Assembly (NCBI GenBank): GCA_965228875.1
Contig: OZ245843.1
Span: 664,616-728,615 of the forward strand
Direction of reading: 5' to 3'
Source of the DNA: Thalassobaculaceae bacterium
Lineage (GTDB): Bacteria > Pseudomonadota > Alphaproteobacteria > Thalassobaculales > Thalassobaculaceae
Length of the DNA: 64,000 nt
Part shown: positions 1 to 64,000 of the stretch, piece by piece
Layout of the letters: the number at the start of each line of letters is the position of its first letter
How positions within the stretch are numbered: position 1 is the stretch's first letter
Notes under the pieces: generated by a model
Databases searched by the model: none
The model's input: the letters and a program-made list of their open reading frames with translations, nothing else
What the model was told of the DNA's origin: nothing
Made by a program: the position numbers and the translations under genes

Positions 1-166
1 GCTCGGCGGGACCGACAGCCAGATGATCGCCAACGTGATCGAGCGCCAGTTCAAGAGCGCGAACGACTGGCCGTTCGGGGCGGCCCTGTCCTTCCTGCTG
101 ATGTACCTGACCTTCGCCGCGCTGGCGTTGCGGGCCGTGTGGGGCCGCAACGGGGACGGGATCTAG
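1..166 (+). CDS. Polyamine ABC transporter permease (PotB/PotH-like), 3' fragment
   Basis: Frame from nt 2 reads LGGTDSQMIANVIERQFKSANDWPFGAALSFLLMY...*, a typical PotB C-terminus; lies directly upstream of a PotC-like gene. Confidence 0.85.
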   Translation, partial: LGGTDSQMIANVIERQFKSANDWPFGAALSFLLMYLTFAALALRAVWGRNGDGI

Positions 167-169
167 CCC

Positions 170-1000
170 ATGGCAAGGACGCCGATCGGCCCGCTCGAAT
201 ACACCCGCCGCACCTGGATGCGGCTGACGCTGCTCGCCACCTTCGTCTTCCTCTACGCGCCGATCGTCACGCTGATCGCCTTCAGCTTCAACGACAGCCG
301 GCGCAACATCGTCTGGCGCGGCTTCACCACGAAGTACTACGAGAAGGCACTCGGTAACGAGGATCTGATCGAGGCCTTCGTGAACTCGTTGACCATCGCG
401 CTGCTGTCGACCCTGATCGCCACGGTGCTCGGTGCCCTGACGGCCCTGTTGCTCTGGCGGTTCCGCTTTCCGTTCAAGGGGGCGTACGAGGGGGCGATGG
501 CCCTGCCGATCGTCATTCCGGAGATTTGCATGGGCGTGGCGATGCTGGCGTTCTTCGCCAAGGTCGGCTGGCCGAGCGGCCTGCCCTGGCCGCTGTCGCT
601 GTCGGCGATCATCATCGCCCATGTGTCGTTCAGCTTTCCGTTCGTCGCGGTCGTGGTGCGCGCCCGGCTCGCCGGGTTCAACCAGGAACTGGCCGAGGCG
701 GCGCAGGATCTGGGCGCCAGCGAGTGGCGGGTGTTCTGGGACGTGATGGTGCCGTTCATGCGCCCCGGTCTGGTCGCGGGCGCGCTCCTGGCCTTCACCC
801 TGTCGCTGGACGATTTCGTCATCACCTTCTTCACTTCCGGTCCGGACACGGTGACCTTCCCGGTGAAGGTCTACTCCATGGTCCGCTTCTCCGTGACGCC
901 GGAGGTCAATGCCGCCTCGACGGTGCTGATCGTGCTGACCGTCCTGTTGACGGGCATCGCGCTGTGGATGCAGTTCCGCCCGCAGAAGGAGACACCATGA
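170..1000 (+). CDS. potC: Spermidine/putrescine ABC transporter permease (PotC/PotI-like)
   Basis: FLYAPIVTLIAFSFN, EAAQDLGAS (EAA loop) and AFTLSLDDFVITFF motifs. Confidence 0.9.
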   Translation: MARTPIGPLEYTRRTWMRLTLLATFVFLYAPIVTLIAFSFNDSRRNIVWRGFTTKYYEKALGNEDLIEAFVNSLTIALLSTLIATVLGALTALLLWRFRFPFKGAYEGAMALPIVIPEICMGVAMLAFFAKVGWPSGLPWPLSLSAIIIAHVSFSFPFVAVVVRARLAGFNQELAEAAQDLGASEWRVFWDVMVPFMRPGLVAGALLAFTLSLDDFVITFFTSGPDTVTFPVKVYSMVRFSVTPEVNAASTVLIVLTVLLTGIALWMQFRPQKETP

Positions 1001-2118
1001 GCAGCAACGGGCCTTCGGGCGACGACGCGCCGATCATCGAGATCTCCGGGCTGAGCAAGCGGTTCGGCGACTTCGTCGCGGTGGGAGATGTCGACCTGTC
1101 GATCGACCGCGGCGAGTTCTTCGCCCTGCTCGGCCCCTCCGGCTGCGGCAAGACCACGCTTCTGCGTATGCTCGCCGGGCTGGAACTTCCGAGCGAGGGC
1201 AGCGTGCGCATCGACGGTCAGGACATGTCGTTCGTGCCGGCGAACAGGCGGCCGGTCAACATGGTGTTCCAGTCGTATGCCGTGTTCCCGCACATGTCGG
1301 TCCTCGACAATGTCGGCTACGGGCTGCGGATCGACGGCGTGCCCGGCGACGAGATCCGCCGTCGGGCCGAGGAGGCGCTGGAACTGGTCAAACTCTCGGG
1401 GTTCGGCAACCGGCGGCCGGATCAGCTCTCCGGCGGACAGCGTCAGCGCGTGGCCCTCGCCCGGGCCCTGGTCAAGCGCCCGAAGGTGCTTCTCCTCGAC
1501 GAGCCGCTCTCCGCGCTCGACGCCAAGCTGCGGGAGGCGATGCGCCTCGAGATGGTCAACCTTCAGGAGACCGTCGGCATCACTTTCGTCATCGTCACCC
1601 ACGACCAGTCGGAGGCGCTGTCCATGGCGACACGGATCGCCGTGATGGACCAGGGGCGGGTCCAGCAAGTCGCCCCGCCGGCTGAGCTCTACGAGTTTCC
1701 CGCCAGCCGCTTCGTGGCCGACTTCATCGGCTCGGTGAACCTGATCGAGGGGCGGGTCGAGGCGTCGGCGGACGGGCGGACTCGATTGGCGTGCCCCGGG
1801 ATTCCGGCGCCGATCGAGATGGAGCAGCCGGGCAGGCTGACGGTCGGTGGCACCGCCTGGGTCGCGCTGCGGCCGGAGAAGATCGACATCGCCAAGGAAC
1901 CGCCCGAGGAGGCCGGCGCCAACGCCGTCGCAGGCACCGTCGAGGAGATCACCTATCTCGGCGAGACCTCGGTCTATCACGTGCGCGTGGCTCCCGACCT
2001 GCCGCTCATCAAGGTGTCGAGCGCCAATCTCGACCGGGTCACCCGCCGGGCCTTCACCTGGGAGGACACGGTGCATCTCTCCTGGACCTCGTCCTGCGGG
2101 GTGGTGCTGGAGCGGTGA
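997..2118 (+). CDS. potA: Polyamine ABC transporter ATP-binding protein (PotA/PotG-like)
   Basis: Walker A GPSGCGKT, LSGGQ signature, LLLDEP; ATG at 997 overlaps the upstream stop (ATGA) and follows AAGGAG. Confidence 0.9.
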   Translation: MSSNGPSGDDAPIIEISGLSKRFGDFVAVGDVDLSIDRGEFFALLGPSGCGKTTLLRMLAGLELPSEGSVRIDGQDMSFVPANRRPVNMVFQSYAVFPHMSVLDNVGYGLRIDGVPGDEIRRRAEEALELVKLSGFGNRRPDQLSGGQRQRVALARALVKRPKVLLLDEPLSALDAKLREAMRLEMVNLQETVGITFVIVTHDQSEALSMATRIAVMDQGRVQQVAPPAELYEFPASRFVADFIGSVNLIEGRVEASADGRTRLACPGIPAPIEMEQPGRLTVGGTAWVALRPEKIDIAKEPPEEAGANAVAGTVEEITYLGETSVYHVRVAPDLPLIKVSSANLDRVTRRAFTWEDTVHLSWTSSCGVVLER

Positions 2119-3044
2119 GCGTGCCGGAAACGATCGAGGCGGCCGGCGGCGAGGCCCGATGGCTCGACCGCCCGGACGGGATGCGCCTGCGCTACGCGGT
2201 CTTCGGTCCGCCTGGCACCGCCGGGTGGTGCGTGTTCCTGCCCGGCTATACCGAGTTCATCGAGAAGCACCTGGAGACCGTCGGCGATCTGCGCGCCCGA
2301 GGTTTCGGCGTGGTGGTCCCGGACTGGCGGGGGCAGGGGCTGTCGGGGAGGGAGACCGGCGATCGCTCGAGGGGGCATATCGACCGGCTCGACACTCATC
2401 TCGACGACCTGGACGCGGTGATCGACGCGTGCGGCCTCCTGATGGACGGTCCGGCGACCGTGATGGGCCATTCCATGGGCGGCCATCTGACCGTCCGCTA
2501 CTGTCACCGCCACCCCAAGCGGGTGGCACGGGCGATCGCCGTCGCGCCGATGATGGGCGTGGCGGCGCTGACCACCGCCACCGGAGCGCTGCTGACCATG
2601 CTCTGCGCGGTCGGACTCGCAAAACACTACGTCTTCGGCGGGCGGCCGTACGGTCCGAGCCGGGCTCGCTTCGAGGGCAACAGGCTGACCTCCGACCCGG
2701 AGCGCTTCGCCCGCATGCACCGGTTGATCGCCAGGACACCGGATCTGGCGGTGGCGGATCCGAGTTTCGGCTGGGCCCACGCGGCCTGGGCCTCGATCCG
2801 CCTGACCCGGCGGCCGGGCTGGCTGGAGACCGTGGAGACGCCGATGCTTGTCGCCATCGCCGGGCGCGACCGCATCGTCGACAGCGCCGCCGGCGAAGCG
2901 GCGGCCCGGCGCCTGGCGAACGCCACGCTGGTCCGCTTCGACACCGCCGAGCACGAGATCCTGGGCGAGGTCGACGCGATCCGAGCCGGGTTGTGGGCGG
3001 CGATCGACCGCTTTCTGGGGACCGATCAGGGTTCCCAGACGTAG
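2115..3044 (+). CDS. Alpha/beta hydrolase, lysophospholipase L2 (PldB-like)
   Basis: PGYTEFIEK, DWRGQGLS, GHSMGG nucleophile elbow, HEIL catalytic His; GTG start overlaps the potA stop. Confidence 0.85.
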   Translation: MSVPETIEAAGGEARWLDRPDGMRLRYAVFGPPGTAGWCVFLPGYTEFIEKHLETVGDLRARGFGVVVPDWRGQGLSGRETGDRSRGHIDRLDTHLDDLDAVIDACGLLMDGPATVMGHSMGGHLTVRYCHRHPKRVARAIAVAPMMGVAALTTATGALLTMLCAVGLAKHYVFGGRPYGPSRARFEGNRLTSDPERFARMHRLIARTPDLAVADPSFGWAHAAWASIRLTRRPGWLETVETPMLVAIAGRDRIVDSAAGEAAARRLANATLVRFDTAEHEILGEVDAIRAGLWAAIDRFLGTDQGSQT

Positions 3045-3499
3045 TTGATGTCGATCGCGTCCCGGTCGGTTTCCGTGAAGCCGAGGCGGCGATAGAACCG
3101 GTTGGCCGGGCTTCCGTTCAGGACCGTCACCCGCACCGGCTTGCCGGCGACGCGCGCCTCCTCCAGCAACAGTGACATGATCCGCCCGCCGAGCCCGCGC
3201 CCCTGCACCTCGGCGGGCAGGTACAGGTGCTCGACCGCGATATGGTCGTCGCGGTGATGAACGGTCACGCACCCGGCGAACCGGCCGTCGACGTGAACCA
3301 GCCGGGTGTCCTGTGGGCTGAACCCGTTGGTGAAGCGCCGACGGGCCCGTTCCGGCGTGAAGCGGCCGAGACGCTCCAGATCGTCGCGCATCACCGCGAC
3401 CTTGAGGTCGACCAGACGGTCCACATCGCCGGCGGCGGCGGGAGCGAAGGCCAGAACGGGCTCATCGGTCGGTGAGGGCTGAACGGATTCGATTGTCAT
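3026..3499 (-). CDS. GNAT family N-acetyltransferase
   Basis: QGRGLG acetyl-CoA motif and C-terminal ANRFYRRLGF; start taken at MTIESVQ. Confidence 0.85.
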   Translation of the reverse strand: MTIESVQPSPTDEPVLAFAPAAAGDVDRLVDLKVAVMRDDLERLGRFTPERARRRFTNGFSPQDTRLVHVDGRFAGCVTVHHRDDHIAVEHLYLPAEVQGRGLGGRIMSLLLEEARVAGKPVRVTVLNGSPANRFYRRLGFTETDRDAIDINYVWEP

Positions 3500-3590
3500 G
3501 GGTTCAGGTTCGTTCGGTTCATCGTCTTGGCGGCGCGGTGCGCGCACCGTACCATGCCGATCGCTTTCGTCATCGCCCCTGGGGGATCGC

Positions 3591-3770
3591 ATGCTGTTCA
3601 TCGAGAAGATCATGGCCGCCTTCGCCAGTCTGATCGCCATCGACCTGATGAAGCTGGACAGCGAGGACGTGGTCCGGGCGCGTCGCGCCTATCTGGGGGA
3701 GAAGGAGGTCGTCGACGGACCGGTCCCGAGACCGGCCGACCGTCAGGTTGTCGTCCGTTTCGGGCGCTGA
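3591..3770 (+). CDS. Putative small protein (59 aa)
   Basis: GGGGGA before the ATG, GC-rich third codon positions, stop 3 nt before aguB. Confidence 0.45.
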   Translation: MLFIEKIMAAFASLIAIDLMKLDSEDVVRARRAYLGEKEVVDGPVPRPADRQVVVRFGR

Positions 3771-3773
3771 GCC

Positions 3774-4649
<876 letters not shown>

Positions 4650-4725
4650 CGCAGCGCTCTTTCTCTCGCGTCTCGGGGCGGGGTCTCAGGGGGGCGGAGC
4701 GCCCCACTGGCGCGTGGTGCAGGGC

Positions 4726-5025
4726 CTACCGCCCGCCACCTGCCAGAAGCGCCTCGGCCAGCGCCGCCCATTCGGCGTCCAGGTCGCCCCGCGTGTGCGG
4801 CTTGCCAGCCCGGCGAAACCAGTAGCCGGCGTTCATCTCGTCACCCTCCACCCGGTGCAGATGGGCGTGGACCCAGGCGGCATCCGAGCCCCCATCGGCC
4901 TGCACGGTCTCGTGCGCGTCCTCCCAGGCGCCGCGCCCCTGGTGCCACAGGCCGAGCAGCGCGGGCGACAGCCCGTCGGGCGGCGTGTCGTTGTCGAGGG
5001 AACGGCGGAACTCGTCGAGGGTCAT
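4726..5025 (-). CDS. Conserved small hypothetical protein (99 aa)
   Basis: WEDAHETVQ...AAWVHAHLHRVEGDEMNAGYWFRRAG, a motif pattern I recognise from a widespread uncharacterised family. Confidence 0.8.
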   Translation of the reverse strand: MTLDEFRRSLDNDTPPDGLSPALLGLWHQGRGAWEDAHETVQADGGSDAAWVHAHLHRVEGDEMNAGYWFRRAGKPHTRGDLDAEWAALAEALLAGGGR

Positions 5026-5054
5026 GGCGGGTCTCCGAGGCGCGGTTGTCGGTA

Positions 5055-5996
5055 CTATCGCTTCAGGGCCTCGATCGCGAGGTTCGGGTAGTCGGTGATG
5101 ATGCCGTCCACGCCCATCTCCGCCAGCTTCCGCATCTGCGACACGTCGTTGACCGTCCAGACATGGACCTCCAGGCCGAGGTCGTGGGCCTGCTTCAGGG
5201 CGTCGTCGGTCAGGTCGCGGTGATAGGGAGACCAGATGTCGCCCCCGAGGTCCACGATCGCCTGCGGGACCGACCCGCCAACGTCGTCGATGTCGAGTCC
5301 CGCCAGCCAGGGCGAGGCGCCGGGACGGCCGGACTGGACATTGTTGAGCCAGTCGCGCTCCGCCGTCAGATGGGCGGTGCGGATGTGCGGGGCGCGGTTC
5401 TTCACGACGGTCAGCGTGCGCCAGTCGAAACTCTGAACGATGGCGCGGTCGGCGACCCCGGCCGCCTCGATCTCGGCGATGACGGCCAGGGCGAACGTCT
5501 GCGGATCCGCGGTCTCGTCCGGTGCGAGCGGCGTCAGTTTCGTCTCGATGTTGAACCGCAGCGTCGGCGGGCCCTCCGCCGCGGCCAGGGCCAGGACGTC
5601 GGCCAGGGTCGGAATCGGCGTGCCGTCGACCGACACCTGGTCGGGGAACCGCCGGGCCGTCCTGCTCCCCGGTCGTGCGCGCCCGACATCCACCGCCTGC
5701 AGCTCCGCACGGGTCAGGTCGCGGACCGCCGTCTTCTGTGTGATCCATTTCCCGTCGATGCGGGCGAGGTCGGGTGACAGCCTGCGGTCGTGCAGAACCA
5801 CGACAACCCCGTCCCCGGTGAGCCCGGTGTCGAGTTCCAGAACGTCGACACCGAGTGCGATCGCCTCCCGGAAGGCGGGCAGGGTGTTCTCCGGCAACAG
5901 ACCGCGGGCGCCGCGGTGGCCGTGGATGTCGACGGCCTGTGCCGGGGACGTGGCCAGGCCGGCGAGAAGGGCGATCAGGGCGGCGGATTTCCTCAC
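5055..5996 (-). CDS. Exported glycerophosphodiester phosphodiesterase (GlpQ/UgpQ family)
   Basis: HGHRGARGLLPENTLPAF, ELD, NIETK, QSFDW, WTVND, DGIITDYP; signal peptide ending AQA; GTG start after GAGGA. Confidence 0.92.
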   Translation of the reverse strand: MRKSAALIALLAGLATSPAQAVDIHGHRGARGLLPENTLPAFREAIALGVDVLELDTGLTGDGVVVVLHDRRLSPDLARIDGKWITQKTAVRDLTRAELQAVDVGRARPGSRTARRFPDQVSVDGTPIPTLADVLALAAAEGPPTLRFNIETKLTPLAPDETADPQTFALAVIAEIEAAGVADRAIVQSFDWRTLTVVKNRAPHIRTAHLTAERDWLNNVQSGRPGASPWLAGLDIDDVGGSVPQAIVDLGGDIWSPYHRDLTDDALKQAHDLGLEVHVWTVNDVSQMRKLAEMGVDGIITDYPNLAIEALKR

Positions 5997-6062
5997 GGGA
6001 ACTGTTCCTCTATCGGGATCGGCGACGGTCATTGAGGCGGGATTGCCGGTCCGAAAGCAAGG

Positions 6063-6102
6063 CCGTAACTCGATGGTCATCGAACTGTCATGTTACCGTA
6101 AT
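6063..6102 (+). promoter_or_regulatory. Tandem Pho boxes (PhoB sites)
   Basis: CCGTAAC-tcga-TGGTCAT-cgaa-CTGTCAT-gtta-CCGTAAT: four heptamers at exact 11-bp spacing resembling CTGTCAT, upstream of ugpB. Confidence 0.8.
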
Positions 6103-6240
6103 TGTCTCTAAGATATCAGGGCGACGTGCCGGAAATGCGCTGCGCCGACGAGTTCCTCTCCCACACCGGACAGCTCTTCGCGCCCAGCCCGGCACTGGCG
6201 ACGTCGCCAAGGAAAATCAACCTGTTCCGGGGGAAGTATC

Positions 6241-7551
6241 ATGTTCAAGTCAAAGACGACTCTCGCCGCCTTGGCGGGCGCCTACGCGCTGTCCATGGCC
6301 GGCGAGGCGCTCGCCGCCACGGAGATCCAGTGGTGGCACGCGATGGGCGGGCGCAATGGCGAACTCGTGAACGAGATGGCCGAGGGCTACAACGCGTCGC
6401 AGTCCGAGTTCAAGGTCGTGCCGGTCTACAAGGGCAATTACACCGAGACCATGACCGCGGCGATCGCCGCATTCCGCGCCAAGCAGCAGCCGCACATCGT
6501 CCAGGTGTTCGAGGTCGGCACCGCGACCATGATGGCGGCCGAGGGTGCCGTCTATCCGGTCTACAAGCTGATGGAAGACACCGGCACCGCGTTCGACCAG
6601 AGCGCTTACCTGCCGGCCGTGGTCTCCTACTACACCACCCCGGACAACAAGCTGCTGTCGCTGCCGTTCAACAGCTCCACCCCGGTGCTCTGGTACAACA
6701 AGGACGCCCTGGACAAGGCCGGCGTCGCCCCGCCGAAGACCTGGGCCGAGATGTTCGACGTCTCGAAGAAGGTGGTCGCCTCCGGCATGAAGTGCGGCTT
6801 CTCCTTCGGATGGCAGTCCTGGGTGATGATGGAGAACTTCTCCGCCTGGCATAACCTGCCGATCGGCACCAAGGAGAACGGCTTCACCGGCCTCGACACC
6901 GAGTTCTCCTTCAACAACGACAGCGTCACCGGCATGCTGCAGGCGATCGCCGACAGCCAGTCCGAGAAGCTGTTCCAGTACGGCGGCCGCCGCGGCGAGA
7001 GCCTGCCGATGTTCACCAACGGCGAATGTGCCATGTGGATGAACTCGTCGGCCTACTACGGCTCGATCGTCAAGCAGGCCAAGTTCAACTACGGCCAGAC
7101 CATGCTGCCGCTGAACACCGACGTGGCCGACGCGCCGCAGAACTCGATCATCGGCGGTGCCACGCTCTGGGTGCTGCAGGGCAAGCCGGCCGGCGAGTAC
7201 AAGGGCGTCGCCGAGTTCTTCAACTACATCTCCTCGGCGGAGGTGCAGGCGCGCTGGCACCAGGAGACCGGCTACGTGCCGATCACCACGGCGGCCTACG
7301 AGCTCTCGAAGGAGCAGGGCTTCTACGAGTCCAATCCGGGCACCGATACCGCCATCCAGCAGCTGTCGCTGAACACCCCGACCCCGAACTCCAAGGGCCT
7401 GCGTTTCGGCTCCTTCGTTCAGGTGCGTGACATCATCAACGAGGAGATGGAAGCGCTCTGGGCCGGCGACAAGACCGCCAAGCAGGCCATGGACGCCGCC
7501 GTCGACCGTGGCAACGACCTGCTGCGGAAGTTCGAGAAGGCCAACGACTGA
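6241..7551 (+). CDS. ugpB: sn-glycerol-3-phosphate ABC transporter substrate-binding protein
   Basis: EIQWWHAMGG, QVFEVGTATMM, PFNSSTP, PQNSIIGGA, WHQETGYVPIT; signal peptide. Confidence 0.95.
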   Translation: MFKSKTTLAALAGAYALSMAGEALAATEIQWWHAMGGRNGELVNEMAEGYNASQSEFKVVPVYKGNYTETMTAAIAAFRAKQQPHIVQVFEVGTATMMAAEGAVYPVYKLMEDTGTAFDQSAYLPAVVSYYTTPDNKLLSLPFNSSTPVLWYNKDALDKAGVAPPKTWAEMFDVSKKVVASGMKCGFSFGWQSWVMMENFSAWHNLPIGTKENGFTGLDTEFSFNNDSVTGMLQAIADSQSEKLFQYGGRRGESLPMFTNGECAMWMNSSAYYGSIVKQAKFNYGQTMLPLNTDVADAPQNSIIGGATLWVLQGKPAGEYKGVAEFFNYISSAEVQARWHQETGYVPITTAAYELSKEQGFYESNPGTDTAIQQLSLNTPTPNSKGLRFGSFVQVRDIINEEMEALWAGDKTAKQAMDAAVDRGNDLLRKFEKAND

Positions 7552-7576
7552 CCGTCGGCCTCTACGACCCGACGTC

Positions 7577-7606
7577 TGGAGGTCGGTGCCCGTGCGCCGA
7601 CCTCCA
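7577..7606 (+). terminator. Stem-loop after ugpB (terminator or mRNA stabiliser)
   Basis: TGGAGGTCGG...CCGACCTCCA inverted repeat followed by TCTTCCTT. Confidence 0.6.
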
Positions 7607-7643
7607 TCTTCCTTGCCAGCGGGCCTAGCCAGCGGGGGATTCG

Positions 7644-8525
7644 TTGATCAAGAGAGTTACGTTCCGGCATAAGTGGCTGCCATATCTGCTGCTGGCGCCA
7701 CAGCTGGTCATCACGTTCGTTTTCTTCCTGTGGCCCGCGGCCCAGGCGCTCTACCAGTCCATGCTGGTGGAGGACGCCTTCGGTCTGAAGACCGAGTTCG
7801 TCTGGTTCGAGAACTTCGAGGAACTGTTCTCGGACCCGCTCTATGTCGACGCCTTCCTGAACACCGTGGTCTTCAGCGCGTCCGTCGCCTTTCTCTCGAT
7901 GGCGGTGGCGCTGCTGCTCGCGGTCATGGCCGACCGCACGATCAAGGGCGCGACGGCCTACAAGACGCTGCTGATCTGGCCCTACGCCGTCGCCCCCGCC
8001 GTAGCCGGCGTGCTGTGGTTCTTCATGTTCAACCCGGTGGTCGGCATCAACGCCTACCTGCTGCGCGCCATCGGCTACGAGTGGAACCACTACCTCGACG
8101 GCGGGGACGCCATGACCCTGGTGGTGATCGCCGCCTCCTGGAAGCAGATCAGCTACAACTTTCTGTTCTTCCTGGCCGGCCTTCAGGCGATCCCGCGCTC
8201 GCTGATCGAGGCCGCGGCGATCGACGGAGCGAGCCCGTCCAAGCGGTTCTGGACAATCATCTTCCCGCTGCTGTCGCCGACCACCTTCTTCCTGCTCGTG
8301 GTCAACGTGGTCTACGCCTTCTTCGACACCTTCGGCATCATCCACGCGACGACCGAGGGCGGGCCCGCCGGCGCGACGCAGATCCTGGTCTACAAGGTAT
8401 TCAGCGACGGCTTCGTCGGTCTGGACCTCGGCGGCTCGGCCGCGCAGTCGGTGGTGCTCATGGTCATCGTCATCAGCCTGACGGTCGTGCAGTTCCGCTA
8501 CATCGAGCGGAGGGTGGAGTACTGA
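7644..8525 (+). CDS. ugpA: sn-glycerol-3-phosphate ABC permease
   Basis: [40 protein letters not shown] motifs. Confidence 0.95.
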
Positions 8526-9373
8526 TGGTCGAGAACCGCCCCTGGCTGACCGTCCTGGCGCATCTGGTCGTCATCGCCGGCATCATCGTCACCGTGCTGC
8601 CGATCTGGATAACGTTCGTGGCCTCGACCCATCCGATCGAGAACATCATGGACGGTACCGTGCCCATGTGGCCCGGCGACCGCTTCTTCGAGAACTACGC
8701 GACGGTGCTTGGCGCTGGAATCGCGGATGCGGGCGGCATTCCCGTCGGCACCATGCTGTTGAACAGCCTCATCATGGCGCTGTCGATCACCATCGGGAAG
8801 ATCGCGGTCTCGCTGATCGCGGCCTATGCGATCGTCTACTTCAACTTTCCGTTCCGCATGACCTGCTTCTGGATGATCTTCGTCACCCTGATGCTGCCCG
8901 TCGAGGTCAGGATCCTGCCGACCTTCGCGGTGGTGGCGAACCTGGGTATGCTGAACAGCTATGTCGGCCTCAGCCTGCCGCTGATCGCCTCGGCGACGGC
9001 GACCTTCCTGTTCCGGCAGTTCTTCCTCACCGTGCCGGAGGAACTCGCCGAGGCGGCACGCATAGACGGGGCGGGTCCGTGGAAGTTCTTCAAGGACATC
9101 CTGCTGCCGCTGTCGCGGACCAATATGGCCGCTCTGTTCGTGATTCTCTTCATCTACGGCTGGAACCAGTATCTCTGGCCGCTGCTGGTGACCACCGACG
9201 AGTCCTTCTACACGGTGGTCATGGGCATCCAGCGCATGACCCAGGCGGCGGAATCCCTGCCGCTATGGCATCTGGTCATGGCGACGACGATGCTGGCGAT
9301 GATCCCGCCGGTGATTGTCGTCGTGGCAATGCAGAAGCTTTTCGTCAAAGGCCTGGTCGAAACCGAGAAATAG
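8525..9373 (+). CDS. ugpE: sn-glycerol-3-phosphate ABC permease
   Basis: MVENRPWL start overlapping the ugpA stop (TGATG); TLMLPVEVRI, ASATATFLFRQFF, FVKGLVETEK. Confidence 0.95.
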   Translation: MVENRPWLTVLAHLVVIAGIIVTVLPIWITFVASTHPIENIMDGTVPMWPGDRFFENYATVLGAGIADAGGIPVGTMLLNSLIMALSITIGKIAVSLIAAYAIVYFNFPFRMTCFWMIFVTLMLPVEVRILPTFAVVANLGMLNSYVGLSLPLIASATATFLFRQFFLTVPEELAEAARIDGAGPWKFFKDILLPLSRTNMAALFVILFIYGWNQYLWPLLVTTDESFYTVVMGIQRMTQAAESLPLWHLVMATTMLAMIPPVIVVVAMQKLFVKGLVETEK

Positions 9374-9388
9374 GGGAGCGCCGAGAGC

Positions 9389-10453
9389 ATGGCGGAATTG
9401 CACCTCACGGGTGTCGAGAAGATCTATCCCAACGGCTTCCACGCCATTCACGGGATCGACCTGGACGTTAACGATGGCGAATTCATCGTGCTGGTCGGCC
9501 CGTCCGGCTGCGGCAAGTCCACGCTGCTGCGCATGGTGGCGGGTCTGGAAACCGTGACGGACGGGGCGGTGGAGATTGGCGGACGGCTGGTGAACCGGCT
9601 CGAGCCGGCGGACCGGGACATCGCCATGGTGTTCCAGAACTACGCCCTCTATCCGCACATGAAGGTCTTCGACAACATGGCCTACGGCCTGCGCAACCGG
9701 GGCATGGCCAAGGCCGAGATCGACCGGCGGGTGCGGGAGGCGGCTGCCATCCTGGAGCTTGAGCCGCTGCTCGACCGTCGCCCGAACCAGCTTTCCGGTG
9801 GCCAGCGGCAGCGTGTCGCCATGGGCCGCGCCATCGTGCGGGAGCCTTCGGTCTTCCTGTTCGACGAGCCGCTGTCCAACCTGGACGCCAAGCTCCGCGT
9901 CCAGATGCGGGTCGAGATCAAGCGCCTGCAGCGCCGCCTCGGCATCACCAGCCTCTACGTCACCCATGACCAGGTGGAGGCCATGACCATGGCCGACCGG
10001 CTCGTGGTGATGAACGGCGGCCGGGCGGAGCAGATCGGCACCCCGATCGAGCTCTACGACCGGCCGGCGACCACCTTCGTCGCCACCTTCATCGGCTCGC
10101 CGGCGATGAACCTGATCGACGCGACGATGACCGCCGACGGCGCCGGCGTCGTCCTGGCGTCGGGATCGACCGTGATGCTGCCGGCGGCGCGCGGCGACCT
10201 TGGCGGCCGCACCGTCAGATTCGGCGTGCGTCCCGAGCATCTGAGCGTGGCGGATGCCGGCCTGCGGCTGCGTCTGGAACTGGTCGAAGCGCTGGGCGCG
10301 GATACGCTGCTGCACGGCTATCTGGACGGCGACGACAGCCAGATCGTCACCGCGCGGGTCAACGGTCATTTCTCCGGCGCCGCGGAGATGGTCCGCGTGG
10401 TGCCCGGAACCGAGATCCACCTGTTCGACGCCGAGACCGGCCTGCGCCTGTAG
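9389..10453 (+). CDS. ugpC: sn-glycerol-3-phosphate ABC ATP-binding protein
   Basis: [28 protein letters not shown]; last gene of the ugp operon. Confidence 0.93.
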
Positions 10454-10497
10454 AGAGGCCCGCGATCAGATGAAAACATCTGATCGCGGTCTGCTCT
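10451..10497. repeat. Palindromic intergenic element / bidirectional terminator
   Basis: Perfect 13-bp stem CCGCGATCAGATG-AAAA-CATCTGATCGCGG between convergent genes; related copy at about 63945-63995. Confidence 0.7.
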
Positions 10498-10512
10498 GGC
10501 GGGCGATCCGCA

Positions 10513-11178
10513 TCAGGCCGGCGGGAGGGTCTCCAGCATCGGCGCCAGGTCGATCACGCCGACCGTTTCCAGACCGCCGAGAACGGCGTCCACGGCGATG
10601 GTCGCCAGGATGATACCCATCACCCGGCTGATGACGTTGGCGCCCGTGGAACCGAGCACCGGCTTCAGCTTGGCGGCCAGCAGCAGGAAGATCAGGGTCA
10701 CCAGCATGACCACGAAGAGCAGGCCGGCGGTCAGCGCCTGCTCCGGGATCGAGTTCTTGTTGTTGTCGGTCAGGACGACGATCGCGAGCATGGCGCCCGG
10801 CGATGCGATCGACGGCATGGCCAGCGGGAACACTGCGCCGGAGAGATGCTCCCGCTCGGCCTCCTTGATCTCCTGCTCCGCCTTGGAATCGCCGAAGATC
10901 ATCATCATCGCGAACAGGAACAGCACGATCCCGCCGGCGATCTGGAACGAGGCGAAGCGCAGGCCGAGGGACTCGAGAAGCAGTTGTCCGCCCACCAGGA
11001 ACAGCATCAGGACGACGGTGGCGATCAGGACCGCCCGCAGCGCGTAGGCCCGGTGCAGATGGCGCGGAACGTTCGCCGTCGCATAGTAGAAGACCGGCAG
11101 GGTGCCGATCGGGTCGACGACCACGAGGATCGTGATGAGTTCGCGGCCGAGGTCCGGCCAGTCGATTGCGGAGAGCAT
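10513..11178 (-). CDS. MarC family membrane protein
   Basis: VVDPIGTLP, FQIAGGIVLF, AVFPLAMPSIASPGA, SRVMGIILA motifs. Confidence 0.92.
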   Translation of the reverse strand: MLSAIDWPDLGRELITILVVVDPIGTLPVFYYATANVPRHLHRAYALRAVLIATVVLMLFLVGGQLLLESLGLRFASFQIAGGIVLFLFAMMMIFGDSKAEQEIKEAEREHLSGAVFPLAMPSIASPGAMLAIVVLTDNNKNSIPEQALTAGLLFVVMLVTLIFLLLAAKLKPVLGSTGANVISRVMGIILATIAVDAVLGGLETVGVIDLAPMLETLPPA

Positions 11179-11338
11179 GGGCGGCGTTCCTGATGGCCTG
11201 AGACGGTGTCCCGTTAATGATTACCAGCCATTCCGGCGAAAATCAGGACGGATCGGCGGAAATTCAAGAGAAACCGGTCTCGGCATGCCAGGTGCGCCCC
11301 AGAGTCTCGAAGCGGGCGCCCGGTGGAAGGAGGGTCCG

Positions 11339-12721
11339 CTAAGAGGGTTGGGTCGCCTTGAGCAGATCCAGCGGCGCGGTCTCGTCGCCGGTCAGTGCCA
11401 TGGCGCGCAGGGCGGCCGCCGCCTCTCGGTCCAGCAGCGGCACAACGAGCGCGTCGAACTTCTCCGACAGTCGGCTCTCCTGGGCGTCCAGGTCGGTTGC
11501 CGGAATGCCGACGTCGTGGACCTCGTGCAGCACCCGGCCATCATCGAGTTCGATCGTCACCTCCGCCCGGCTGGCCTGCGCCCGGTCGACCTTGACGGGA
11601 TCGACCGCGACCCGGCGGCGCAGCGCGACGAGCCCCGGGTCGTTGGCGACGGCGTCGGTGAAGCTCTCCACCGCCCCTGTATCGTGGCCGGCAAGGGCCA
11701 GGGCCGCGGTGTGCCGCAGGCTGAACTTGACCTGCAGCCCGGTCTCCGGCTCGGGGATGTTGCACATCCGCAGGCTTCCCTCGCTCACCTTCAGGCGGAC
11801 CGCCTGCACCTGCGCCGGGTCGACGCCATGGCGGGCGCGCAGGCTGCGGCTCGCTTCGATCGACGAGTGGGTCATGTAACAGGCGGCGTGGTACTTGAAG
11901 AGGTTGTTCTCGATCAGGAACCGGTTGCCCGGCGCCCAGGACATGTCGTACGGCGCGGCGTCGGGCCCCTGGGTCTCCCAGAACCCTTGAACGCATTCGA
12001 GTCCGTCCGGGCGGGAGACGAAGCCGCGCGCCGCCCAGCGCGCCGCCCGCGTACCGTTCTGCGCCGCCCGGCCGGCATGCAGCGGCTTTCCCATAGTGCC
12101 GAACTGCGCCTTCAGGCCGGAAGCCAGCGTGGTCGCGATGCCCAGTGCATGGGCCGTCCGCTCGGCGTCGAGGCCGAGCAGGTGGCAGACGCCCGCGGCG
12201 GCGCCGAAGGTGCCGATCGTCGCCGTGGCATGCCAGCCGCTGTCGTAGTGGGCGTCGCCTGTCATCTCGCCGACCCGGCAGGCGATCTCGTAGCCGATGA
12301 CGAAGGAGCGCAGGGCATCCTCCAGCGACCGGCCCTCGACCACGGCCGCCGTCAGGACAGCGGGCAGGACCGCCACGGTGGGATGGCCGTGCATGGTGCG
12401 GTTCACGTCGTCGAAGTCCAGCGCGTGGCCGGCGGCACCGTTGACCAGGATCGCATCCGACGGGCGCAGGCTCTCGGTGCGGCCGACTACGGGGATGTTC
12501 CCGGCGCCGCCATCGTCCAGCGCATCCTCCAGCAGGATCGCGACCAGCGGGTCGTGCGCGCCGGCCACCGTCACCCCGATCCAGTCCATAAGGCAGTGCC
12601 GGGCCCAGCGCAGGGCGCGGGGGTCGACCGACGCCGCCGGCGTCTGGGCGGTCCAATCGGCGAGAGCCCGTGTCGGTCGCAGGGCGGCGGTCTGTGAGTC
12701 GGCGGCGTGGCTGGTGGCCAT
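11339..12721 (-). CDS. MmgE/PrpD family protein
   Basis: NGAAGHALDFDD, HGHP, GWHATATIG, GTMGKPLHAG, FKYHAAC, KFSL; start after GGGAGG. Confidence 0.9.
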   Translation of the reverse strand: MATSHAADSQTAALRPTRALADWTAQTPAASVDPRALRWARHCLMDWIGVTVAGAHDPLVAILLEDALDDGGAGNIPVVGRTESLRPSDAILVNGAAGHALDFDDVNRTMHGHPTVAVLPAVLTAAVVEGRSLEDALRSFVIGYEIACRVGEMTGDAHYDSGWHATATIGTFGAAAGVCHLLGLDAERTAHALGIATTLASGLKAQFGTMGKPLHAGRAAQNGTRAARWAARGFVSRPDGLECVQGFWETQGPDAAPYDMSWAPGNRFLIENNLFKYHAACYMTHSSIEASRSLRARHGVDPAQVQAVRLKVSEGSLRMCNIPEPETGLQVKFSLRHTAALALAGHDTGAVESFTDAVANDPGLVALRRRVAVDPVKVDRAQASRAEVTIELDDGRVLHEVHDVGIPATDLDAQESRLSEKFDALVVPLLDREAAAALRAMALTGDETAPLDLLKATQPS

Positions 12722-12890
12722 GGTCGTCCTCCCGGGCAACGGCGCGAAACGGGGCGGCGCGGCTCATTCATGCGGGGGCCAAGTCTATTTCCGGGATACG
12801 GGATAGTCTATCCGCCACCGGTTTGATGTAGTGCGGGCGGCCGGCAAAGAGACGATCACCAACCAAGGCACCGGCGGAGGAGATGCGAGA

Positions 12891-13694
12891 ATGGGCAAAT
12901 TGGACGGGCGCGTCGCGCTGATTTCGGGAGCCGCACGCGGCATCGGTGCGCAGACCGCCAGACGAATGGTCGAAGAGGGGGCCAGGGTCGTCATCGGCGA
13001 CGTTCGCGAGGACCTGGGCAGGAAGACGGCGGAGGAACTGGCGGCGGGACAGGACCGCTGCCGGTTCACGACGCTTGACGTCACGGATCCGGACAGCTGG
13101 CAGGCGGCCGTCGATCTCACGGTCGACGCCTATGGCCGGCTGGACATTCTGGTCAACAATGCCGGCGTGTTCATCGGTCGGTCGCTGGAGGACATCTCGT
13201 TCGACGAGTGGAAGACGCTGGTCGACGTCAACCTGACCGGAACGTTTCTCGGGACCCGTATCGCGGCGCCGGCGCTGCGCGAGGCGGCCAAGGACACGCC
13301 CCACGGGAGCGCTATCGTCAATCTCTCCTCCATCGCCGGTCTGGTCGGCTCCATGGTCGATCCGCTCTACTCCATGACCAAGGGCGGAGTGACGACCTTC
13401 ACCAAGTCCGTCGCCCTGCATTTCGGTCGGCGCGGAGACCGGATCCGGGTCAACCAGATCCACCCGGGAGTGATCGAGACGGACATGGGCGAGCAGACCT
13501 ACGGGGCCCGGGCGCGGGCGCTGGGCACGAACGACATCGATGCGGCCAAGCAGGCTTCGCTGAACATGCATCCCATCGGACGGCACGGGACGGCGGACGA
13601 TATCGCCGCGGGCATCGTGTTCCTCGCTTCCGACGATGCGGGCTTCATGACCGGATCAAGCCTGGTCGTCGATGGTGGTGTGACCGCGCAGTAG
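12891..13694 (+). CDS. Short-chain dehydrogenase/reductase
   Basis: SGAARGIG, LVNNAG, YSMTK (YxxxK), DGG. Confidence 0.92.
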   Translation: MGKLDGRVALISGAARGIGAQTARRMVEEGARVVIGDVREDLGRKTAEELAAGQDRCRFTTLDVTDPDSWQAAVDLTVDAYGRLDILVNNAGVFIGRSLEDISFDEWKTLVDVNLTGTFLGTRIAAPALREAAKDTPHGSAIVNLSSIAGLVGSMVDPLYSMTKGGVTTFTKSVALHFGRRGDRIRVNQIHPGVIETDMGEQTYGARARALGTNDIDAAKQASLNMHPIGRHGTADDIAAGIVFLASDDAGFMTGSSLVVDGGVTAQ

Positions 13695-13733
13695 GCGCAT
13701 TCCCGGTCGCAGGATCTCACTGTAACGGACTGA

Positions 13734-13786
13734 AGTCTCCCGCATCCGGCGCTGCTCTGAACGCGGCGCCGGATGCGGGGGAGACT
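13734..13786 (+). terminator. Long GC stem-loop downstream of the SDR gene
   Basis: AGTCTCC-CGCATCCGGCGC...GCGCCGGATGCG-GG-GGAGACT, followed by an AT-rich tract. Confidence 0.65.
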
Positions 13787-13960
13787 GCATAGATCGGTTT
13801 AATTAATCGAATTAATTATCTGATATAAAATAAAAAATAGTTGCAAGACTCAGATTTGGCCGCCTGGGGAAGGCACGACCCTTGGGGCAGGGGTGAGCGA
13901 GAGCCGGGCAGCGACCGGCAATTGGGGCGTATTAGATCTATTTTTGAAATTGATGGCCCG

Positions 13961-13975
13961 TTAACTTTCGATTCA
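13961..13975 (+). promoter_or_regulatory. Near-consensus CtrA box upstream of the MCP gene
   Basis: TTAA-CTTTCGA-TTCA, one mismatch to TTAA-N7-TTAA. Confidence 0.5.
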
Positions 13976-14065
13976 TCGAGTGCGTGCAGACTTCGCCCGC
14001 AAATTCGGGGCTGGTGACGGCCGCGGTGCTGCAGTGTGCGCGAAATGGAAATGGTAGGTGGCCGG

Positions 14066-16438
14066 ATGGCGAAGCTGACCTTCAATATTCCGGCCCTGGT
14101 ATTTCTTGCGGCACTGGTCGCCGGCCTCGGGAACAGCCTGACCGGAATGGTCCTGTCCTCGAACGCGCAGTTTCAGGCGGCGGAACGCCAGCTCGAGACG
14201 GTGGTCGAGAGCCGGGCGGTGGCCCTGCAGCACTATCTGGACACGATCCACATCGATCTGGTGACCCTGTCGACCAGTCCGGTCGCCTACGAGGCGATCG
14301 TGGAGTTCAAAGGCGGATGGACCGAGTTCTTCGCCAAGGGACCGACCAAGGCGCTGCAGGAAGCCTACATCACCGGCAATCCGCATCCGACCGGCGCCAA
14401 GGAGGAACTCGACCGGGCGGAAGGGTCGGAGGGCTATCACGAGACCCATGCCCACTTTCATCCCTGGTACCGAAGCCTGCTGCGGGCGAAGGGCTTCTAC
14501 GACATCTTCCTGTTCGATACCAACGGCAACCTCGTCTACACGGTGTTCAAGGAACTCGACTTCGCCACCAACTTCGTGTCCGGCGAATACGCCGACACGG
14601 GCCTCGGCCGGGTCTACAGGGCTGCGCTGGCCGAGCCGGGAACAGTGGTGTTCGACGATTTCGAGGGCTACGCGCCGAGCCATGGCGCCCCGGCGAGCTT
14701 CGTTGCCACCGCCGTGATTGACCGGTTCGGCAACACGATCGGCGTTCTGGCGTTCCAGATGCCGATCGACCGGCTGAACGCTGTCATGACCGACCCGATC
14801 GGCCTGGGAGAGACCGGTGACGCGGTCCTCGTCGGACCCGACAGCCTTAGGCGCAGCGACTCCCGATTCGGTACGGAGAGCGCACTGCTGACAGAAACGG
14901 TTACCTGGCCCGGAACCAGCGCCGCGGTTGCCGGCGAGACGGGCCTGCAGTCGGGCGAGGTCGGCGGAGAGGAGGTCCTGGTTGCCTATGCGCCGGTCCG
15001 CTTCGAGGGCGTCACCTGGGGCGTGATGGCCCGCCTGAACAAGAACGAGGCGTTCGCCGCGGGCGAGGAACTGGTGCTTTACCTGGCGATGATCGGTGCT
15101 GGAATCCTGCTGATCGCGCTGGTCGCGGGTACCGTGTTCTCGCGAACGATCACCAAGCCGCTGAGCCGGATCATAGCGGCGATGTCGACCGTGTCCGCGG
15201 GCAACTACGCGATCGATGTGCCGGATACCGGCCGGCGCGACGAGGTCGGCGACATTGCCCGGGCGCTGGAGGTGTTTCGCCAGAACGGCCAGGAGGCCGA
15301 ACGTCTGCGGGCCGAGCAGGAGCATGCGCGAGAACGCGCGGAGGCGGAACGGATCGAGGCGCTGAGAAACATGGCGCGAACCGTCGAGTCCGAGTCCGGC
15401 CGCGCTGTCGCGCAGGTGTCCGACGAGACCGGTCAGATGGCAAACCAGGCTCAGGACATGGCGCGTTCGGCCGAGCAGGTGGAGCAGAACAGCCAGGCCG
15501 TCGCGACCGCGGCGCAGGAGGCGCTGGCCAACGCGGAGTCGGTTTCAGCGGCCACCGAGGAACTGGCAGCCTCGATCGAGGAGATATCCGCCCGCGTCGT
15601 CGAGAGTGCGTCGACGGCCCGCACCGCGATGGAGGTCGGGGAGCAGAGCCAGACAACGATTCAGTCCCTGTCCGAGGCCGCAGGCCGGATCAGCACCGTC
15701 GCCGTGCTGATCGACGACATCGCCCAGCAGACCGGCCTGTTGGCGTTGAACGCCACGATCGAGGCGGCGCGGGCCGGCGAGGCCGGCAAGGGCTTCGCGG
15801 TGGTGGCGAGCGAGGTCAAGAGCCTGGCGGCGCAGACCGCCAACGCCACCGGAGAGATTTCCGCCCAGATCCAGGAGATCCAAACCATCACCGAGCGGTC
15901 GGTCGAAGCCGTTCGCACGATGGTCGAACGGATCCGTGCGGTCGACGAGATGTCGACGTCTGTCGCGACCGCCGTGGAGGAACAGCAGGCCGCGACTCAG
16001 GAGATCGCGCGCAACGTCTCCGATACCGCGACCGCGGCCCGCGATGTCGCGTCCAATATCGATCTGGTGTCGGCCGAAGCCCGCTCCAACCTGGATACGG
16101 CGGCGGCGGTCCGGGCGGCGTCCGAGCACGTCAAGGAGGCTATCGAGAACCTCAAGCAGGTTGTCGTCCGGGTGGTGCGCACGTCGGCGCCGGAGGTCGA
16201 CCGGCGGCAGCAGCCGCGTCAGCACATCCGCGAATCCGCAACGCTGTCCATCGGCCGGAGCAGCTATGATGTGACGGTTCTCAACGCCTCCGATGGCGGC
16301 GTCGGGGTCGAGGTCGCCGAGGGGGTCGACATGGTGACGGGCGAGGGCCACGGCGAGATATCCTCGCCGCGTCTCGGCCGGCGCATGGTCGAGATCACCG
16401 GCGTGTCCGGCCGGAATATCGGCCTTCGCTTTGCATAG
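14066..16438 (+). CDS. Methyl-accepting chemotaxis protein (Cache-like periplasmic sensor, HAMP, signalling domain, C-terminal PilZ)
   Basis: Two TM helices, [75 protein letters not shown]-terminal RRQQPR...NASDGG; start uncertain (14036-14066). Confidence 0.93.
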
Positions 16439-16546
16439 GGTGGGATAAACGGCACGCCGCTTGCTTCTAGGTGCCTGGGACCTGGGGCGTGGGCAAGCGC
16501 TGGGAAAGGTCTCGACCGCCTGAGGAAGACGCGACGGGAAGACGCG

Positions 16547-17074
16547 ATGTCTAACAGCTATCTGGACCCCTACGACCGGGACAACCCACCGCATCTCGCG
16601 GGTGCCAAGGACGGGACGATCGTCGAGGTCGACGACCGCGAACAGTGGTCGCCGGGGCAGCGGCTGTTTGCGGACTGGTTCGAGGCGAACGCGGTTGACG
16701 GCCTGGTGCCGGCGGATGCGCCGGTAGACGCGCTCGGTCCGCTGTTCGGCTTCATCCACAAGCTGCTCGTCGACCGGGAGAGGGACGACTTCCGCTACCT
16801 GATCTACGGTCGGAGCATCGCCAAGAAGGCCAACATGGGCATGGACGGGCAATGGGTTTCCGAACTGCCGGCGCCGGCCGGACCGGTCTTTCTCAACCAC
16901 TACCGCGGCCTCGTGCGCAACCCGCGCCTGTTCGTCGGCAGGCTGACCTATGTCGGATTGGACATGCCCTACAGGGAGTGGGTGCGGGCAGTCGCTCCGC
17001 TGGGGTCGGCGGCCACCGGCGCCACCCACTTCATCGTCTTCACCGAGACCGTCGCCGATCCGCGCAGGGTCTGA
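16547..17074 (+). CDS. Stand-alone PAS-fold (PAS_5/DUF1457-like) protein
   Basis: LFADW...FRYLIYG...RAVAPL pattern parallels the 44067 protein (LFAYW...FRVRLFGT...RLLLPL). Confidence 0.65.
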   Translation: MSNSYLDPYDRDNPPHLAGAKDGTIVEVDDREQWSPGQRLFADWFEANAVDGLVPADAPVDALGPLFGFIHKLLVDRERDDFRYLIYGRSIAKKANMGMDGQWVSELPAPAGPVFLNHYRGLVRNPRLFVGRLTYVGLDMPYREWVRAVAPLGSAATGATHFIVFTETVADPRRV

Positions 17075-17163
17075 ATGACGCCGACCCGCGCAGTGTCTGA
17101 TCTGCGCCGACCCGTGCAGGTTCTGACGATCCTCGATCCACGCAGGGGCTGACCGGGGCGTCT

Positions 17164-17185
17164 CGGCGGGGCCATCGCCCCGCCG
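17164..17185. terminator. Hairpin between convergent genes
   Basis: CGGCGGGGC-CATC-GCCCCGCCG. Confidence 0.55.
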
Positions 17186-17206
17186 TTCAACCCGAGTCTG
17201 CGGCGC

Positions 17207-17962
17207 TCAGATCGCCAGGTACTCGTGGCGCAGGTCGTCGTTGTCGAGAACCTCCTGGGCGGAGCCGTCGAACACGATCTGCCCCATGTCCAGGATCAGC
17301 GCCCGGTTGGCCAGGTGCAGGGCGGCGATGGCGTTCTGCTCGACGATGATGGTGGTGATCCCCATCTCCTTCACGCTTTCGAGGATGCCCTCGATCTCGC
17401 GCACGATGGTCGGCGCCAGCCCCTCGTAGGGCTCGTCCAGCAGCAGCAGCTTGAGGTCGCGCGCCAGTGCCCGGGCGACGGCCAGCATCTGCTGCTCGCC
17501 GCCGGACATGGTGATCGCCTCCTGACGTCGACGCTCGGCGAGCCGGGGGAAGTGGTCGTAGATGCGCTCCAGCGGCCAGCCGATCGGCTCCTCCACCTGG
17601 GAGAGCAGCAGATTCTCCTCGACGGTGAGGCCGGCGATGATCCGGCGGTCCTCCGGGACGAGCTGGATGCCCGACCGGGCGGCCTCGAAGGACCGCATGG
17701 CGTGCAACGGTTCGCCATGCAGCCACATCTGCCCGCCCATCAGCGCCGGGGTCTCGGTCCGGGCGATGGTCCGCAGGGTGGATGTCTTGCCGGCGCCATT
17801 GCGGCCGAGCAGGGCGACGATATCGCGTTCGCGGACGTCGAACGACACGCCCTGGACGATGTAGGACTCGCCGTAATAGGCGTGGATGTCCTGGACGCGG
17901 AAGAAGGCGTCGCTTGCGGCGCCGGACGCTTCCTGAACGGTGGTTGCGGCGGTGGCGTTCAT
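17207..17962 (-). CDS. HAAT-family ABC ATP-binding protein (LivF-like)
   Basis: GRNGAGKT, MSGGEQQMLAVARAL, LLDEP, IVEQN. Confidence 0.9.
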   Translation of the reverse strand: MNATAATTVQEASGAASDAFFRVQDIHAYYGESYIVQGVSFDVRERDIVALLGRNGAGKTSTLRTIARTETPALMGGQMWLHGEPLHAMRSFEAARSGIQLVPEDRRIIAGLTVEENLLLSQVEEPIGWPLERIYDHFPRLAERRRQEAITMSGGEQQMLAVARALARDLKLLLLDEPYEGLAPTIVREIEGILESVKEMGITTIIVEQNAIAALHLANRALILDMGQIVFDGSAQEVLDNDDLRHEYLAI

Positions 17963-17983
17963 GTCTACGGCCCTCTCTAGAGA

Positions 17984-18739
17984 CTACAGGTGGGCGCCGC
18001 CCAGATAGGCTTCCTGCACCTTGGGATTGCCCCGGATCTCCTCGGGCGTTCCTTCGGCGATGACGGTGCCCTGGGCAAGGACGGAGACCTTGTGGGCCAG
18101 CGAGAACACCACGTGCATGTCGTGTTCGATCACGATCTTGGTGATCCCGCGCTCGCCGATCCGCTTCAGCAGGTCGATGGTGTTGTTGGTGTCGGCCCGC
18201 GACATGCCGGCGGTCGGTTCGTCGAGCAGGAGCAGGCGCGGCTCCTGCACCAGGCACATGGCCAGTTCCAGGCGCCGCTTGTCGCCTCGGGACAGCGCGC
18301 CGGCATGGTCGGCCCGGTTGTCCGCGAGCCCGACGTCCTCGAGCATGTGCTGGGCGCGGTCTCGGATCTCCGCCTCGCCGTCGACGCGGGGCAGCCAGTT
18401 CAGCCGGAACGCGCCGTCGCGGTGGGCGAAGGCCGGGATCATCACGTTTTCCAGCAGCGAGAGGTCGGGAAAGATCTCCGGCGTCTGGAACACGCGGGCG
18501 ACGCCGAGCTGGTTGATCTCGTGCGGCCGACGGTTCAGCAGCGACTGGCCGTCGAACATGACGGTGCCGGTGTCCGGCTCCAGCCGGCCGACGAAGCAGT
18601 TCAGCAGCGTGGACTTGCCGGCGCCGTTCGGCCCGATGATGGCATGGACGTGACCCTGCTCCACCTTCAGGTTCACCTGGTTCAGTGCTCTCAGGCCGGC
18701 GAACGCCTTGTTCACGCCCTGGACGGTAAGGATCGACAT
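17984..18739 (-). CDS. HAAT-family ABC ATP-binding protein (LivG-like)
   Basis: GPNGAGKST, LLDEPTAGMS, IEHDM, VQEAYLG; start after AAGGAGGG. Confidence 0.9.
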   Translation of the reverse strand: MSILTVQGVNKAFAGLRALNQVNLKVEQGHVHAIIGPNGAGKSTLLNCFVGRLEPDTGTVMFDGQSLLNRRPHEINQLGVARVFQTPEIFPDLSLLENVMIPAFAHRDGAFRLNWLPRVDGEAEIRDRAQHMLEDVGLADNRADHAGALSRGDKRRLELAMCLVQEPRLLLLDEPTAGMSRADTNNTIDLLKRIGERGITKIVIEHDMHVVFSLAHKVSVLAQGTVIAEGTPEEIRGNPKVQEAYLGGAHL

Positions 18740-18753
18740 CTCCGCGCCCTCCT

Positions 18754-19911
18754 TCAGGCCGCGTCCGCAACGGAGGCGTTCTTCGCCTTGCCGTCGGAGC
18801 GTTTGAACATCGACTGCACCCGGCGCACGCCTTCCATGATGCCGCCCGGCAGGAAGATCACGATCAGCATGAACACCACGCCGAGGGTCAGGTGCCAGCC
18901 TTCGCCCACGAACAGGCCGCTGACCGAGACGAAGGCGTGCTGCAGCGTCTCCGGCAGGAAGCTGAAGATGCTCATCAGAACCTGATCGTTGAACGCCGAG
19001 AAGATGTTCTCGAAGTACTTGATGACGGCGGCACCGAGTACCGGACCCAGCAGAGTGCCGCTGCCTCCGAGGATGGTCATCAGCACCACTTCGCCGGATG
19101 CCGTCCACTGCATGCGCTCGGCGCCGGCCAGCGGGTCCGTCGACGCCAGCAGGGCTCCCGCCATTCCGGCATACATGCCGGAAATCACGAAGGCGGCGAG
19201 GGTGTAGGGCCGGGTGTTGAAGCCGGTGTAGTTCATGCGCGTCTGGTTCGACTTGATCGCCTTGAGCATGGTGCCGAACGGCGAGCGCGAGATCTTGAGC
19301 GCGATGAAGAAACCGATGATCAGCACGACCGCGCAGAAGTAGAAGCCGGGGTACCCCGTCATCTCGACCCCGAACAGCGAGGTCGTCGGCGTCGACACGG
19401 TGTCACGCTGGCCGGCCAGTTCCTCGAGGATGCGCGGATCGCTCGGCAGCACCGTGAGACCGGTCTCGCCGTTGGTGATCGGCGTCAGCACCGAGTAGGC
19501 GAGATTGTAGGACATCTGGGCGAAGGCCAGGGTCAGGATCGAGAAGTAGATCCCGGTCCGGCGCAGGCTGATGTAGCCGATCGCCACGGCGAAGAGGCCC
19601 GAGGTGATCATCGCGAAGAACACCGCCGGCAACACGTTCATCCCCAGCAGCTTGAACGACCAGACCGCCGTGTAGGAACCGACGCCGAGGAAGGCGGCGT
19701 GGCCGAAGGACAGGTATCCGGTGAGGCCGAACAGGATGTTGAAGCCGATCGCGAACAGGCCGTAGATCGCCCATTTCTGCAGGAGATCCGGGTAGCCGGC
19801 GCCGATGACGCTGGCCCAGATCGGCGCGGTCAGGACGGCGGCGGCGAACAGCACCAGGAAGATCAGGTCGGTGCGGGCGCTGCTGCCCAGCGCGGAGACG
19901 GTCGGGGCCAT
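18754..19911 (-). CDS. HAAT-family ABC permease (LivM-like)
   Basis: [38 protein letters not shown]. Confidence 0.9.
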
Positions 19912-19914
19912 CTG

Positions 19915-20931
19915 TTAACCCTCCATCACGCCCTTGCGGCCGAGAAGGCCACGGGGGCGGACTTGCAGAACGATCACGGCAACCAGGTAGATGATGATCT
20001 GGTCGATGCCGGGAATGATGGACTTCACCTCGTTCATCGAGGCGAAGGACTGAAGGATGCCGAGCAGGAACCCGGCCAGGACGGCACCCGGCAGCGAGCC
20101 CATGCCGCCGACGACGACGACGACGAAGGACAGGACCAGGAAGTCCATGCCGATGTGGTAGTCGGGCGGGAGGATCGGCGTGTACATGACGCCGGCCAGG
20201 CCGGCGACGATCGCGGCGATGCCGAAGACGATCGTGAAGCGTCGCTCGACATGGATGCCGAGAAGGCCCACCGTCTCGCGGTCCTGCATGCCGGCGCGCA
20301 CGACCATGCCGAAGGTTGTGAACTGCAGGAAGGCGAACACCATGCCGATCACCGCCAGAGAGAACAGCAGGTAGATCAGCCGCCAGTACGGGTAGACGAT
20401 GGTCCCGGGGACGCCGAACCAGGCGCCAAGGTCGGCGCTGCCCGCGACCGTCTCCGGCGCTGGGGTGGGGATCGGATTGGCCCCGAACTGCGCCTTGACC
20501 ACCTCCTGGAGTACGATGGCGAGGCCGAAGGTCACGAGAATCTGTTCGGCGTGGGAGCGGTTATAGAAGAACCGGACCAGGCCGCGCTCCATGATGAGCC
20601 CGATCACCAGCATGATCGGGATTGCCGCGATCACCGCGATCGGGACCGCGTAGTCGATGATTATCAGACCGGTGTCGCCGAACCAGGTCTCGAGGTAGGG
20701 GACCTCCTTGTAGGCATCGAAGAACGTGATGCTCTCGTCCTTCACTTTCTCCGACAGGGTCAGCAGCTTTTGGATCGTGACGGCGCAGAAGGCGCCGAGC
20801 ATGAACAGCGCGCCGTGGGCGAAGTTGACCACGCCGAGCGTGCCGAAGATCAGGGTCAGCCCGAGGGCGATCAGCGCATAGGCGCCGCCTTTGTCGAGCC
20901 CGTTCAATAATTGAAGAACGATGGCGTCCAT
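19915..20931 (-). CDS. HAAT-family ABC permease (LivH-like)
   Basis: YALIALGLTLIFGTLGVVNFAHG, VVVVGGMGSL, RPRGLLG. Confidence 0.9.
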   Translation of the reverse strand: MDAIVLQLLNGLDKGGAYALIALGLTLIFGTLGVVNFAHGALFMLGAFCAVTIQKLLTLSEKVKDESITFFDAYKEVPYLETWFGDTGLIIIDYAVPIAVIAAIPIMLVIGLIMERGLVRFFYNRSHAEQILVTFGLAIVLQEVVKAQFGANPIPTPAPETVAGSADLGAWFGVPGTIVYPYWRLIYLLFSLAVIGMVFAFLQFTTFGMVVRAGMQDRETVGLLGIHVERRFTIVFGIAAIVAGLAGVMYTPILPPDYHIGMDFLVLSFVVVVVGGMGSLPGAVLAGFLLGILQSFASMNEVKSIIPGIDQIIIYLVAVIVLQVRPRGLLGRKGVMEG

Positions 20932-21024
20932 GACGCGGTCCCCCCTCAGGGTATTCGGTTTTCTTAAGTATGCCGTCCGGACATCTGATCGACCATAAGT
21001 CGAGAGGCGTTCCGACGGGCAAGT

Positions 21025-21085
21025 CGGGGGCTCCCTTGCGGGAGCCCCCGGTCAGTCATTGCCGGGCGATGCCGTCCGGCATCGC
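21025..21085 (-). terminator. Two stem-loops after the substrate-binding gene
   Basis: CGGGGGCTCCC-TTGC-GGGAGCCCCCG (21025-21050) and GCGATGCCG-TC-CGGCATCGC (21066-21085). Confidence 0.6.
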
Positions 21086-21098
21086 GACCCGCACCCGG

Positions 21099-22442
21099 TC
21101 AGCCGTTGTTGCAGCTGCCGAGGCTGCCGGCGAACTGCGGGATGTTCGGGTCGTAGGTGACCTGCTCGCGCGGGACTTCCTGGACGACCTCCAGGATGTC
21201 GAACTGCGAGGACGGGTTCTCCTTACCCTTCACGACCAGCACCTTCTTGAAGCACTGGTGGTCGTCCTTGCGGTACAGGGTCGGGCCGTTGCCCATGCCG
21301 TCGAACTCGAAGCCCTCGAGGGCGGCGGCAATCTGGCAGGGCTCGAACGTGCCGGCGCGCTCGGCGGCGTCGGCGTAGAGCAGGGCCTGGACGTAGCAGG
21401 TGTGCGCGGCCTGGCTCGGCGGGAAACCGTACTCGGCGCCGAACGACTTCACGAAGGCCTGGGAGCCCGCGTCGCTCAGCGACCAGTGCCAGTTGGTCGA
21501 CCCGAAGATGCCCTTCACGTTCTCGCCCGCACCCTGAGCCATCAGGCGGCTGTAGAGCGGAACGACCACCGCGAAGTCCTTGCCGTTGACCTGCTTGTCG
21601 CGCAGACCGAACTGCACGGCCTGGGTCAGCGAGTTGACCATGTCCTTGCCGTAGTGGTTCAGCACCAGCACGTCGGCCCCGGAGTTCAGAACCGGCGTGA
21701 TGTACTGCGAGAAGTCACCGGCGCCCAGCGGCGTGCGGACCTTGTTGACGGTCTGCCAGCCGACGGCCTCGGTCGCGTTGGCGATCGACTCCTCCTGGGT
21801 CCAGCCCCAGGTGTAGTCGGCCGTCAGGTGGTAGGCCTTGCGGTCCTTGCCGTAGTTCGCCTCGAGCACCGGAGCCAGGGCGGCGCCGGACATGTAGGCG
21901 TTGAAGAAGTGGCGGAACCCGTTGGCCCGGCGATCCTTGCCGGTGGTGTCGTTCGAGTGGGTCAGACCGGCCATGAAGATGATGCCGGCTTCCTGACACA
22001 GCGACTGGACCGCAATGGCCACACCCGAGGAGGAGCCGCCGGTCACCATGACCACGCCGTCCTTCTCGATCATGCGCTTGGCCGAGGCGCGGGCGGCGTC
22101 GGACTTGGTCTGGGTGTCGCCCGTGACGTACTCGACCTTCTTGCCGAGGATGCCGTTGCCCTTGAGGGCCTTGGACGAGAAGGTGTTCAGCATGCCGCCG
22201 TCACCCTCGCCGTTGATGTGCTTGACGGCGAGCTGGTAGGCGCGCAGTTCGTCGGCGCCCTCGTCCGCGTACGCACCGGTCTGCGGCACGTTGAAGCCGA
22301 GGGTGACGGTGCCGCCCGTCGGCTCGTTCAGATAGGCGTTGGCGCGCTTGGTGAAGAAGTGCGGAGCGGCGAGGCCGGCGGTCAGCGCGACACCCCCCTT
22401 CATCATTGAGCGCCGCGAGACGCCCTTATCGAAGACGGTCAT
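21099..22442 (-). CDS. HAAT-family ABC substrate-binding protein, Tat-exported; substrate probably a short carboxylate
   Basis: SRRSMMKG twin-arginine signal, VPQTGAYADEG, GGSSSGVAIA, TADYTWGW; substrate inferred from the adjacent ScfR/SLC5-kinase genes. Confidence 0.85.
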   Translation of the reverse strand: MTVFDKGVSRRSMMKGGVALTAGLAAPHFFTKRANAYLNEPTGGTVTLGFNVPQTGAYADEGADELRAYQLAVKHINGEGDGGMLNTFSSKALKGNGILGKKVEYVTGDTQTKSDAARASAKRMIEKDGVVMVTGGSSSGVAIAVQSLCQEAGIIFMAGLTHSNDTTGKDRRANGFRHFFNAYMSGAALAPVLEANYGKDRKAYHLTADYTWGWTQEESIANATEAVGWQTVNKVRTPLGAGDFSQYITPVLNSGADVLVLNHYGKDMVNSLTQAVQFGLRDKQVNGKDFAVVVPLYSRLMAQGAGENVKGIFGSTNWHWSLSDAGSQAFVKSFGAEYGFPPSQAAHTCYVQALLYADAAERAGTFEPCQIAAALEGFEFDGMGNGPTLYRKDDHQCFKKVLVVKGKENPSSQFDILEVVQEVPREQVTYDPNIPQFAGSLGSCNNG

Positions 22443-22568
22443 TGTTTCCTCCCGTACGGTCTTCGTCCCTGCCGCGTCGTTCCATCTGATGATGATTTAG
22501 TGACGGTCCCCGATGACGCGTTTCGCACCACGAACCCGGACTGCGGCTATACGACTGTAGAGGGTAAC

Positions 22569-22657
22569 TGAAAATTTGCAAACTAAGTTGTTGTTTTGAA
22601 TTGACAAATTTGTCAATTTGAGACACAACGCAACTGCAAAAGTGTAAATTTATGACA
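22569..22657. promoter_or_regulatory. Operator array for the XRE/ScfR regulator
   Basis: TTTGCAAA at 22575-22582, perfect 20-bp palindrome AATTGACAAATTTGTCAATT at 22599-22618, TGCAAA/TGTAAA at 22635 and 22643, all in an AT-rich divergent promoter. Confidence 0.7.
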
Positions 22658-22713
22658 GATCCGGCGGTTGGCGAGCCGCTGTCGGCTCCGTCGCGGGGAG
22701 GAGGGGACGCGGT

Positions 22714-24300
22714 ATGGCCCTGGAACTGGCGGGGTTTCGGATCCGGGAGCGGCGCAAGCAGATCGGCCTGACCCAGGCCGGGTTGGCCAAGGCCGTCGGC
22801 ATTTCGCCCTCCTATCTGAACCTGATCGAGGCGAGCAAACGCAACATCGCCGGCGGGCTGCTGAACCGGATCGCCCAGGCGCTGGACCTGGACGCCGAGA
22901 CGCTGGCGGGTACGACGGAACGTCGGGTGATCGACGACCTGCGCGAGATGGCCGCCGATCCCCGCCTGCGCGGAACACGGTTGCCGGAGGAGGGGGCGCA
23001 GGACCTGGTCGCACGCCATCTCGACTGGGCGCAGTCGATCCTGGCGCTGTATCGCGCCTACCTGGATCAGGCGGAAACCGTCTCGGCGCTGTCCGACAGA
23101 CTGAGCCGGGACCCCTTCCTCGGCGATCTGGTTCACCAGGTGCTCACGCACATCACCACCCTGCGCTCGGTGTCGGAGATCCTGGAGAACGTCGACGACA
23201 TGCCGGCGGAGCAGCAGCGCCGCTTCCAGGGCATGATGACCGAGGAGAGCGCCAAGCTCAGCGACGTCGCCCAGACGCTGACCGACTTCTTCGAGGTCAC
23301 GGAGGCCGACACCCGTTCGGTCACGCCGGCCGAGGAGGTCGACGACTTCCTGATCGAGCGCCGGAACCACTTCGCCGAAATCGAGGTCGCTGCCGGGGCC
23401 ATGCGGCGGGAGGTCGAACGCCAGGGCGAGACGATGATGAGCGCGCTGATCGACTATCTCGATCGGACCCACGGCGTCACGGTGGTCAATCGCGGGCGCG
23501 ATTCCGCGGCGCCCGTCGCCGGAGAACGGTTCCGCAACCATTGCCGCTACGAGCGCGACAGCCGGACGCTGGTGTTCCTGGACAACGCCTCGATCTCCAC
23601 CCGGCGCTTTCAGTTGGCGCGACTCGCCGCCGAGCTGACGCTCGGCGATGCGATCCGGGCCGAGATCGACGACCCCCGCCTGTCGACCGAGGCGGCCCGG
23701 GCCCAGGCGTTCCGTGTCCTGGCGTCCTACGCGGCAAGCGCGGCGCTGCTGCCGTACGACAGCTTTCTGGCGGATGCCGTGGACTGCCGGTACGACATCG
23801 AGGTGCTGCGCCAGCGCTACGCGGCGAGCTTCGAACAGGTGGCCCACCGTCTGATCACCCTGCGTCGGCGCGGCGCCGAGGGGATTCCCTTCGCCTTCCT
23901 GCGCTCGAATCCGGCGGGGCATGCGACCAAGCGGTTTCCGCTGCCCGGCCTGCCGCTCCCGCGCTACGGCCATGCCTGTCCGCTCTGGGCGATCTACCAG
24001 TCGTTCCAGACCCCGGACAGGGTGGTCCGTCAGCTCGCGGAGTTTCCGGACCGGGGTCGGTTTCTGTTCATCGCCCGGACCGTCACCAAGCAGCCGGCCA
24101 CGTTCCACGAGCCTCCGGTGCTGCATTCCGTCATGCTGGCCTGCGAGGCGATGCATGCGGACGAGACCGTCTATGCCGACGGTCTGGATCTCAGCGCCCG
24201 CGAGATGGCCGCCCGGGTCGGCCCGAGCTGCCGTCTCTGCCCGCGTCTGGACTGCCTGCACAGGGAGGAAGAACCGATCGTCCGCAGCGAGGTGCCCTGA
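22714..24300 (+). CDS. XRE/ScfR-family (RamB/PrpR/PccR-like) transcriptional regulator with an internal HisKA-like segment
   Basis: N-terminal HTH (LTQAGLAKAVGISPSYLNLIE), ALLPYDSF, SFEQVAHRLITL, CPLW, C-terminal CRLCPRLDCLHR; extra segment VHQVLTHITTLRSVSEIL. Confidence 0.9.
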   Translation: MALELAGFRIRERRKQIGLTQAGLAKAVGISPSYLNLIEASKRNIAGGLLNRIAQALDLDAETLAGTTERRVIDDLREMAADPRLRGTRLPEEGAQDLVARHLDWAQSILALYRAYLDQAETVSALSDRLSRDPFLGDLVHQVLTHITTLRSVSEILENVDDMPAEQQRRFQGMMTEESAKLSDVAQTLTDFFEVTEADTRSVTPAEEVDDFLIERRNHFAEIEVAAGAMRREVERQGETMMSALIDYLDRTHGVTVVNRGRDSAAPVAGERFRNHCRYERDSRTLVFLDNASISTRRFQLARLAAELTLGDAIRAEIDDPRLSTEAARAQAFRVLASYAASAALLPYDSFLADAVDCRYDIEVLRQRYAASFEQVAHRLITLRRRGAEGIPFAFLRSNPAGHATKRFPLPGLPLPRYGHACPLWAIYQSFQTPDRVVRQLAEFPDRGRFLFIARTVTKQPATFHEPPVLHSVMLACEAMHADETVYADGLDLSAREMAARVGPSCRLCPRLDCLHREEEPIVRSEVP

Positions 24301-24448
24301 GTGTCCCGCCAAGGGCCGATGCGGCGGTGGATGAGGGGGCGGATGGGAGGCCGAAGGCTCTGAACCGTTCCCATGCGCCGCGGTTCGGCGCTACACTGGC
24401 GGAAACGACGCCGGAACAACCGGCGATCCCCGGGAGAGGAAACCGATC

Positions 24449-24817
24449 GTGCCGGCACATGTGCTGATCGCCGAGGACGAGCCCAATATCGTCGAATCCC
24501 TCAGTTTCATCCTGAGTCGGGAAGGCTGCGAGGTGACGGCGGTGTTCGATGGCAGGGCCGTGATCGACAAGATCGCGACCATGAGGCCGGATCTGGTGAT
24601 TCTCGACGTGATGCTGCCGAAGATGAACGGGTTCGAGGTCCTGAAATGGATCAAGACCAACCCCGATCTGCGCAGCGTGCCGGTGATGATCCTCACCGCC
24701 AAGGGCCAGGACAAGGACCGCAAGACGGCGGAGGAACTCGGCGCAGACGCCTTCGTGACCAAGCCGTTCTCGAACCGCGAAGTGGTGGAACGGGTCATCA
24801 CGCTGGCCACGGCCTGA
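24449..24817 (+). CDS. Single-domain response regulator
   Basis: IAEDE, ILDVMLP (phospho-Asp), LTAKG, TKPF; no output domain. Confidence 0.92.
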   Translation: MPAHVLIAEDEPNIVESLSFILSREGCEVTAVFDGRAVIDKIATMRPDLVILDVMLPKMNGFEVLKWIKTNPDLRSVPVMILTAKGQDKDRKTAEELGADAFVTKPFSNREVVERVITLATA

Positions 24818-24835
24818 CTCCGCGCGGTGCGGACC

Positions 24836-25096
24836 ATGTCGGCGCGGCCAGCCCCCACCAAGATCCGTGACGCCGTCGCGCTGATGGTTCTGGTCGGCAC
24901 CTGGCTCGTCATGCCGCCGATGCTCAGCGTGGTGAACCAGCCGACATCGCTGTTCGGTATTCCCAGTCTGGTCGTCTACGTGTTCGCGGTCTGGGCGGTG
25001 CTCATCGTGTTCACCCGGATCATGGCGCGCCGCGCCGGTCAGGCACTGGAACGCGAGGAAACGGAAGCGGCGGTCCCGGAGCGGGAGATCGACTGA
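24836..25096 (+). CDS. Small two-TM membrane protein translationally coupled to the kinase
   Basis: Two hydrophobic helices (second contains LFGIPSLVVYVFAVW); TGA overlaps the kinase ATG. Confidence 0.75.
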   Translation: MSARPAPTKIRDAVALMVLVGTWLVMPPMLSVVNQPTSLFGIPSLVVYVFAVWAVLIVFTRIMARRAGQALEREETEAAVPEREID

Positions 25097-27819
25097 TGCT
25101 GTCGGCCGACGTCGTTCTCGCCACCGCGCTCGCCTACGTGGCGCTGCTGTTCCTTGTCGCGTTCGTCAGCGACCGCCGCGCCCGCAGCGGCCGGGTCGGG
25201 CTGGCCCATTCTCCGCTGATCTACACGCTGTCGATCTCGGTCTACTGCACCTCCTGGACCTTCTACGGCGCGGTCGGCTCGGCCGCGCGCAGCGGCCTCG
25301 AGTTCATCACCATCTATCTCGGCCCGACCCTGGTCTTCGTCGGCTGGTGGTTCGTGCTGCGCAAGCTGGTGCGCATCGGCCGGGTTCACCGGATCTCCTC
25401 GGTCGCCGATCTGGTCTCCTCGCGCTATGGCAAGAGCACGACGCTCGCGGTGCTGGTGACCGTGATCGCGGTGATCGCGAGCACGCCGTACATCGCCCTC
25501 CAGCTCAAGGCGGTGACGATCAGCTTCTCGGTCGTCGGCAGCGCCGGCAACGAGGCGGTCCTGGACGTCTACACCGCGTTCTGGGTGGCCGCCGGCATGG
25601 CCGCCTTCACCATCCTGTTCGGCACCCGCAACATCGACGCCAACGAGCGCCACCACGGGGTGGTGGCCGCCATCGCGCTGGAGGCGCTGGTCAAGCTGGT
25701 CGCCCTGCTGGCGGTCGGCGGGTTTGTGGTCTTCGGCGTCGCCGGCGGGCTGGACGAGGTGTTCGCCATGCCGGGCGCGGCGGTCGTGGTCGACCCGGAC
25801 GCCGTGTTCGGCCCGCGCTGGGTGGCGATGACGTTTCTGGCCGGTACCGCCATCCTCTGTCTGCCGCGACAGTTCCAGGTCACGGTCGTGGAGAACGCCG
25901 ACGAGGGGCAGCTGCGAACCGCGTCCTGGCTGTTCCCGCTCTACCTGTTCCTGATGTGCTGCTCGATCATGCCGATCGCCATCGCCGGCCTGACCCTGTT
26001 GCCGCCGGGGTCGAACCCGGACATGTTCGTCCTGACCCTGCCGATGGCCCAGGGGCAGGATGCGCTGGCGCTGCTGGCGTTCATCGGCGGCTTCTCCTCG
26101 GCGACCTCCATGGTGATCGTCGCCTGCATCGCCCTGTCGATCATGGTTTCCAACCACATCGTCATCCCGGTGGTGCTGCGCCTGCCGGTGCTGAGCCGGG
26201 CGATCAGCGGCGACATGAAGCGGCTGCTCCTGTTCAGCCGGCGGATCAGCATCGCGCTGCTGCTGCTGCTCGGTTTCGGCTACTTCGTCGCCAGCGCCCA
26301 GTCCGACGCCCTGGCGGCGATGGGGCTGATCGCCTTCGCCGGGGTGGCGCAGATCCTCCCGGCCATGGTCGGCGGCCTGTACTGGCGATCGGCCTCGAAG
26401 GCGGGGGCCGCGGCCGGCATGTTCGTCGGGTTCGTGCTGTGGATGTACACGCTGGTGCTGCCGAACTTCGAGGGCGTGTGGCTGGTGTCGTCGGTTCTGA
26501 TCGAGCAGGGGCCCTGGGGCATCGGCTGGCTGCGACCGCACGCGCTGTTCGGCATGCCGGGCAGCGATCCGCTGGTCCATTCGGTGTTCTGGAGCATCAG
26601 CTTCAACGTGCTGATGTTCGTCGTCGTCTCGCTGATCCGCGAGCAGAATCCGCTGGAGCGCCTGCAGGGCACCCTGTTCGTCGACGTGTTCCGCAACCCG
26701 GCGGAGAGCGAGGGGCGGTTCATCAGTCGCTCGGCGACGATCGACGACCTCTACATCATGACCCAGCGCATCCTCGGCGCCGAGGAGGCCCAGCGGGTGT
26801 TCGCCGAATTCGCCCAGCGCCAGGGCGGTGTCGGCGACATGCCGCGTCCGGATGCCGCCTTCATCGCCCATCTGGAGCGGCTGCTCGCCGGTGGCATCGG
26901 GGCCGCCTCGGCGCGGGTGATGATCAGTCAGGTGGTGACCGGCGAGACCATCAGCCTGGACGAACTGATCCGGCTGGTGGACGAGACCCAGCAGGTGATC
27001 GAGTACTCCCAGCGCCTGGAGGCCAAGAGCCAGGAGCTGCAGGAGACCGCCAAGGCGCTGCAGGACGCCAACGAGCGGCTGCGCATGCTGGACGCCCAGA
27101 AGGACGACTTCCTCAGTCAGGTCAGCCACGAGGTCCGCACGCCGATGGCCTCGATCCGCTCGTTCTCCGAGATCCTGCTGGACAATCCGGACCTGGAATC
27201 CGACCGCGCGCGCAAGTACCTGAAGATCATTCAGGACGAGACCCTGCGCCTGTCCCGTCTGCTCGACGAGATCCTCGACGTCTCCCATCTCGACAGCGGT
27301 CAGTTCGCGTTGCGGCTGGAGGATGTCGACGGCGCGCGGATCCTCGAGCATGCGGTCGAGACCAGCCGGGGCATGGCCGCCAGCGCCGGCGTGTTGATCG
27401 ACTACGGCCCCTGCGTCGCCGAAGCGCCGATCCGTGCCGACGGCGACAGGCTGGCCCAGGTGTTCATGAACGTCCTTTCCAACGCCATCAAGTACAACAC
27501 CAGCGAGCACCCGCAGGTGACGGTCAGCAGCCGGATCGATGACGGTGTCTATTTCGCCTATGTCGATGACAACGGTCCTGGCATTCCGGCCGAAGACCGG
27601 GAGCGGATCTTCGCCAAGTTCGCGCGCGGCCGCGAGCTGACGCTGCGCCATCGCACCGGCGCGGGGCTCGGTCTGGCGATCAGCCGCAGCATCGCCCGCA
27701 TGCTCGGTGGCGACCTGGAGCTGCTGCCGGAACCTGGGCGCAGCGCCGGACGGGGCGGGGCGCGTTTCCGCGTCAGGTTGCCTCTGCGGGCCGAGACGGC
27801 AGCGGCGGCGGGTGAATAG
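25096..27819 (+). CDS. SLC5 (sodium:solute symporter)-STAC-HisKA-HATPase sensor kinase (CrbS/CbrA/PrlS-like, no receiver)
   Basis: YTLSISVYCTSWTFYGAVG, TPYIALQLKA, LPRQFQVTVVEN; ERLLAGGIGAASARVMI (STAC); SHEVRTP H-box, NAIKY, DNGPGI, GLGL. Confidence 0.92.
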   Translation: MLSADVVLATALAYVALLFLVAFVSDRRARSGRVGLAHSPLIYTLSISVYCTSWTFYGAVGSAARSGLEFITIYLGPTLVFVGWWFVLRKLVRIGRVHRISSVADLVSSRYGKSTTLAVLVTVIAVIASTPYIALQLKAVTISFSVVGSAGNEAVLDVYTAFWVAAGMAAFTILFGTRNIDANERHHGVVAAIALEALVKLVALLAVGGFVVFGVAGGLDEVFAMPGAAVVVDPDAVFGPRWVAMTFLAGTAILCLPRQFQVTVVENADEGQLRTASWLFPLYLFLMCCSIMPIAIAGLTLLPPGSNPDMFVLTLPMAQGQDALALLAFIGGFSSATSMVIVACIALSIMVSNHIVIPVVLRLPVLSRAISGDMKRLLLFSRRISIALLLLLGFGYFVASAQSDALAAMGLIAFAGVAQILPAMVGGLYWRSASKAGAAAGMFVGFVLWMYTLVLPNFEGVWLVSSVLIEQGPWGIGWLRPHALFGMPGSDPLVHSVFWSISFNVLMFVVVSLIREQNPLERLQGTLFVDVFRNPAESEGRFISRSATIDDLYIMTQRILGAEEAQRVFAEFAQRQGGVGDMPRPDAAFIAHLERLLAGGIGAASARVMISQVVTGETISLDELIRLVDETQQVIEYSQRLEAKSQELQETAKALQDANERLRMLDAQKDDFLSQVSHEVRTPMASIRSFSEILLDNPDLESDRARKYLKIIQDETLRLSRLLDEILDVSHLDSGQFALRLEDVDGARILEHAVETSRGMAASAGVLIDYGPCVAEAPIRADGDRLAQVFMNVLSNAIKYNTSEHPQVTVSSRIDDGVYFAYVDDNGPGIPAEDRERIFAKFARGRELTLRHRTGAGLGLAISRSIARMLGGDLELLPEPGRSAGRGGARFRVRLPLRAETAAAAGE

Positions 27820-27874
27820 CCGGAACTCGGTGCTATATCCCTGGCGGTCCGGTCATCTCCGCGGAAGGCGTCGC

Positions 27875-28459
27875 ATGTCCCCCACTGAGAGCATTGACGC
27901 GTCAGCGCTGCGCCTGGATGTCCGCGACGGTCTTCCGGAGACCTTGCGCGTCCTGGTCGCGGCGCTGCCGGCGGAAAGCTGGCCGGCGCATCCCGGATTT
28001 GATGGGCTGACCCGGTTCTGGCTGGAGAAGCATGCCGCGTTCCGCCGGCTGCTTGAGACGATCCGCGCCGATGCCGGTACTGCGGCGGCCGGCGACATGG
28101 CGGCGGAGCGGTACGTTCCCCAACTGCACCGCCAGGCGAGCATGCTGCTCGGCGACCTCCACGGTCATCACACGGTCGAGGACGCGCACTATTTCCCGCA
28201 GCTCCGCCGGTTGGAGCCTTCGGTGGCGCGCGGCTTCGACCTGCTGGAGGCGGATCACCGGGACCTGGACGCCCGCCTGCACGCCTTCGCGGAGGGCGTG
28301 AACGGCGTTCTGGGGGCGGCTCAGGGCGGGTCGCCGCTGCCGGACGTCGTCGAGCCGTTCGCCGCCACGGTGGGCGGCTTCGGACGATTGCTCGACCGGC
28401 ACCTGGTCGACGAGGAGGAGATCGTCATCCCCGCTCTTCTCAGGCTGTCCGGCGGGTGA
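27875..28459 (+). CDS. Hemerythrin-like (HHE) domain protein
   Basis: WLEKH, LHGHHTVEDAHYFP, LEADH, RHLVDEEEIVIP metal-ligand motifs. Confidence 0.85.
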   Translation: MSPTESIDASALRLDVRDGLPETLRVLVAALPAESWPAHPGFDGLTRFWLEKHAAFRRLLETIRADAGTAAAGDMAAERYVPQLHRQASMLLGDLHGHHTVEDAHYFPQLRRLEPSVARGFDLLEADHRDLDARLHAFAEGVNGVLGAAQGGSPLPDVVEPFAATVGGFGRLLDRHLVDEEEIVIPALLRLSGG

Positions 28460-28465
28460 GGGCGC

Positions 28466-28681
28466 TCACTGACCCGTGTCCGGCGCTCCGATCACGCCCG
28501 AGAACTTGAGCGCCATCAGGAACACCACGCCCCATAGTGCGAGATTGACGCCGATCAGAATGCCGAGTTGCAGCAGAAAGCCGCCGACATGGCCGTGACC
28601 GGCCCAGCGCATCGGCTCTTCCGCTGCGGCGGGCGGCGGTTTCCGGGTCGGGCTGCCGGAAGGGGAGGACGTGCGGGCCAT
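28466..28681 (-). CDS. Putative small single-pass membrane protein
   Basis: Hydrophobic stretch FLLQLGILIGVNLALWGVVFLMAL; fills an intergenic gap; start uncertain. Confidence 0.5.
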   Translation of the reverse strand: MARTSSPSGSPTRKPPPAAAEEPMRWAGHGHVGGFLLQLGILIGVNLALWGVVFLMALKFSGVIGAPDTGQ

Positions 28682-28812
28682 GGCGGTGCCTGAAGTGACG
28701 CCGGCGAGGCTATCAGAGCCCGCCGCCGCCGTCGCCACGATTTGTCGGTCGGTGGCGATCCCCAGACGCCGACCGGTTCCGTGTTAGATGGCCCGGATCA
28801 GATGAGCCAGGA

Positions 28813-31263
28813 TCAGATGAGATAGTCGGCGTTGAACTGGAACATCCGGCCTTCGTCCGCGCCGTAGAACAGATAGTGGATCACGGGGTTGAGACCGGAG
28901 GCGGCAACGTCCGGATTGTCCGCAAGATAGGCATCGGCGTCGAACCACCGGGACGGATCTCGTCCCTCCTGGTGGCCGAACGTCGTGTAGTGCAGGAACG
29001 GGTTGACGCCCTGCTCCCGCACGTCCGGGTTCTCGTCCAGGTAGGCGTTGCCGTCGAACAGCATATTGGGATCCCGACCCTCCAGTCCGCCGGAGTCCAG
29101 GTAGTGGTTGTAGGCGGTCGTCTGGTCGTATCCGGACCGGGCCACATCCGGATTGCTCTCCAGATAGGTTACCGCATCGAAGCCGGCGATGTCGGTTCCG
29201 TCGACCGTGTCGACCAACCTGTTGCCGTCGTCGAAGGCGACGATCTCGACATCGCTGAGAATGTCGGTCTCGCTGCCGTAGACCACCTGAACCGTCCCGT
29301 CGGGCAGGATGCTGAGGCTGTAGTCGCTCGACAGGCCCGTGTACCGCGCGATGTCGGTCCCGCGGCCACCGTCCAGGTAGTCGTCCCCGTCGCCCCCGAA
29401 AAGAAAGTCCTCGCCACGGCCGCCGAACAGGCTGTCCGCGCCGTCGGATCCCACCAGCGTGTCGTCGCCGTCGCCGGTGTAGGCGGTCTCGATGACGGTA
29501 CCCGTCGCGAGCGAGAAGTCGGCGGTGCCGATCGAGCCGACGCCGCCGTCCAGTCGGATGACCGCGTCGACGGTGAGTGCGGCGGCGTTGATCTGATCGG
29601 TGCCGCCATCCGTGTCCGACAGGACGGACCGGGTGGTGTCCGCGGCCGCCAGGTCGACGTACTGATCGGTGTAGATGTAGCGGTCGTCGACCGTCGTCTC
29701 GCCCCCGTACAGGGACAGGGAACTGGATTCCAGGACCGCTCCGCCCTCCGAAGACATGTCGGTGATCTCGAGGGTCCAGGTACCGAGCGCCGACTCGCCA
29801 TATGACTGGGTCGTCATGAGATCGGCGTCGTCGGTCGTCAGGAAAGTGAGAATGACGTTCTCCGTGCCGTCATCGTCACCGTCACCGTCATCGTCGGTAG
29901 AGTTCGGATCGAAATGATCGTAGATGTCGTAGTCCGGCGTGTGGGCCAGATAGCTTACTGTCCCGTCCGGAGAGGTGAGGGCGATCTGAAGGTTGCCGAT
30001 GAAGCCGTTGCTGATGTCGAGCGATACGACCGCTTCCTCGACCCGCATGTCCAGGGTGACCTCGAAGGTCTCGACGACACTCGCGCTGCCTCCCGAGGGC
30101 AGCGACTGTGCCGACCCGCCGCTGATCGTCTGGATGTCCAGGTTGGCGTGCGTCCGCGCTACCGATGTCCAGGTCTCGGCAAGCCGGACGGCGGCCGCGG
30201 CGTCGACCTGGCCGAAGCCGAAGTCATGGCTGACCGTCAACCCGCCGCCGTTCCAGTCCTCGGCGCCGTTCGTCTGCTCGACCCACGGGTAGGCGAGGAC
30301 CTGAGCCACGGCGCTCGTGACGAAGGGCTCGTCCTCGGAGGAAAAGGTTTCGGTTCCCAAGAAACGGGAGTGGCCGGCCAGGAGCTCGGCTTCAGTCAGC
30401 GCCGATGCGCCGGTGTCATAGGCCGAATAGGCGAGGATGTCCTTGATGTCGCGGTATCCCAGTGTCGGGTTCGCTTCGAGGACCAGGGCTGCCACACCGG
30501 AGACGATGGGGGCGGAAAACGAGGTTCCGGTCGAATCAGCATACCCGTCATCGAAGCCGCTGACGCCAAAGACCTCGTCGCCTGGAGCGGCGACGAAGAC
30601 GTTCGAGCCCGGCGTCGAGAAGGTCGCGATCTTGCCGTCGCTGTCGGTCGCCGCAACCGAGATCTGAAATGGAGAATTGGTCGTTCGATCGGAGACGGCC
30701 TGCATGGTCGTCAGACGGTCGTTTCCGGCGGCGAACACGTTCAGGGTTCCAAGACCCTCCCGGCCATCCCGCGCGAGACTCTCGGTCGCGTCGGGCTCGG
30801 ACACGGTCAGAAAGAACACATTGCCGTAGCTGTTGTTGGTGACATCGGCGAAGTCCGCATGGGCCAGCGCCTCGTTCGTGTCCGCGAACACGCCCTCGTC
30901 GTCGGTGACACGGATACCGGTGAGCGTGGCGCCCCAGGCGACTCCGACCCCCAGGTTGCCGTCGAGGGCCGACGAGGCGAATCCGCCAACCGCGGTGCCG
31001 TGGGAGTCACTGTCGACGACCGGAGCCGCGTCGTCGCTCCCGGTAACGGAATTATAGTCGAGTTCCGTATCGTAGACGGGAGCGAGATCCGGATGGGTGT
31101 AGCGGACGCCATCGTCGACGATCGCAATCAGGACGCCGGCACCTGAGTAGTCGAACCAGGCCTCCGTGGCCCGGATGTCCATGCCGGCGGTTCCGAAGAA
31201 CTCTCCGGTGTTGTCGAGATGCCACTGCGCTGCGAACAGCGGTTCGGATGGATAGTAATGCAC
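28813..31263 (-). CDS. S8 (kexin-like) serine peptidase with P-domain, RTX Ca-binding repeats and C-terminal repeats
   Basis: Catalytic VDDGV / SHGTAV / AAGND / GTSFSAP, FGFG, GTWTLEITD, GGxGxD repeats; GTG start assumed. Confidence 0.9.
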   Translation of the reverse strand: MHYYPSEPLFAAQWHLDNTGEFFGTAGMDIRATEAWFDYSGAGVLIAIVDDGVRYTHPDLAPVYDTELDYNSVTGSDDAAPVVDSDSHGTAVGGFASSALDGNLGVGVAWGATLTGIRVTDDEGVFADTNEALAHADFADVTNNSYGNVFFLTVSEPDATESLARDGREGLGTLNVFAAGNDRLTTMQAVSDRTTNSPFQISVAATDSDGKIATFSTPGSNVFVAAPGDEVFGVSGFDDGYADSTGTSFSAPIVSGVAALVLEANPTLGYRDIKDILAYSAYDTGASALTEAELLAGHSRFLGTETFSSEDEPFVTSAVAQVLAYPWVEQTNGAEDWNGGGLTVSHDFGFGQVDAAAAVRLAETWTSVARTHANLDIQTISGGSAQSLPSGGSASVVETFEVTLDMRVEEAVVSLDISNGFIGNLQIALTSPDGTVSYLAHTPDYDIYDHFDPNSTDDDGDGDDDGTENVILTFLTTDDADLMTTQSYGESALGTWTLEITDMSSEGGAVLESSSLSLYGGETTVDDRYIYTDQYVDLAAADTTRSVLSDTDGGTDQINAAALTVDAVIRLDGGVGSIGTADFSLATGTVIETAYTGDGDDTLVGSDGADSLFGGRGEDFLFGGDGDDYLDGGRGTDIARYTGLSSDYSLSILPDGTVQVVYGSETDILSDVEIVAFDDGNRLVDTVDGTDIAGFDAVTYLESNPDVARSGYDQTTAYNHYLDSGGLEGRDPNMLFDGNAYLDENPDVREQGVNPFLHYTTFGHQEGRDPSRWFDADAYLADNPDVAASGLNPVIHYLFYGADEGRMFQFNADYLI

Positions 31264-31489
31264 TGTGCCCCCCGCACCTTTTTCCGATGCCTGCGGTCGT
31301 GTCGGTCCCGCGCGTTCCCTCGACACGTGCCGCCATAGCGGTCGCTTCACTCCCGGATGACGGAAGGGTAGTCAGATACGCTTGCGTATGGGAGACCCGA
31401 AATCCGACGGGGGGCTGCCCCTTATGCTACGGGCCCATCGGCCGGGTCGAGCGTTCCCGGCTTCGGGGGAGGCGGCAGCCCGAGAGGAA

Positions 31490-32806
31490 CTACATCCCCA
31501 CGAGGAACAGCGTGATCGCCGGGAACAGGGTGAGGATGACCACGCGGACCAGGTCGCTGACCAGGAACGGCACGGTGCCGCGATAGGTCTGCGCCATCGG
31601 CACGTCGCCGGCCATCGAGTTGATGACGAACAGGTTCATGCCGACGGGCGGTGTAATCAGGCCGACTTCGACCACGATCAGCACCAGGATGCCGAACCAG
31701 AGGGCGAAGGCCTCCGGATCCATGGCGAAATCCAGTTCCGAGACGACCGGAAAGAAGATCGGCACGGTCAGGAGGATCATCGACAGCGAGTCCATGAAGC
31801 AGCCGAGGATCAGGTAGAGCACCAGGATCGCCGCCAGCACGGTGTAAGGCGGGAAGCCCTGGGTGGTCACCCACTCCGCCGCCTCCTGCGGCAGCTGCGC
31901 GAAGGCGAGGAAGGTGTTGAACACCGCAGCGCCGAGCACGATGAAGAAGATCATCGCGGTCGACGAGGCGGTCTGCAGGAGCGAGGTCTTCAGCTTCTCG
32001 AGCGTCAGGCCGCGGTTCGCCAGCGCGATGAGGCCGGTGCCGGCGGCGCCGAACGCCGCCCCCTCGGTCGGCGTGAAGATGCCGGCATAGATGCCGCCGA
32101 CGACGACCGCGAACACCGTGAGGACCGGCCAGATCCGCCACAGGGCCCGGAAGCGGTCAGCCATCGGCGCCGGATCGCGGTGACCGGCGCTCTGCGGATT
32201 GAGTCGGACATAAACGGCGATCGCCAGCATGTAGCCGACTGCGGCCAGGATGCCGGGCACCACGGCGGCGACGAACAGCTTGGCGATGTTCTGCTCGGTC
32301 AGGATGGCGTAGATCACCAGCACCACCGAGGGCGGGATCAGGATGCCGAGCGTGCCGCCGGCCGCGAGCGCGCCCGTCGACAGCGCGCCGGAATAGCCGA
32401 AGCGCTTGAGCTCTGGCAGCGCGACCTGGGCCATCGTCGCCGCCGTGGCGAGGGACGACCCGCAGATCGCGCCGAACCCGCCGCAGGCGCCGACCGCGGC
32501 CATCGCCACCCCGCCCTTGCGGTGGCCGAGCCAGGACTCCGCCGCGTCGAACAGCGCCTTGGACAGGCCGCCATGGGTGGCGAACTGGCCCATCAGCAGG
32601 AACAGCGGGATGATCCCCAGTGAATAGTTGGAGAACGTGTCGTAGGTCATCGACTTCATCTGCGACATGACCTGGAGCCAGGAGCCGTTGACCAGGACCG
32701 AACCGGCGATCCCGAGGCCGAGCATCGCCAGTCCGATCGGCATCCGCAGACCGATCAGCAGCAGCAGGACCGGGAACGACCAGAGGGCGATCTCGAGCTT
32801 GTCCAT
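31490..32806 (-). CDS. TRAP transporter large permease (DctM)
   Basis: IPLFLLMGQFA, GSSLATAATM, GGTLGILIPPS, FTPTEG, GLITPPVGMNLFV. Confidence 0.93.
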   Translation of the reverse strand: MDKLEIALWSFPVLLLLIGLRMPIGLAMLGLGIAGSVLVNGSWLQVMSQMKSMTYDTFSNYSLGIIPLFLLMGQFATHGGLSKALFDAAESWLGHRKGGVAMAAVGACGGFGAICGSSLATAATMAQVALPELKRFGYSGALSTGALAAGGTLGILIPPSVVLVIYAILTEQNIAKLFVAAVVPGILAAVGYMLAIAVYVRLNPQSAGHRDPAPMADRFRALWRIWPVLTVFAVVVGGIYAGIFTPTEGAAFGAAGTGLIALANRGLTLEKLKTSLLQTASSTAMIFFIVLGAAVFNTFLAFAQLPQEAAEWVTTQGFPPYTVLAAILVLYLILGCFMDSLSMILLTVPIFFPVVSELDFAMDPEAFALWFGILVLIVVEVGLITPPVGMNLFVINSMAGDVPMAQTYRGTVPFLVSDLVRVVILTLFPAITLFLVGM

Positions 32807-33327
32807 CAGACCGGCTCCCCGCGCGCGAAGGCGGCCCGGGTCTCGACGACGCTGCGCACCACGGTCCAGGCGGCGACAACGACGAACACCCCGGCGACCG
32901 GGACGCAGACCGCGTAACCCCACCAGACCGGAAACTGCAGGATGAAGGTGGTCTCGTTGTACTGCATCTTGTCCAGCATGCCGGCCCACAGGCGCCACAG
33001 GATGAAGCCGGCGACGACCGTCATCAGCGCGTTGAAAAGAACAGAGAGGGCGGCGTCGGCGCGCGGGCCGAGCAGTTCGACGAAGACGTCGACGGCGACG
33101 TGGCCGCGCTGGATCTGGCACCAGGGCAGAAAGCAGAAGATCGCCAGGGCCGTCGCCGCCTCGACTAATTCGAAATCGCCGGGAACCGGAGCGAGACCGG
33201 CCCAGACCAGGGCCCGGCCGCTGACGCTGACGACGACCAGGACGGTCACCAGGATGAGCAGCACGCCGCCGAGCAGGGCCAGCAGGCGGGACAGGCCGGT
33301 CAGCAGGTCGCAGAGTGTCCGGTACAC
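32806..33327 (-). CDS. TRAP transporter small permease (DctQ)
   Basis: GDFELVE, GHVAVDVF, four TM helices. Confidence 0.9.
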   Translation of the reverse strand: MYRTLCDLLTGLSRLLALLGGVLLILVTVLVVVSVSGRALVWAGLAPVPGDFELVEAATALAIFCFLPWCQIQRGHVAVDVFVELLGPRADAALSVLFNALMTVVAGFILWRLWAGMLDKMQYNETTFILQFPVWWGYAVCVPVAGVFVVVAAWTVVRSVVETRAAFARGEPV

Positions 33328-33360
33328 GCGCTCACCCTTCGTTCGATGTCGAGCAGGCTA

Positions 33361-33391
33361 AAGAAAAGGCAGGCGGGAGTCCCGCCTGCCT
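33361..33391 (-). terminator. Intrinsic-terminator-like hairpin between dctP and dctQ
   Basis: Minus strand reads AGGCAGGCGGGA-C-TCCCGCCTGCCT-TTTCTT. Confidence 0.75.
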
Positions 33392-33413
33392 CGTCGGATA
33401 CGCCGTGCCGGCG

Positions 33414-34442
33414 TTACTGCGCCTCGGCCTCCAGCAGCGCGCGGGCGTCGGCGGCCAGACCCGTGCCGTCCATGCCCTTGGCATCCATCTCCGCGACCCA
33501 GGCATCGACCACGGGGGCCGCGGCGGCCTTCCAGCGCGCGGCTTCGGCCTCATCGAGGGTGATGATGGTGTTGCCCGACTTCTGCGCCTTGGCCTGGCCG
33601 ATCTGATCGACCTCGTCCATCACGCGGCCGGCCCAGGCGGCGGCGGCGACGCCGGAGTTGTCGTCGATCACCTTCTTGAGGTCGTCAGGCAGCGCATCGT
33701 AGCTGCCCTTGTTCATGGCGAACATGAACGTGGCGGTGTACAGGCCGCGGTCGCCGGAGAAGCCGGTGTGATTGCCCACCAGTTCGGTCATCTTCAGCGG
33801 CAGGGTCACCTCCCACGGGATCACCGCGCCGTCGATCACGCCCTTGGAAACCGCCTCGGGAACCGCCGGCACCGGCATGCCGACCGCCACCGCGCCGAGT
33901 TCCTCGAGCAGGCTGGTGATCACACGGGTCGGTCCGCGCAGTTTCATGCCCTGAAGATCCTCGAGCTTGTTCACCGGGCTCTTCGAGTGGATCAGGCCCT
34001 GGCCGTGGGCGTGCACGGCGATGATCTTCAGGCCCGGAAAGTCGTTCTGCATATGCTTGTCGGCATATTTCTGGAACGCGATAGAGGTCTGCTCGCCGTT
34101 GGTGACCATGAACGGCAGTTCGAACGCCTCGGCGCGAGGGAAGCGGCCCGGCGTGTAGCCCAGCACCGTCCAGACCATGTCGACCACGCCGTCGGTCACC
34201 TGCTGCGCCAGTTCCGGCGGCTTGCCGCCGAGCTGCATCGACGGGTAGTGCTCGACCTCGATCCGCCCGCCGGACTCCTTCTCGACCTTCTCGCTCCAGG
34301 GCTCCAGGAACTTGCCGGGGATGGCGGCTTTCAGGGGCAGGAACTGGTGCAGTTTCAGCGTGACCTCGGCGGCCGTGGCCGGCCCGGCGATCGACAGAAC
34401 GCCGGCGGCTACGACGCCCGCGGAGAGCAGTTTCTTGAGCAT
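33414..34442 (-). CDS. TRAP transporter substrate-binding protein (DctP family)
   Basis: LKLHQFLP, YPSMQLGG, GYTPGRFP, conserved Arg in KLRGP; signal peptide. Confidence 0.92.
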   Translation of the reverse strand: MLKKLLSAGVVAAGVLSIAGPATAAEVTLKLHQFLPLKAAIPGKFLEPWSEKVEKESGGRIEVEHYPSMQLGGKPPELAQQVTDGVVDMVWTVLGYTPGRFPRAEAFELPFMVTNGEQTSIAFQKYADKHMQNDFPGLKIIAVHAHGQGLIHSKSPVNKLEDLQGMKLRGPTRVITSLLEELGAVAVGMPVPAVPEAVSKGVIDGAVIPWEVTLPLKMTELVGNHTGFSGDRGLYTATFMFAMNKGSYDALPDDLKKVIDDNSGVAAAAWAGRVMDEVDQIGQAKAQKSGNTIITLDEAEAARWKAAAAPVVDAWVAEMDAKGMDGTGLAADARALLEAEAQ

Positions 34443-34590
34443 TGATCGGTCCTCCCTATTGCTCATTTTCCGGTTGTTTAGACTGTTTCCAAAATGGTCG
34501 ACAAGGTCGTTGTTCCCGGGACCGCATCTCGGTCCCGCCACCCGTAGGTCGCTCGGCGCGATCAGGGTCGTGCATCTCCAGCGTCTCCCG

Positions 34591-35328
34591 TTACTCCGAT
34601 ACCAGGGCGAGGCCCGGCACCTTTGTCATCAGCCTGCGGTCCACGATCACCACGTCCAGGTTCGTAAGGGCCAGGCGCGCGTGCTCCCGCGCGACGGCCT
34701 CGGCCCGAGCACCCTCGCGCAGTTCGATCGCGTTGACGATGGCCCGGTGCTGCGCCTGCGCGACGATGAGGGAGGTCCAGATCTCCGGCATCTCCGACTG
34801 GGCCGAGATGAAGGAATTCGGCGCGGCGAAGGAGAGCTTCGTCACCCGTTCCAGCTCGCGACGGATGATGTCGCTGCCCGACAGTGCGTGCAGTTGGTCG
34901 TGAAAGTCGCCGTTGCGGTCGCTGTAGGCCCGGAAGTCCATGTCGTCCTGAGCGGCGACGATACGGTCGAGGTCCACCAGGAGGGCGTGCATGGATCGCA
35001 GGCGGGCCGGGGCGACGCCGCGCTCGGCGGCAAACCGGGCGGCGGTTCCTTCGAGCACGCCCCGCAGTTCGATCGCATCGGCGACGTCGGCCGGGGTGAA
35101 CCCGCGCACCGCATAACCGCCCGAAGGTATCGCCTCCAGCACGCCTTCCTGGGCCAGCTGGGCAAGCGCGGCGCGGATCGGCGTGCGCGACAGTCCGAAC
35201 TGCGCGGAGAGGTTCACCTCCGACAGCCGCTCGCCGGGAGCGACCTGTCCGGAGAAGACCAGTTCGCGGATGCCAAGCAGTGCCTTGAAGCTCTGTGAAC
35301 CACTGCCTTTGGGCTGGTTGGTCGACAT
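34591..35328 (-). CDS. GntR/FCD transcriptional regulator (VanR-like)
   Basis: PGERLSE...SRTPIRAAL HTH; AIELRGVLEGTAARFAAERG, QAQHRAIV, REHARLA. Confidence 0.9.
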   Translation of the reverse strand: MSTNQPKGSGSQSFKALLGIRELVFSGQVAPGERLSEVNLSAQFGLSRTPIRAALAQLAQEGVLEAIPSGGYAVRGFTPADVADAIELRGVLEGTAARFAAERGVAPARLRSMHALLVDLDRIVAAQDDMDFRAYSDRNGDFHDQLHALSGSDIIRRELERVTKLSFAAPNSFISAQSEMPEIWTSLIVAQAQHRAIVNAIELREGARAEAVAREHARLALTNLDVVIVDRRLMTKVPGLALVSE

Positions 35329-35369
35329 CTCTTATCCCAGGCCGCCGACGTGGCCGTATAGAAGAGCGA

Positions 35370-35556
35370 CATGTATACAAGGCTGTTGTAGCTGGTGGGA
35401 TAAGGCCTGTAGCGGTTGGAGTCTGACCCCTGCAGGATTGAGGGGAAAGCGCCAGATATTGCCGCCTACAGCGTCCCGTGCGCCCAAGGGTGTGTGCCCA
35501 TCTGTCAAGCGTTTCCTCCCGATCCTCTATTGTGATCGTACACGTATTGTATACAT
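35370..35556. promoter_or_regulatory. Two TGTATACA GntR-type operators
   Basis: CATGTATACAAG (35370-35381) and ATTGTATACATG (from 35546) are inverted copies of TTGTATACATG. Confidence 0.7.
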
Positions 35557-35740
35557 GATGCATCGGCAGGATGGCAACGAGACGCGGGCGATCGTGACTC
35601 CCCGCGGGGTGGGGTGGTCAATCGGACCTCGACCCGAACGCCGGCCCGGACTGTTCGCCACCGACCGGAGGCAACGCGGACTTTCAGGGATGCAGGCTTC
35701 CGGGGATTCGGGCTTGCAGGGACGTGAATCCCAGGCGTCG

Positions 35741-35756
35741 TTAACGTTATTTTTAC
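35741..35756 (+). promoter_or_regulatory. Near-consensus CtrA box
   Basis: TTAA-CGTTATT-TTTAC, 40 nt before the 35797 ATG. Confidence 0.6.
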
Positions 35757-35796
35757 ATCGTTGACCTAGCTTTCAGGTCGTTCTCGGGAGGACAGA

Positions 35797-36840
35797 ATGG
35801 CCGACGCCGCTCAATCCGACGGTCAGGGCAAGAAGAACTATGATTTCGGCGCCTCCGAGGCTGCCGTCGATCGGCTCTACGCCCTGCCGCTGCATGACGT
35901 GCCGCTTCAGACCCTGGGTCTGAAGAAGGCGACGATGATCAAGAACGCCCATCTCGAAAGCGTGGTCGAGCTGTTTCGCGGTGAGGGGATCGGCAGCGGT
36001 CAGATCCGGATCGACGAGATTCCCCAGTTCTTCGATCAGGACCCGAAGACCCTCGAGGCCGATGTCGAGATCCTGCGCCGTCTGGCCGAACTCGAGAGCT
36101 TCGACGTCTTCTCCCTGCGCATCGAACTGCGGCGGATCGACGTCGACTTCACCGGCACCGATGCGCTCAATCTCTCGCCGGAGAAACGGGCCGAACTGTC
36201 GGAGTACATGGCGTCTTTCACCCGGCCGCTGATCATGAAGATCTACGGTCAGCAGCAGGACGCGTCGGAGGCCAGCGAGCTTATCGACCTGGTGCGCAAG
36301 CCCAATCGCGACGATGCGATGAGGGCGCTCAAGGAGTTGGCGGACACGCTGAAGATCGGCCTCGACGATGTGCCCAAGTTTCTGGAGGAATGCGGCGACG
36401 TCTTCCTCAGCCTCAGCTACTTCCGTGACGCGCTGGACGAGGTGACCGGGGCGATCCCCGACATGATCGACTGGATGAACGATCTGAACGACAACTTCCA
36501 GATCCGCTCGGATCCGGCCAACCAGCGTGTCATCTCCGAGATCGCCGCCGACCTGACCGATATCTCCACGAGTCTGGTCGGTCGCTTCGACATGTTCGAC
36601 CAGCGCTCGCAGAAGCTCTGGGACGACATCGACCCGCAGGCCTTCGAGGCCTTCCGCGACTTCGTGCGCGACCATCACGTCTCGCTAGCGGCCGTGCTGT
36701 GCGGCCTGACGGTGAAGATGAAACTTTGGACCGAGCGGTTTCCGTCGCGCGGCGGCGCCCCGATGAAGCGCCTCGAATTCATCAAGGGCGAGATGCTGCC
36801 GGGCCTGGCGCGGATCAAGAAGCGCGAGACCGGTCACTAA
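35797..36840 (+). CDS. Hypothetical cytoplasmic protein (347 aa) upstream of cheWYR
   Basis: GGGAGG RBS, host-like codon bias; no domain recognised. Confidence 0.85.
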   Translation: MADAAQSDGQGKKNYDFGASEAAVDRLYALPLHDVPLQTLGLKKATMIKNAHLESVVELFRGEGIGSGQIRIDEIPQFFDQDPKTLEADVEILRRLAELESFDVFSLRIELRRIDVDFTGTDALNLSPEKRAELSEYMASFTRPLIMKIYGQQQDASEASELIDLVRKPNRDDAMRALKELADTLKIGLDDVPKFLEECGDVFLSLSYFRDALDEVTGAIPDMIDWMNDLNDNFQIRSDPANQRVISEIAADLTDISTSLVGRFDMFDQRSQKLWDDIDPQAFEAFRDFVRDHHVSLAAVLCGLTVKMKLWTERFPSRGGAPMKRLEFIKGEMLPGLARIKKRETGH

Positions 36841-36893
36841 TCGCCCGGGCCCATCGGATGGCGCCCGCAAAAAAAATCTCAGCAAAGATCGTC

Positions 36894-36911
36894 GCGTTAA
36901 CCTTTCCTTTG
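36894..36911 (+). promoter_or_regulatory. CtrA-type element upstream of cheW copy 1
   Basis: GCGTTAACCTTTCCTTTG, nearly identical to the element upstream of ctrA. Confidence 0.55.
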
Positions 36912-36975
36912 CCGACCGCTTCGTAGAGTCGCTCTGGAACACAGCGGACCGGGTCCGCCGAGCAGGAGACACACG

Positions 36976-37446
36976 ATGAACGCGCTCACCCCGCAGACCA
37001 ATGATACCGGCGCCGCCATGACGCTGACCGACGTGATCCAGTTCGTGACCGTCAAGGTCGGGGGGCAGAGCTTCGGCATCCCGGTGCTGGACGTCGAGGA
37101 CATCATCGGGCCGCAGCCCGTCACCCGGGTCCCGCTGTCGCTGCCGGTGATCCGCGGGTCGTTGAACCTGCGTGGCCGTATCGTCACCGCGGTCGACCTG
37201 CGCACGCGTCTCTCGCTGCCGCCGGCGGACACGGACGCCCATATGAACGTGGTGGTGGAGTACAAGGGCGACCTCTACAGCCTGGTCGTCGATGAGGTCG
37301 GAGACGTCCTGAGCCTCTCGTCCGCCGCGATCGACCCGCACCCGGCGACCATGTCGGCCAAGCTGCGTGAAGTCTCCAACGGCATCCATAAGCTGGAAGG
37401 CGAGCTGCTGGTGCTGCTCGACGTCTCCGAGGTCCTTTCTTTCTGA
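36976..37446 (+). CDS. cheW: Chemotaxis coupling protein CheW (copy 1)
   Basis: FGIPV, TRVPLS, GSLNLRGRIVTAVDLR, LVVDEVGDV. Confidence 0.92.
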   Translation: MNALTPQTNDTGAAMTLTDVIQFVTVKVGGQSFGIPVLDVEDIIGPQPVTRVPLSLPVIRGSLNLRGRIVTAVDLRTRLSLPPADTDAHMNVVVEYKGDLYSLVVDEVGDVLSLSSAAIDPHPATMSAKLREVSNGIHKLEGELLVLLDVSEVLSF

Positions 37447-37488
37447 CGCCACGATCCGGGTCTCCGGCCCCTCACAGGAGGTGAGTTC

Positions 37489-37866
37489 ATGTCCATCTGT
37501 CTGATCGTCGATGACTCCTCTGTCGTGCGGAAAGTCGCACGTCGGATCGTCGAGAAGTTCGGCTACACGGTCGCCGAGGCGGCCGATGGCACCGACGCCC
37601 TGGATTACGTGACCAGCAATCCGATGCCGGAGGCGATCCTGCTCGACTGGAACATGCCGCAGATGCAGGGCATCGACTTCCTGGAGAACCTGCGCAAGCT
37701 GCCGGGCGGCAAGGAGCCCAAAGTGGTCTTCTGCACCACCGAGAACGACATGCAGAAGATCAGCCGCGCGCTGTGGGCGGGAGCCGACGAATACATCATG
37801 AAGCCCTTCGACGAGGACATTCTGGCGACCAAGTTCGCCACCGTCGGCCTGCGCTCCGCCGCCTGA
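37489..37866 (+). CDS. cheY: Chemotaxis response regulator CheY (copy 1)
   Basis: CLIVDDS, LLDWNMP, FCTTEND, YIMKPFD. Confidence 0.92.
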   Translation: MSICLIVDDSSVVRKVARRIVEKFGYTVAEAADGTDALDYVTSNPMPEAILLDWNMPQMQGIDFLENLRKLPGGKEPKVVFCTTENDMQKISRALWAGADEYIMKPFDEDILATKFATVGLRSAA

Positions 37867-37895
37867 ACCGCAACAAACGCGTCCAGGGGGTCGCC

Positions 37896-38729
37896 ATGAA
37901 CCATTCCGACTTCGAGCACTTTGTCGGCTTTCTGAAGTCCAAGGCCGGCATCGTCATCACGTCCGAGAAGGCCTATCTGGTCGAGAACCGCCTGGCCCCG
38001 ATCGCCCGCAAGTACGGGCTCGCCTCCGCCGCCGACGTCCTCACCAAGCTTCGCCGGTCGCCCCCGACGCCGCTGGTCAACGATGTGCTTGACGCGATGA
38101 CCACGAACGAGACGCTGTTCTTCCGCGACCAGCGACCGTTCGACCAGTTCCGCGACAAGGTCCTTCCGACCCTGCTCGAGCGGAACGCGGCGTCCAGGCG
38201 GATCCGAATCTGGTGCGCCGCGTGCTCCAGCGGTCAGGAGCCGTATTCCCTCGCCATGCTGTTCGCCGAGCTCGGCCCCAAGGTCGCCGGCTGGCGGCTG
38301 GACATTGTCGGCACCGACATCTCCAAGTCGATCCTCGAGAAGGCGAAGAAGGCGGAGTACTCCCAGTTCGAGGTTCAGCGCGGTCTCCCGATCACCATGC
38401 TGGTGAAATACTTCGAACAGAAGGGCGAGGCCTGGGCGCTGAAACCGGACATCAAGAGCAAGGTCTCGTTTCGCGAGTTCAACCTGCTCGACAATCCGCG
38501 GTCGCTGGGCCAGTTCGACGTCGTGTTCTGCCGCAACGTGCTGATCTACTTCGACCAGGAGACCAAGGGGCAGATCCTGGCGCGGATCGCCGGCATCATG
38601 CCGCAGGACGGCCATCTGTTCCTCGGCGGTGCCGAGACGGTACTCGGCGTTTCCGACAAGTTCGCCGCCGCTCCCGGTCTGCGCGGGATCTACTTGCCGA
38701 CCGAAAAGTCCGCGGCCCGCGCCGCCTGA
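37896..38729 (+). CDS. cheR: Chemotaxis methyltransferase CheR (copy 1)
   Basis: MTTNETLFFRD, IWCAACSSGQEPYS, FDVVFCRNVLIYFD. Confidence 0.95.
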   Translation: MNHSDFEHFVGFLKSKAGIVITSEKAYLVENRLAPIARKYGLASAADVLTKLRRSPPTPLVNDVLDAMTTNETLFFRDQRPFDQFRDKVLPTLLERNAASRRIRIWCAACSSGQEPYSLAMLFAELGPKVAGWRLDIVGTDISKSILEKAKKAEYSQFEVQRGLPITMLVKYFEQKGEAWALKPDIKSKVSFREFNLLDNPRSLGQFDVVFCRNVLIYFDQETKGQILARIAGIMPQDGHLFLGGAETVLGVSDKFAAAPGLRGIYLPTEKSAARAA

Positions 38730-38748
38730 GGCGCCACCTCGCGTTTCA

Positions 38749-38795
38749 CTCCGTCCATCCGATCCGGAGCCAGGTTCCGGACCCGGTGGACGGAG
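38749..38795. terminator. Imperfect hairpin between convergent cheR and soxG
   Basis: CTCCGTCCA...TCCGGA...TCCGGA...TGGACGGAG. Confidence 0.55.
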
Positions 38796-38813
38796 CGATC
38801 TATGACAGGCGAC

Positions 38814-39389
38814 CTATCCGGAAACCGTGACACCGAACTCCCTCGCGGCGCCGATCAGGCGTTCCGCAAGGCTGTGCGCGTAGCCGCGGGGCATATGGAC
38901 GTCGAACACCGACGGTCCCCGGCGCCTGTCGAGCGTCACCGCGACATGGAACAGCGCCGTCGACGCCACCCGATCCTCCGGGAAGAGGCGTGGGTGCAGG
39001 TCGATGCCGGTGCCCTTCGCGAGGACGTCGCGTGCGTGGCGACCGCTCAGCCGCAGTGTGGCCCGGCCATGACCCTGGTCGACGACGGCCGCACCGCTGT
39101 CGCCGATGAGGGCCTGGACCCGTGAGACGAGATCGGGCGCGTCGATGGCCACCGCCATCCAACGCCCGGGTCCGATACTCAGAAGGCGCAGTCCGTCGAT
39201 CGAGACCGCGTGGCCCGCCGGAGGCAGCGGAAGGCCGATCCGTTCCATCCGCTCCGGCGGACAGTCGATCTGCACCTGATCGAGGGTACGGGCGACGATC
39301 GTGACCTCGGCCGGGTCGTCGCTTGCGGTTTCGGAGAACAGCGCTGCGAAGGGCGAGGTCCGCGGAGGCGTTGGTGCGAGGTCAGTCAC
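38814..39389 (-). CDS. soxG: Sarcosine oxidase subunit gamma
   Basis: IGPGRW, VVDQGHG, ARDVLAKGTGIDLHP; overlaps the soxA stop. Confidence 0.88.
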   Translation of the reverse strand: MTDLAPTPPRTSPFAALFSETASDDPAEVTIVARTLDQVQIDCPPERMERIGLPLPPAGHAVSIDGLRLLSIGPGRWMAVAIDAPDLVSRVQALIGDSGAAVVDQGHGRATLRLSGRHARDVLAKGTGIDLHPRLFPEDRVASTALFHVAVTLDRRRGPSVFDVHMPRGYAHSLAERLIGAAREFGVTVSG

Positions 39390-42300
39390 GGAGCCGCTCT
39401 CCCTGCGGGTCGTAGAAAACGGGGTCGGTGACCCGCACCTCCACGCTCCGGTCGCGGAGCGGGAACGCGGCCCAGAGGGTCTCTCCCTTGCGCTCGAGAC
39501 CGCCGGCGACGAAGCCCAGGGCGATCGGATGGCCGACCGTCGGCGACAGGTAGGCGCTGGAGGAGACGTGGCCGAGCTTGGTCACCGGCGGCGGCGCATC
39601 AGGCCGCTCGACCAGGATCGCGCCGGCCGGGATCCGGGTCTTCCCGTCGACCGGCACCAGACCGACCAGCTTGGGGCGGGCCGGGTCGGTGTAGGCGGGC
39701 TTGTCCAGCATCCCGCGGCCGACGAACCACTTCTTCGTGCTCGCCATACGGCCCATGCCGGCATCGTCGAGCGTCACGCGACCGTCCAGTTCGGCGTGGG
39801 TCACGTGGCCCTTCTCGATGCGCATGATGCCCATCGCCTCGGTGCCGTAGGGGCGTATCCCGTGGTCGCCGCCCGCCGACATCAGGGTGTCCCATACCCG
39901 CATGCCCCAATCGGCAGGCGCGTTCACCTCGTAGCTCAACTCGCCGGAGAAGCTGATGCGGAAGATCCGCACGGGAACACCGGCGATGCGGGCCGTGGTG
40001 ACCCCCATGAAGGGCAGGGCGGTATCGGACACGTCGGTTCCGTCCTCGACCGTCGCTGCCAGCACGTCGCGTGCCTTCGGTCCGGCCAGCGCCATTGCCG
40101 CCCACTGCTCGGTGACCGAGCACGCGTGTACGTCGAGGTCCGGCCAGACCACCTGCAGGTACCATTCGATCAGCGCCATGACGTCGCCGGCATGGGCCGT
40201 GGTGGTGGTCATCAGGTAGTGGTTCTCGCCGAGGCGGGAGGTGGTGCCGTCGTCGTAGACGATGCCGTCCTCCCGCAGCATGAGGCCATAGCGCGCCTTA
40301 CCGATGGCGAGGGTCTTGAAACCGTTGGCGTAGAGGCGGTTCAGCAGCTCTGCCGCATCCGGTCCCTGGATATCGATCTTGCCCAGGGTGGAGACGTCGA
40401 CGAGGCCGACGGCATTGCGGGTGTTTACCACCTCGCGGGTGATCGCGGCGTCCATGAAGCGCTTCAGATCCGGCTCGTCCGCCTCCAGGTAGTATTGCGG
40501 GCGCAGCCAGTGGCCCGCCTCGACGAACACGGCGCCGTTGGCGGCGTGCCAGTCGTGCATGGCGGAGCGCCGGACCGGCGTGTGATGCCGACCCCGGTCG
40601 CCGCCGGCGAAGGCGCCCATGGCGACGGGGGTGTAGGGCGGGCGGAAGCGGGTCGTGCCGACCTGCGGGATCGGTTCGCCGCGGGCCGCCGCCATCAGGG
40701 CATGGCCGATGACGTTCGAGGTCTTGCCCTGATCGGTGCCCATGCCGAGCGTGGTGTAGCGCTTGAGGTGCTCGACCGAAACGAACCCCTCGCGATGGGC
40801 CAGGACCACGTCGTCGGCGGTCACGTCGTCCTGCAGGTCGACGAAGCGTTTCTTGCCCGTTCCGACGGCCCAGAACGCCTGGAGCGGGCGCGACTCCGGC
40901 TCGTCGGTGCAGGGCGTGTCGGGCAGGGCGGCGGTGGCGAACCCGCTCGCTTCGGCGGCGTCGGCGCCGGCCTTGAACCCGTCTGCCAGGCAGGCGGTGA
41001 GCCCGTAAGCGCCGCGCGCCGCGCCGACCGAGACGTGGGCCTGGCGGGCTTCTCCGGGCACGAAAGCGGCGAGGTCGTCGTTCCAGTCGATCCGGCCGAG
41101 CGCATGGCTGTGCAGGTGCACCGCCGGACTCCAGCCGCCCGAGACGGCAACCAGATCGCACTGCACGAAACGCGGATGGCCGAGGTCGTCGAGCCGGGCG
41201 ATGTCGCAGCCCTGGACCCGGAGCCGGCCGTGCACCTTCGTCACCGCCGCGCCGTCCTCGACCTCGATCCCGGCGGCGTCGCAGCGCGCGCGCCAGCCGC
41301 TTGTCCCGCCCGGACGGGTGTCCACGACCTGCATGACCTCGACGCCGGCGGCCGCGAGGTCCAGGGCGGTACGGTAGCCGTCGTCGTTGTTGGCGATCAC
41401 CACCGCTCGGCGCCCTGGGCGCACGGCGAAGCGGTTGATGTAGCTGCGCACCGCACCGGCCAGGATCACGCCGGGCCGGTCGTTGTGCGGGAAGGCGATG
41501 TGCCGCTCGATCGCGCCGGTCGCCAGCACCACGCGGCCCGCCCGGATGTGCCAGAGCCGCTGACGCGGCACATGCGGTGGCGGGACCGGGTGATGGTCGG
41601 CCACCCGCTCGACGGCGCCGATCATGTTGTCGTCGTAGTAACCGAAGGCGGTGGTGCGGGTGAGGACCCGAACCGCGTCCAGGCTGGCCAGCTCGTCACG
41701 GGCGTCGGCGACCCAGGCCATGGCGGGCGCGCCGTCGATGCTCTCGCGCTCCGAGCGCAGGCGACCGCCGAGCCCGTCGCTCTCCTCGACCAGGATCACG
41801 CGGGCTCCTGTACGTCCGGCGGCGAGCGCGGCGGCGAGGCCGCTGGGCCCGGCGCCGACCACCAGGACGTCGCAGTGCGCGGTCATCCGCTCGTAGGTGT
41901 CCGGGTCGGGTTCGCGCGTGCCCCGGCCCATGCCGGCGGCGGCGCGGATCCGCTCCTCGTAGAAGTGCCAGCCGGGAAAGCCCATGAAGGTTTTGTAGTA
42001 GAAGCCGGCGACCAGGAAGCGCGAGGCGAGGTCGTTCAACTCCATCACGTCGAGGCCGAGGGACGGCCAGCGGTTCTGGCTGGTCGCCTCGAGCCCGTGA
42101 AACAGCTCCGCCATGGTGGCGCGGGTGTTCGGTTCGACGCGGGCGCCGCTGCGCAGCTCGACCAGGGCGTTCGGCTCCTCCGGCCCGGCGGAGAAGATGC
42201 CGCGCGGCCGGTGATACTTGAAGCTGCGGCCGACCAGATGAACCCCGTTGGCGAGCAGGGCGGAGGCCAGGGTATCGCCCTGGTAACCGGTGTAGCCCTT

Positions 42301-42396
42301 GCCGTCGAAGGAGAACGCCAGCGCCCTGCGCCGATCGACCTCGCCGCCGGTCGGCAGGCGGTCGACGTTCGCGCCCCGGGGGCGTCCGGCAATCAT
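39382..42396 (-). CDS. soxA: Sarcosine oxidase subunit alpha
   Basis: GDTLASALLANG, RSFKYHRPRG, EHLKRYTTLGMGTDQGKTSN, DVSTLGKIDIQGPDA; ATG overlaps the soxD stop. Confidence 0.95.
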   Translation of the reverse strand: MIAGRPRGANVDRLPTGGEVDRRRALAFSFDGKGYTGYQGDTLASALLANGVHLVGRSFKYHRPRGIFSAGPEEPNALVELRSGARVEPNTRATMAELFHGLEATSQNRWPSLGLDVMELNDLASRFLVAGFYYKTFMGFPGWHFYEERIRAAAGMGRGTREPDPDTYERMTAHCDVLVVGAGPSGLAAALAAGRTGARVILVEESDGLGGRLRSERESIDGAPAMAWVADARDELASLDAVRVLTRTTAFGYYDDNMIGAVERVADHHPVPPPHVPRQRLWHIRAGRVVLATGAIERHIAFPHNDRPGVILAGAVRSYINRFAVRPGRRAVVIANNDDGYRTALDLAAAGVEVMQVVDTRPGGTSGWRARCDAAGIEVEDGAAVTKVHGRLRVQGCDIARLDDLGHPRFVQCDLVAVSGGWSPAVHLHSHALGRIDWNDDLAAFVPGEARQAHVSVGAARGAYGLTACLADGFKAGADAAEASGFATAALPDTPCTDEPESRPLQAFWAVGTGKKRFVDLQDDVTADDVVLAHREGFVSVEHLKRYTTLGMGTDQGKTSNVIGHALMAAARGEPIPQVGTTRFRPPYTPVAMGAFAGGDRGRHHTPVRRSAMHDWHAANGAVFVEAGHWLRPQYYLEADEPDLKRFMDAAITREVVNTRNAVGLVDVSTLGKIDIQGPDAAELLNRLYANGFKTLAIGKARYGLMLREDGIVYDDGTTSRLGENHYLMTTTTAHAGDVMALIEWYLQVVWPDLDVHACSVTEQWAAMALAGPKARDVLAATVEDGTDVSDTALPFMGVTTARIAGVPVRIFRISFSGELSYEVNAPADWGMRVWDTLMSAGGDHGIRPYGTEAMGIMRIEKGHVTHAELDGRVTLDDAGMGRMASTKKWFVGRGMLDKPAYTDPARPKLVGLVPVDGKTRIPAGAILVERPDAPPPVTKLGHVSSSAYLSPTVGHPIALGFVAGGLERKGETLWAAFPLRDRSVEVRVTDPVFYDPQGERLRD

Positions 42397-42671
42397 CGTC
42401 CGGCCTCCAGGGTCTCGTTGGGCCGGCCGCAGGCCAGGACCTCGTGGGTGGTCACGTCGCGCAGCACCTTCACGTACTGGCGGCATCCGTAGACGTGGTG
42501 CCAGTACTCCAGATGCTGCCCCGCCGGGTTGTCCCGCAGGTAGACGTAGCCGTGCCAGTCGGCCGCCGTCGCCCCACCGGGATCGGCCGGGCGGACCTTC
42601 GACGCGTCGCCGGCATAGGTGAACTCCTCGTGGTCGCGCGCGCCGCAGTAGGGGCAGGTGATCCGGATCAT
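42393..42671 (-). CDS. soxD: Sarcosine oxidase subunit delta
   Basis: CPYCGAR, YLRDNP, WHHVYGCR zinc ligands. Confidence 0.93.
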   Translation of the reverse strand: MIRITCPYCGARDHEEFTYAGDASKVRPADPGGATAADWHGYVYLRDNPAGQHLEYWHHVYGCRQYVKVLRDVTTHEVLACGRPNETLEAGR

Positions 42672-42684
42672 CGTCGCGCTCCCG

Positions 42685-43941
42685 TCAGTGCAGCTTCGGG
42701 GTCGGCCCCTTGCCGCCCTCGTCCAGCAGGTAGCCCCGTTCGAAGCGCTCGAGCGTCATCGCCCGGTTGTGTTCGTGCGGCGCGTCGTTGGCGATGGTAT
42801 GGGCGAAGACGTGGCCGGAACCCGGTGTCGCCTTGAAGCCGCCGTAGCACCAGCCGGCGTTGAGATACAGGTTGTCGATCGGCGTCTTCGAGATGATCGG
42901 GCTGCCGTCCATCGACATGTCCATGATGCCGCCCCAGCTCCGCAGGATCCGGACCCGCGCGATGTTCGGCATCATCGCTAGCCCGTGGGTCATGACATTC
43001 TCCACCGTCGGCAGGTTCCCGCGCTGGGCGTAGGAATTGTAGAAGTCGAGGTCGCCGCCCAGCACCAGGCCGCCCTTGTCCGACTGGCTGATGTAGAAGT
43101 GCCCGGCGCCGAAGGTGACCACGCCGTCGATCAGCGGCTTCAGCGGCTCGGTGACGAAGGCCTGCAGTACGTGGCTCTCGATCGGCAGCGCCAGTCCGAG
43201 CATGCCGGCGACGCGCGAGGTGTTTCCGGCGACCGCCATGCCGACCCGGCCGCAGCCGATGGTGCCGCGCGTCGTCCGTACGGCCGTGATCCGGTTGCCG
43301 TCGCGCTCGAAGCCGATGACCTCGCAGTTCTGCAGAATGTCCACGCCGCGCCGGTCGGCGCCACGGGCGAACCCCCAGGCGACCGCGTCGTGCCGGGCGG
43401 TTCCGCCGCGCCGTTGCAGCAGGCCGCCGTAGATCGGCCAGCGGGCCTCCTTCGAGAAGTCGAGATACGGGTAGAGCCCGCGAACTCCGTCGCGGTCCAG
43501 AAGCTCGGCGTCGATGCCGTTCAGCCGCATCGAGTTGCCCCGCCGGGCGTAGGCGTCCATCTGGCCGTCGCTGTGGGCGAGGTTGAGAACGCCGCGCTGG
43601 CTGAACATGACGTTGTAGTTCAGGTCGCGCGACAGCCCCTCCCACAGTTTCAGGCTGTGCTCGTAGAAATGGGCGTTGCCATCCAGCATGTAGTTGGAGC
43701 GCACGATGGTCGTGTTGCGCCCGACATTGCCACCGCCGATCCAGCCCTTCTCGACCACCGCCACGTTGGTGATGCCGTGGTTGCGTGCGAGATAGTACGC
43801 GGTCGCCAGTCCATGGCCGCCACCGCCGATGACGATCACGTCGTAGGACTTCTTCGGTTCCGGATCGCGCCAGGCGCGGATCCAGCCCTTGTGACCGCCC
43901 AACCCCTCGCGGATCAGCGAGAAGACCGAATATTCCGCCAT
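42685..43941 (-). CDS. soxB: Sarcosine oxidase subunit beta
   Basis: GGGGHGLATAYYLA, GRNTTIVRSNY, ARHDAVAWG, GWCYGGFKATP. Confidence 0.96.
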   Translation of the reverse strand: MAEYSVFSLIREGLGGHKGWIRAWRDPEPKKSYDVIVIGGGGHGLATAYYLARNHGITNVAVVEKGWIGGGNVGRNTTIVRSNYMLDGNAHFYEHSLKLWEGLSRDLNYNVMFSQRGVLNLAHSDGQMDAYARRGNSMRLNGIDAELLDRDGVRGLYPYLDFSKEARWPIYGGLLQRRGGTARHDAVAWGFARGADRRGVDILQNCEVIGFERDGNRITAVRTTRGTIGCGRVGMAVAGNTSRVAGMLGLALPIESHVLQAFVTEPLKPLIDGVVTFGAGHFYISQSDKGGLVLGGDLDFYNSYAQRGNLPTVENVMTHGLAMMPNIARVRILRSWGGIMDMSMDGSPIISKTPIDNLYLNAGWCYGGFKATPGSGHVFAHTIANDAPHEHNRAMTLERFERGYLLDEGGKGPTPKLH

Positions 43942-44066
43942 CGTGAGAACCTCCCGTCGGCGCAGTCTGCAACAGGGTGGGGGGCCATGCGAAGCCGCTA
44001 TCGGACGCGGAGTGTCCTGAACTCGTCAGGTCGGTTTTCTGGCACGGGACGCGCGCTGAGACACAT

Positions 44067-44597
44067 CTAGTTTGAGTTGCTGTTGCCGAAGAATGAGACG
44101 CCGACCAGGATCATCGCAACCGAGACACCGTCGTTCGACAACGGAAGCAGCAGGCGCGAGTACCCACGATACCGGCGGAGATTCGAAACCGTCCGTCCGG
44201 TTTCGTAATTCGGGACTCCGTTCTGGTAGACCGATAGGTATCGCTCGAACACCTCGTCGAGGTTCTCGACGTTGGCGATGTCCCTGAAGCGAAGGCCTGT
44301 TCGATCTTCGCCGAACTCCGTGGCGATCGTTGTACCGAACAGCCGGACACGGAAGTCTCCGATGCTGTCGGCCGTATCGATCAGCATGAGACGGCCGAGC
44401 ATCCAGTCCATGCTCAACGGGTCGATGTCGTCGCGCGTCGGAGCGGCGCGCCCGTCGCCTCCGGCGCGACGCCTCTCGTCCCAGTAGGCGAACAGCCGGG
44501 ACAGGTCTGCATCGTCGATCTTATCGGCGCTCAGCATGGCCGTGCGAGCTACCCCACCGGCTGAGGGACGCGAATGCGGACTGGACCAGTCTTGCAT
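44067..44597 (-). CDS. Stand-alone PAS_5-like protein
   Basis: LFAYW, PTRDDIDP, FRVRLFGT, DRTG, RLLLPLSNDG; start could be 44537. Confidence 0.8.
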   Translation of the reverse strand: MQDWSSPHSRPSAGGVARTAMLSADKIDDADLSRLFAYWDERRRAGGDGRAAPTRDDIDPLSMDWMLGRLMLIDTADSIGDFRVRLFGTTIATEFGEDRTGLRFRDIANVENLDEVFERYLSVYQNGVPNYETGRTVSNLRRYRGYSRLLLPLSNDGVSVAMILVGVSFFGNSNSN

Positions 44598-44683
44598 ATC
44601 TCCCCGCTCATGTCGCACCGGACCACCATGATGGCCGCCGCGGGGCGCTCAGATCGACATATCTGATCTAAACAGAATTCTAT

Positions 44684-44699
44684 TTAAATTGACGTTAAC
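44684..44699. promoter_or_regulatory. Perfect CtrA consensus box
   Basis: TTAA-ATTGACG-TTAAC. Confidence 0.75.
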
Positions 44700-44792
44700 A
44701 TGATAGCCGCTTTCGGACGAAGGGATCGGGAGCGTACACCGGCGGCAGGGCCATCGGCGCTCTGGTGCCGCATGAATGCGAGAACCAGCCGG

Positions 44793-45941
44793 TCAATGCG
44801 TATGCAGCGATGCCCGATCCGGCGCCAGTTCGCTCTGTGACAGGCCCAGGTCGACCATGTCCGCCGGTATGCCTTTGCCGAGCGCCAGCGCGGCGCTGAG
44901 GCGACCCATGGCGGCGCTGGTCTGGATGCCGTACCCGCCCTGACCGGCGAGCCAGAAAAACCCCTCGGCCAGCGGATCGAAGCCGACCACCGGCGACTTG
45001 TCGGCGACGAAGCTGCGCAGTCCGGCCCAGGTCGAGGCCGGTCGCCCGATGGCGAACAGGGTGTCGGTCTGGATCCGTTCGATCGCCAGAGCCACGTCCT
45101 CGATCTCCGGCTGGGCATCGGTCGGCGGCGAGGGGATCTCGTCGGCCGGGCTGCCCATGAGGCGACCAGCGTCGGGTTTCACATACCAGCTCTCGTCGCA
45201 CAGAACGGCGAGCGGCCATTGCTGCGGGTCGCCGCTGGTGCCGTCGCGGAACACCGGGTCGAAGGTGAAGGCGGTGCGGCGCTTCGGCACCAGCCCGACC
45301 GGCCGGGCGCCGGCCATCGCGGCGAGGACGTCGCACCAGGCGCCGGCGGCGTTGATGACGACCGGGGCTGAGAAGGTGCCGGCCCGGGTCTCGACCGTCC
45401 AGCTGTCGCCTGTTCGAAAGAGGGAGAGCACCTCGGCGTCGGTGGCGATCTCTCCGCCCCTGGCCCGCAGCCCGCGCAAGAACCCGTGCAGGATCGCATT
45501 CACGTCCATATCCATCGCGTCGGCCTCGAAGGCGCCGGCGACGATCCGCTCGGGGTCGAGGTACGGGGCGAGGGTCCGGAGCGCCGCGCCGTCGACCCGT
45601 TCCATGCTGGGTGAGCCGGCAAGCTCCGTCTCAAGCATTTTCAGGAGCGCCTCGGTCGCGACGGCGACCGCTCCCCGGGGCGTCAGCAGCGACGCGTCGG
45701 CGAAGCCGTCCGGCGGCGCGACCAGGAACGGTCGGGTCGCCTTGTTGAGCTTGCGGATCGTGGCGTTGCCGTAGTTCTCGAAGAACAGCGCCGCCGAGCG
45801 GCCGGTGGTGTGGTAGCCGGGCTGGCTCTCGCGCTCCAGCAGGACGACGCGGGCGTCCTCGGCCAGAAAGTAGCCACAGGAGGCGCCGGCCATACCGCCG
45901 CCGATGATCAGAACGTCGGCTGTCCTCGTCTCTTCGGTCAT
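44793..45941 (-). CDS. FAD-dependent oxidoreductase, DAO family (D-amino acid dehydrogenase-like)
   Basis: [46 protein letters not shown]. Confidence 0.88.
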
Positions 45942-46696
45942 GGCGCGAACTGCTCCATCAGCACCCGTTCCTCCAGATTATGCTCCGGGTCGTAGAGGAC
46001 AGTCAGTTCCACCTCCCGGTCCTCGCGCACCTCGACCTCGACCACGTCATGCACCTCCATCACGTCGGCGACCGCGTTGACCGGTCGTTTCTCCGGCCGG
46101 ATGGTCTCGAAGCGGATGGCCGCCCCGCACGGGAGCAGGGCGCCGCGCCAGCGCCGCGGCCGAAAGGCGCTGATCGGAGTCAGCGCCAGCACATTTGCGC
46201 CGAGCGGGATGATCGGGCCGTGGGCCGACAGATTGTAGGCGGTCGAGCCCGCCGGCGTGGCGACCATCACGCCGTCGCAGACCAGTTCGGGTATACGCTC
46301 GATTCCGTCGACGAGAATGCGGATCTTCGCCGCTTGGGCCGAAGCGCGGAACAGCGACACCTCGTTAATCGCCAGCCCCTCGACGCGGGTCCCGTCGCGG
46401 CAGATAGCGTGCATGCGCAGCGGGTGCAGGGTGACCGACGTGGCATTGCGAAGCCTTTCCGTCAGGTCGTCCTCGCGGAACTCATTCATCAGAAAGCCGA
46501 CGGTGCCGCGGTTCATGCCGTAGATCGGCTTGCCGGCGCCGATGGCGGCGCGCAGGGTCTCGAGCATGTAGCCGTCGCCGCCAAGCGCGACGATCACGTC
46601 CGCCCGGTGGGGCGACACGCTGCCATAGCGCTCGCACAGAAGGGATTTCGCCTCCTGCGCCTCCTCCGTGTTGGCGGCCACGAACGCGAGGGCCAT
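45938..46696 (-). CDS. nadK: NAD kinase
   Basis: [40 protein letters not shown]. Confidence 0.95.
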
Positions 46697-46828
46697 ACTC
46701 TCATCTTCGGCTGTCACACTGTCTCTCCGTCGCCCGCGCCGCGGTTCGGCGGAACCATAGGCGAAACGGCGAAGCCTGCGCATCCCTCAAACCGCGCCCG
46801 CCGTTCGACAAATCCTGGGAGGGCCCGG

Positions 46829-47308
46829 ATGCGAATACTTCTTGCCGTCTGCCTCGCCGTCCTGGCGGCGGCCTGGACGGGTGACGTCGCGGCGTCCGAC
46901 GACCGGCACGAGGGGTACTACTATCCCAAGGTCACCTCGACGGAGACCTATCGCGCGCGAGTGCGGGCGCTGCGGGACTCGGACCGGGCCCGTCGGCTCG
47001 GCTTCGTCACGGGCATGGCGGCCGGTGCGCAGGAGAAGGGGTACCCGCCGCATATGGCGTTCTTCGCCAAGGGCAAGGACGCGGAGAAGGCCATCCTGGT
47101 TGCTCTGGACGACGATCGTATGGCGACGCTGTACCGCGCCCGGGCGGTTCTCGCCCTGCTCACGGCGACGGCGCGGGCGACGCCGGTGTTCCGCGATCTC
47201 GACCCGAATGGGAACTACACGTTCCTGGATCTGCTGGCTCTGCTCGGGTTCGAGCAACTCACGATCAGCGACGGCCGCAGCTTCGCCCACCAGTTCGAGA
47301 TCCGCTGA
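46829..47308 (+). CDS. Exported conserved hypothetical protein
   Basis: GGGAGG RBS, signal peptide MRILLAVCLAVLAAAW; DRHEGYYYP...FAKG...TISDG...FAHQ. Confidence 0.8.
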   Translation: MRILLAVCLAVLAAAWTGDVAASDDRHEGYYYPKVTSTETYRARVRALRDSDRARRLGFVTGMAAGAQEKGYPPHMAFFAKGKDAEKAILVALDDDRMATLYRARAVLALLTATARATPVFRDLDPNGNYTFLDLLALLGFEQLTISDGRSFAHQFEIR

Positions 47309-47340
47309 CCTGCACCTCGGCCCCCGGTTCAGGCTCTCGT

Positions 47341-48387
47341 TCAGCCTCCCGTCACGCTCATGTGCCGGGCGACGGCCGGGCCGCGATGGCGGCGGTCGAT
47401 GATGAAGTCGTGGCCCTTGGGCTTGCGGGTGATCGCCTCGCGGATCGCCGCGTGCAACTCGGCATCGTCTTCGCTCGCCCGCAGCGGCGCGCGCAGGTCG
47501 GCATCGTCGTCCTGACCGAGGCACATGTAGAGCATGCCGGTGCACGTCAGCCGCACGCGGTTGCAGCTCTCGCAGAAATTATGGGTCAGCGGCGTGATGA
47601 AGCCGAGACGGCCGCCGGTCTCCTTGACCGAGACGTAGCGTGCCGGTCCGCCGGTCTTGTAGGGAATGTCGGTGAGGGTGAACCGCTCAGCCAGGCGCGC
47701 GCGCACGACCGAGAGCGGCAGATACTGGTCGAGCCGGTCCTCGCCGCCGATATCGCCCATGGGCATGACCTCGATGACGGTCATGTCATAACCGCGGTCG
47801 CCGCACCACTGCAGCATGTCGGCGAGTTCGTCGTCGTTCACGCCCTTCAGCGCGACGGCGTTGATCTTGATGGCGATCCCGGCCCGGTCGGCGGCGTCGA
47901 GCCCGGCCATGACCTTCGCGATGTCGCCCCAACGGGTGATGGCCCGGAACTTGTCCGGGTCGAGGGTGTCGATCGAAACGTTGATGCGTTTCACGCCGCA
48001 GGCCGCCAGGTCGTCGGCGAAGCGCGCGAGCTGGCTGGCGTTGGTGGTGATCGTGAGTTCCTCCAGCCCGCCGTCGCCGAGCCGGGCGCCGAGCCGGCGG
48101 ATCAGCCACATGATGTCGCGCCGCACCAGCGGCTCGCCGCCGGTCAGACGCAACTTCTTGACGCCGAGATCGACGAAGGCGCCGCATAGCCGGTCGAGCT
48201 CCTCCAGCGACAGCACGTCCTTCTTCGGCAGGAAGGTCATGTTCTCCGCCATGCAGTAGACGCAGCGGAAATCGCACCGGTCGGTCACCGAGACGCGTAG
48301 ATACGAGATCGCCCGCTGGAACGGATCGATCAGGGGCGCCGGAGCGGCGCTTGTCATCAGGGACGAGGCGGATGTCTCTTTCATCAT
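47341..48387 (-). CDS. moaA: GTP 3',8-cyclase (molybdenum cofactor biosynthesis)
   Basis: [17 protein letters not shown] radical SAM motif, [10 protein letters not shown]-terminal MSVTGG; start could be 48357. Confidence 0.96.
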
Positions 48388-48467
48388 GGGAAAAATATAC
48401 GGTCTGTCGCACGGCCTCGAAAGGGGGGCATGTTGCATGGACCCATCGCAGCCCCCAAGTTTTCACC

Positions 48468-49118
48468 ATGGAGCTGACAACCGAGACGCGATCCATCGAT
48501 CCGCCGCAGAGTCACGAGGACGTCCTGGGGGTGATTCTCGCCGGGGGTCTTGCGCGCCGCATGGGCGGCGGCGACAAGTCGCTGATCCCGCTTGGCGGGC
48601 GGTCGCTCCTGTCCCGAGTGATCGACCGGATGGAGGCGCAGGTCGGCGGGCTCGTGCTGAACGCAAACGGCGATCCGGACCGGTTCTCCGGGTATCGGAT
48701 GCCGGTGATCGCCGACACTCTTGCCGGGCAGCAAGGGCCGCTCGCCGGGATTCTCGCCGGGTTGGAGCATGCGGCGGCTGGCGGGTGGTGTTGGATCGCC
48801 ACGGTTCCGGTGGACACACCCTATCTGCCGCGCGATCTGGTCGACCGCCTGATCTCGGCGCTGCGCGGCGACGGGGCGGAGATCGCCTGTGCGTCGTCCG
48901 GCGGGCGGGTGCACCCTGTCGTCGGCCTCTGGCCGGTCTCGCTGGCCGACGGCCTGCGGGTCGCGGTGAGCGAAGCGGGTCTGCGCCGGGCGGGCGTATT
49001 CGCGGAGAGCCGGCGCCGGGCCATCGCCACCTGGCCGGTGGAGCCGTACGATCCGTTTCTCAATCTGAACTCACCGTCGGACCTGTTCGAGGTGGAGCAC
49101 GGCATGTCCGTTGACTAG
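48468..49118 (+). CDS. mobA: Molybdenum cofactor guanylyltransferase
   Basis: ILAGGLARRMGGGDK, GPLAGILAG, PVDTP, HPVVGLW, FLNLNSP. Confidence 0.93.
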   Translation: MELTTETRSIDPPQSHEDVLGVILAGGLARRMGGGDKSLIPLGGRSLLSRVIDRMEAQVGGLVLNANGDPDRFSGYRMPVIADTLAGQQGPLAGILAGLEHAAAGGWCWIATVPVDTPYLPRDLVDRLISALRGDGAEIACASSGGRVHPVVGLWPVSLADGLRVAVSEAGLRRAGVFAESRRRAIATWPVEPYDPFLNLNSPSDLFEVEHGMSVD

Positions 49119-49160
49119 AAGGGCTTGCCCTCCGCAGCGGAATACCGCACCGTTCCGGCC

Positions 49161-49496
49161 ATGACTCGCCCGGCTTCAGCAGTTCTCGCCCTGTGTCTCG
49201 CCCTTGCCGCATGCGGAGAGGAGGAGCCGCCGGGTCCCCCGACCTCGACGGTCCATGTCCGCAACGACAGTTCGACGGAAGCCAATATCCGGATCAAGTT
49301 CTGGGCGAAGGATTTCACGCGGGTGTCGGCCGGTGACAGTGCGGACATCACTTTCGTGAACGAGGACGGCATCAATGCGGTGCAGGTCGAGGCTAAGTCG
49401 CGCAAGCAGTGGGACGACTGCTGGGTGACGATGAACGTCGGCGAGACCCTGGTCGTATTCGACGCCACCGAACGGATCGGTTGCCGCGTGGAGTGA
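49161..49496 (+). CDS. Small lipoprotein of unknown function
   Basis: Lipobox LAAC, Pro-rich tether, beta-rich domain with two further Cys. Confidence 0.75.
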   Translation: MTRPASAVLALCLALAACGEEEPPGPPTSTVHVRNDSSTEANIRIKFWAKDFTRVSAGDSADITFVNEDGINAVQVEAKSRKQWDDCWVTMNVGETLVVFDATERIGCRVE

Positions 49497-49506
49497 GCGC
49501 GGCCGG

Positions 49507-51057
49507 TCACACGATCCTCAGGTCCCGCCTTTCGAACTCGACGAACCCGTCGTCGCCCGCCGGAGCGAAAATCCTGGGCTGGCCATGCGCGGGCGCGCCA
49601 TGCAGGCCGCTTCGCACATCCGCCTCGAACCGGGTGACCGCCGCCGTTACGTGGCGGGCGTCGACCTCCTCGACCCGCACGCCGGCATCCGCCAGGATCG
49701 TCGCGTCCATCATCACCCCGACGCGGCGGTAGTCCTCGGCGGCGGTCAGGGGCCTCCCCGTGTCCAGATCCACCAACCGCTTGAGGACGACGTGGTTGCG
49801 GGCGCCGTAGGGGATCAGGGGGATCGGATACCAGTTCAGGAAGAGGGTCGGCACACCGAACAGCATCGGCACCAGCGACATGCCGGAACTGGTGCCGATG
49901 TGGAACCGCGCATGGGCGGCGAGCGCGATGTCGGCCTCGGGGGATTTGGCGTCCGACAGCGCGTAGTCGAACAGCCCGGTCGCCGGCGTCAGCGGTGTCA
50001 TCGACCGGTCTCCCAGTCGCACCAACGAATAGCCGGCGTCGATCAGTTGGGCGATTGCGCTATGCAGGGAGGCGACCCCGGCATTGCGGAACATCGCCAG
50101 GTCCGGATGCTCCTCACGGTCCTCGCGGACATGGAGGGTCACAAAGGGTCGGTCGGTCGGCAGTCCGGCCGAACGGAGCAGGCGCTCGACCATCCCGGCA
50201 TGGTGCGGTGCCGGCTCGAGCAGTCTACCGGTCGGCGGAGGGCGCCGCGCCAGAATGCGTTCGCAGGCGGAGAAGTGGTCCAGCAATTCGCCGTCGATGA
50301 CTTCCGGAACGGTGCTCAGATGGTTTTCACAGGCGCTCAGGTACGGCGGAACGACTTCGGCGGTGGCGGTCTGAGCCTCGATCAGATCGAGGAACGGCCG
50401 ATTGGCCACCGGTCCGTCCCAGATCCGCAGCCTGTCGTATCCGGCGAGGCCGTGCCTCAAGGCGTAGAGGTGATGGGCGAGCATGGCGAGATGACCGATC
50501 GCGACGCGCCACGACCCGGTCATGACCCGCAGGTCTGTCCCGTAGGTTCCGAGCCGGACTCGCAGCATGAAGCGGGCCAGTTCCCGCGCGCTCTCGACCA
50601 CCGCCTCGGACAGCCCGGCGGTGTTCAAGGCGCGAAGCGTGTAGACCTTGGTGTCGTGGACGGCGGCGGCTTCGGACAGCCGGCCGACCCGCAATCCGGG
50701 CCGCACGGACTGGGCGATATGCCCGGTGAGTGGAGCATCGGCGTCGTACCGGTCCGTCTCCGGATTCCATTGGGTCGTCCCCCGCACGGTCATCAGGGCG
50801 CCGATGGCGCCGGCGAGATGCGGCGCCTGGGTGAAGGTCGATCCGTCGATCGCCGCGATCGACGCCATGTCGAGGTGAGAGGCGGCCTGCGCCATGCGGC
50901 GTACGCACAGGCCGACCGGATGCCGGGTCATTCGCAGGTAGCGCTGTGGCCAGCGTGCGGCGATCGCCGGCTCACGGCCGGTCTCCTCGGCGATCAGCGT
51001 TTCGACCGCGGCGACCGAATTCGGCGTTTGCAGGACCGCGCGGCGGGTCTTGGACAT
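49507..51057 (-). CDS. Putative glycosyltransferase (TIGR04372-like), paralog 2
   Basis: AIGHLA, VTLHVRE, FRNAGV, VRLGD, FDYA, KSPEADIAL, IGTSSGMSLVPMLFGVP. Confidence 0.75.
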   Translation of the reverse strand: MSKTRRAVLQTPNSVAAVETLIAEETGREPAIAARWPQRYLRMTRHPVGLCVRRMAQAASHLDMASIAAIDGSTFTQAPHLAGAIGALMTVRGTTQWNPETDRYDADAPLTGHIAQSVRPGLRVGRLSEAAAVHDTKVYTLRALNTAGLSEAVVESARELARFMLRVRLGTYGTDLRVMTGSWRVAIGHLAMLAHHLYALRHGLAGYDRLRIWDGPVANRPFLDLIEAQTATAEVVPPYLSACENHLSTVPEVIDGELLDHFSACERILARRPPPTGRLLEPAPHHAGMVERLLRSAGLPTDRPFVTLHVREDREEHPDLAMFRNAGVASLHSAIAQLIDAGYSLVRLGDRSMTPLTPATGLFDYALSDAKSPEADIALAAHARFHIGTSSGMSLVPMLFGVPTLFLNWYPIPLIPYGARNHVVLKRLVDLDTGRPLTAAEDYRRVGVMMDATILADAGVRVEEVDARHVTAAVTRFEADVRSGLHGAPAHGQPRIFAPAGDDGFVEFERRDLRIV

Positions 51058-51135
51058 CTGAGTTCGAAACCGTGTGAGGGGTAGGTGTCGCTGCCGGTGT
51101 CGCATCTCGTCGGTCTGAGTTCAACGTCGCGCGTG

Positions 51136-52677
51136 TCAGAGTACGCGCAGCGCGTCGCGGGCGACCGGTCGCAGACCGGTCTCCGTCGGGATGAAGACGC
51201 CGGGGTCTCCGGTCGGCGATCCGCGCGTGGCGTCGGCCGACAGCACGAAGTCCCGTACGGCGGCGCCGAGATGGTCCTCCGTCAGATCCGTCAGCCGCAC
51301 GCCGGCATCGGCGAGCACGCCCGGATCGATCAGGGCGCCGAACCGCCGGTGGTCGGCCTCGGTGTCGAGAAGCCGGCCGGTGGCGCGATCGACGAGGCCC
51401 TTCAGGACGACACGATGCGACGCCCCATGCGGGATCAGGTGAACCGGATACCAGTCGGCGAACAGAGTCGGGACACCGAACAGCATCGGCACCAGAGACA
51501 GACCGGAACTGCCGCCGATGTGCAGGTGGGATATGGCCGCCAGGGCGACGTCCATCGCCGGGGACTTCAGCGTTGAATGGGCATAGTCGAACACTCCCGG
51601 CAGCTCCGGCACGCGCGGCATCGACGGATTGCCCATGCGAACCACGGCGTAGCCGGCCGCCGCCAGCTCTCTCAGCGCCGGAGTCAGGCGCCGGATATCG
51701 GCATTGCGGATCGCGCCGGCCGGGCTGACGTCGGTCGATGTCGCGCGGACATGCACGGTCACCACCCGGCTCTCGGACGGAAGACCGGCGTCGCGCAGGA
51801 GGGCGCCCACCGCTTCCGCATCGCCGGCGAGGGGACGGAGGAGCGCCCCCCGCTCGGGAGGCGCCTGGCGCAGCACGTGATCGTAGGCGTCGAAGTGGTT
51901 GCGGAACCGACCGCCGACCAGTTCGGGGATCAGGCTGAGATGGTTCTCCGCCAGTGCGAGGCCCGGCGCCACCATCTCGATGCCGCCGATCTGGGCGGCG
52001 ATGCGCTCCAGCAGCGGACGGTTGGCGATGCGCTCGGTCCAGACCTGCAGCGGGGCGCCGTCGAACAGGCCGGCACGCGCGCCGTGGGCCAGATGCGCCA
52101 GCATGGCGAGGTGGCCGATATGCGCGGTCCAGGACCCGGTCAGGGGACGTCGACCGCCGTAGACCCGTCGCCGGACACGGATCCGGAACGAGGCCGTCTT
52201 CACGGCGAAGTCGCGTGTCTGCTCGATCAGTCCGGCACGATGGAGTGCGCCCATCACATGGGTGCGGATCTGCAGGACCTGGGCCGCTTCGGACAGGACG
52301 GAAACGGCGGGGTCGATGGCGGCGGCGGCGCGCAGGCGCTGCGGCCAGGGAGCGGCGTTGTCGTAGCGTCGTGCGCCTGTTTCGGCGCCCCGCGCCTCGG
52401 CAAGATGGATGACGGCGCCGACAATGCCGGCGGTGGTGTCGTCGCGCAGCGGCCCGTCGATCGCCAGCAGCGAGGCACGGTCGAGGGTCTCCGCCGAGAG
52501 CAGGGCCCGGCGCAGTGTCACGGCGTCGATCGGCTTTCCGAGCCGCAGGCGGCGGTGGAACCAGCCGGCGGCTCGCTGCGACGCGTCCGGCCCCGGCGTC
52601 CGCAGGTACGCGTCCCAGGCGTCCGCGCCGCCCGGATCGGCGATGGGGCCCCTACGCGGATCCGGCACGGCGGCCAT
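51136..52677 (-). CDS. Putative glycosyltransferase (TIGR04372-like), paralog 1
   Basis: HIGHLA, VTVHVR, IRNADI, VRMGN, FDYA, KSPAMDVAL, IGGSSGLSLVPMLFGVP. Confidence 0.75.
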   Translation of the reverse strand: MAAVPDPRRGPIADPGGADAWDAYLRTPGPDASQRAAGWFHRRLRLGKPIDAVTLRRALLSAETLDRASLLAIDGPLRDDTTAGIVGAVIHLAEARGAETGARRYDNAAPWPQRLRAAAAIDPAVSVLSEAAQVLQIRTHVMGALHRAGLIEQTRDFAVKTASFRIRVRRRVYGGRRPLTGSWTAHIGHLAMLAHLAHGARAGLFDGAPLQVWTERIANRPLLERIAAQIGGIEMVAPGLALAENHLSLIPELVGGRFRNHFDAYDHVLRQAPPERGALLRPLAGDAEAVGALLRDAGLPSESRVVTVHVRATSTDVSPAGAIRNADIRRLTPALRELAAAGYAVVRMGNPSMPRVPELPGVFDYAHSTLKSPAMDVALAAISHLHIGGSSGLSLVPMLFGVPTLFADWYPVHLIPHGASHRVVLKGLVDRATGRLLDTEADHRRFGALIDPGVLADAGVRLTDLTEDHLGAAVRDFVLSADATRGSPTGDPGVFIPTETGLRPVARDALRVL

Positions 52678-52682
52678 GGCGG

Positions 52683-53462
52683 TCAGTCCGAGGGCAGCGT
52701 CCCGTCATAGGGGATCGCCGCTTCCGACACCTCCCAGATCGTCCGCATGGACGGCTTCTCCTGCTCCTCGCGGACATGGCCGACCAGGCCGGCGCACCGG
52801 GTGATCAGGGCGAAGCCGCGCAGGATCTCCGCTGGCACGCCGCAGTCGAGAAGAACCGCCGCGATGGCCCCGGTCGCGTTGATGGTGATGTGCTTGCCGT
52901 AGACCGAATCGATCTCCGCCGACAAGGCCTTGAGGGCGGCGATGTGCCGACCCGACTGTCCGTGCTCCTCGGCGAGCGCGAACAGGCGGATAGGGCGCGG
53001 GTCGTCCGGTTTGTGCATGTGGTGGCCGAACCCGGGCAGGGGCTTGCGGGCGGCCCTGTGCTCCTCCGCCACCCGGCGTGCAGCGGCCTCGACGCCGGCC
53101 GGATCGTCGACGATCTCGAGCAGCAGCTTGGCGTTGCCCTCCATGGTGCCGACGAAGACGCTGCCCACACCCATCAGTCCCGCGGCCACGCCCGCCTGCA
53201 TGGCCTCGGGCGCGCTCGAGTAGATCAGGCGGGTGGCGAGCGCGCTCGGTGTCAGGCCATGCTCCATCAGGGTCACCATGCAGGCGTCGACCATCGCCGT
53301 CTCGGCGGCGCTGGGGACCCGACCGAGCATCTGGAAGACGATCATTTCGGTGAAGCTCAGCTTGCCGATCAACTCGCTGCACAGGCTCTTGTCGCGGATG
53401 AAGATGTCATCGTTGGTGTGGGTGGCGATGCTCGTGGTCGGCGCGGCCTTGGGGGCGCTCAT
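52683..53462 (-). CDS. Citryl-CoA lyase-like protein (citrate synthase fold)
   Basis: LMEHGLTPS, PGFGHHMH, DPR, INATGAIAA, RCAGLVGHVREE. Confidence 0.85.
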   Translation of the reverse strand: MSAPKAAPTTSIATHTNDDIFIRDKSLCSELIGKLSFTEMIVFQMLGRVPSAAETAMVDACMVTLMEHGLTPSALATRLIYSSAPEAMQAGVAAGLMGVGSVFVGTMEGNAKLLLEIVDDPAGVEAAARRVAEEHRAARKPLPGFGHHMHKPDDPRPIRLFALAEEHGQSGRHIAALKALSAEIDSVYGKHITINATGAIAAVLLDCGVPAEILRGFALITRCAGLVGHVREEQEKPSMRTIWEVSEAAIPYDGTLPSD

Positions 53463-53491
53463 CGGTTTCCTCCGGGTCTGGGCGGTCGGGG

Positions 53492-55045
53492 TCAGTCCGC
53501 GGCGTCGAGCCGCTTTTCCAGTTCATGGCGCTGGATCTTTCCCGAGGCGCTGCGCGGGAAGGAGTCCATGTCGATGAAGCGGATGTCCTTGGGCTGCTTG
53601 TAGCCGGCGAGTTCGCGGCGGCAGCGGGCGTAGAGGTCGGCCTCGCTCACGCCGTCATCCCCGTCCCGGCGGGCGACGAAAGCGACCGGCACCTCGCCCC
53701 ATCTGGGGTCGGCCCGGCGGACGACGGCGGCATCGACGACGCGCGGGTCGGCCAGGATCACGCGTTCGATCTCTGCCGGATAGATGTTCTCGCCCCCCGA
53801 TTTGATCAGGTACTTCACCCGGTCGACGAAATCGAGGCTGCCGTCCGGGTTGCGCACGAAGACGTCGCCCATGTGGAACCAGCCGTCGCGGAAGTCGTCG
53901 GCATTGGTCCGGTCGTTGCGCCAGTAGCCGCTGAAGAGAGTGGGGCCGCGCATGGCGAGCTCGCCGGGAGCGCCGTCCGCGACCTCGTCGCCGTCGGCAT
54001 CGACAAGCCGGATCTCGCAGAAGATGCTCTGTTCCTTCGACAGAGTCAGGGGGGCCTCGCCGACCGGAATCAGCGAGGACGAGCAGGGCGGGCAGCCGGT
54101 CTCGGTCGCGCCGAACGTGTTGGCATAGGGAGCGTCGAGCAGCCGGGTGATCCGCGCGATCTCTGCCGGCGGCACCAGGTCCGCCATCACGCCGCATACC
54201 TTGATGCCCTTGGCCGTGATGGCCCGCGCCTCTAGCTCAGCGGCGAAGCCGCCGACCATCCCCGGCATCAGCAGAAGCCAGCCGATCGGCTCCTCCGCGA
54301 CGACCTCGGCGAGATGTCCCTGGTCGAAGCCGTCGACCACGATCACCTTGCCGCCGGCCATCAGGGTGCCGATGGAGTTGTCCGCCGCCCCCATGTGGTA
54401 CATCGGGGACCAAGCGACGAAACTGTCGGCTGCATCGATCGAGAACTCGGCCCGAGTGACCATGTTGCGCACGATCTGCGCCCGGTGACTGATCACCGCC
54501 CCTTTGGGCAGTCCGGTCGTCCCGGAGGTGTAGAGGATCAGCAGCGGTGCCTCGGGGTCGAGGGCCTCAAGCGCCGCCGGGTCTGACGGTTCGGCGGCGG
54601 CCAGCGCGGCCTCGTAGTCGGAGCCGAAGACTAGGCCGCGCGCCTCGTATCCGGAAACCTCGGCCAGGCGTGCGGCGTGGCGCTCCGAGACGAGGACGAG
54701 CGACGGTTCGACCAGGTCGAGACAGTGCTTGAGCTCGCCTGCCGACAGCCGCCAGTTCTGACAGGCCAGCACCGTGCCGGTCAGCGCGGCGGCGAGGTAG
54801 GCCTCGAGGTACTCGCCGCGATTCTCCGACAGGATTGCGAACCGGTCGCCGCGGGCGAGGCCGCGCTCTTCCAGAACACCGGCCAGCCGGAGGGCGCGAT
54901 CGGCGAGGGCGCCATAGGTCAGCGTGGCGTCGCGCGTCTGAACCGCGGGACGGGAGGAAAACCGCCGTGCCTGCTGCAGGAACAGTCCGGCAACGGTTGT
55001 TAGGGCACTGCGGGCGATCAGGGTGGAGGCGGTCGGCGAGGTCAT
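53492..55045 (-). CDS. AMP-binding acyl-CoA synthetase
   Basis: YTSGTTGLPKG, FGATE, GWFHMGD, IKSGGENIYPAEIE, SGKIQR. Confidence 0.92.
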   Translation of the reverse strand: MTSPTASTLIARSALTTVAGLFLQQARRFSSRPAVQTRDATLTYGALADRALRLAGVLEERGLARGDRFAILSENRGEYLEAYLAAALTGTVLACQNWRLSAGELKHCLDLVEPSLVLVSERHAARLAEVSGYEARGLVFGSDYEAALAAAEPSDPAALEALDPEAPLLILYTSGTTGLPKGAVISHRAQIVRNMVTRAEFSIDAADSFVAWSPMYHMGAADNSIGTLMAGGKVIVVDGFDQGHLAEVVAEEPIGWLLLMPGMVGGFAAELEARAITAKGIKVCGVMADLVPPAEIARITRLLDAPYANTFGATETGCPPCSSSLIPVGEAPLTLSKEQSIFCEIRLVDADGDEVADGAPGELAMRGPTLFSGYWRNDRTNADDFRDGWFHMGDVFVRNPDGSLDFVDRVKYLIKSGGENIYPAEIERVILADPRVVDAAVVRRADPRWGEVPVAFVARRDGDDGVSEADLYARCRRELAGYKQPKDIRFIDMDSFPRSASGKIQRHELEKRLDAAD

Positions 55046-55121
55046 GGTTTGGAAACCGTAGCGCCTTCCGCCTCCTGATCAAGCAGTCGTTATCGGCTGC
55101 ATCCTAATCCAGGAGGCGGCA

Positions 55122-55835
55122 TCAGGCTCCCATGCCGCCGTCGATCGTGTGCATGGCGCCGGTCACGTAGCCGGCTTCGGGTCCCACCAGATAGGCGACC
55201 ATGCCGGCGACTTCCGCCGTCGTGCCATAGCGCTTGAGGGCGAGCATCGGTTTGATCATCTCGCTCATCGGCCCGTCGGCCGGGTTCATGTCGGTGTCGA
55301 TCGGGCCGGGCTGGACCACGTTCACGGTGATTTCCCGGGGGCCAAGGTCATGGGCCAGACCGCGCGCCATGCTCTGCAGGGCGGATTTGGTCATGCCGTA
55401 GGCGGCCGCTCCGGCAAAGGGTACGCGGTCACCATTAACCGAGCCGATGACCACGATGCGCCCGCCGTCGACCATGGTTTTCGCCGCTTCTACCGAGGCG
55501 TGGTAGGGGCTGCGGATGTTGATGTCGATCATCCGGTCGACCTGGTCCGGGTCCATGTCGGTCGGGTCGCCGATCATGGCGACGCCGGCACTGACGACGA
55601 GGATGTCGAGCGGACCGGCCTCGCGGACGGTGCGCTGGGTGGCGTCCCGGCTGGCGCTGTCGGACTGGACGGCCTTGGCGCCGGTCTCCTTGGCGAGGGC
55701 CTGGGCCGCCTCGGCAGAACCGGAATAGGTGAAGGTCACGTCGGCACCGTCTTTGACCAGCCGGCGGACGGTAGCGGCGCCGATGCCGCGGCTTCCGCCG
55801 AGAACGAGGGTACGCTTCTGGGCTAGGATGGACAT
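55122..55835 (-). CDS. bdcA: SDR oxidoreductase, BdcA-like
   Basis: 237 aa; LGGSRGIGAA, PYHASVEAA, IGSVNGDR, NVVQPGPIDTD, VTGAMHTIDG match E. coli BdcA as I recall it; divergent TetR gene. Confidence 0.8.
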   Translation of the reverse strand: MSILAQKRTLVLGGSRGIGAATVRRLVKDGADVTFTYSGSAEAAQALAKETGAKAVQSDSASRDATQRTVREAGPLDILVVSAGVAMIGDPTDMDPDQVDRMIDINIRSPYHASVEAAKTMVDGGRIVVIGSVNGDRVPFAGAAAYGMTKSALQSMARGLAHDLGPREITVNVVQPGPIDTDMNPADGPMSEMIKPMLALKRYGTTAEVAGMVAYLVGPEAGYVTGAMHTIDGGMGA

Positions 55836-55855
55836 CTGCGGTCTCCTTGATGAAA

Positions 55856-55924
55856 TATGAAGTGACCGCTATATAAATATGCGGATCGGGCGATCAAGGA
55901 TATTTTGTAGTGACCGATACAAAA
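55856..55924. promoter_or_regulatory. Two TetR operator copies
   Basis: TATGAAGTGACCGCTATATA (55856) and TTTGTAGTGACCGATACAAA (55904); the second is palindromic and overlaps the TetR start codon. Confidence 0.7.
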
Positions 55925-56491
55925 AAATCCAACGGCCGAGGGAGGCCGCGCCGTTTCGACGAAGCCGCCGCGGTGCAAACCGCCGAGACGCTGTTCCACC
56001 AGCGCGGCTATGACGGTGTGGGCGTCGCCGAACTGGGAGCCGCGATCGGCATCGGCGCGCCCAGCCTGTATGCCGCCTTCGGCAGCAAGCTCGGCCTGTT
56101 CGAGCGGGCCGTCTCCGCCTACGAGGACGAATATGGCGGTATTCTGGCGGAGGTCCTGCAGCGCGAGGGACCGGTCGCGGACGTGCTGCCGCTCTACCTG
56201 GAGGAGGCGGCCAGGTTCTTCTCCCGACCGGGGGAGCCCTGCGGCTGCATGGTGCTCAGCGGTACCTGGAACAGCGGCGATACCGAGGCGGTGGCGCTAA
56301 CGGCCCGGCTGAAGCGCGCGAGCCGGGAGCGGATCCGCGACCGTATCGCCCGGGAACGGCCCCAGGATGCCGAGCGGCTGGCGGACCTCACCGTCAGCGT
56401 GATGTCCGGCCTGTCGGCCATGGCGAGGGAGGGTGTGGAGCGCGAGCGGCTGTTGGCCGCCGCCCGGGCCGCCGCTCCAGCCTACGCCTGA
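55910..56491 (+). CDS. TetR-family regulator, BdcR-like
   Basis: RGRPRRFD, GYDGVGVAEL, PSLYAAFGSKLGLF. Confidence 0.9.
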   Translation: MTDTKKSNGRGRPRRFDEAAAVQTAETLFHQRGYDGVGVAELGAAIGIGAPSLYAAFGSKLGLFERAVSAYEDEYGGILAEVLQREGPVADVLPLYLEEAARFFSRPGEPCGCMVLSGTWNSGDTEAVALTARLKRASRERIRDRIARERPQDAERLADLTVSVMSGLSAMAREGVERERLLAAARAAAPAYA

Positions 56492-57219
56492 GAGGCGGCC
56501 ACGGTCACCGATCTGCCGAAGCGCTTGAGCGCCTTGGCACCGGCCCCTTCCATAACCGCGGTGAAGGCCGCGTCCGGCTCGGTCACCACGAACCCGGCCA
56601 AGCGGTGGACCGGACCCGCGAGCAGGGCGGGGCACAGGGGCACCGACGGGCCGACGATGGAGACCTTCGTCTCGGAGGAAACGGCGGCGAGGATATCGCC
56701 GGCCGTGCCGTTCACCAGAGTGGACGCCGTCATCACCACCGCTTTTGCCGTCGCCAGCACCGGGCCGGCATCGCGATAGGCAACCTCGCCCGGGCGCGGG
56801 TCGAACTCTACCACCGTGGCACCGGGGAACTTCACGTCCAGGCCGGGGAAGCGGCCGATGATGACGGTACGCGCCAGCTCTTCGCGCCGGCCGGTCGGGT
56901 CCTGCGCCCAAGCCGTCAGCCCCTCGCCCTCCTGCTGTCCGGCGGCGGGTCGATTCCAGAAGGCGTTGAGGGCGGCGACGCCGATGGAGCGCTCATAGGG
57001 ATTGTCGCTTAGGCAGAGCGCGGCAAGACCCGCGAGCGTATCCTCGCCATAGCTCCCGGTCCTGTCGGTCGTGTGCGCGCCCGCGACCGTCCGCGGCGAC
57101 CAGGCGAGGCCGAGACCGTCGGCGGTTTGTACGGCGGTCCAGTTGTAGCCGACAACGACGCGTCGAACCTGCGTCGCGGCGACTGCGCCGATCGCGGGGC
57201 GCAGCAGATCGTTGGCCAT
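56482..57219 (-). CDS. DUF364/DUF4213 Rossmann-like domain protein
   Basis: SIGVAALNA, IIGRFP, MTASTLVNGT, VGPSVPL. Confidence 0.8.
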   Translation of the reverse strand: MANDLLRPAIGAVAATQVRRVVVGYNWTAVQTADGLGLAWSPRTVAGAHTTDRTGSYGEDTLAGLAALCLSDNPYERSIGVAALNAFWNRPAAGQQEGEGLTAWAQDPTGRREELARTVIIGRFPGLDVKFPGATVVEFDPRPGEVAYRDAGPVLATAKAVVMTASTLVNGTAGDILAAVSSETKVSIVGPSVPLCPALLAGPVHRLAGFVVTEPDAAFTAVMEGAGAKALKRFGRSVTVAASQA

Positions 57220-57230
57220 GGATTGGCGTC

Positions 57231-57413
57231 TCAGTGAGAGCGGGCGAGATCGTCCGCCGAAAGGAGCAGCGCGCGGTCGGTGTTGATCAGCTGCTTGCCG
57301 GCGTGTTCGAAATTGACGGTGACGCGCGAGCCGACGACCGACTGGATCTGGCCAAGCCCCCAATCGGGACGGCCCTCCAACCGGACGTATCCACCAGGAC
57401 TGAGGAAGTTCAT
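57231..57413 (-). CDS. DUF3553-like small protein
   Basis: PDWGLGQIQSVVGSRVTVNFEHAGK; commonly next to chpT. Confidence 0.85.
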   Translation of the reverse strand: MNFLSPGGYVRLEGRPDWGLGQIQSVVGSRVTVNFEHAGKQLINTDRALLLSADDLARSH

Positions 57414-57472
57414 GCCGCTCTCCGATGCCCTGAATCCGACGATGCGAGACTATCAGATAAACCATACCGGCA

Positions 57473-57487
57473 TTAACGAATCATTGA
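57473..57487 (+). promoter_or_regulatory. Near-consensus CtrA box upstream of chpT
   Basis: TTAA-CGAATCA-TTGA. Confidence 0.55.
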
Positions 57488-57535
57488 AGCGCATAGGGTC
57501 ATGTTAGTTTCCGACCAGCAATCGAGGAGCCCCCC

Positions 57536-58144
57536 TTGTCCATTTCCCCGAGCCATCTGGATCTGCTTCTGTCCCGACTGTTCCACGACCTGATCGGGCC
57601 GGTTTCCGCGTCGCGGAACGGGTTGGAACTGGTGCGGGAATTCGGAGCCGAGGACGTCGGCGCCGAAGCGATGGATCTCGTCGCGACCTCCGTCGATCAG
57701 GCTGCGGCGCGGTTGACGTTCTTCCGGATGGCGTTCGGCGGCGCCGGGAGCGGTGGGGGAATCGGCTTCCTCGATGCCAAGCCGGTCCTTGAAGACTACC
57801 TCACCCATCGCAAGGTCCAGGCGCGCGTGACGGTCGCCGACGCGGTGGACAAGCCGCGGCCCGGGGTCGTGAAGGTCATGCTCGGCCTTGCGGTGGTCGC
57901 GGCGGAGGCTTTGCCGCGCGGCGGTGCGGTATCGGTGTCGGTGACGCCCGGCGAGATCCGCATCGCGGCGGAGGGGAGCGATGCGACGCTGACGGACACC
58001 GCCGTGCGGGCGCTCGCCGGCGAACTGGCGCCGGACAACGAGGTTGTGGTGATTCCGGCCACGGTGGGCCTGTCGGCGCGACGGTTCGAGATCGGTTTCG
58101 AGGTCACGCAGACGGCGCCGCCGTGTTTCACCATGGCGCTCTAA
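57536..58144 (+). CDS. chpT: Histidine phosphotransferase ChpT
   Basis: SRLFHDLIGPVSASRNGLEL, ARLTFFRMAFG, ALPRGG; near ctrA; TTG start after GAGGAG. Confidence 0.9.
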   Translation: MSISPSHLDLLLSRLFHDLIGPVSASRNGLELVREFGAEDVGAEAMDLVATSVDQAAARLTFFRMAFGGAGSGGGIGFLDAKPVLEDYLTHRKVQARVTVADAVDKPRPGVVKVMLGLAVVAAEALPRGGAVSVSVTPGEIRIAAEGSDATLTDTAVRALAGELAPDNEVVVIPATVGLSARRFEIGFEVTQTAPPCFTMAL

Positions 58145-58287
58145 AGTGGGCGGGTCCGCAACCGTGCATGGCTCTTGTGTCGAGGTCGTATTCGCGCGAG
58201 AACGTTCATCATCGAGCGCGGGGGACGGCAACCCGGCGGCTTGCAGCATGATGGCAACCGGACCATCGGGTCCGAACACGGACGGTC

Positions 58288-58794
58288 ATGGCCCAGAACA
58301 CTCTTCCCTCGACGGTGCGAAATTCCGGCGTTCCCGTCGCGGCAGGCTCCGAGGCGGAAACCGGCCAGTTCGTCTCGATAACGATCGGCGGACAGGTGTT
58401 CGGCATCCCCGTGATGCTTGTGCACGACGTTCTCGGGCCGCAGCGGATCACCCGCATACCGCTCGCCCCGGCGGAGGTCGCGGGATCGCTGAACCTGCGC
58501 GGCCGCATCGTCACCGCCATTCACGTGCGCCGGCGCCTGGGGCTGGAACCGTTGTCGACCGACCGGGAAACGATGAGCGTCGTGGTCGAGCATCACGGCG
58601 ACCTGTACAGCCTGATCGTCGACTCCGTCGGCGAGGTGCTGACCCTCGACCTCGACCGGTTCGAGCCGCATCCGCCGACCATGCCGCCGCGCGTGCGAGA
58701 CATCTCCGCCGGCATCTATCAGCTCAAGGACGCGCTGCTGGTGGCGTTGGACGTGCCCAATCTGCTCGACTTCATCGGGCAGGAGACCGCATGA
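58288..58794 (+). CDS. cheW: CheW (copy 2)
   Basis: FGIPV, TRIPLAP, GSLNLRGRIVTAI, LIVDSVGEV. Confidence 0.93.
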   Translation: MAQNTLPSTVRNSGVPVAAGSEAETGQFVSITIGGQVFGIPVMLVHDVLGPQRITRIPLAPAEVAGSLNLRGRIVTAIHVRRRLGLEPLSTDRETMSVVVEHHGDLYSLIVDSVGEVLTLDLDRFEPHPPTMPPRVRDISAGIYQLKDALLVALDVPNLLDFIGQETA

Positions 58795-58855
58795 TGTTCG
58801 ATGCGGATGTGAGGAAGAACAGCGAAGCCCCAAAAGGGGATGCGAGGCGACGCCG

Positions 58856-59221
58856 ATGAAGTCCTGTCTGGTTGTCGACGACTCCAAGGTCGTGCGCATG
58901 GTGGCACGCCGGATCCTCCAAGGTCTCGAGTTCGAGATCGAGGAGGCGGCGGACGGCAAGCAGGCGCTGGAGGCGTGCGAGAAACGGCTGCCCGACGCGA
59001 TCCTGCTGGACTGGAACATGCCGGTCATGAACGGGATCGAGTTCCTGCGCGCCCTGCGGAAGATGCCAGGCGGCGATGCCCCGATCGTGGTGTTCTGCAC
59101 GACGGAGAACGACCTCCAGCATATCCAGGAGGCCATCACCTCCGGCGCCAACGAATACATCATGAAACCGTTCGACAGCGACATCATCGCGACCAAGTTC
59201 CAGCAGGTCGGGTTGCTCTGA
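58856..59221 (+). CDS. cheY: CheY (copy 2)
   Basis: CLVVDDS, LLDWNMP, FCTTEND, YIMKPFD. Confidence 0.93.
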   Translation: MKSCLVVDDSKVVRMVARRILQGLEFEIEEAADGKQALEACEKRLPDAILLDWNMPVMNGIEFLRALRKMPGGDAPIVVFCTTENDLQHIQEAITSGANEYIMKPFDSDIIATKFQQVGLL

Positions 59222-60393
59222 TGGCGTTGGCACCGTCCCCGAAGCCTCCGAGGTCCAGCGATCCGTACCGGGTGATGCTGGTCGATGATTCGGCGGTGAT
59301 CCGGGGTCTCTTCGCGCGCTCGCTCGAGACCGACCCCGAGGTCCAGATCGTCGCGTCGGTGGGCGACGGCCAGATGGCGGTGAACACCCTGGCCAAGGAC
59401 AAGGCGAAGATCGAGGTCATCGTCCTGGATATCGAAATGCCACGGATGGACGGGCTGACGGCGCTTCCGGAACTGCTGAAGATCGATCCCGACGTGCCCG
59501 TCGTCATGGCGTCGACCCTGACGGCGCGCAATGCCGACATCTCGCTCAAGGCGTTGTCGCTCGGCGCCAAGGACTACATCCCGAAGCCGAGCAGTACGCG
59601 CGAGCTTTCCGCCGCCGAGGCGTTCAAGCGCGAACTGCTGGAGAAGGTCAAGACCTTCGCCGCCGCGCGTCGCCGCAAGGCGGGTGGCACGGCGCCGAGC
59701 CGACCGCGGTTCTCGGCAGACCGTCGCCCGGCCGAAGCGCGGCCGGCGCCGGCCTCCGCGGCGGCCCCGAGACCGGCGACGTCGGTACAGACCAGGCCGG
59801 CCGGCCGGCGCGCGCCCCAGGTGTTGTGCATCGGCAGTTCCACCGGCGGGCCGCAGGCGCTGTTCAAGGTGCTTGGCGGCCTGTCGAAGACCCTGCGTCT
59901 GCCGATCCTGCTGACCCAGCACATGCCGGCGACCTTCACCGCCATCCTCGCCGACCACATCAAGAGATCGACCGGCTGGGATTGCGTCGAGGCGACGGAC
60001 GGGATGCCGGTGACCGCCGGGCGGGTTCATCTCGCCCCCGGCGATTTCCACATGACGGCGGAGCGCGGCGGCAGCGGCGCGGTGCTCCGGCTCAATCAGG
60101 GGCCGCCCGAGAACTTCTGCCGGCCCGCGGTCGATCCCATGCTGCGCAGTGCCGTCGAGGTCTGGAACGGTCAGGTGCTGGCGCTGATCCTCACCGGCAT
60201 GGGCCATGACGGCCAGAAGGGGGCCGAAGCGCTGGTCAATGCCGGCGGCACCGTGATCGCTCAGGACGAGGCGTCCAGCGTGGTATGGGGCATGCCGGGC
60301 GCCGTCGCCCGGGCCGGCCTGTGCACCGCCGTGTTGCCGCTGGATCAGATCGCCTCTTGGATCGACCGGCAGACCGCCAGGTGGGCGGCATGA
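59221..60393 (+). CDS. cheB: Chemotaxis methylesterase CheB
   Basis: Receiver (LDIEMP), GSSTGGP, QHMP, RPAVD, LTGMGHDG, VVWGMP. Confidence 0.95.
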   Translation: MALAPSPKPPRSSDPYRVMLVDDSAVIRGLFARSLETDPEVQIVASVGDGQMAVNTLAKDKAKIEVIVLDIEMPRMDGLTALPELLKIDPDVPVVMASTLTARNADISLKALSLGAKDYIPKPSSTRELSAAEAFKRELLEKVKTFAAARRRKAGGTAPSRPRFSADRRPAEARPAPASAAAPRPATSVQTRPAGRRAPQVLCIGSSTGGPQALFKVLGGLSKTLRLPILLTQHMPATFTAILADHIKRSTGWDCVEATDGMPVTAGRVHLAPGDFHMTAERGGSGAVLRLNQGPPENFCRPAVDPMLRSAVEVWNGQVLALILTGMGHDGQKGAEALVNAGGTVIAQDEASSVVWGMPGAVARAGLCTAVLPLDQIASWIDRQTARWAA

Positions 60394-61226
60394 GGACCGC
60401 AGACTTCGAGCTGCTGGCTAAGCTGCTGAAGGACCGGTCCGGCCTCATGGTCACGCCCGAGAAGGCATACCTGCTGGAGAACCGGCTTCAGCCCGTCGCC
60501 CGGAAATGGGGGCTCGAGACTCTGGACGCCCTGGTCGGCAAACTGCGGGGGCGCGGCGAGGAGAAGCTGATCAAGGACGTGGTCGATGCGATGACCACGA
60601 ACGAGTCGCTGTTCTTCCGCGACATGAAGCCGTTCGACAACCTGCGCGACCTCCTGCTGCCGGAACTGATGAAGGCCCGGGCGTCGACCAAGCGGATCCG
60701 GATCTGGTGCGCCGCCTGCTCGAGCGGGCAGGAGCCCTACTCGATCGCGATGCTGCTCACCGAACTCGGCGCCAAGGTGGCGGGGTGGCGCTTCGAGATC
60801 CTGGCGACCGACCTGTCCAGCGAGATCATTGCCAAGGCCAAGGCGGGTGCCTACTCGCAGTTCGAGGTGCAGCGCGGTCTGCCCATCACGATGCTGGTCA
60901 AGTACTTCTCCCAGGACGGAGACAAGTGGCAGATCAGCGACAAGATCCGCACCATGGTCCAGTATCGCGAGTTCAACCTCCTCGACCACCCGCGCGCGCT
61001 GGGTCAGTTCGACGTGGTGTTCTGCCGCAACGTGCTGATCTATTTCGATCAACCGACCAAGGGCAAGGTCCTCGGGGGGATCGCCGATCAGATGGCGGCG
61101 GATGGCGGGCTTTACCTCGGCGGGGCGGAGACGGTGCTCGGCATCACCGACCGGTTCGAGCCGATTCCCGGTCAGCGGGGCGTCTATCGCCTGTCGCAGA
61201 AAACCGCGGTGAAGGCTTCGGCTTAG
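60390..61226 (+). CDS. cheR: CheR (copy 2)
   Basis: MTTNESLFFRD, SSGQEPYS, CRNVLIYFD; ATGA overlap with cheB. Confidence 0.95.
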   Translation: MRTADFELLAKLLKDRSGLMVTPEKAYLLENRLQPVARKWGLETLDALVGKLRGRGEEKLIKDVVDAMTTNESLFFRDMKPFDNLRDLLLPELMKARASTKRIRIWCAACSSGQEPYSIAMLLTELGAKVAGWRFEILATDLSSEIIAKAKAGAYSQFEVQRGLPITMLVKYFSQDGDKWQISDKIRTMVQYREFNLLDHPRALGQFDVVFCRNVLIYFDQPTKGKVLGGIADQMAADGGLYLGGAETVLGITDRFEPIPGQRGVYRLSQKTAVKASA

Positions 61227-61234
61227 AACGCGAA

Positions 61235-61254
61235 CGGCGGCCCTGAGGCCGCCG
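61235..61254. terminator. Hairpin between convergent cheR and ctrA
   Basis: CGGCGGCC-CTGA-GGCCGCCG. Confidence 0.55.
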
Positions 61255-61300
61255 CGGTACGCTGTCCGGGGAGTGAGGGGAGAGGTGGCGAACGCGTGCC

Positions 61301-61999
61301 TCAGGCGGCGTCGCTCTTCACCTCGTTCGGATCGCGGAGCACGTAGCCCCGGCCCCACACCGTCTCGATGTAGTTGTCGCCGCCCGTCGCGTTCGACAGC
61401 TTCTTGCGCAGCTTGCAGATGAACACATCGATGATCTTCAACTCCGGCTCGTCCATGCCGTTGTAAAGGTGATTGAGGAACATCTCCTTGGTCAACGTCG
61501 TGCCCTTGCGCAACGACAGCAGTTCAAGGATGCCGTATTCCTTGCCGGTCAGGTGCAGCGGCTGGCCTTCCACCTCCACCGAGCGGCTGTCCAGGTTCAC
61601 CTGGAGCTTGCCGGTGGCGATGATCGACTCGCTGTGACCCATGGAGCGCCGAACGATCGCCTGGATCCGGGCGAGCAGTTCGCGGCGGTCGAACGGCTTG
61701 GTGACGTAGTCGTCGGCGCCGTAGCCCAGGCCCTTGATCTTGGCGTCGAGCTCCGACAGGCCGGAAAGGATCAGGATCGGCGTCTTGACCCGAGCCTGGC
61801 GCAGCCGCTTGAGGACGTCATAGCCGTCCATGTCCGGCAGCATGAGGTCCAACAGGATGATGTCGTAGTCGTAGAGCTTACCGATCTCGAGGCCGTCCTC
61901 GCCGGCCTCGGCCCGATCTACAACCCAACCTTCGGCGGACAGCATGAGTTCGATACTGCGCGCCACCGCATCTTCGTCTTCGACAAGCAGAATTCGCAT
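61301..61999 (-). CDS. ctrA: Cell-cycle/motility response regulator CtrA
   Basis: [63 protein letters not shown]. Confidence 0.97.
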
Positions 62000-62030
62000 C
62001 GGCGTTTCTCCCTTCGATCCCACCTGGACG

Positions 62031-62063
62031 TTAAGGGACGTAGCTTAAAAGAAAGGTTAACGC
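62031..62063 (-). promoter_or_regulatory. CtrA-type sites in the ctrA/fliI divergent promoter
   Basis: Three TTAA half-sites (62031, 62045, 62057); minus strand reads GCGTTAA-CCTTTCT-TTTA. Confidence 0.6.
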
Positions 62064-62133
62064 CAAGCGGCGCTTCGTGCCTAGCCGTAGGCTGTGCTAG
62101 TCTGTGAAATCCCTTCGGATCAAGGAGTTGGCC

Positions 62134-63477
62134 GTGGCCACCCTGTTGAAGCACCTGGCAAGCGATATCGAAAAGATTCCTGAATTTCGCCTTTATGGCC
62201 GGGTGACCGCGGTTCTCGGCATGATGGTCGAGATCGGCGGGGTGGAGCGCGCGCTGTCTATCGGCGACCGATGTTTCGTCCAGGCGAGGGGCAATCGGAT
62301 GGTCGCCTGCGAGGTCGTCGGCTTCCGCGACGGCCGCGCTCTCGCCATGCCCTTCGGTCCCCTCGAAGGGGTCGGCATCGGCTCCCGTGCGCAGATCTCC
62401 GACGCCGAGCCGGTGATCTATCCCGACGACTCCTGGCTCGGCCGCGTGGTCGACGCCATGGGCCGGGCGATCGACGAGAACGGACCCCTGGCCGAAGGGG
62501 CGGAGGCCTATCCGCTGCGCAACAACCCGCCGCCGGCTCATCGGCGCCAGCGGGTGGGCGCCAAGATCGATGTCGGTGTGCGCGCCATCAATCAGTTCAT
62601 CTCGATCTGCAACGGCCAGCGCATGGGCATCTTCGCCGGATCCGGCGTCGGCAAGTCGGTCCTGATGGCGATGCTGGCGCGGTTCGCCAGTACGGACGTG
62701 TTCGTGATCGGCCTGATCGGCGAGCGCGGCCGCGAGGTGCAGGAGTTCATCCAGGACTATCTCGGTGAGGAGGGCATGCGCCGCTCCGTCGTTGTCGTCG
62801 CCACGTCGGACGAGAGCCCGCTCATGCGGCGCCAGGCGGCGTATCTGACGCTGTCGGTCGCCGAGTACTTCCGGGACCGTGGCAAGCAGGTGCTGTGCAT
62901 GATGGACAGCGTGACCCGGTTCGCCATGGCGCAGCGCGAGATCGGTCTGGCGACCGGCGAACCGCCAGCGTCCAAAGGGTACACGCCGACCGTGTTCGCC
63001 GAGTTGCCGCGGCTGCTGGAGCGGGCGGGCCCGGGCGTGGCCGAGGGGTCGATCACCGGCCTGTTCAGCGTGCTGGTTGAGGGCGACGACCACAACGAGC
63101 CGATTTCCGACGCGGTGCGCGGCATTCTGGACGGCCACGTCGTGCTGGAACGGGCGATCGCCGACCGGGGCCGCTACCCGGCGATCAACATCCTGCGGTC
63201 GGTCTCGCGGATGATGCCGGACTGCAACACCCAGGAGCAGACGGCCCTGCTGCGCCGGGCCCGGGCGCTGATGTCGACCTACGACGACATGGCCGACATG
63301 ATCCGGCTTGGCGCCTATCGCCGCGGCAGCGATCCCCAGGTGGACGAGGCGATCCGCTACCACGATGCGCTGGAGGGGTTCCTGAACCAGGACAAGGACG
63401 ACAACGCCGATCTCGACGACGGTTACCGGCAGCTTGCGGAGATCCTCGGCTTCGATGCCGAGGCACCGGCCGCGTGA
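62134..63477 (+). CDS. fliI: Flagellar export ATPase FliI
   Basis: GQRMGIFAGSGVGKS, IGERGREV, MDSVTRFAMAQREIGL, GYTPTVF; GTG start after AAGGAG. Confidence 0.96.
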   Translation: MATLLKHLASDIEKIPEFRLYGRVTAVLGMMVEIGGVERALSIGDRCFVQARGNRMVACEVVGFRDGRALAMPFGPLEGVGIGSRAQISDAEPVIYPDDSWLGRVVDAMGRAIDENGPLAEGAEAYPLRNNPPPAHRRQRVGAKIDVGVRAINQFISICNGQRMGIFAGSGVGKSVLMAMLARFASTDVFVIGLIGERGREVQEFIQDYLGEEGMRRSVVVVATSDESPLMRRQAAYLTLSVAEYFRDRGKQVLCMMDSVTRFAMAQREIGLATGEPPASKGYTPTVFAELPRLLERAGPGVAEGSITGLFSVLVEGDDHNEPISDAVRGILDGHVVLERAIADRGRYPAINILRSVSRMMPDCNTQEQTALLRRARALMSTYDDMADMIRLGAYRRGSDPQVDEAIRYHDALEGFLNQDKDDNADLDDGYRQLAEILGFDAEAPAA

Positions 63478-63500
63478 TCGGCTAGCGCGGAGCTTCGCCG

Positions 63501-63923
63501 ATGCGGCCGTTCGACACGCTGATCGAGCTGTCCGAGAACCAGCTCGACGAGAAGCGCAAACATCTCGCGGGGCTGGAGGAGACGCTGGCGGCTGCGGTCG
63601 AGCACCGTGCGGCCCTGGACGAGGAACTGGCGCACGAGCAGCAGGTGACGTCCCAGGACACCGCGGTCGGCTTCGCCTACGGCGCCTACGCGAACCACCT
63701 GATCCAGCGGCGCGAACAGGCCGACGCCGCGGTCGCCGAGGCGGAAAAGGCGGTGGAGGAGGCGCGGGAAGTTGTGCGCGAGGCGTTCGCGGAACTGCGG
63801 CGCTATGAGATGGCGCACGAGGCGCGGCTGGAGAAGCTGCGCAAGGAGCAGGAGGCGAAGGCCCAGATGGAGCTGGACGAGATCGCCGGCAACCTGCTCC
63901 GGCGACGGGACGAGCGGATGTGA
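63501..63923 (+). CDS. fliJ: Flagellar export chaperone FliJ
   Basis: Coiled-coil protein directly after fliI; EAFAELRRYE, ELDEIA. Confidence 0.85.
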   Translation: MRPFDTLIELSENQLDEKRKHLAGLEETLAAAVEHRAALDEELAHEQQVTSQDTAVGFAYGAYANHLIQRREQADAAVAEAEKAVEEAREVVREAFAELRRYEMAHEARLEKLRKEQEAKAQMELDEIAGNLLRRRDERM

Positions 63924-63944
63924 TCCCGCTAAGCCATTAAGGAC

Positions 63945-63995
63945 AGAGCATAGTCACACGAGAAGATGTTCCCATCTGAACGCGGTTGGCACTAT
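63945..63995. repeat. Degenerate copy of the 10451-10497 palindromic element
   Basis: AGAGCA...AGATGTTCCCATCTGAACGCGG versus reverse complement of copy 1, AGAGCA...AGATGTTTTCATCTGATCGCGG. Confidence 0.55.
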
Positions 63996-64000
63996 CGGGC

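Follow-up and report, generated by a model that had tools for sequence, protein, structure and literature searches.

The locus

The window, the whole 64,000-nucleotide stretch of DNA analysed here, comes from a Thalassobaculaceae bacterium and carries on its forward strand a cassette that begins with an ScfR/PrpR-type XRE transcription factor (XRE; 22714..24300, an ORF of 528 aa). The next gene (24449..24817, forward strand) encodes a single-domain response regulator of 122 aa that matches Pfam Response_reg with an E-value of 4.9e-30; Pfam shows no domain in it besides this receiver. Across 51 orthologues, E9, D10, D53, and K105 of the receiver are invariant and T83 is present in at least 90%. 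A small membrane protein of 89 aa, CbrX-like by position, is encoded by an ORF at 24827..25096 on the same strand, with a stop codon that shares 1 nt with the start of the kinase gene (TGATG); it has no family match in Pfam or NCBIfam, and a homologue was found in 63 of 80 loci. The last gene of the cassette encodes a sensor histidine kinase of 907 aa (25096..27819, forward strand) with an SLC5 transporter domain (residues 9-461), a HisKA domain (668-735), and a HATPase_c domain (782-898).

The two C-terminal kinase domains are matched by Pfam (HisKA 1.9e-17, HATPase_c 4.2e-24), no Pfam family is matched in residues 1-601, and residues 9-461 match PDB 10ed_A, the SLC5-STAC part of CbrA, with an E-value of 1.5e-69. 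With an SLC5-like transporter domain fused to a DHp-CA module, the predicted protein fits the SLC5/STAC (CbrA-type) kinases. The kinases of the CrbS/R and RpuS/R systems have classical response-regulator partners with DNA-binding outputs. The paper on RpuS/R contains no mention of "XRE," "helix-turn-helix," "single domain," or "stand-alone." CbrA likewise signals to CbrB, a classical response regulator with a DNA-binding output, in the available part of one account (PMC13488458). Unlike the kinases of CbrA-CbrB, CrbS/R, and RpuS/R, the window kinase has only a receiver-only partner. The small membrane ORF overlapping the kinase start resembles cbrX, which lies upstream of CbrA with the same kind of overlap in the accessible portions of two reports (PMC6591292, PMC13488458).

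Divergent from XRE lies a Liv-type ABC transporter operon (17207..22442, reverse strand) made up of a binding protein (21099-22442), two permeases (19915-20931 and 18754-19911), and an ATPase (17207-17962), with Pfam matches to Peripla_BP_6 (4.7e-70), BPD_transp_2, and ABC_tran. UrtA is the best NCBIfam match for the binding protein, but its score of 67 bits, where the cut-off is 493, allowed no assignment of a substrate. A homologue of the binding protein was found in 70 of 80 loci, and the operon is a likely target of XRE. The divergent promoter region contains a perfect 16-bp palindrome (22601..22616; either strand) that is unique in the window, where 0.04 would be expected by chance, and that is a candidate operator. 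The canonical ScfR box TTTGCAAA was rejected as the operator of the family because, among 12 upstream regions (the window and 11 further loci), only the window and L001 have it. The box that recurs is T(T/C)TGT(A/C)AA, and related boxes of this form lie upstream of most orthologues.

An ScfR-type regulator with extra residues

The regulator consists of an HTH (residues 10-62), an IrrE/M78-like middle domain (265-380), and a ScfRs C-terminal domain (382-524), with Pfam matches to HTH_3 (residues 10-62; 3.9e-12), Peptidase_M78 (1.3e-10), and ScfRs (1e-45). Comparison with PrpR (6cyj) gave an E-value of 2.4e-84, with PrpR 204-515 aligned to chain 96-402, and a Foldseek search with the full model gave 6cyy at 1.4e-22. 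Cys422, Cys506, Cys509, and Cys514 are invariant among 47 sequences and form a pattern of one Cys plus C-X2-C-X4-C, as in the [4Fe-4S] site of PrpR, for which these ligands are given in the available part of the structural report (PMC6765138). Judged by its sequence, XRE has what characterizes the ScfR/PrpR-RamB regulators: the XRE-type HTH, the IrrE/M78-like middle, the ScfRs (DUF2083) C-terminus, and the Cys ligands. The classes of ScfR regulators are reportedly defined by Carter and Alber (2015). HTH_3, the IrrE/M78-like and ScfRs domains, and the Cys ligands of a putative [4Fe-4S]/CoA site are common to XRE and PrpR, RamB, and PccR; with the RamB equivalog model NF038139 of NCBIfam it scores 325.3 bits, far short of the cut-off at 700, and the match is split in two stretches that skip the insert described below.

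Two things set XRE apart from other ScfR regulators. It has about 69 extra residues (134-202), which take the place of part of DII, a short disordered linker; PrpR is an oligomer in which DII (81-152) is disordered, according to the portion of the report that is accessible (PMC6765138). XRE also sits with a two-component cassette, and the receiver and kinase accompany it in 62 of 78 loci bearing the insert. Clustering of Pden_1785 of P. denitrificans with a two-component system was remarked upon, and left unstudied in the available part of that paper (PMC10370305).

Homology of the insert to the DHp domain of the kinase

The sequence-only reading held that XRE contains a histidine-kinase DHp segment matching that of its neighbour, and the details on which it rested are accurate. 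Positions 23113-23262 encode XRE P134-S183 and 27106-27255 encode kinase D671-S720, the two segments are identical at 16 of 50 residues without gaps, and the phospho-His of the kinase (His678, 27127-27129) and its counterpart in XRE (His141, 23134..23136, forward strand) are both encoded by CAC. Gln at H+1, Thr at H+4, and RSxSEIL at H+10 to H+16 are likewise present in XRE, and the absence of an ATPase domain agrees with the Pfam scan, in which HATPase_c has no match in XRE at E<=1. The complete insert is a predicted helical hairpin (23113..23319, forward strand; alpha1 134-159, alpha2 165-197), DHp-like by hhalign, and is an insertion relative to both M. tuberculosis PrpR and the other ScfR paralog of the same genome. 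Its nearest relative is the DHp of the kinase (27097..27300, forward strand; HisKA 668-735).

BLASTP of the two whole proteins aligned XRE 121-200 best with kinase 650-734, at 27 identities in 88 positions and with an E-value of 7e-7, which applies to this one comparison. The proposed membership in HisKA (PF00512) stood in part: the direct match of XRE 135-192 stays under the Pfam cut-off (E 0.054; 14 bits where 26.9 are required), while comparison of profiles supports it. A profile of 63 insert relatives aligned by hhalign to a profile of 63 DHp segments of neighbouring kinases gave a probability of 99.4% and an E-value of 3.9e-21 over 56 columns. PF00512 is not among the precomputed domains of the 120 XRE relatives listed, and the NCBIfam kinase models CreC, VanS, and PhoR give weak matches touching XRE 105-210. 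Against solved chains, a 75-sequence insert profile matched HK853 best (E 0.0014), with His over the phospho-His, and DivL weakly (E 0.22). Among 30,128 ORFs of the same genome, the insert profile gave its highest kinase score, 36.7 bits (E 5.9e-9), to the neighbouring kinase, and the runner-up reached 15.1. A tree of DHp sequences groups the inserts in a single clade (support 0.98) that falls within the cognate kinases, and the joint clade of inserts and cognate kinases (support 0.948) leaves out 30 of 31 other kinases of the genome. These comparisons show a similarity beyond chance and support the view that the insert is a true DHp homologue.

Predicted fold and docking of the receiver

A helical hairpin had been expected of the segment, and helices at 134-159 and 165-197 are indeed predicted, both by AF2 and in a model of the domain only; the dimeric four-helix bundle of the insert appears only in the complex model. 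A long predicted helix (residues 103-132; 23020..23109, forward strand; AF2 secondary structure) leads into the hairpin and is a possible lever between it and the HTH. The matches of the insert to known folds are unspecific, so structure alone cannot identify the domain. Foldseek with the insert alone gave nothing at E<=0.001; ranks 1-13 are nonetheless kinase DHp domains, with DivL at ranks 6 and 8. VIA-align against 48,161 chains gave Z-scores of 8-9.6 for many unrelated hairpins and placed HK853 at rank 28 (Z 8.4). The fold search with the full model gave only PrpR, IrrE, and HTH proteins and is thus uninformative on the insert.

Docking of the receiver on XRE, which the sequence-only reading proposed, is what the complex model predicts, in the canonical kinase-receiver pose. 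The ipSAE is 0.65 (0.65, 0.63, and 0.66 in individual runs) against 0.00 for the best control, the runs share at least 93% of contacts, and the pLDDT of the partners is at least 84. In calibration, 116 of 157 solved complexes passed, as did 2 of 215 mismatched pairs, a set-up from which the present model differs in using its own alignments and two copies of one chain. The modelled interface comprises residues 140-160 and 167-178 of XRE with 179-190 of the second copy, and residues 11-24, 55, 84, and 104-110 of the receiver; alpha1 and the beta5-alpha5 loop of the receiver are predicted to sit on XRE 140-160 beside His141, which is itself in the interface. The pass may stem from the predictor having learned solved structures of kinases with their receivers, HK853-RR468 among them.

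Conservation of the insert and its link to the cassette

At E<=1e-10, the insert family comprises 522 clusters (50% identity) from Alpha- and Betaproteobacteria, plus some records labelled Gammaproteobacteria. His141 proved to be conserved, as the sequence-only reading required, in 45 of 47, 117 of 120, 60 of 63, and 143 of 148 members of four partly overlapping sets. About 3% of members have Tyr, Asn, Arg, Leu, or Phe instead (Tyr in 2 of 47 and 2 of 148), and in three such loci (L042, L065, and L069) the receiver and kinase are still kept. Ser or Thr occupies H+4 in 143 of 148 family representatives, Ser being as common as Thr. The Gln at H+1 of the window XRE falls within the Q/R/K found in 109 of 120 close relatives, and Glu or Asp is present in 64 of 148 family representatives; at H+5, the window XRE has His instead of Pro.

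Several residues of the docking face are shared by insert and kinase in 63 locus pairs: Arg at H+10 in 56, Ser at H+11 in 47, Glu at H+14 in 48, and Ile at H+15 in 55. At the H+12 specificity position, 59 of 63 kinases have Phe, and insert and kinase are the same in only 5 of 63 pairs. Covariation of insert and kinase within loci is weak (387 observed against 366 +/- 11.6; 68 of 2000 shuffles at least equal), by a shuffle statistic that ignores phylogeny. The mean normalised mutual information of receiver columns with insert or kinase columns was 0.34 and 0.33 for 48 triplets, and was dropped as evidence of coupling because shared ancestry dominates.

The receiver and a CbrA-like SLC5 kinase lie within 7 kb of XRE in the 62 of 78 loci mentioned above, and in 56 of these 62 the order XRE, receiver, small protein, kinase is kept on one strand. 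For 4 of 5 unlinked loci, the kinase is elsewhere in the genome. In a sample of 301 alphaproteobacterial genomes, the kinase is present in 33 of 33 that are insert-positive, compared with 62 of 301 overall, and the two actinobacterial relatives that lack the insert have neither receiver nor kinase. The strict co-occurrence of insert, receiver, and kinase that had been put forward thus holds as an association and fails as a strict rule, because no full-length kinase orthologue was found in Rhodocyclus tenuis (L058), although the insert is present there. No second DNA-binding regulator recurs in the cassette, and only one receiver gene does. Seven genomes have the kinase without an insert-bearing XRE, and in 6 of 7 such loci the same cassette contains a PAS-exonuclease protein with a DHp-like segment of its own (hhalign 97.1% to the kinase DHp and 97.5% to the XRE insert). 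In these sister cassettes, the DHp of the exonuclease lacks the His.

Interpretation and comparison with known systems

The reading we prefer, with moderate confidence, is that docking of the receiver on the DHp of the regulator is the output step of the pathway, so that three proteins together carry the output of a two-component system. In the membrane, the kinase, a putative SLC5 "transceptor" of the CbrA type accompanied by a small CbrX-like protein, would phosphorylate the single-domain receiver, which itself has no output domain. The ScfR-type regulator would have gained its DHp hairpin once, from this kinase lineage, and the receiver would dock on it through alpha1 and the beta5-alpha5 loop, next to His141. 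Docking would alter the activity of the regulator at the promoter it shares with the divergent ABC transporter, the signal probably passing from hairpin to HTH through the long helix 103-132. Since the regulator appears to keep an acyl-CoA/[4Fe-4S] module, it would integrate signals from outside (solute at the transporter domain) with those from inside (acyl-CoA). From these data we infer the binding of the receiver to XRE, the direction of any phosphoryl chemistry, and the target genes.

The insert resembles the HisKA DHp domains of HK853-RR468 and EnvZ in its hairpin, H-box His, Thr/Ser at H+4, and receiver-docking face below the His, and the predicted pose is like that of HK853-RR468 in using receiver alpha1 and beta5-alpha5. 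It differs from a kinase DHp in having no ATP-binding domain, Gln at H+1, and His instead of Pro at H+5, and in lying inside a DNA-binding protein. Spo0B and ChpT have a DHp-type bundle and a pseudo-ATPase domain, and phosphate is relayed through them to a second response regulator. As with Spo0F-Spo0B and ChpT, a single-domain receiver would meet a DHp-type bundle incapable of autophosphorylation, and a reversible transfer from Asp to His would be analogous in its chemistry; however, the cassette has no second regulator, and DNA binding, the output, resides in the same protein as the His. DivL is a pseudo-kinase that binds the phosphorylated single-domain receiver DivK, has Tyr at the His position, keeps its ATPase domain, and regulates another kinase. 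By analogy with DivL, the insert may offer a single-domain receiver a place to dock with no phosphotransfer involved, although the His persists in about 97% of members and the protein that carries the hairpin is a transcription factor.

Within the preferred reading, docking of the receiver, with or without dephosphorylation, is a tentative proposal. That XRE is the terminal acceptor of a His-Asp-His relay, as the sequence-only reading had offered alongside allosteric binding, is about equally tentative. In such a relay the receiver would hand its phosphoryl group to His141, and the phospho-His, not the phospho-Asp receiver, would switch DNA binding, with acyl-CoA also read via the Fe-S site. 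An obligatory relay is weakened by the replacement of His in about 3% of members, some in loci that keep receiver and kinase, by the difference between insert and kinase at H+12, and by the weak covariation within loci.

If the XRE DHp were a feedback phosphatase or phosphate sink that only dephosphorylates or drains the receiver, XRE would tune the system and the receiver would act elsewhere. HisKA kinases require the acid at H+1 only for kinase activity and Thr or Asn at H+4 only for phosphatase activity, according to the available part of one study (PMC3510030), and the Gln at H+1 and Thr at H+4 of the window XRE, the Ser/Thr at H+4 of 143 of 148 representatives, and the lack of an ATPase domain suit such a role. 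It is nevertheless unlikely, as the cassette would be left without an output, the receiver and kinase having no further recurrent regulator at their side, Glu or Asp persists at H+1 in 64 of 148 representatives, and Ser is as frequent as Thr at H+4. Pairing with the kinase seems very improbable: the DHp domains of both proteins would form a mixed four-helix bundle, with XRE held at the membrane or the kinase inhibited, and the receiver would stay off XRE. The insert has the cognate kinase DHp as its nearest relative and shares core-like hydrophobics with it (L at -5, I at H+9/H+15, L at H+16, F at H+30, and L at H+41), which speaks for pairing, but the polar surface is conserved too (His, R at H+10, S at H+11, and E at H+14), the receiver gene lies between those for XRE and the kinase in 56 of 62 loci, and the model places the receiver on that face of the hairpin with high confidence.

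DHp domains are dimerisation modules, and the hairpin may only dimerise or tetramerise XRE, its likeness to the kinase inherited and its His structural. The oligomeric state of PrpR and the disorder of its corresponding linker DII, as given in the accessible part of that report (PMC6765138), fit this relic role, as do fold searches that reveal just a generic hairpin and the weak covariation with partners. Such a relic would leave unexplained why a solvent-facing His is 97% kept, along with Ser/Thr at H+4 and R/S/E at H+10/H+11/H+14, over more than 500 clusters, and why one kinase family occurs in 33 of 33 sampled insert-positive genomes, and we consider it improbable.

A literature search that did not take in Carter and Alber (2015) turned up neither a DHp-bearing transcription factor nor an account of this cassette. 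Two-component signalling repeatedly raises the question of how a single-domain response regulator acts on its target, to which the locus, with its large conserved family, offers a testable answer: the effector bears a copy of the docking domain of the kinase itself. If receiver docking on the regulator is true, this would connect a kinase in a new way to a transcription factor that has no receiver domain, would account for the output of a subfamily of CbrA-like "transceptors," and would be a natural instance of specificity rewired through a copied domain, as well as a template for synthetic circuits. The His-less DHp of the exonuclease in sister cassettes suggests that the docking principle is general, in which case DHp hairpins, once copied, would serve as portable sockets through which one receiver drives unrelated effectors (XRE and the PAS-exonuclease).

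Gene organization

The cassette consists of four forward-strand ORFs: an ScfR/PrpR-type XRE regulator (22714-24300, 528 aa; XRE), a receiver-domain-only protein (24449-24817, 122 aa), a small membrane ORF (24827-25096, 89 aa), and a histidine kinase (25096-27819, 907 aa) whose start overlaps the small ORF's stop by one base. Pfam assigns HTH_3 (10-62), IrrE/M78-like (265-380), and ScfRs (382-524, E 1e-45) domains to XRE, and HisKA (668-735) and HATPase_c (782-898) to the kinase, residues 1-461 of which resemble the SLC5-STAC part of Pseudomonas CbrA, solved as PDB 10ED (PMC13488458; E 1.5e-69). Receiver residues E9, D10, D53, and K105 are kept in 51 of 51 sequences. Upstream of XRE is a Liv-type ABC transporter operon in divergent orientation. 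A hemerythrin-domain ORF (27707-28459, forward strand; Pfam E 1.8e-16) directly 3' of the kinase is, among 80 loci, common only to the window and its closest relative, L001, and an 845-aa ORF (28813-31350, reverse strand) has repeated NPDV...HY...G...EGR-like motifs in its C-terminal part.

Identity and origin of the insert

The sequence-only reading matched XRE 134-183 to the kinase's DHp, the helical hairpin bearing the phospho-His; coordinates, residues, and count all proved exact, with 16 of 50 positions identical, no gaps, and His141 opposite His678. The best BLASTP alignment of the whole proteins pairs XRE 121-200 with kinase 650-734 (31% identity, E 7e-7). Pfam HisKA matches XRE 135-192 below threshold (E 0.054, 14 bits versus 26.9), and three NCBIfam kinase models match the same stretch weakly, but in hhalign the insert profile from 63 loci matches the DHp profile of the adjoining kinases with a probability of 99.4% (E 3.9e-21). 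Among all PDB sequences, the top matches to an insert profile of 75 sequences are chains of the solved kinase HK853 (E 0.0014), with the His aligned on the HK853 phospho-His, and DivL is lower (E 0.22). Structure searches add little: Foldseek ranks 1-13 are kinase DHp domains, yet with E only 0.14-0.9, and an exhaustive scan places HK853 28th (Z 8.4) amid many unrelated hairpins. Judged by the profile alignments, the segment is a DHp homologue.

Alignment also indicates that the segment is an insertion into the regulator. A family profile (47 sequences) matches Mycobacterium tuberculosis PrpR, an ScfR-type regulator, in two blocks (64-124 with chain residues 19-78, and 204-515 with 96-402), and the XRE stretch between them has no counterpart in PrpR; the sole other ScfR paralog of the genome matches XRE 5-133 and 203-522, again without the stretch between. 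The helical hairpin expected here is predicted by AlphaFold (helices 103-132, 134-159, and 165-197), a long helix entering a two-helix hairpin in both the full-length (pLDDT 81.4) and domain-only (75.6) models.

Against 30,128 own-genome ORFs, all of at least 80 residues, the insert profile scores 36.7 bits with the adjoining kinase (E 5.9e-9) and 15.1 bits with the next kinase; searched in reverse with the cognate-kinase DHp profile, XRE ranks eighth, above most of about 49 HisKA-type ORFs. In a tree of 62-residue segments (22 from inserts, 22 from cognate kinases, and 31 from the genome's other kinases), taken as indicative because the alignment is short, all inserts group in a single clade (support 0.98) that falls inside the cognate kinases, and the joint clade (0.948) has one foreign kinase inside. 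The tree suggests a single copying event, with the cognate kinase lineage as the source of the insert.

Conservation and co-occurrence

Among the protein-search matches listed, 120 relatives have at least 50% identity, all 450-576 aa long. At E≤0.001 the insert profile matches 2230 cluster representatives, of which 522 reach E≤1e-10; its best 150 matches are all at most 554 aa and carry the module around residues 95-210. In sets that overlap in part, His141 is retained, as anticipated, in 45/47 (two Tyr), 117/120, 60/63 (two Asn, one Arg), and 143/148 sequences, while H+1 (counted from the His) is Q/R/K in 109/120 close relatives and Glu/Asp in 64/148 of the wider family, and H+4 is Ser/Thr in 143/148. 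Over 63 insert and kinase pairs, shared positions include H+10 Arg (56), H+11 Ser (47), H+14 Glu (48), and H+15 Ile (55). At H+12, 59 kinases have Phe and the inserts a small residue, and only five pairs are identical.

A shorter XRE form of about 430-470 aa (L056, L057, L060, L061, and L070-L080; e.g., L075:6902-8293), mostly in records labelled Rhodobacterales, retains the HTH and DHp insert (residues 5-224, 40% identity) and is missing the IrrE-like domain from about residue 225 to 334; its C-terminal domain is more divergent, with C-X2-C-X4-C still there. This length class holds many of the family representatives.

Co-occurrence with receiver and kinase, expected from the sequence-only reading, holds widely but is not strict. 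The insert is present in 78 of the 80 loci fetched (out of 593 confirmed matches); the other two are actinobacterial, and neither locus has a receiver or kinase hit. Both partners lie within 7 kb of XRE in 62 of the 78 (56 in the one-strand order XRE, receiver, small ORF, kinase; five convergent; one at 4 kb). The 16 others include six truncated near the XRE gene where the contig or locus ends (L003, L032, L040, L051, L062, and L066), two with partners at the locus edge (L044 and L056), two with the receiver only (L004 and L030), and six with neither in the locus. Whole-genome searches for five loci without partners found a full-length kinase orthologue elsewhere in four, and none in L058 (Rhodocyclus tenuis). 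Among 301 sampled alphaproteobacterial genomes, 62 have the kinase transporter domain and 31 the insert, all 31 within those 62; a whole-protein query found two further insert-bearing genes. The converse fails, with seven genomes having an orthologue-type kinase without an insert-bearing XRE.

Three of the 78 loci (L067, L068, and L069) have an XRE gene broken across two or three frames beside an intact receiver and kinase, which could reflect frameshifts or metagenome-bin assembly errors; in L069, the His is in addition replaced by Asn. A second class of longer kinases (G061, G063, G288, and others; frames of about 1100-1420 aa), presumably hybrid CrbS/CbrA-like kinases, has the same transporter-like domain (35-49% identity) and occurs in genomes with and without the XRE cassette.

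Proposed receiver docking and possible role of His141

When two copies of XRE 100-205 are modelled with one receiver, the receiver is set on the DHp hairpin in the canonical kinase-receiver pose, with ipSAE 0.65 (runs 0.65, 0.63, and 0.66) against 0.00 for the best control; at least 93% of contacts agree between runs and partner pLDDT is at least 84. The mark was reached by 116/157 solved complexes and 2/215 mismatched pairs, a calibration from which this model differs in its own alignments and two-copy chain. The modelled interface involves XRE 140-141, 144-145, 147-153, 155-156, 159-160, 167, 171, 174, and 178, residues 179-190 of the second copy, and receiver 11-24, 55, 84, and 104-110. Because kinase-receiver complexes have already been solved, the pass demonstrates likeness to them and could stem from the predictor having memorised them.

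Six of seven kinase-positive, XRE-negative loci (L081 and L083-L087; e.g., L085:3459-5609 and L083:3078-5780) encode a protein with PAS, DHp-like, and RNase_T exonuclease parts (707-901 residues, stop-to-stop frames) between the receiver and the small-ORF/kinase pair. The DHp-like part of this protein matches both the kinase DHp and the XRE insert in hhalign (97.1% and 97.5%, respectively), and all six proteins have Glu where the His would be. This points to a docking module that is portable and means that, in these sister cassettes at least, phosphotransfer to His would not be needed. Downstream of the L086 cassette is a 420-aa kinase-like ORF (6940-8199; DHp 52 bits against the cognate-kinase profile), a possible pseudo-kinase because it has Pro at the His position.

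Retention of His141 at about 97%, unlike in the exonuclease proteins, favors a chemical role, and the pairing of Gln at H+1 and Thr at H+4 would fit a kinase-dead, phosphatase-competent DHp (PMC3510030). An obligatory phospho-His is argued against by the rare His-less members (L042, L065, and L069), which retain receiver and kinase in the locus. The interpretation proposed from sequence alone is partly supported: receiver docking on the XRE DHp is well motivated, while phosphate transfer on to His141 is a hypothetical step. The signal would pass from kinase to receiver to XRE; the receiver would plug into the copied DHp, and XRE would be the system's output. XRE probably also senses acyl-CoA, since it retains the Cys ligands of the PrpR [4Fe-4S]/CoA site (PMC6765138).

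XRE probably acts on its own operon and on the divergent ABC transporter, kept in 70/80 loci. Candidate operators, by sequence, are a palindrome unique in the window (22601-22616), with a near-box at about 22642-22650, and the box T(T/C)TGT(A/C)AA(T), which recurs 5' of most XRE orthologues (330 bases upstream, L001-L080; window 22443-22713), often paired 31-32 bp apart (e.g., L010, L014, L022, L029, L032, L044, L056, and L067). The commonest upstream 8-mer, TTTACAAA, occurs in 44 of 80 regions (the window and 79 loci).

A literature search, with Carter & Alber 2015 outside its coverage, turned up no transcription factor bearing a DHp and no account of the XRE/receiver/kinase cassette; the nearest mention, in PMC10370305, is one sentence that places Pden_1785, an ScfR homologue of Paracoccus denitrificans, in a cluster with a two-component system. 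The resemblance between the XRE segment and the kinase DHp is borne out, and a large family shares it.
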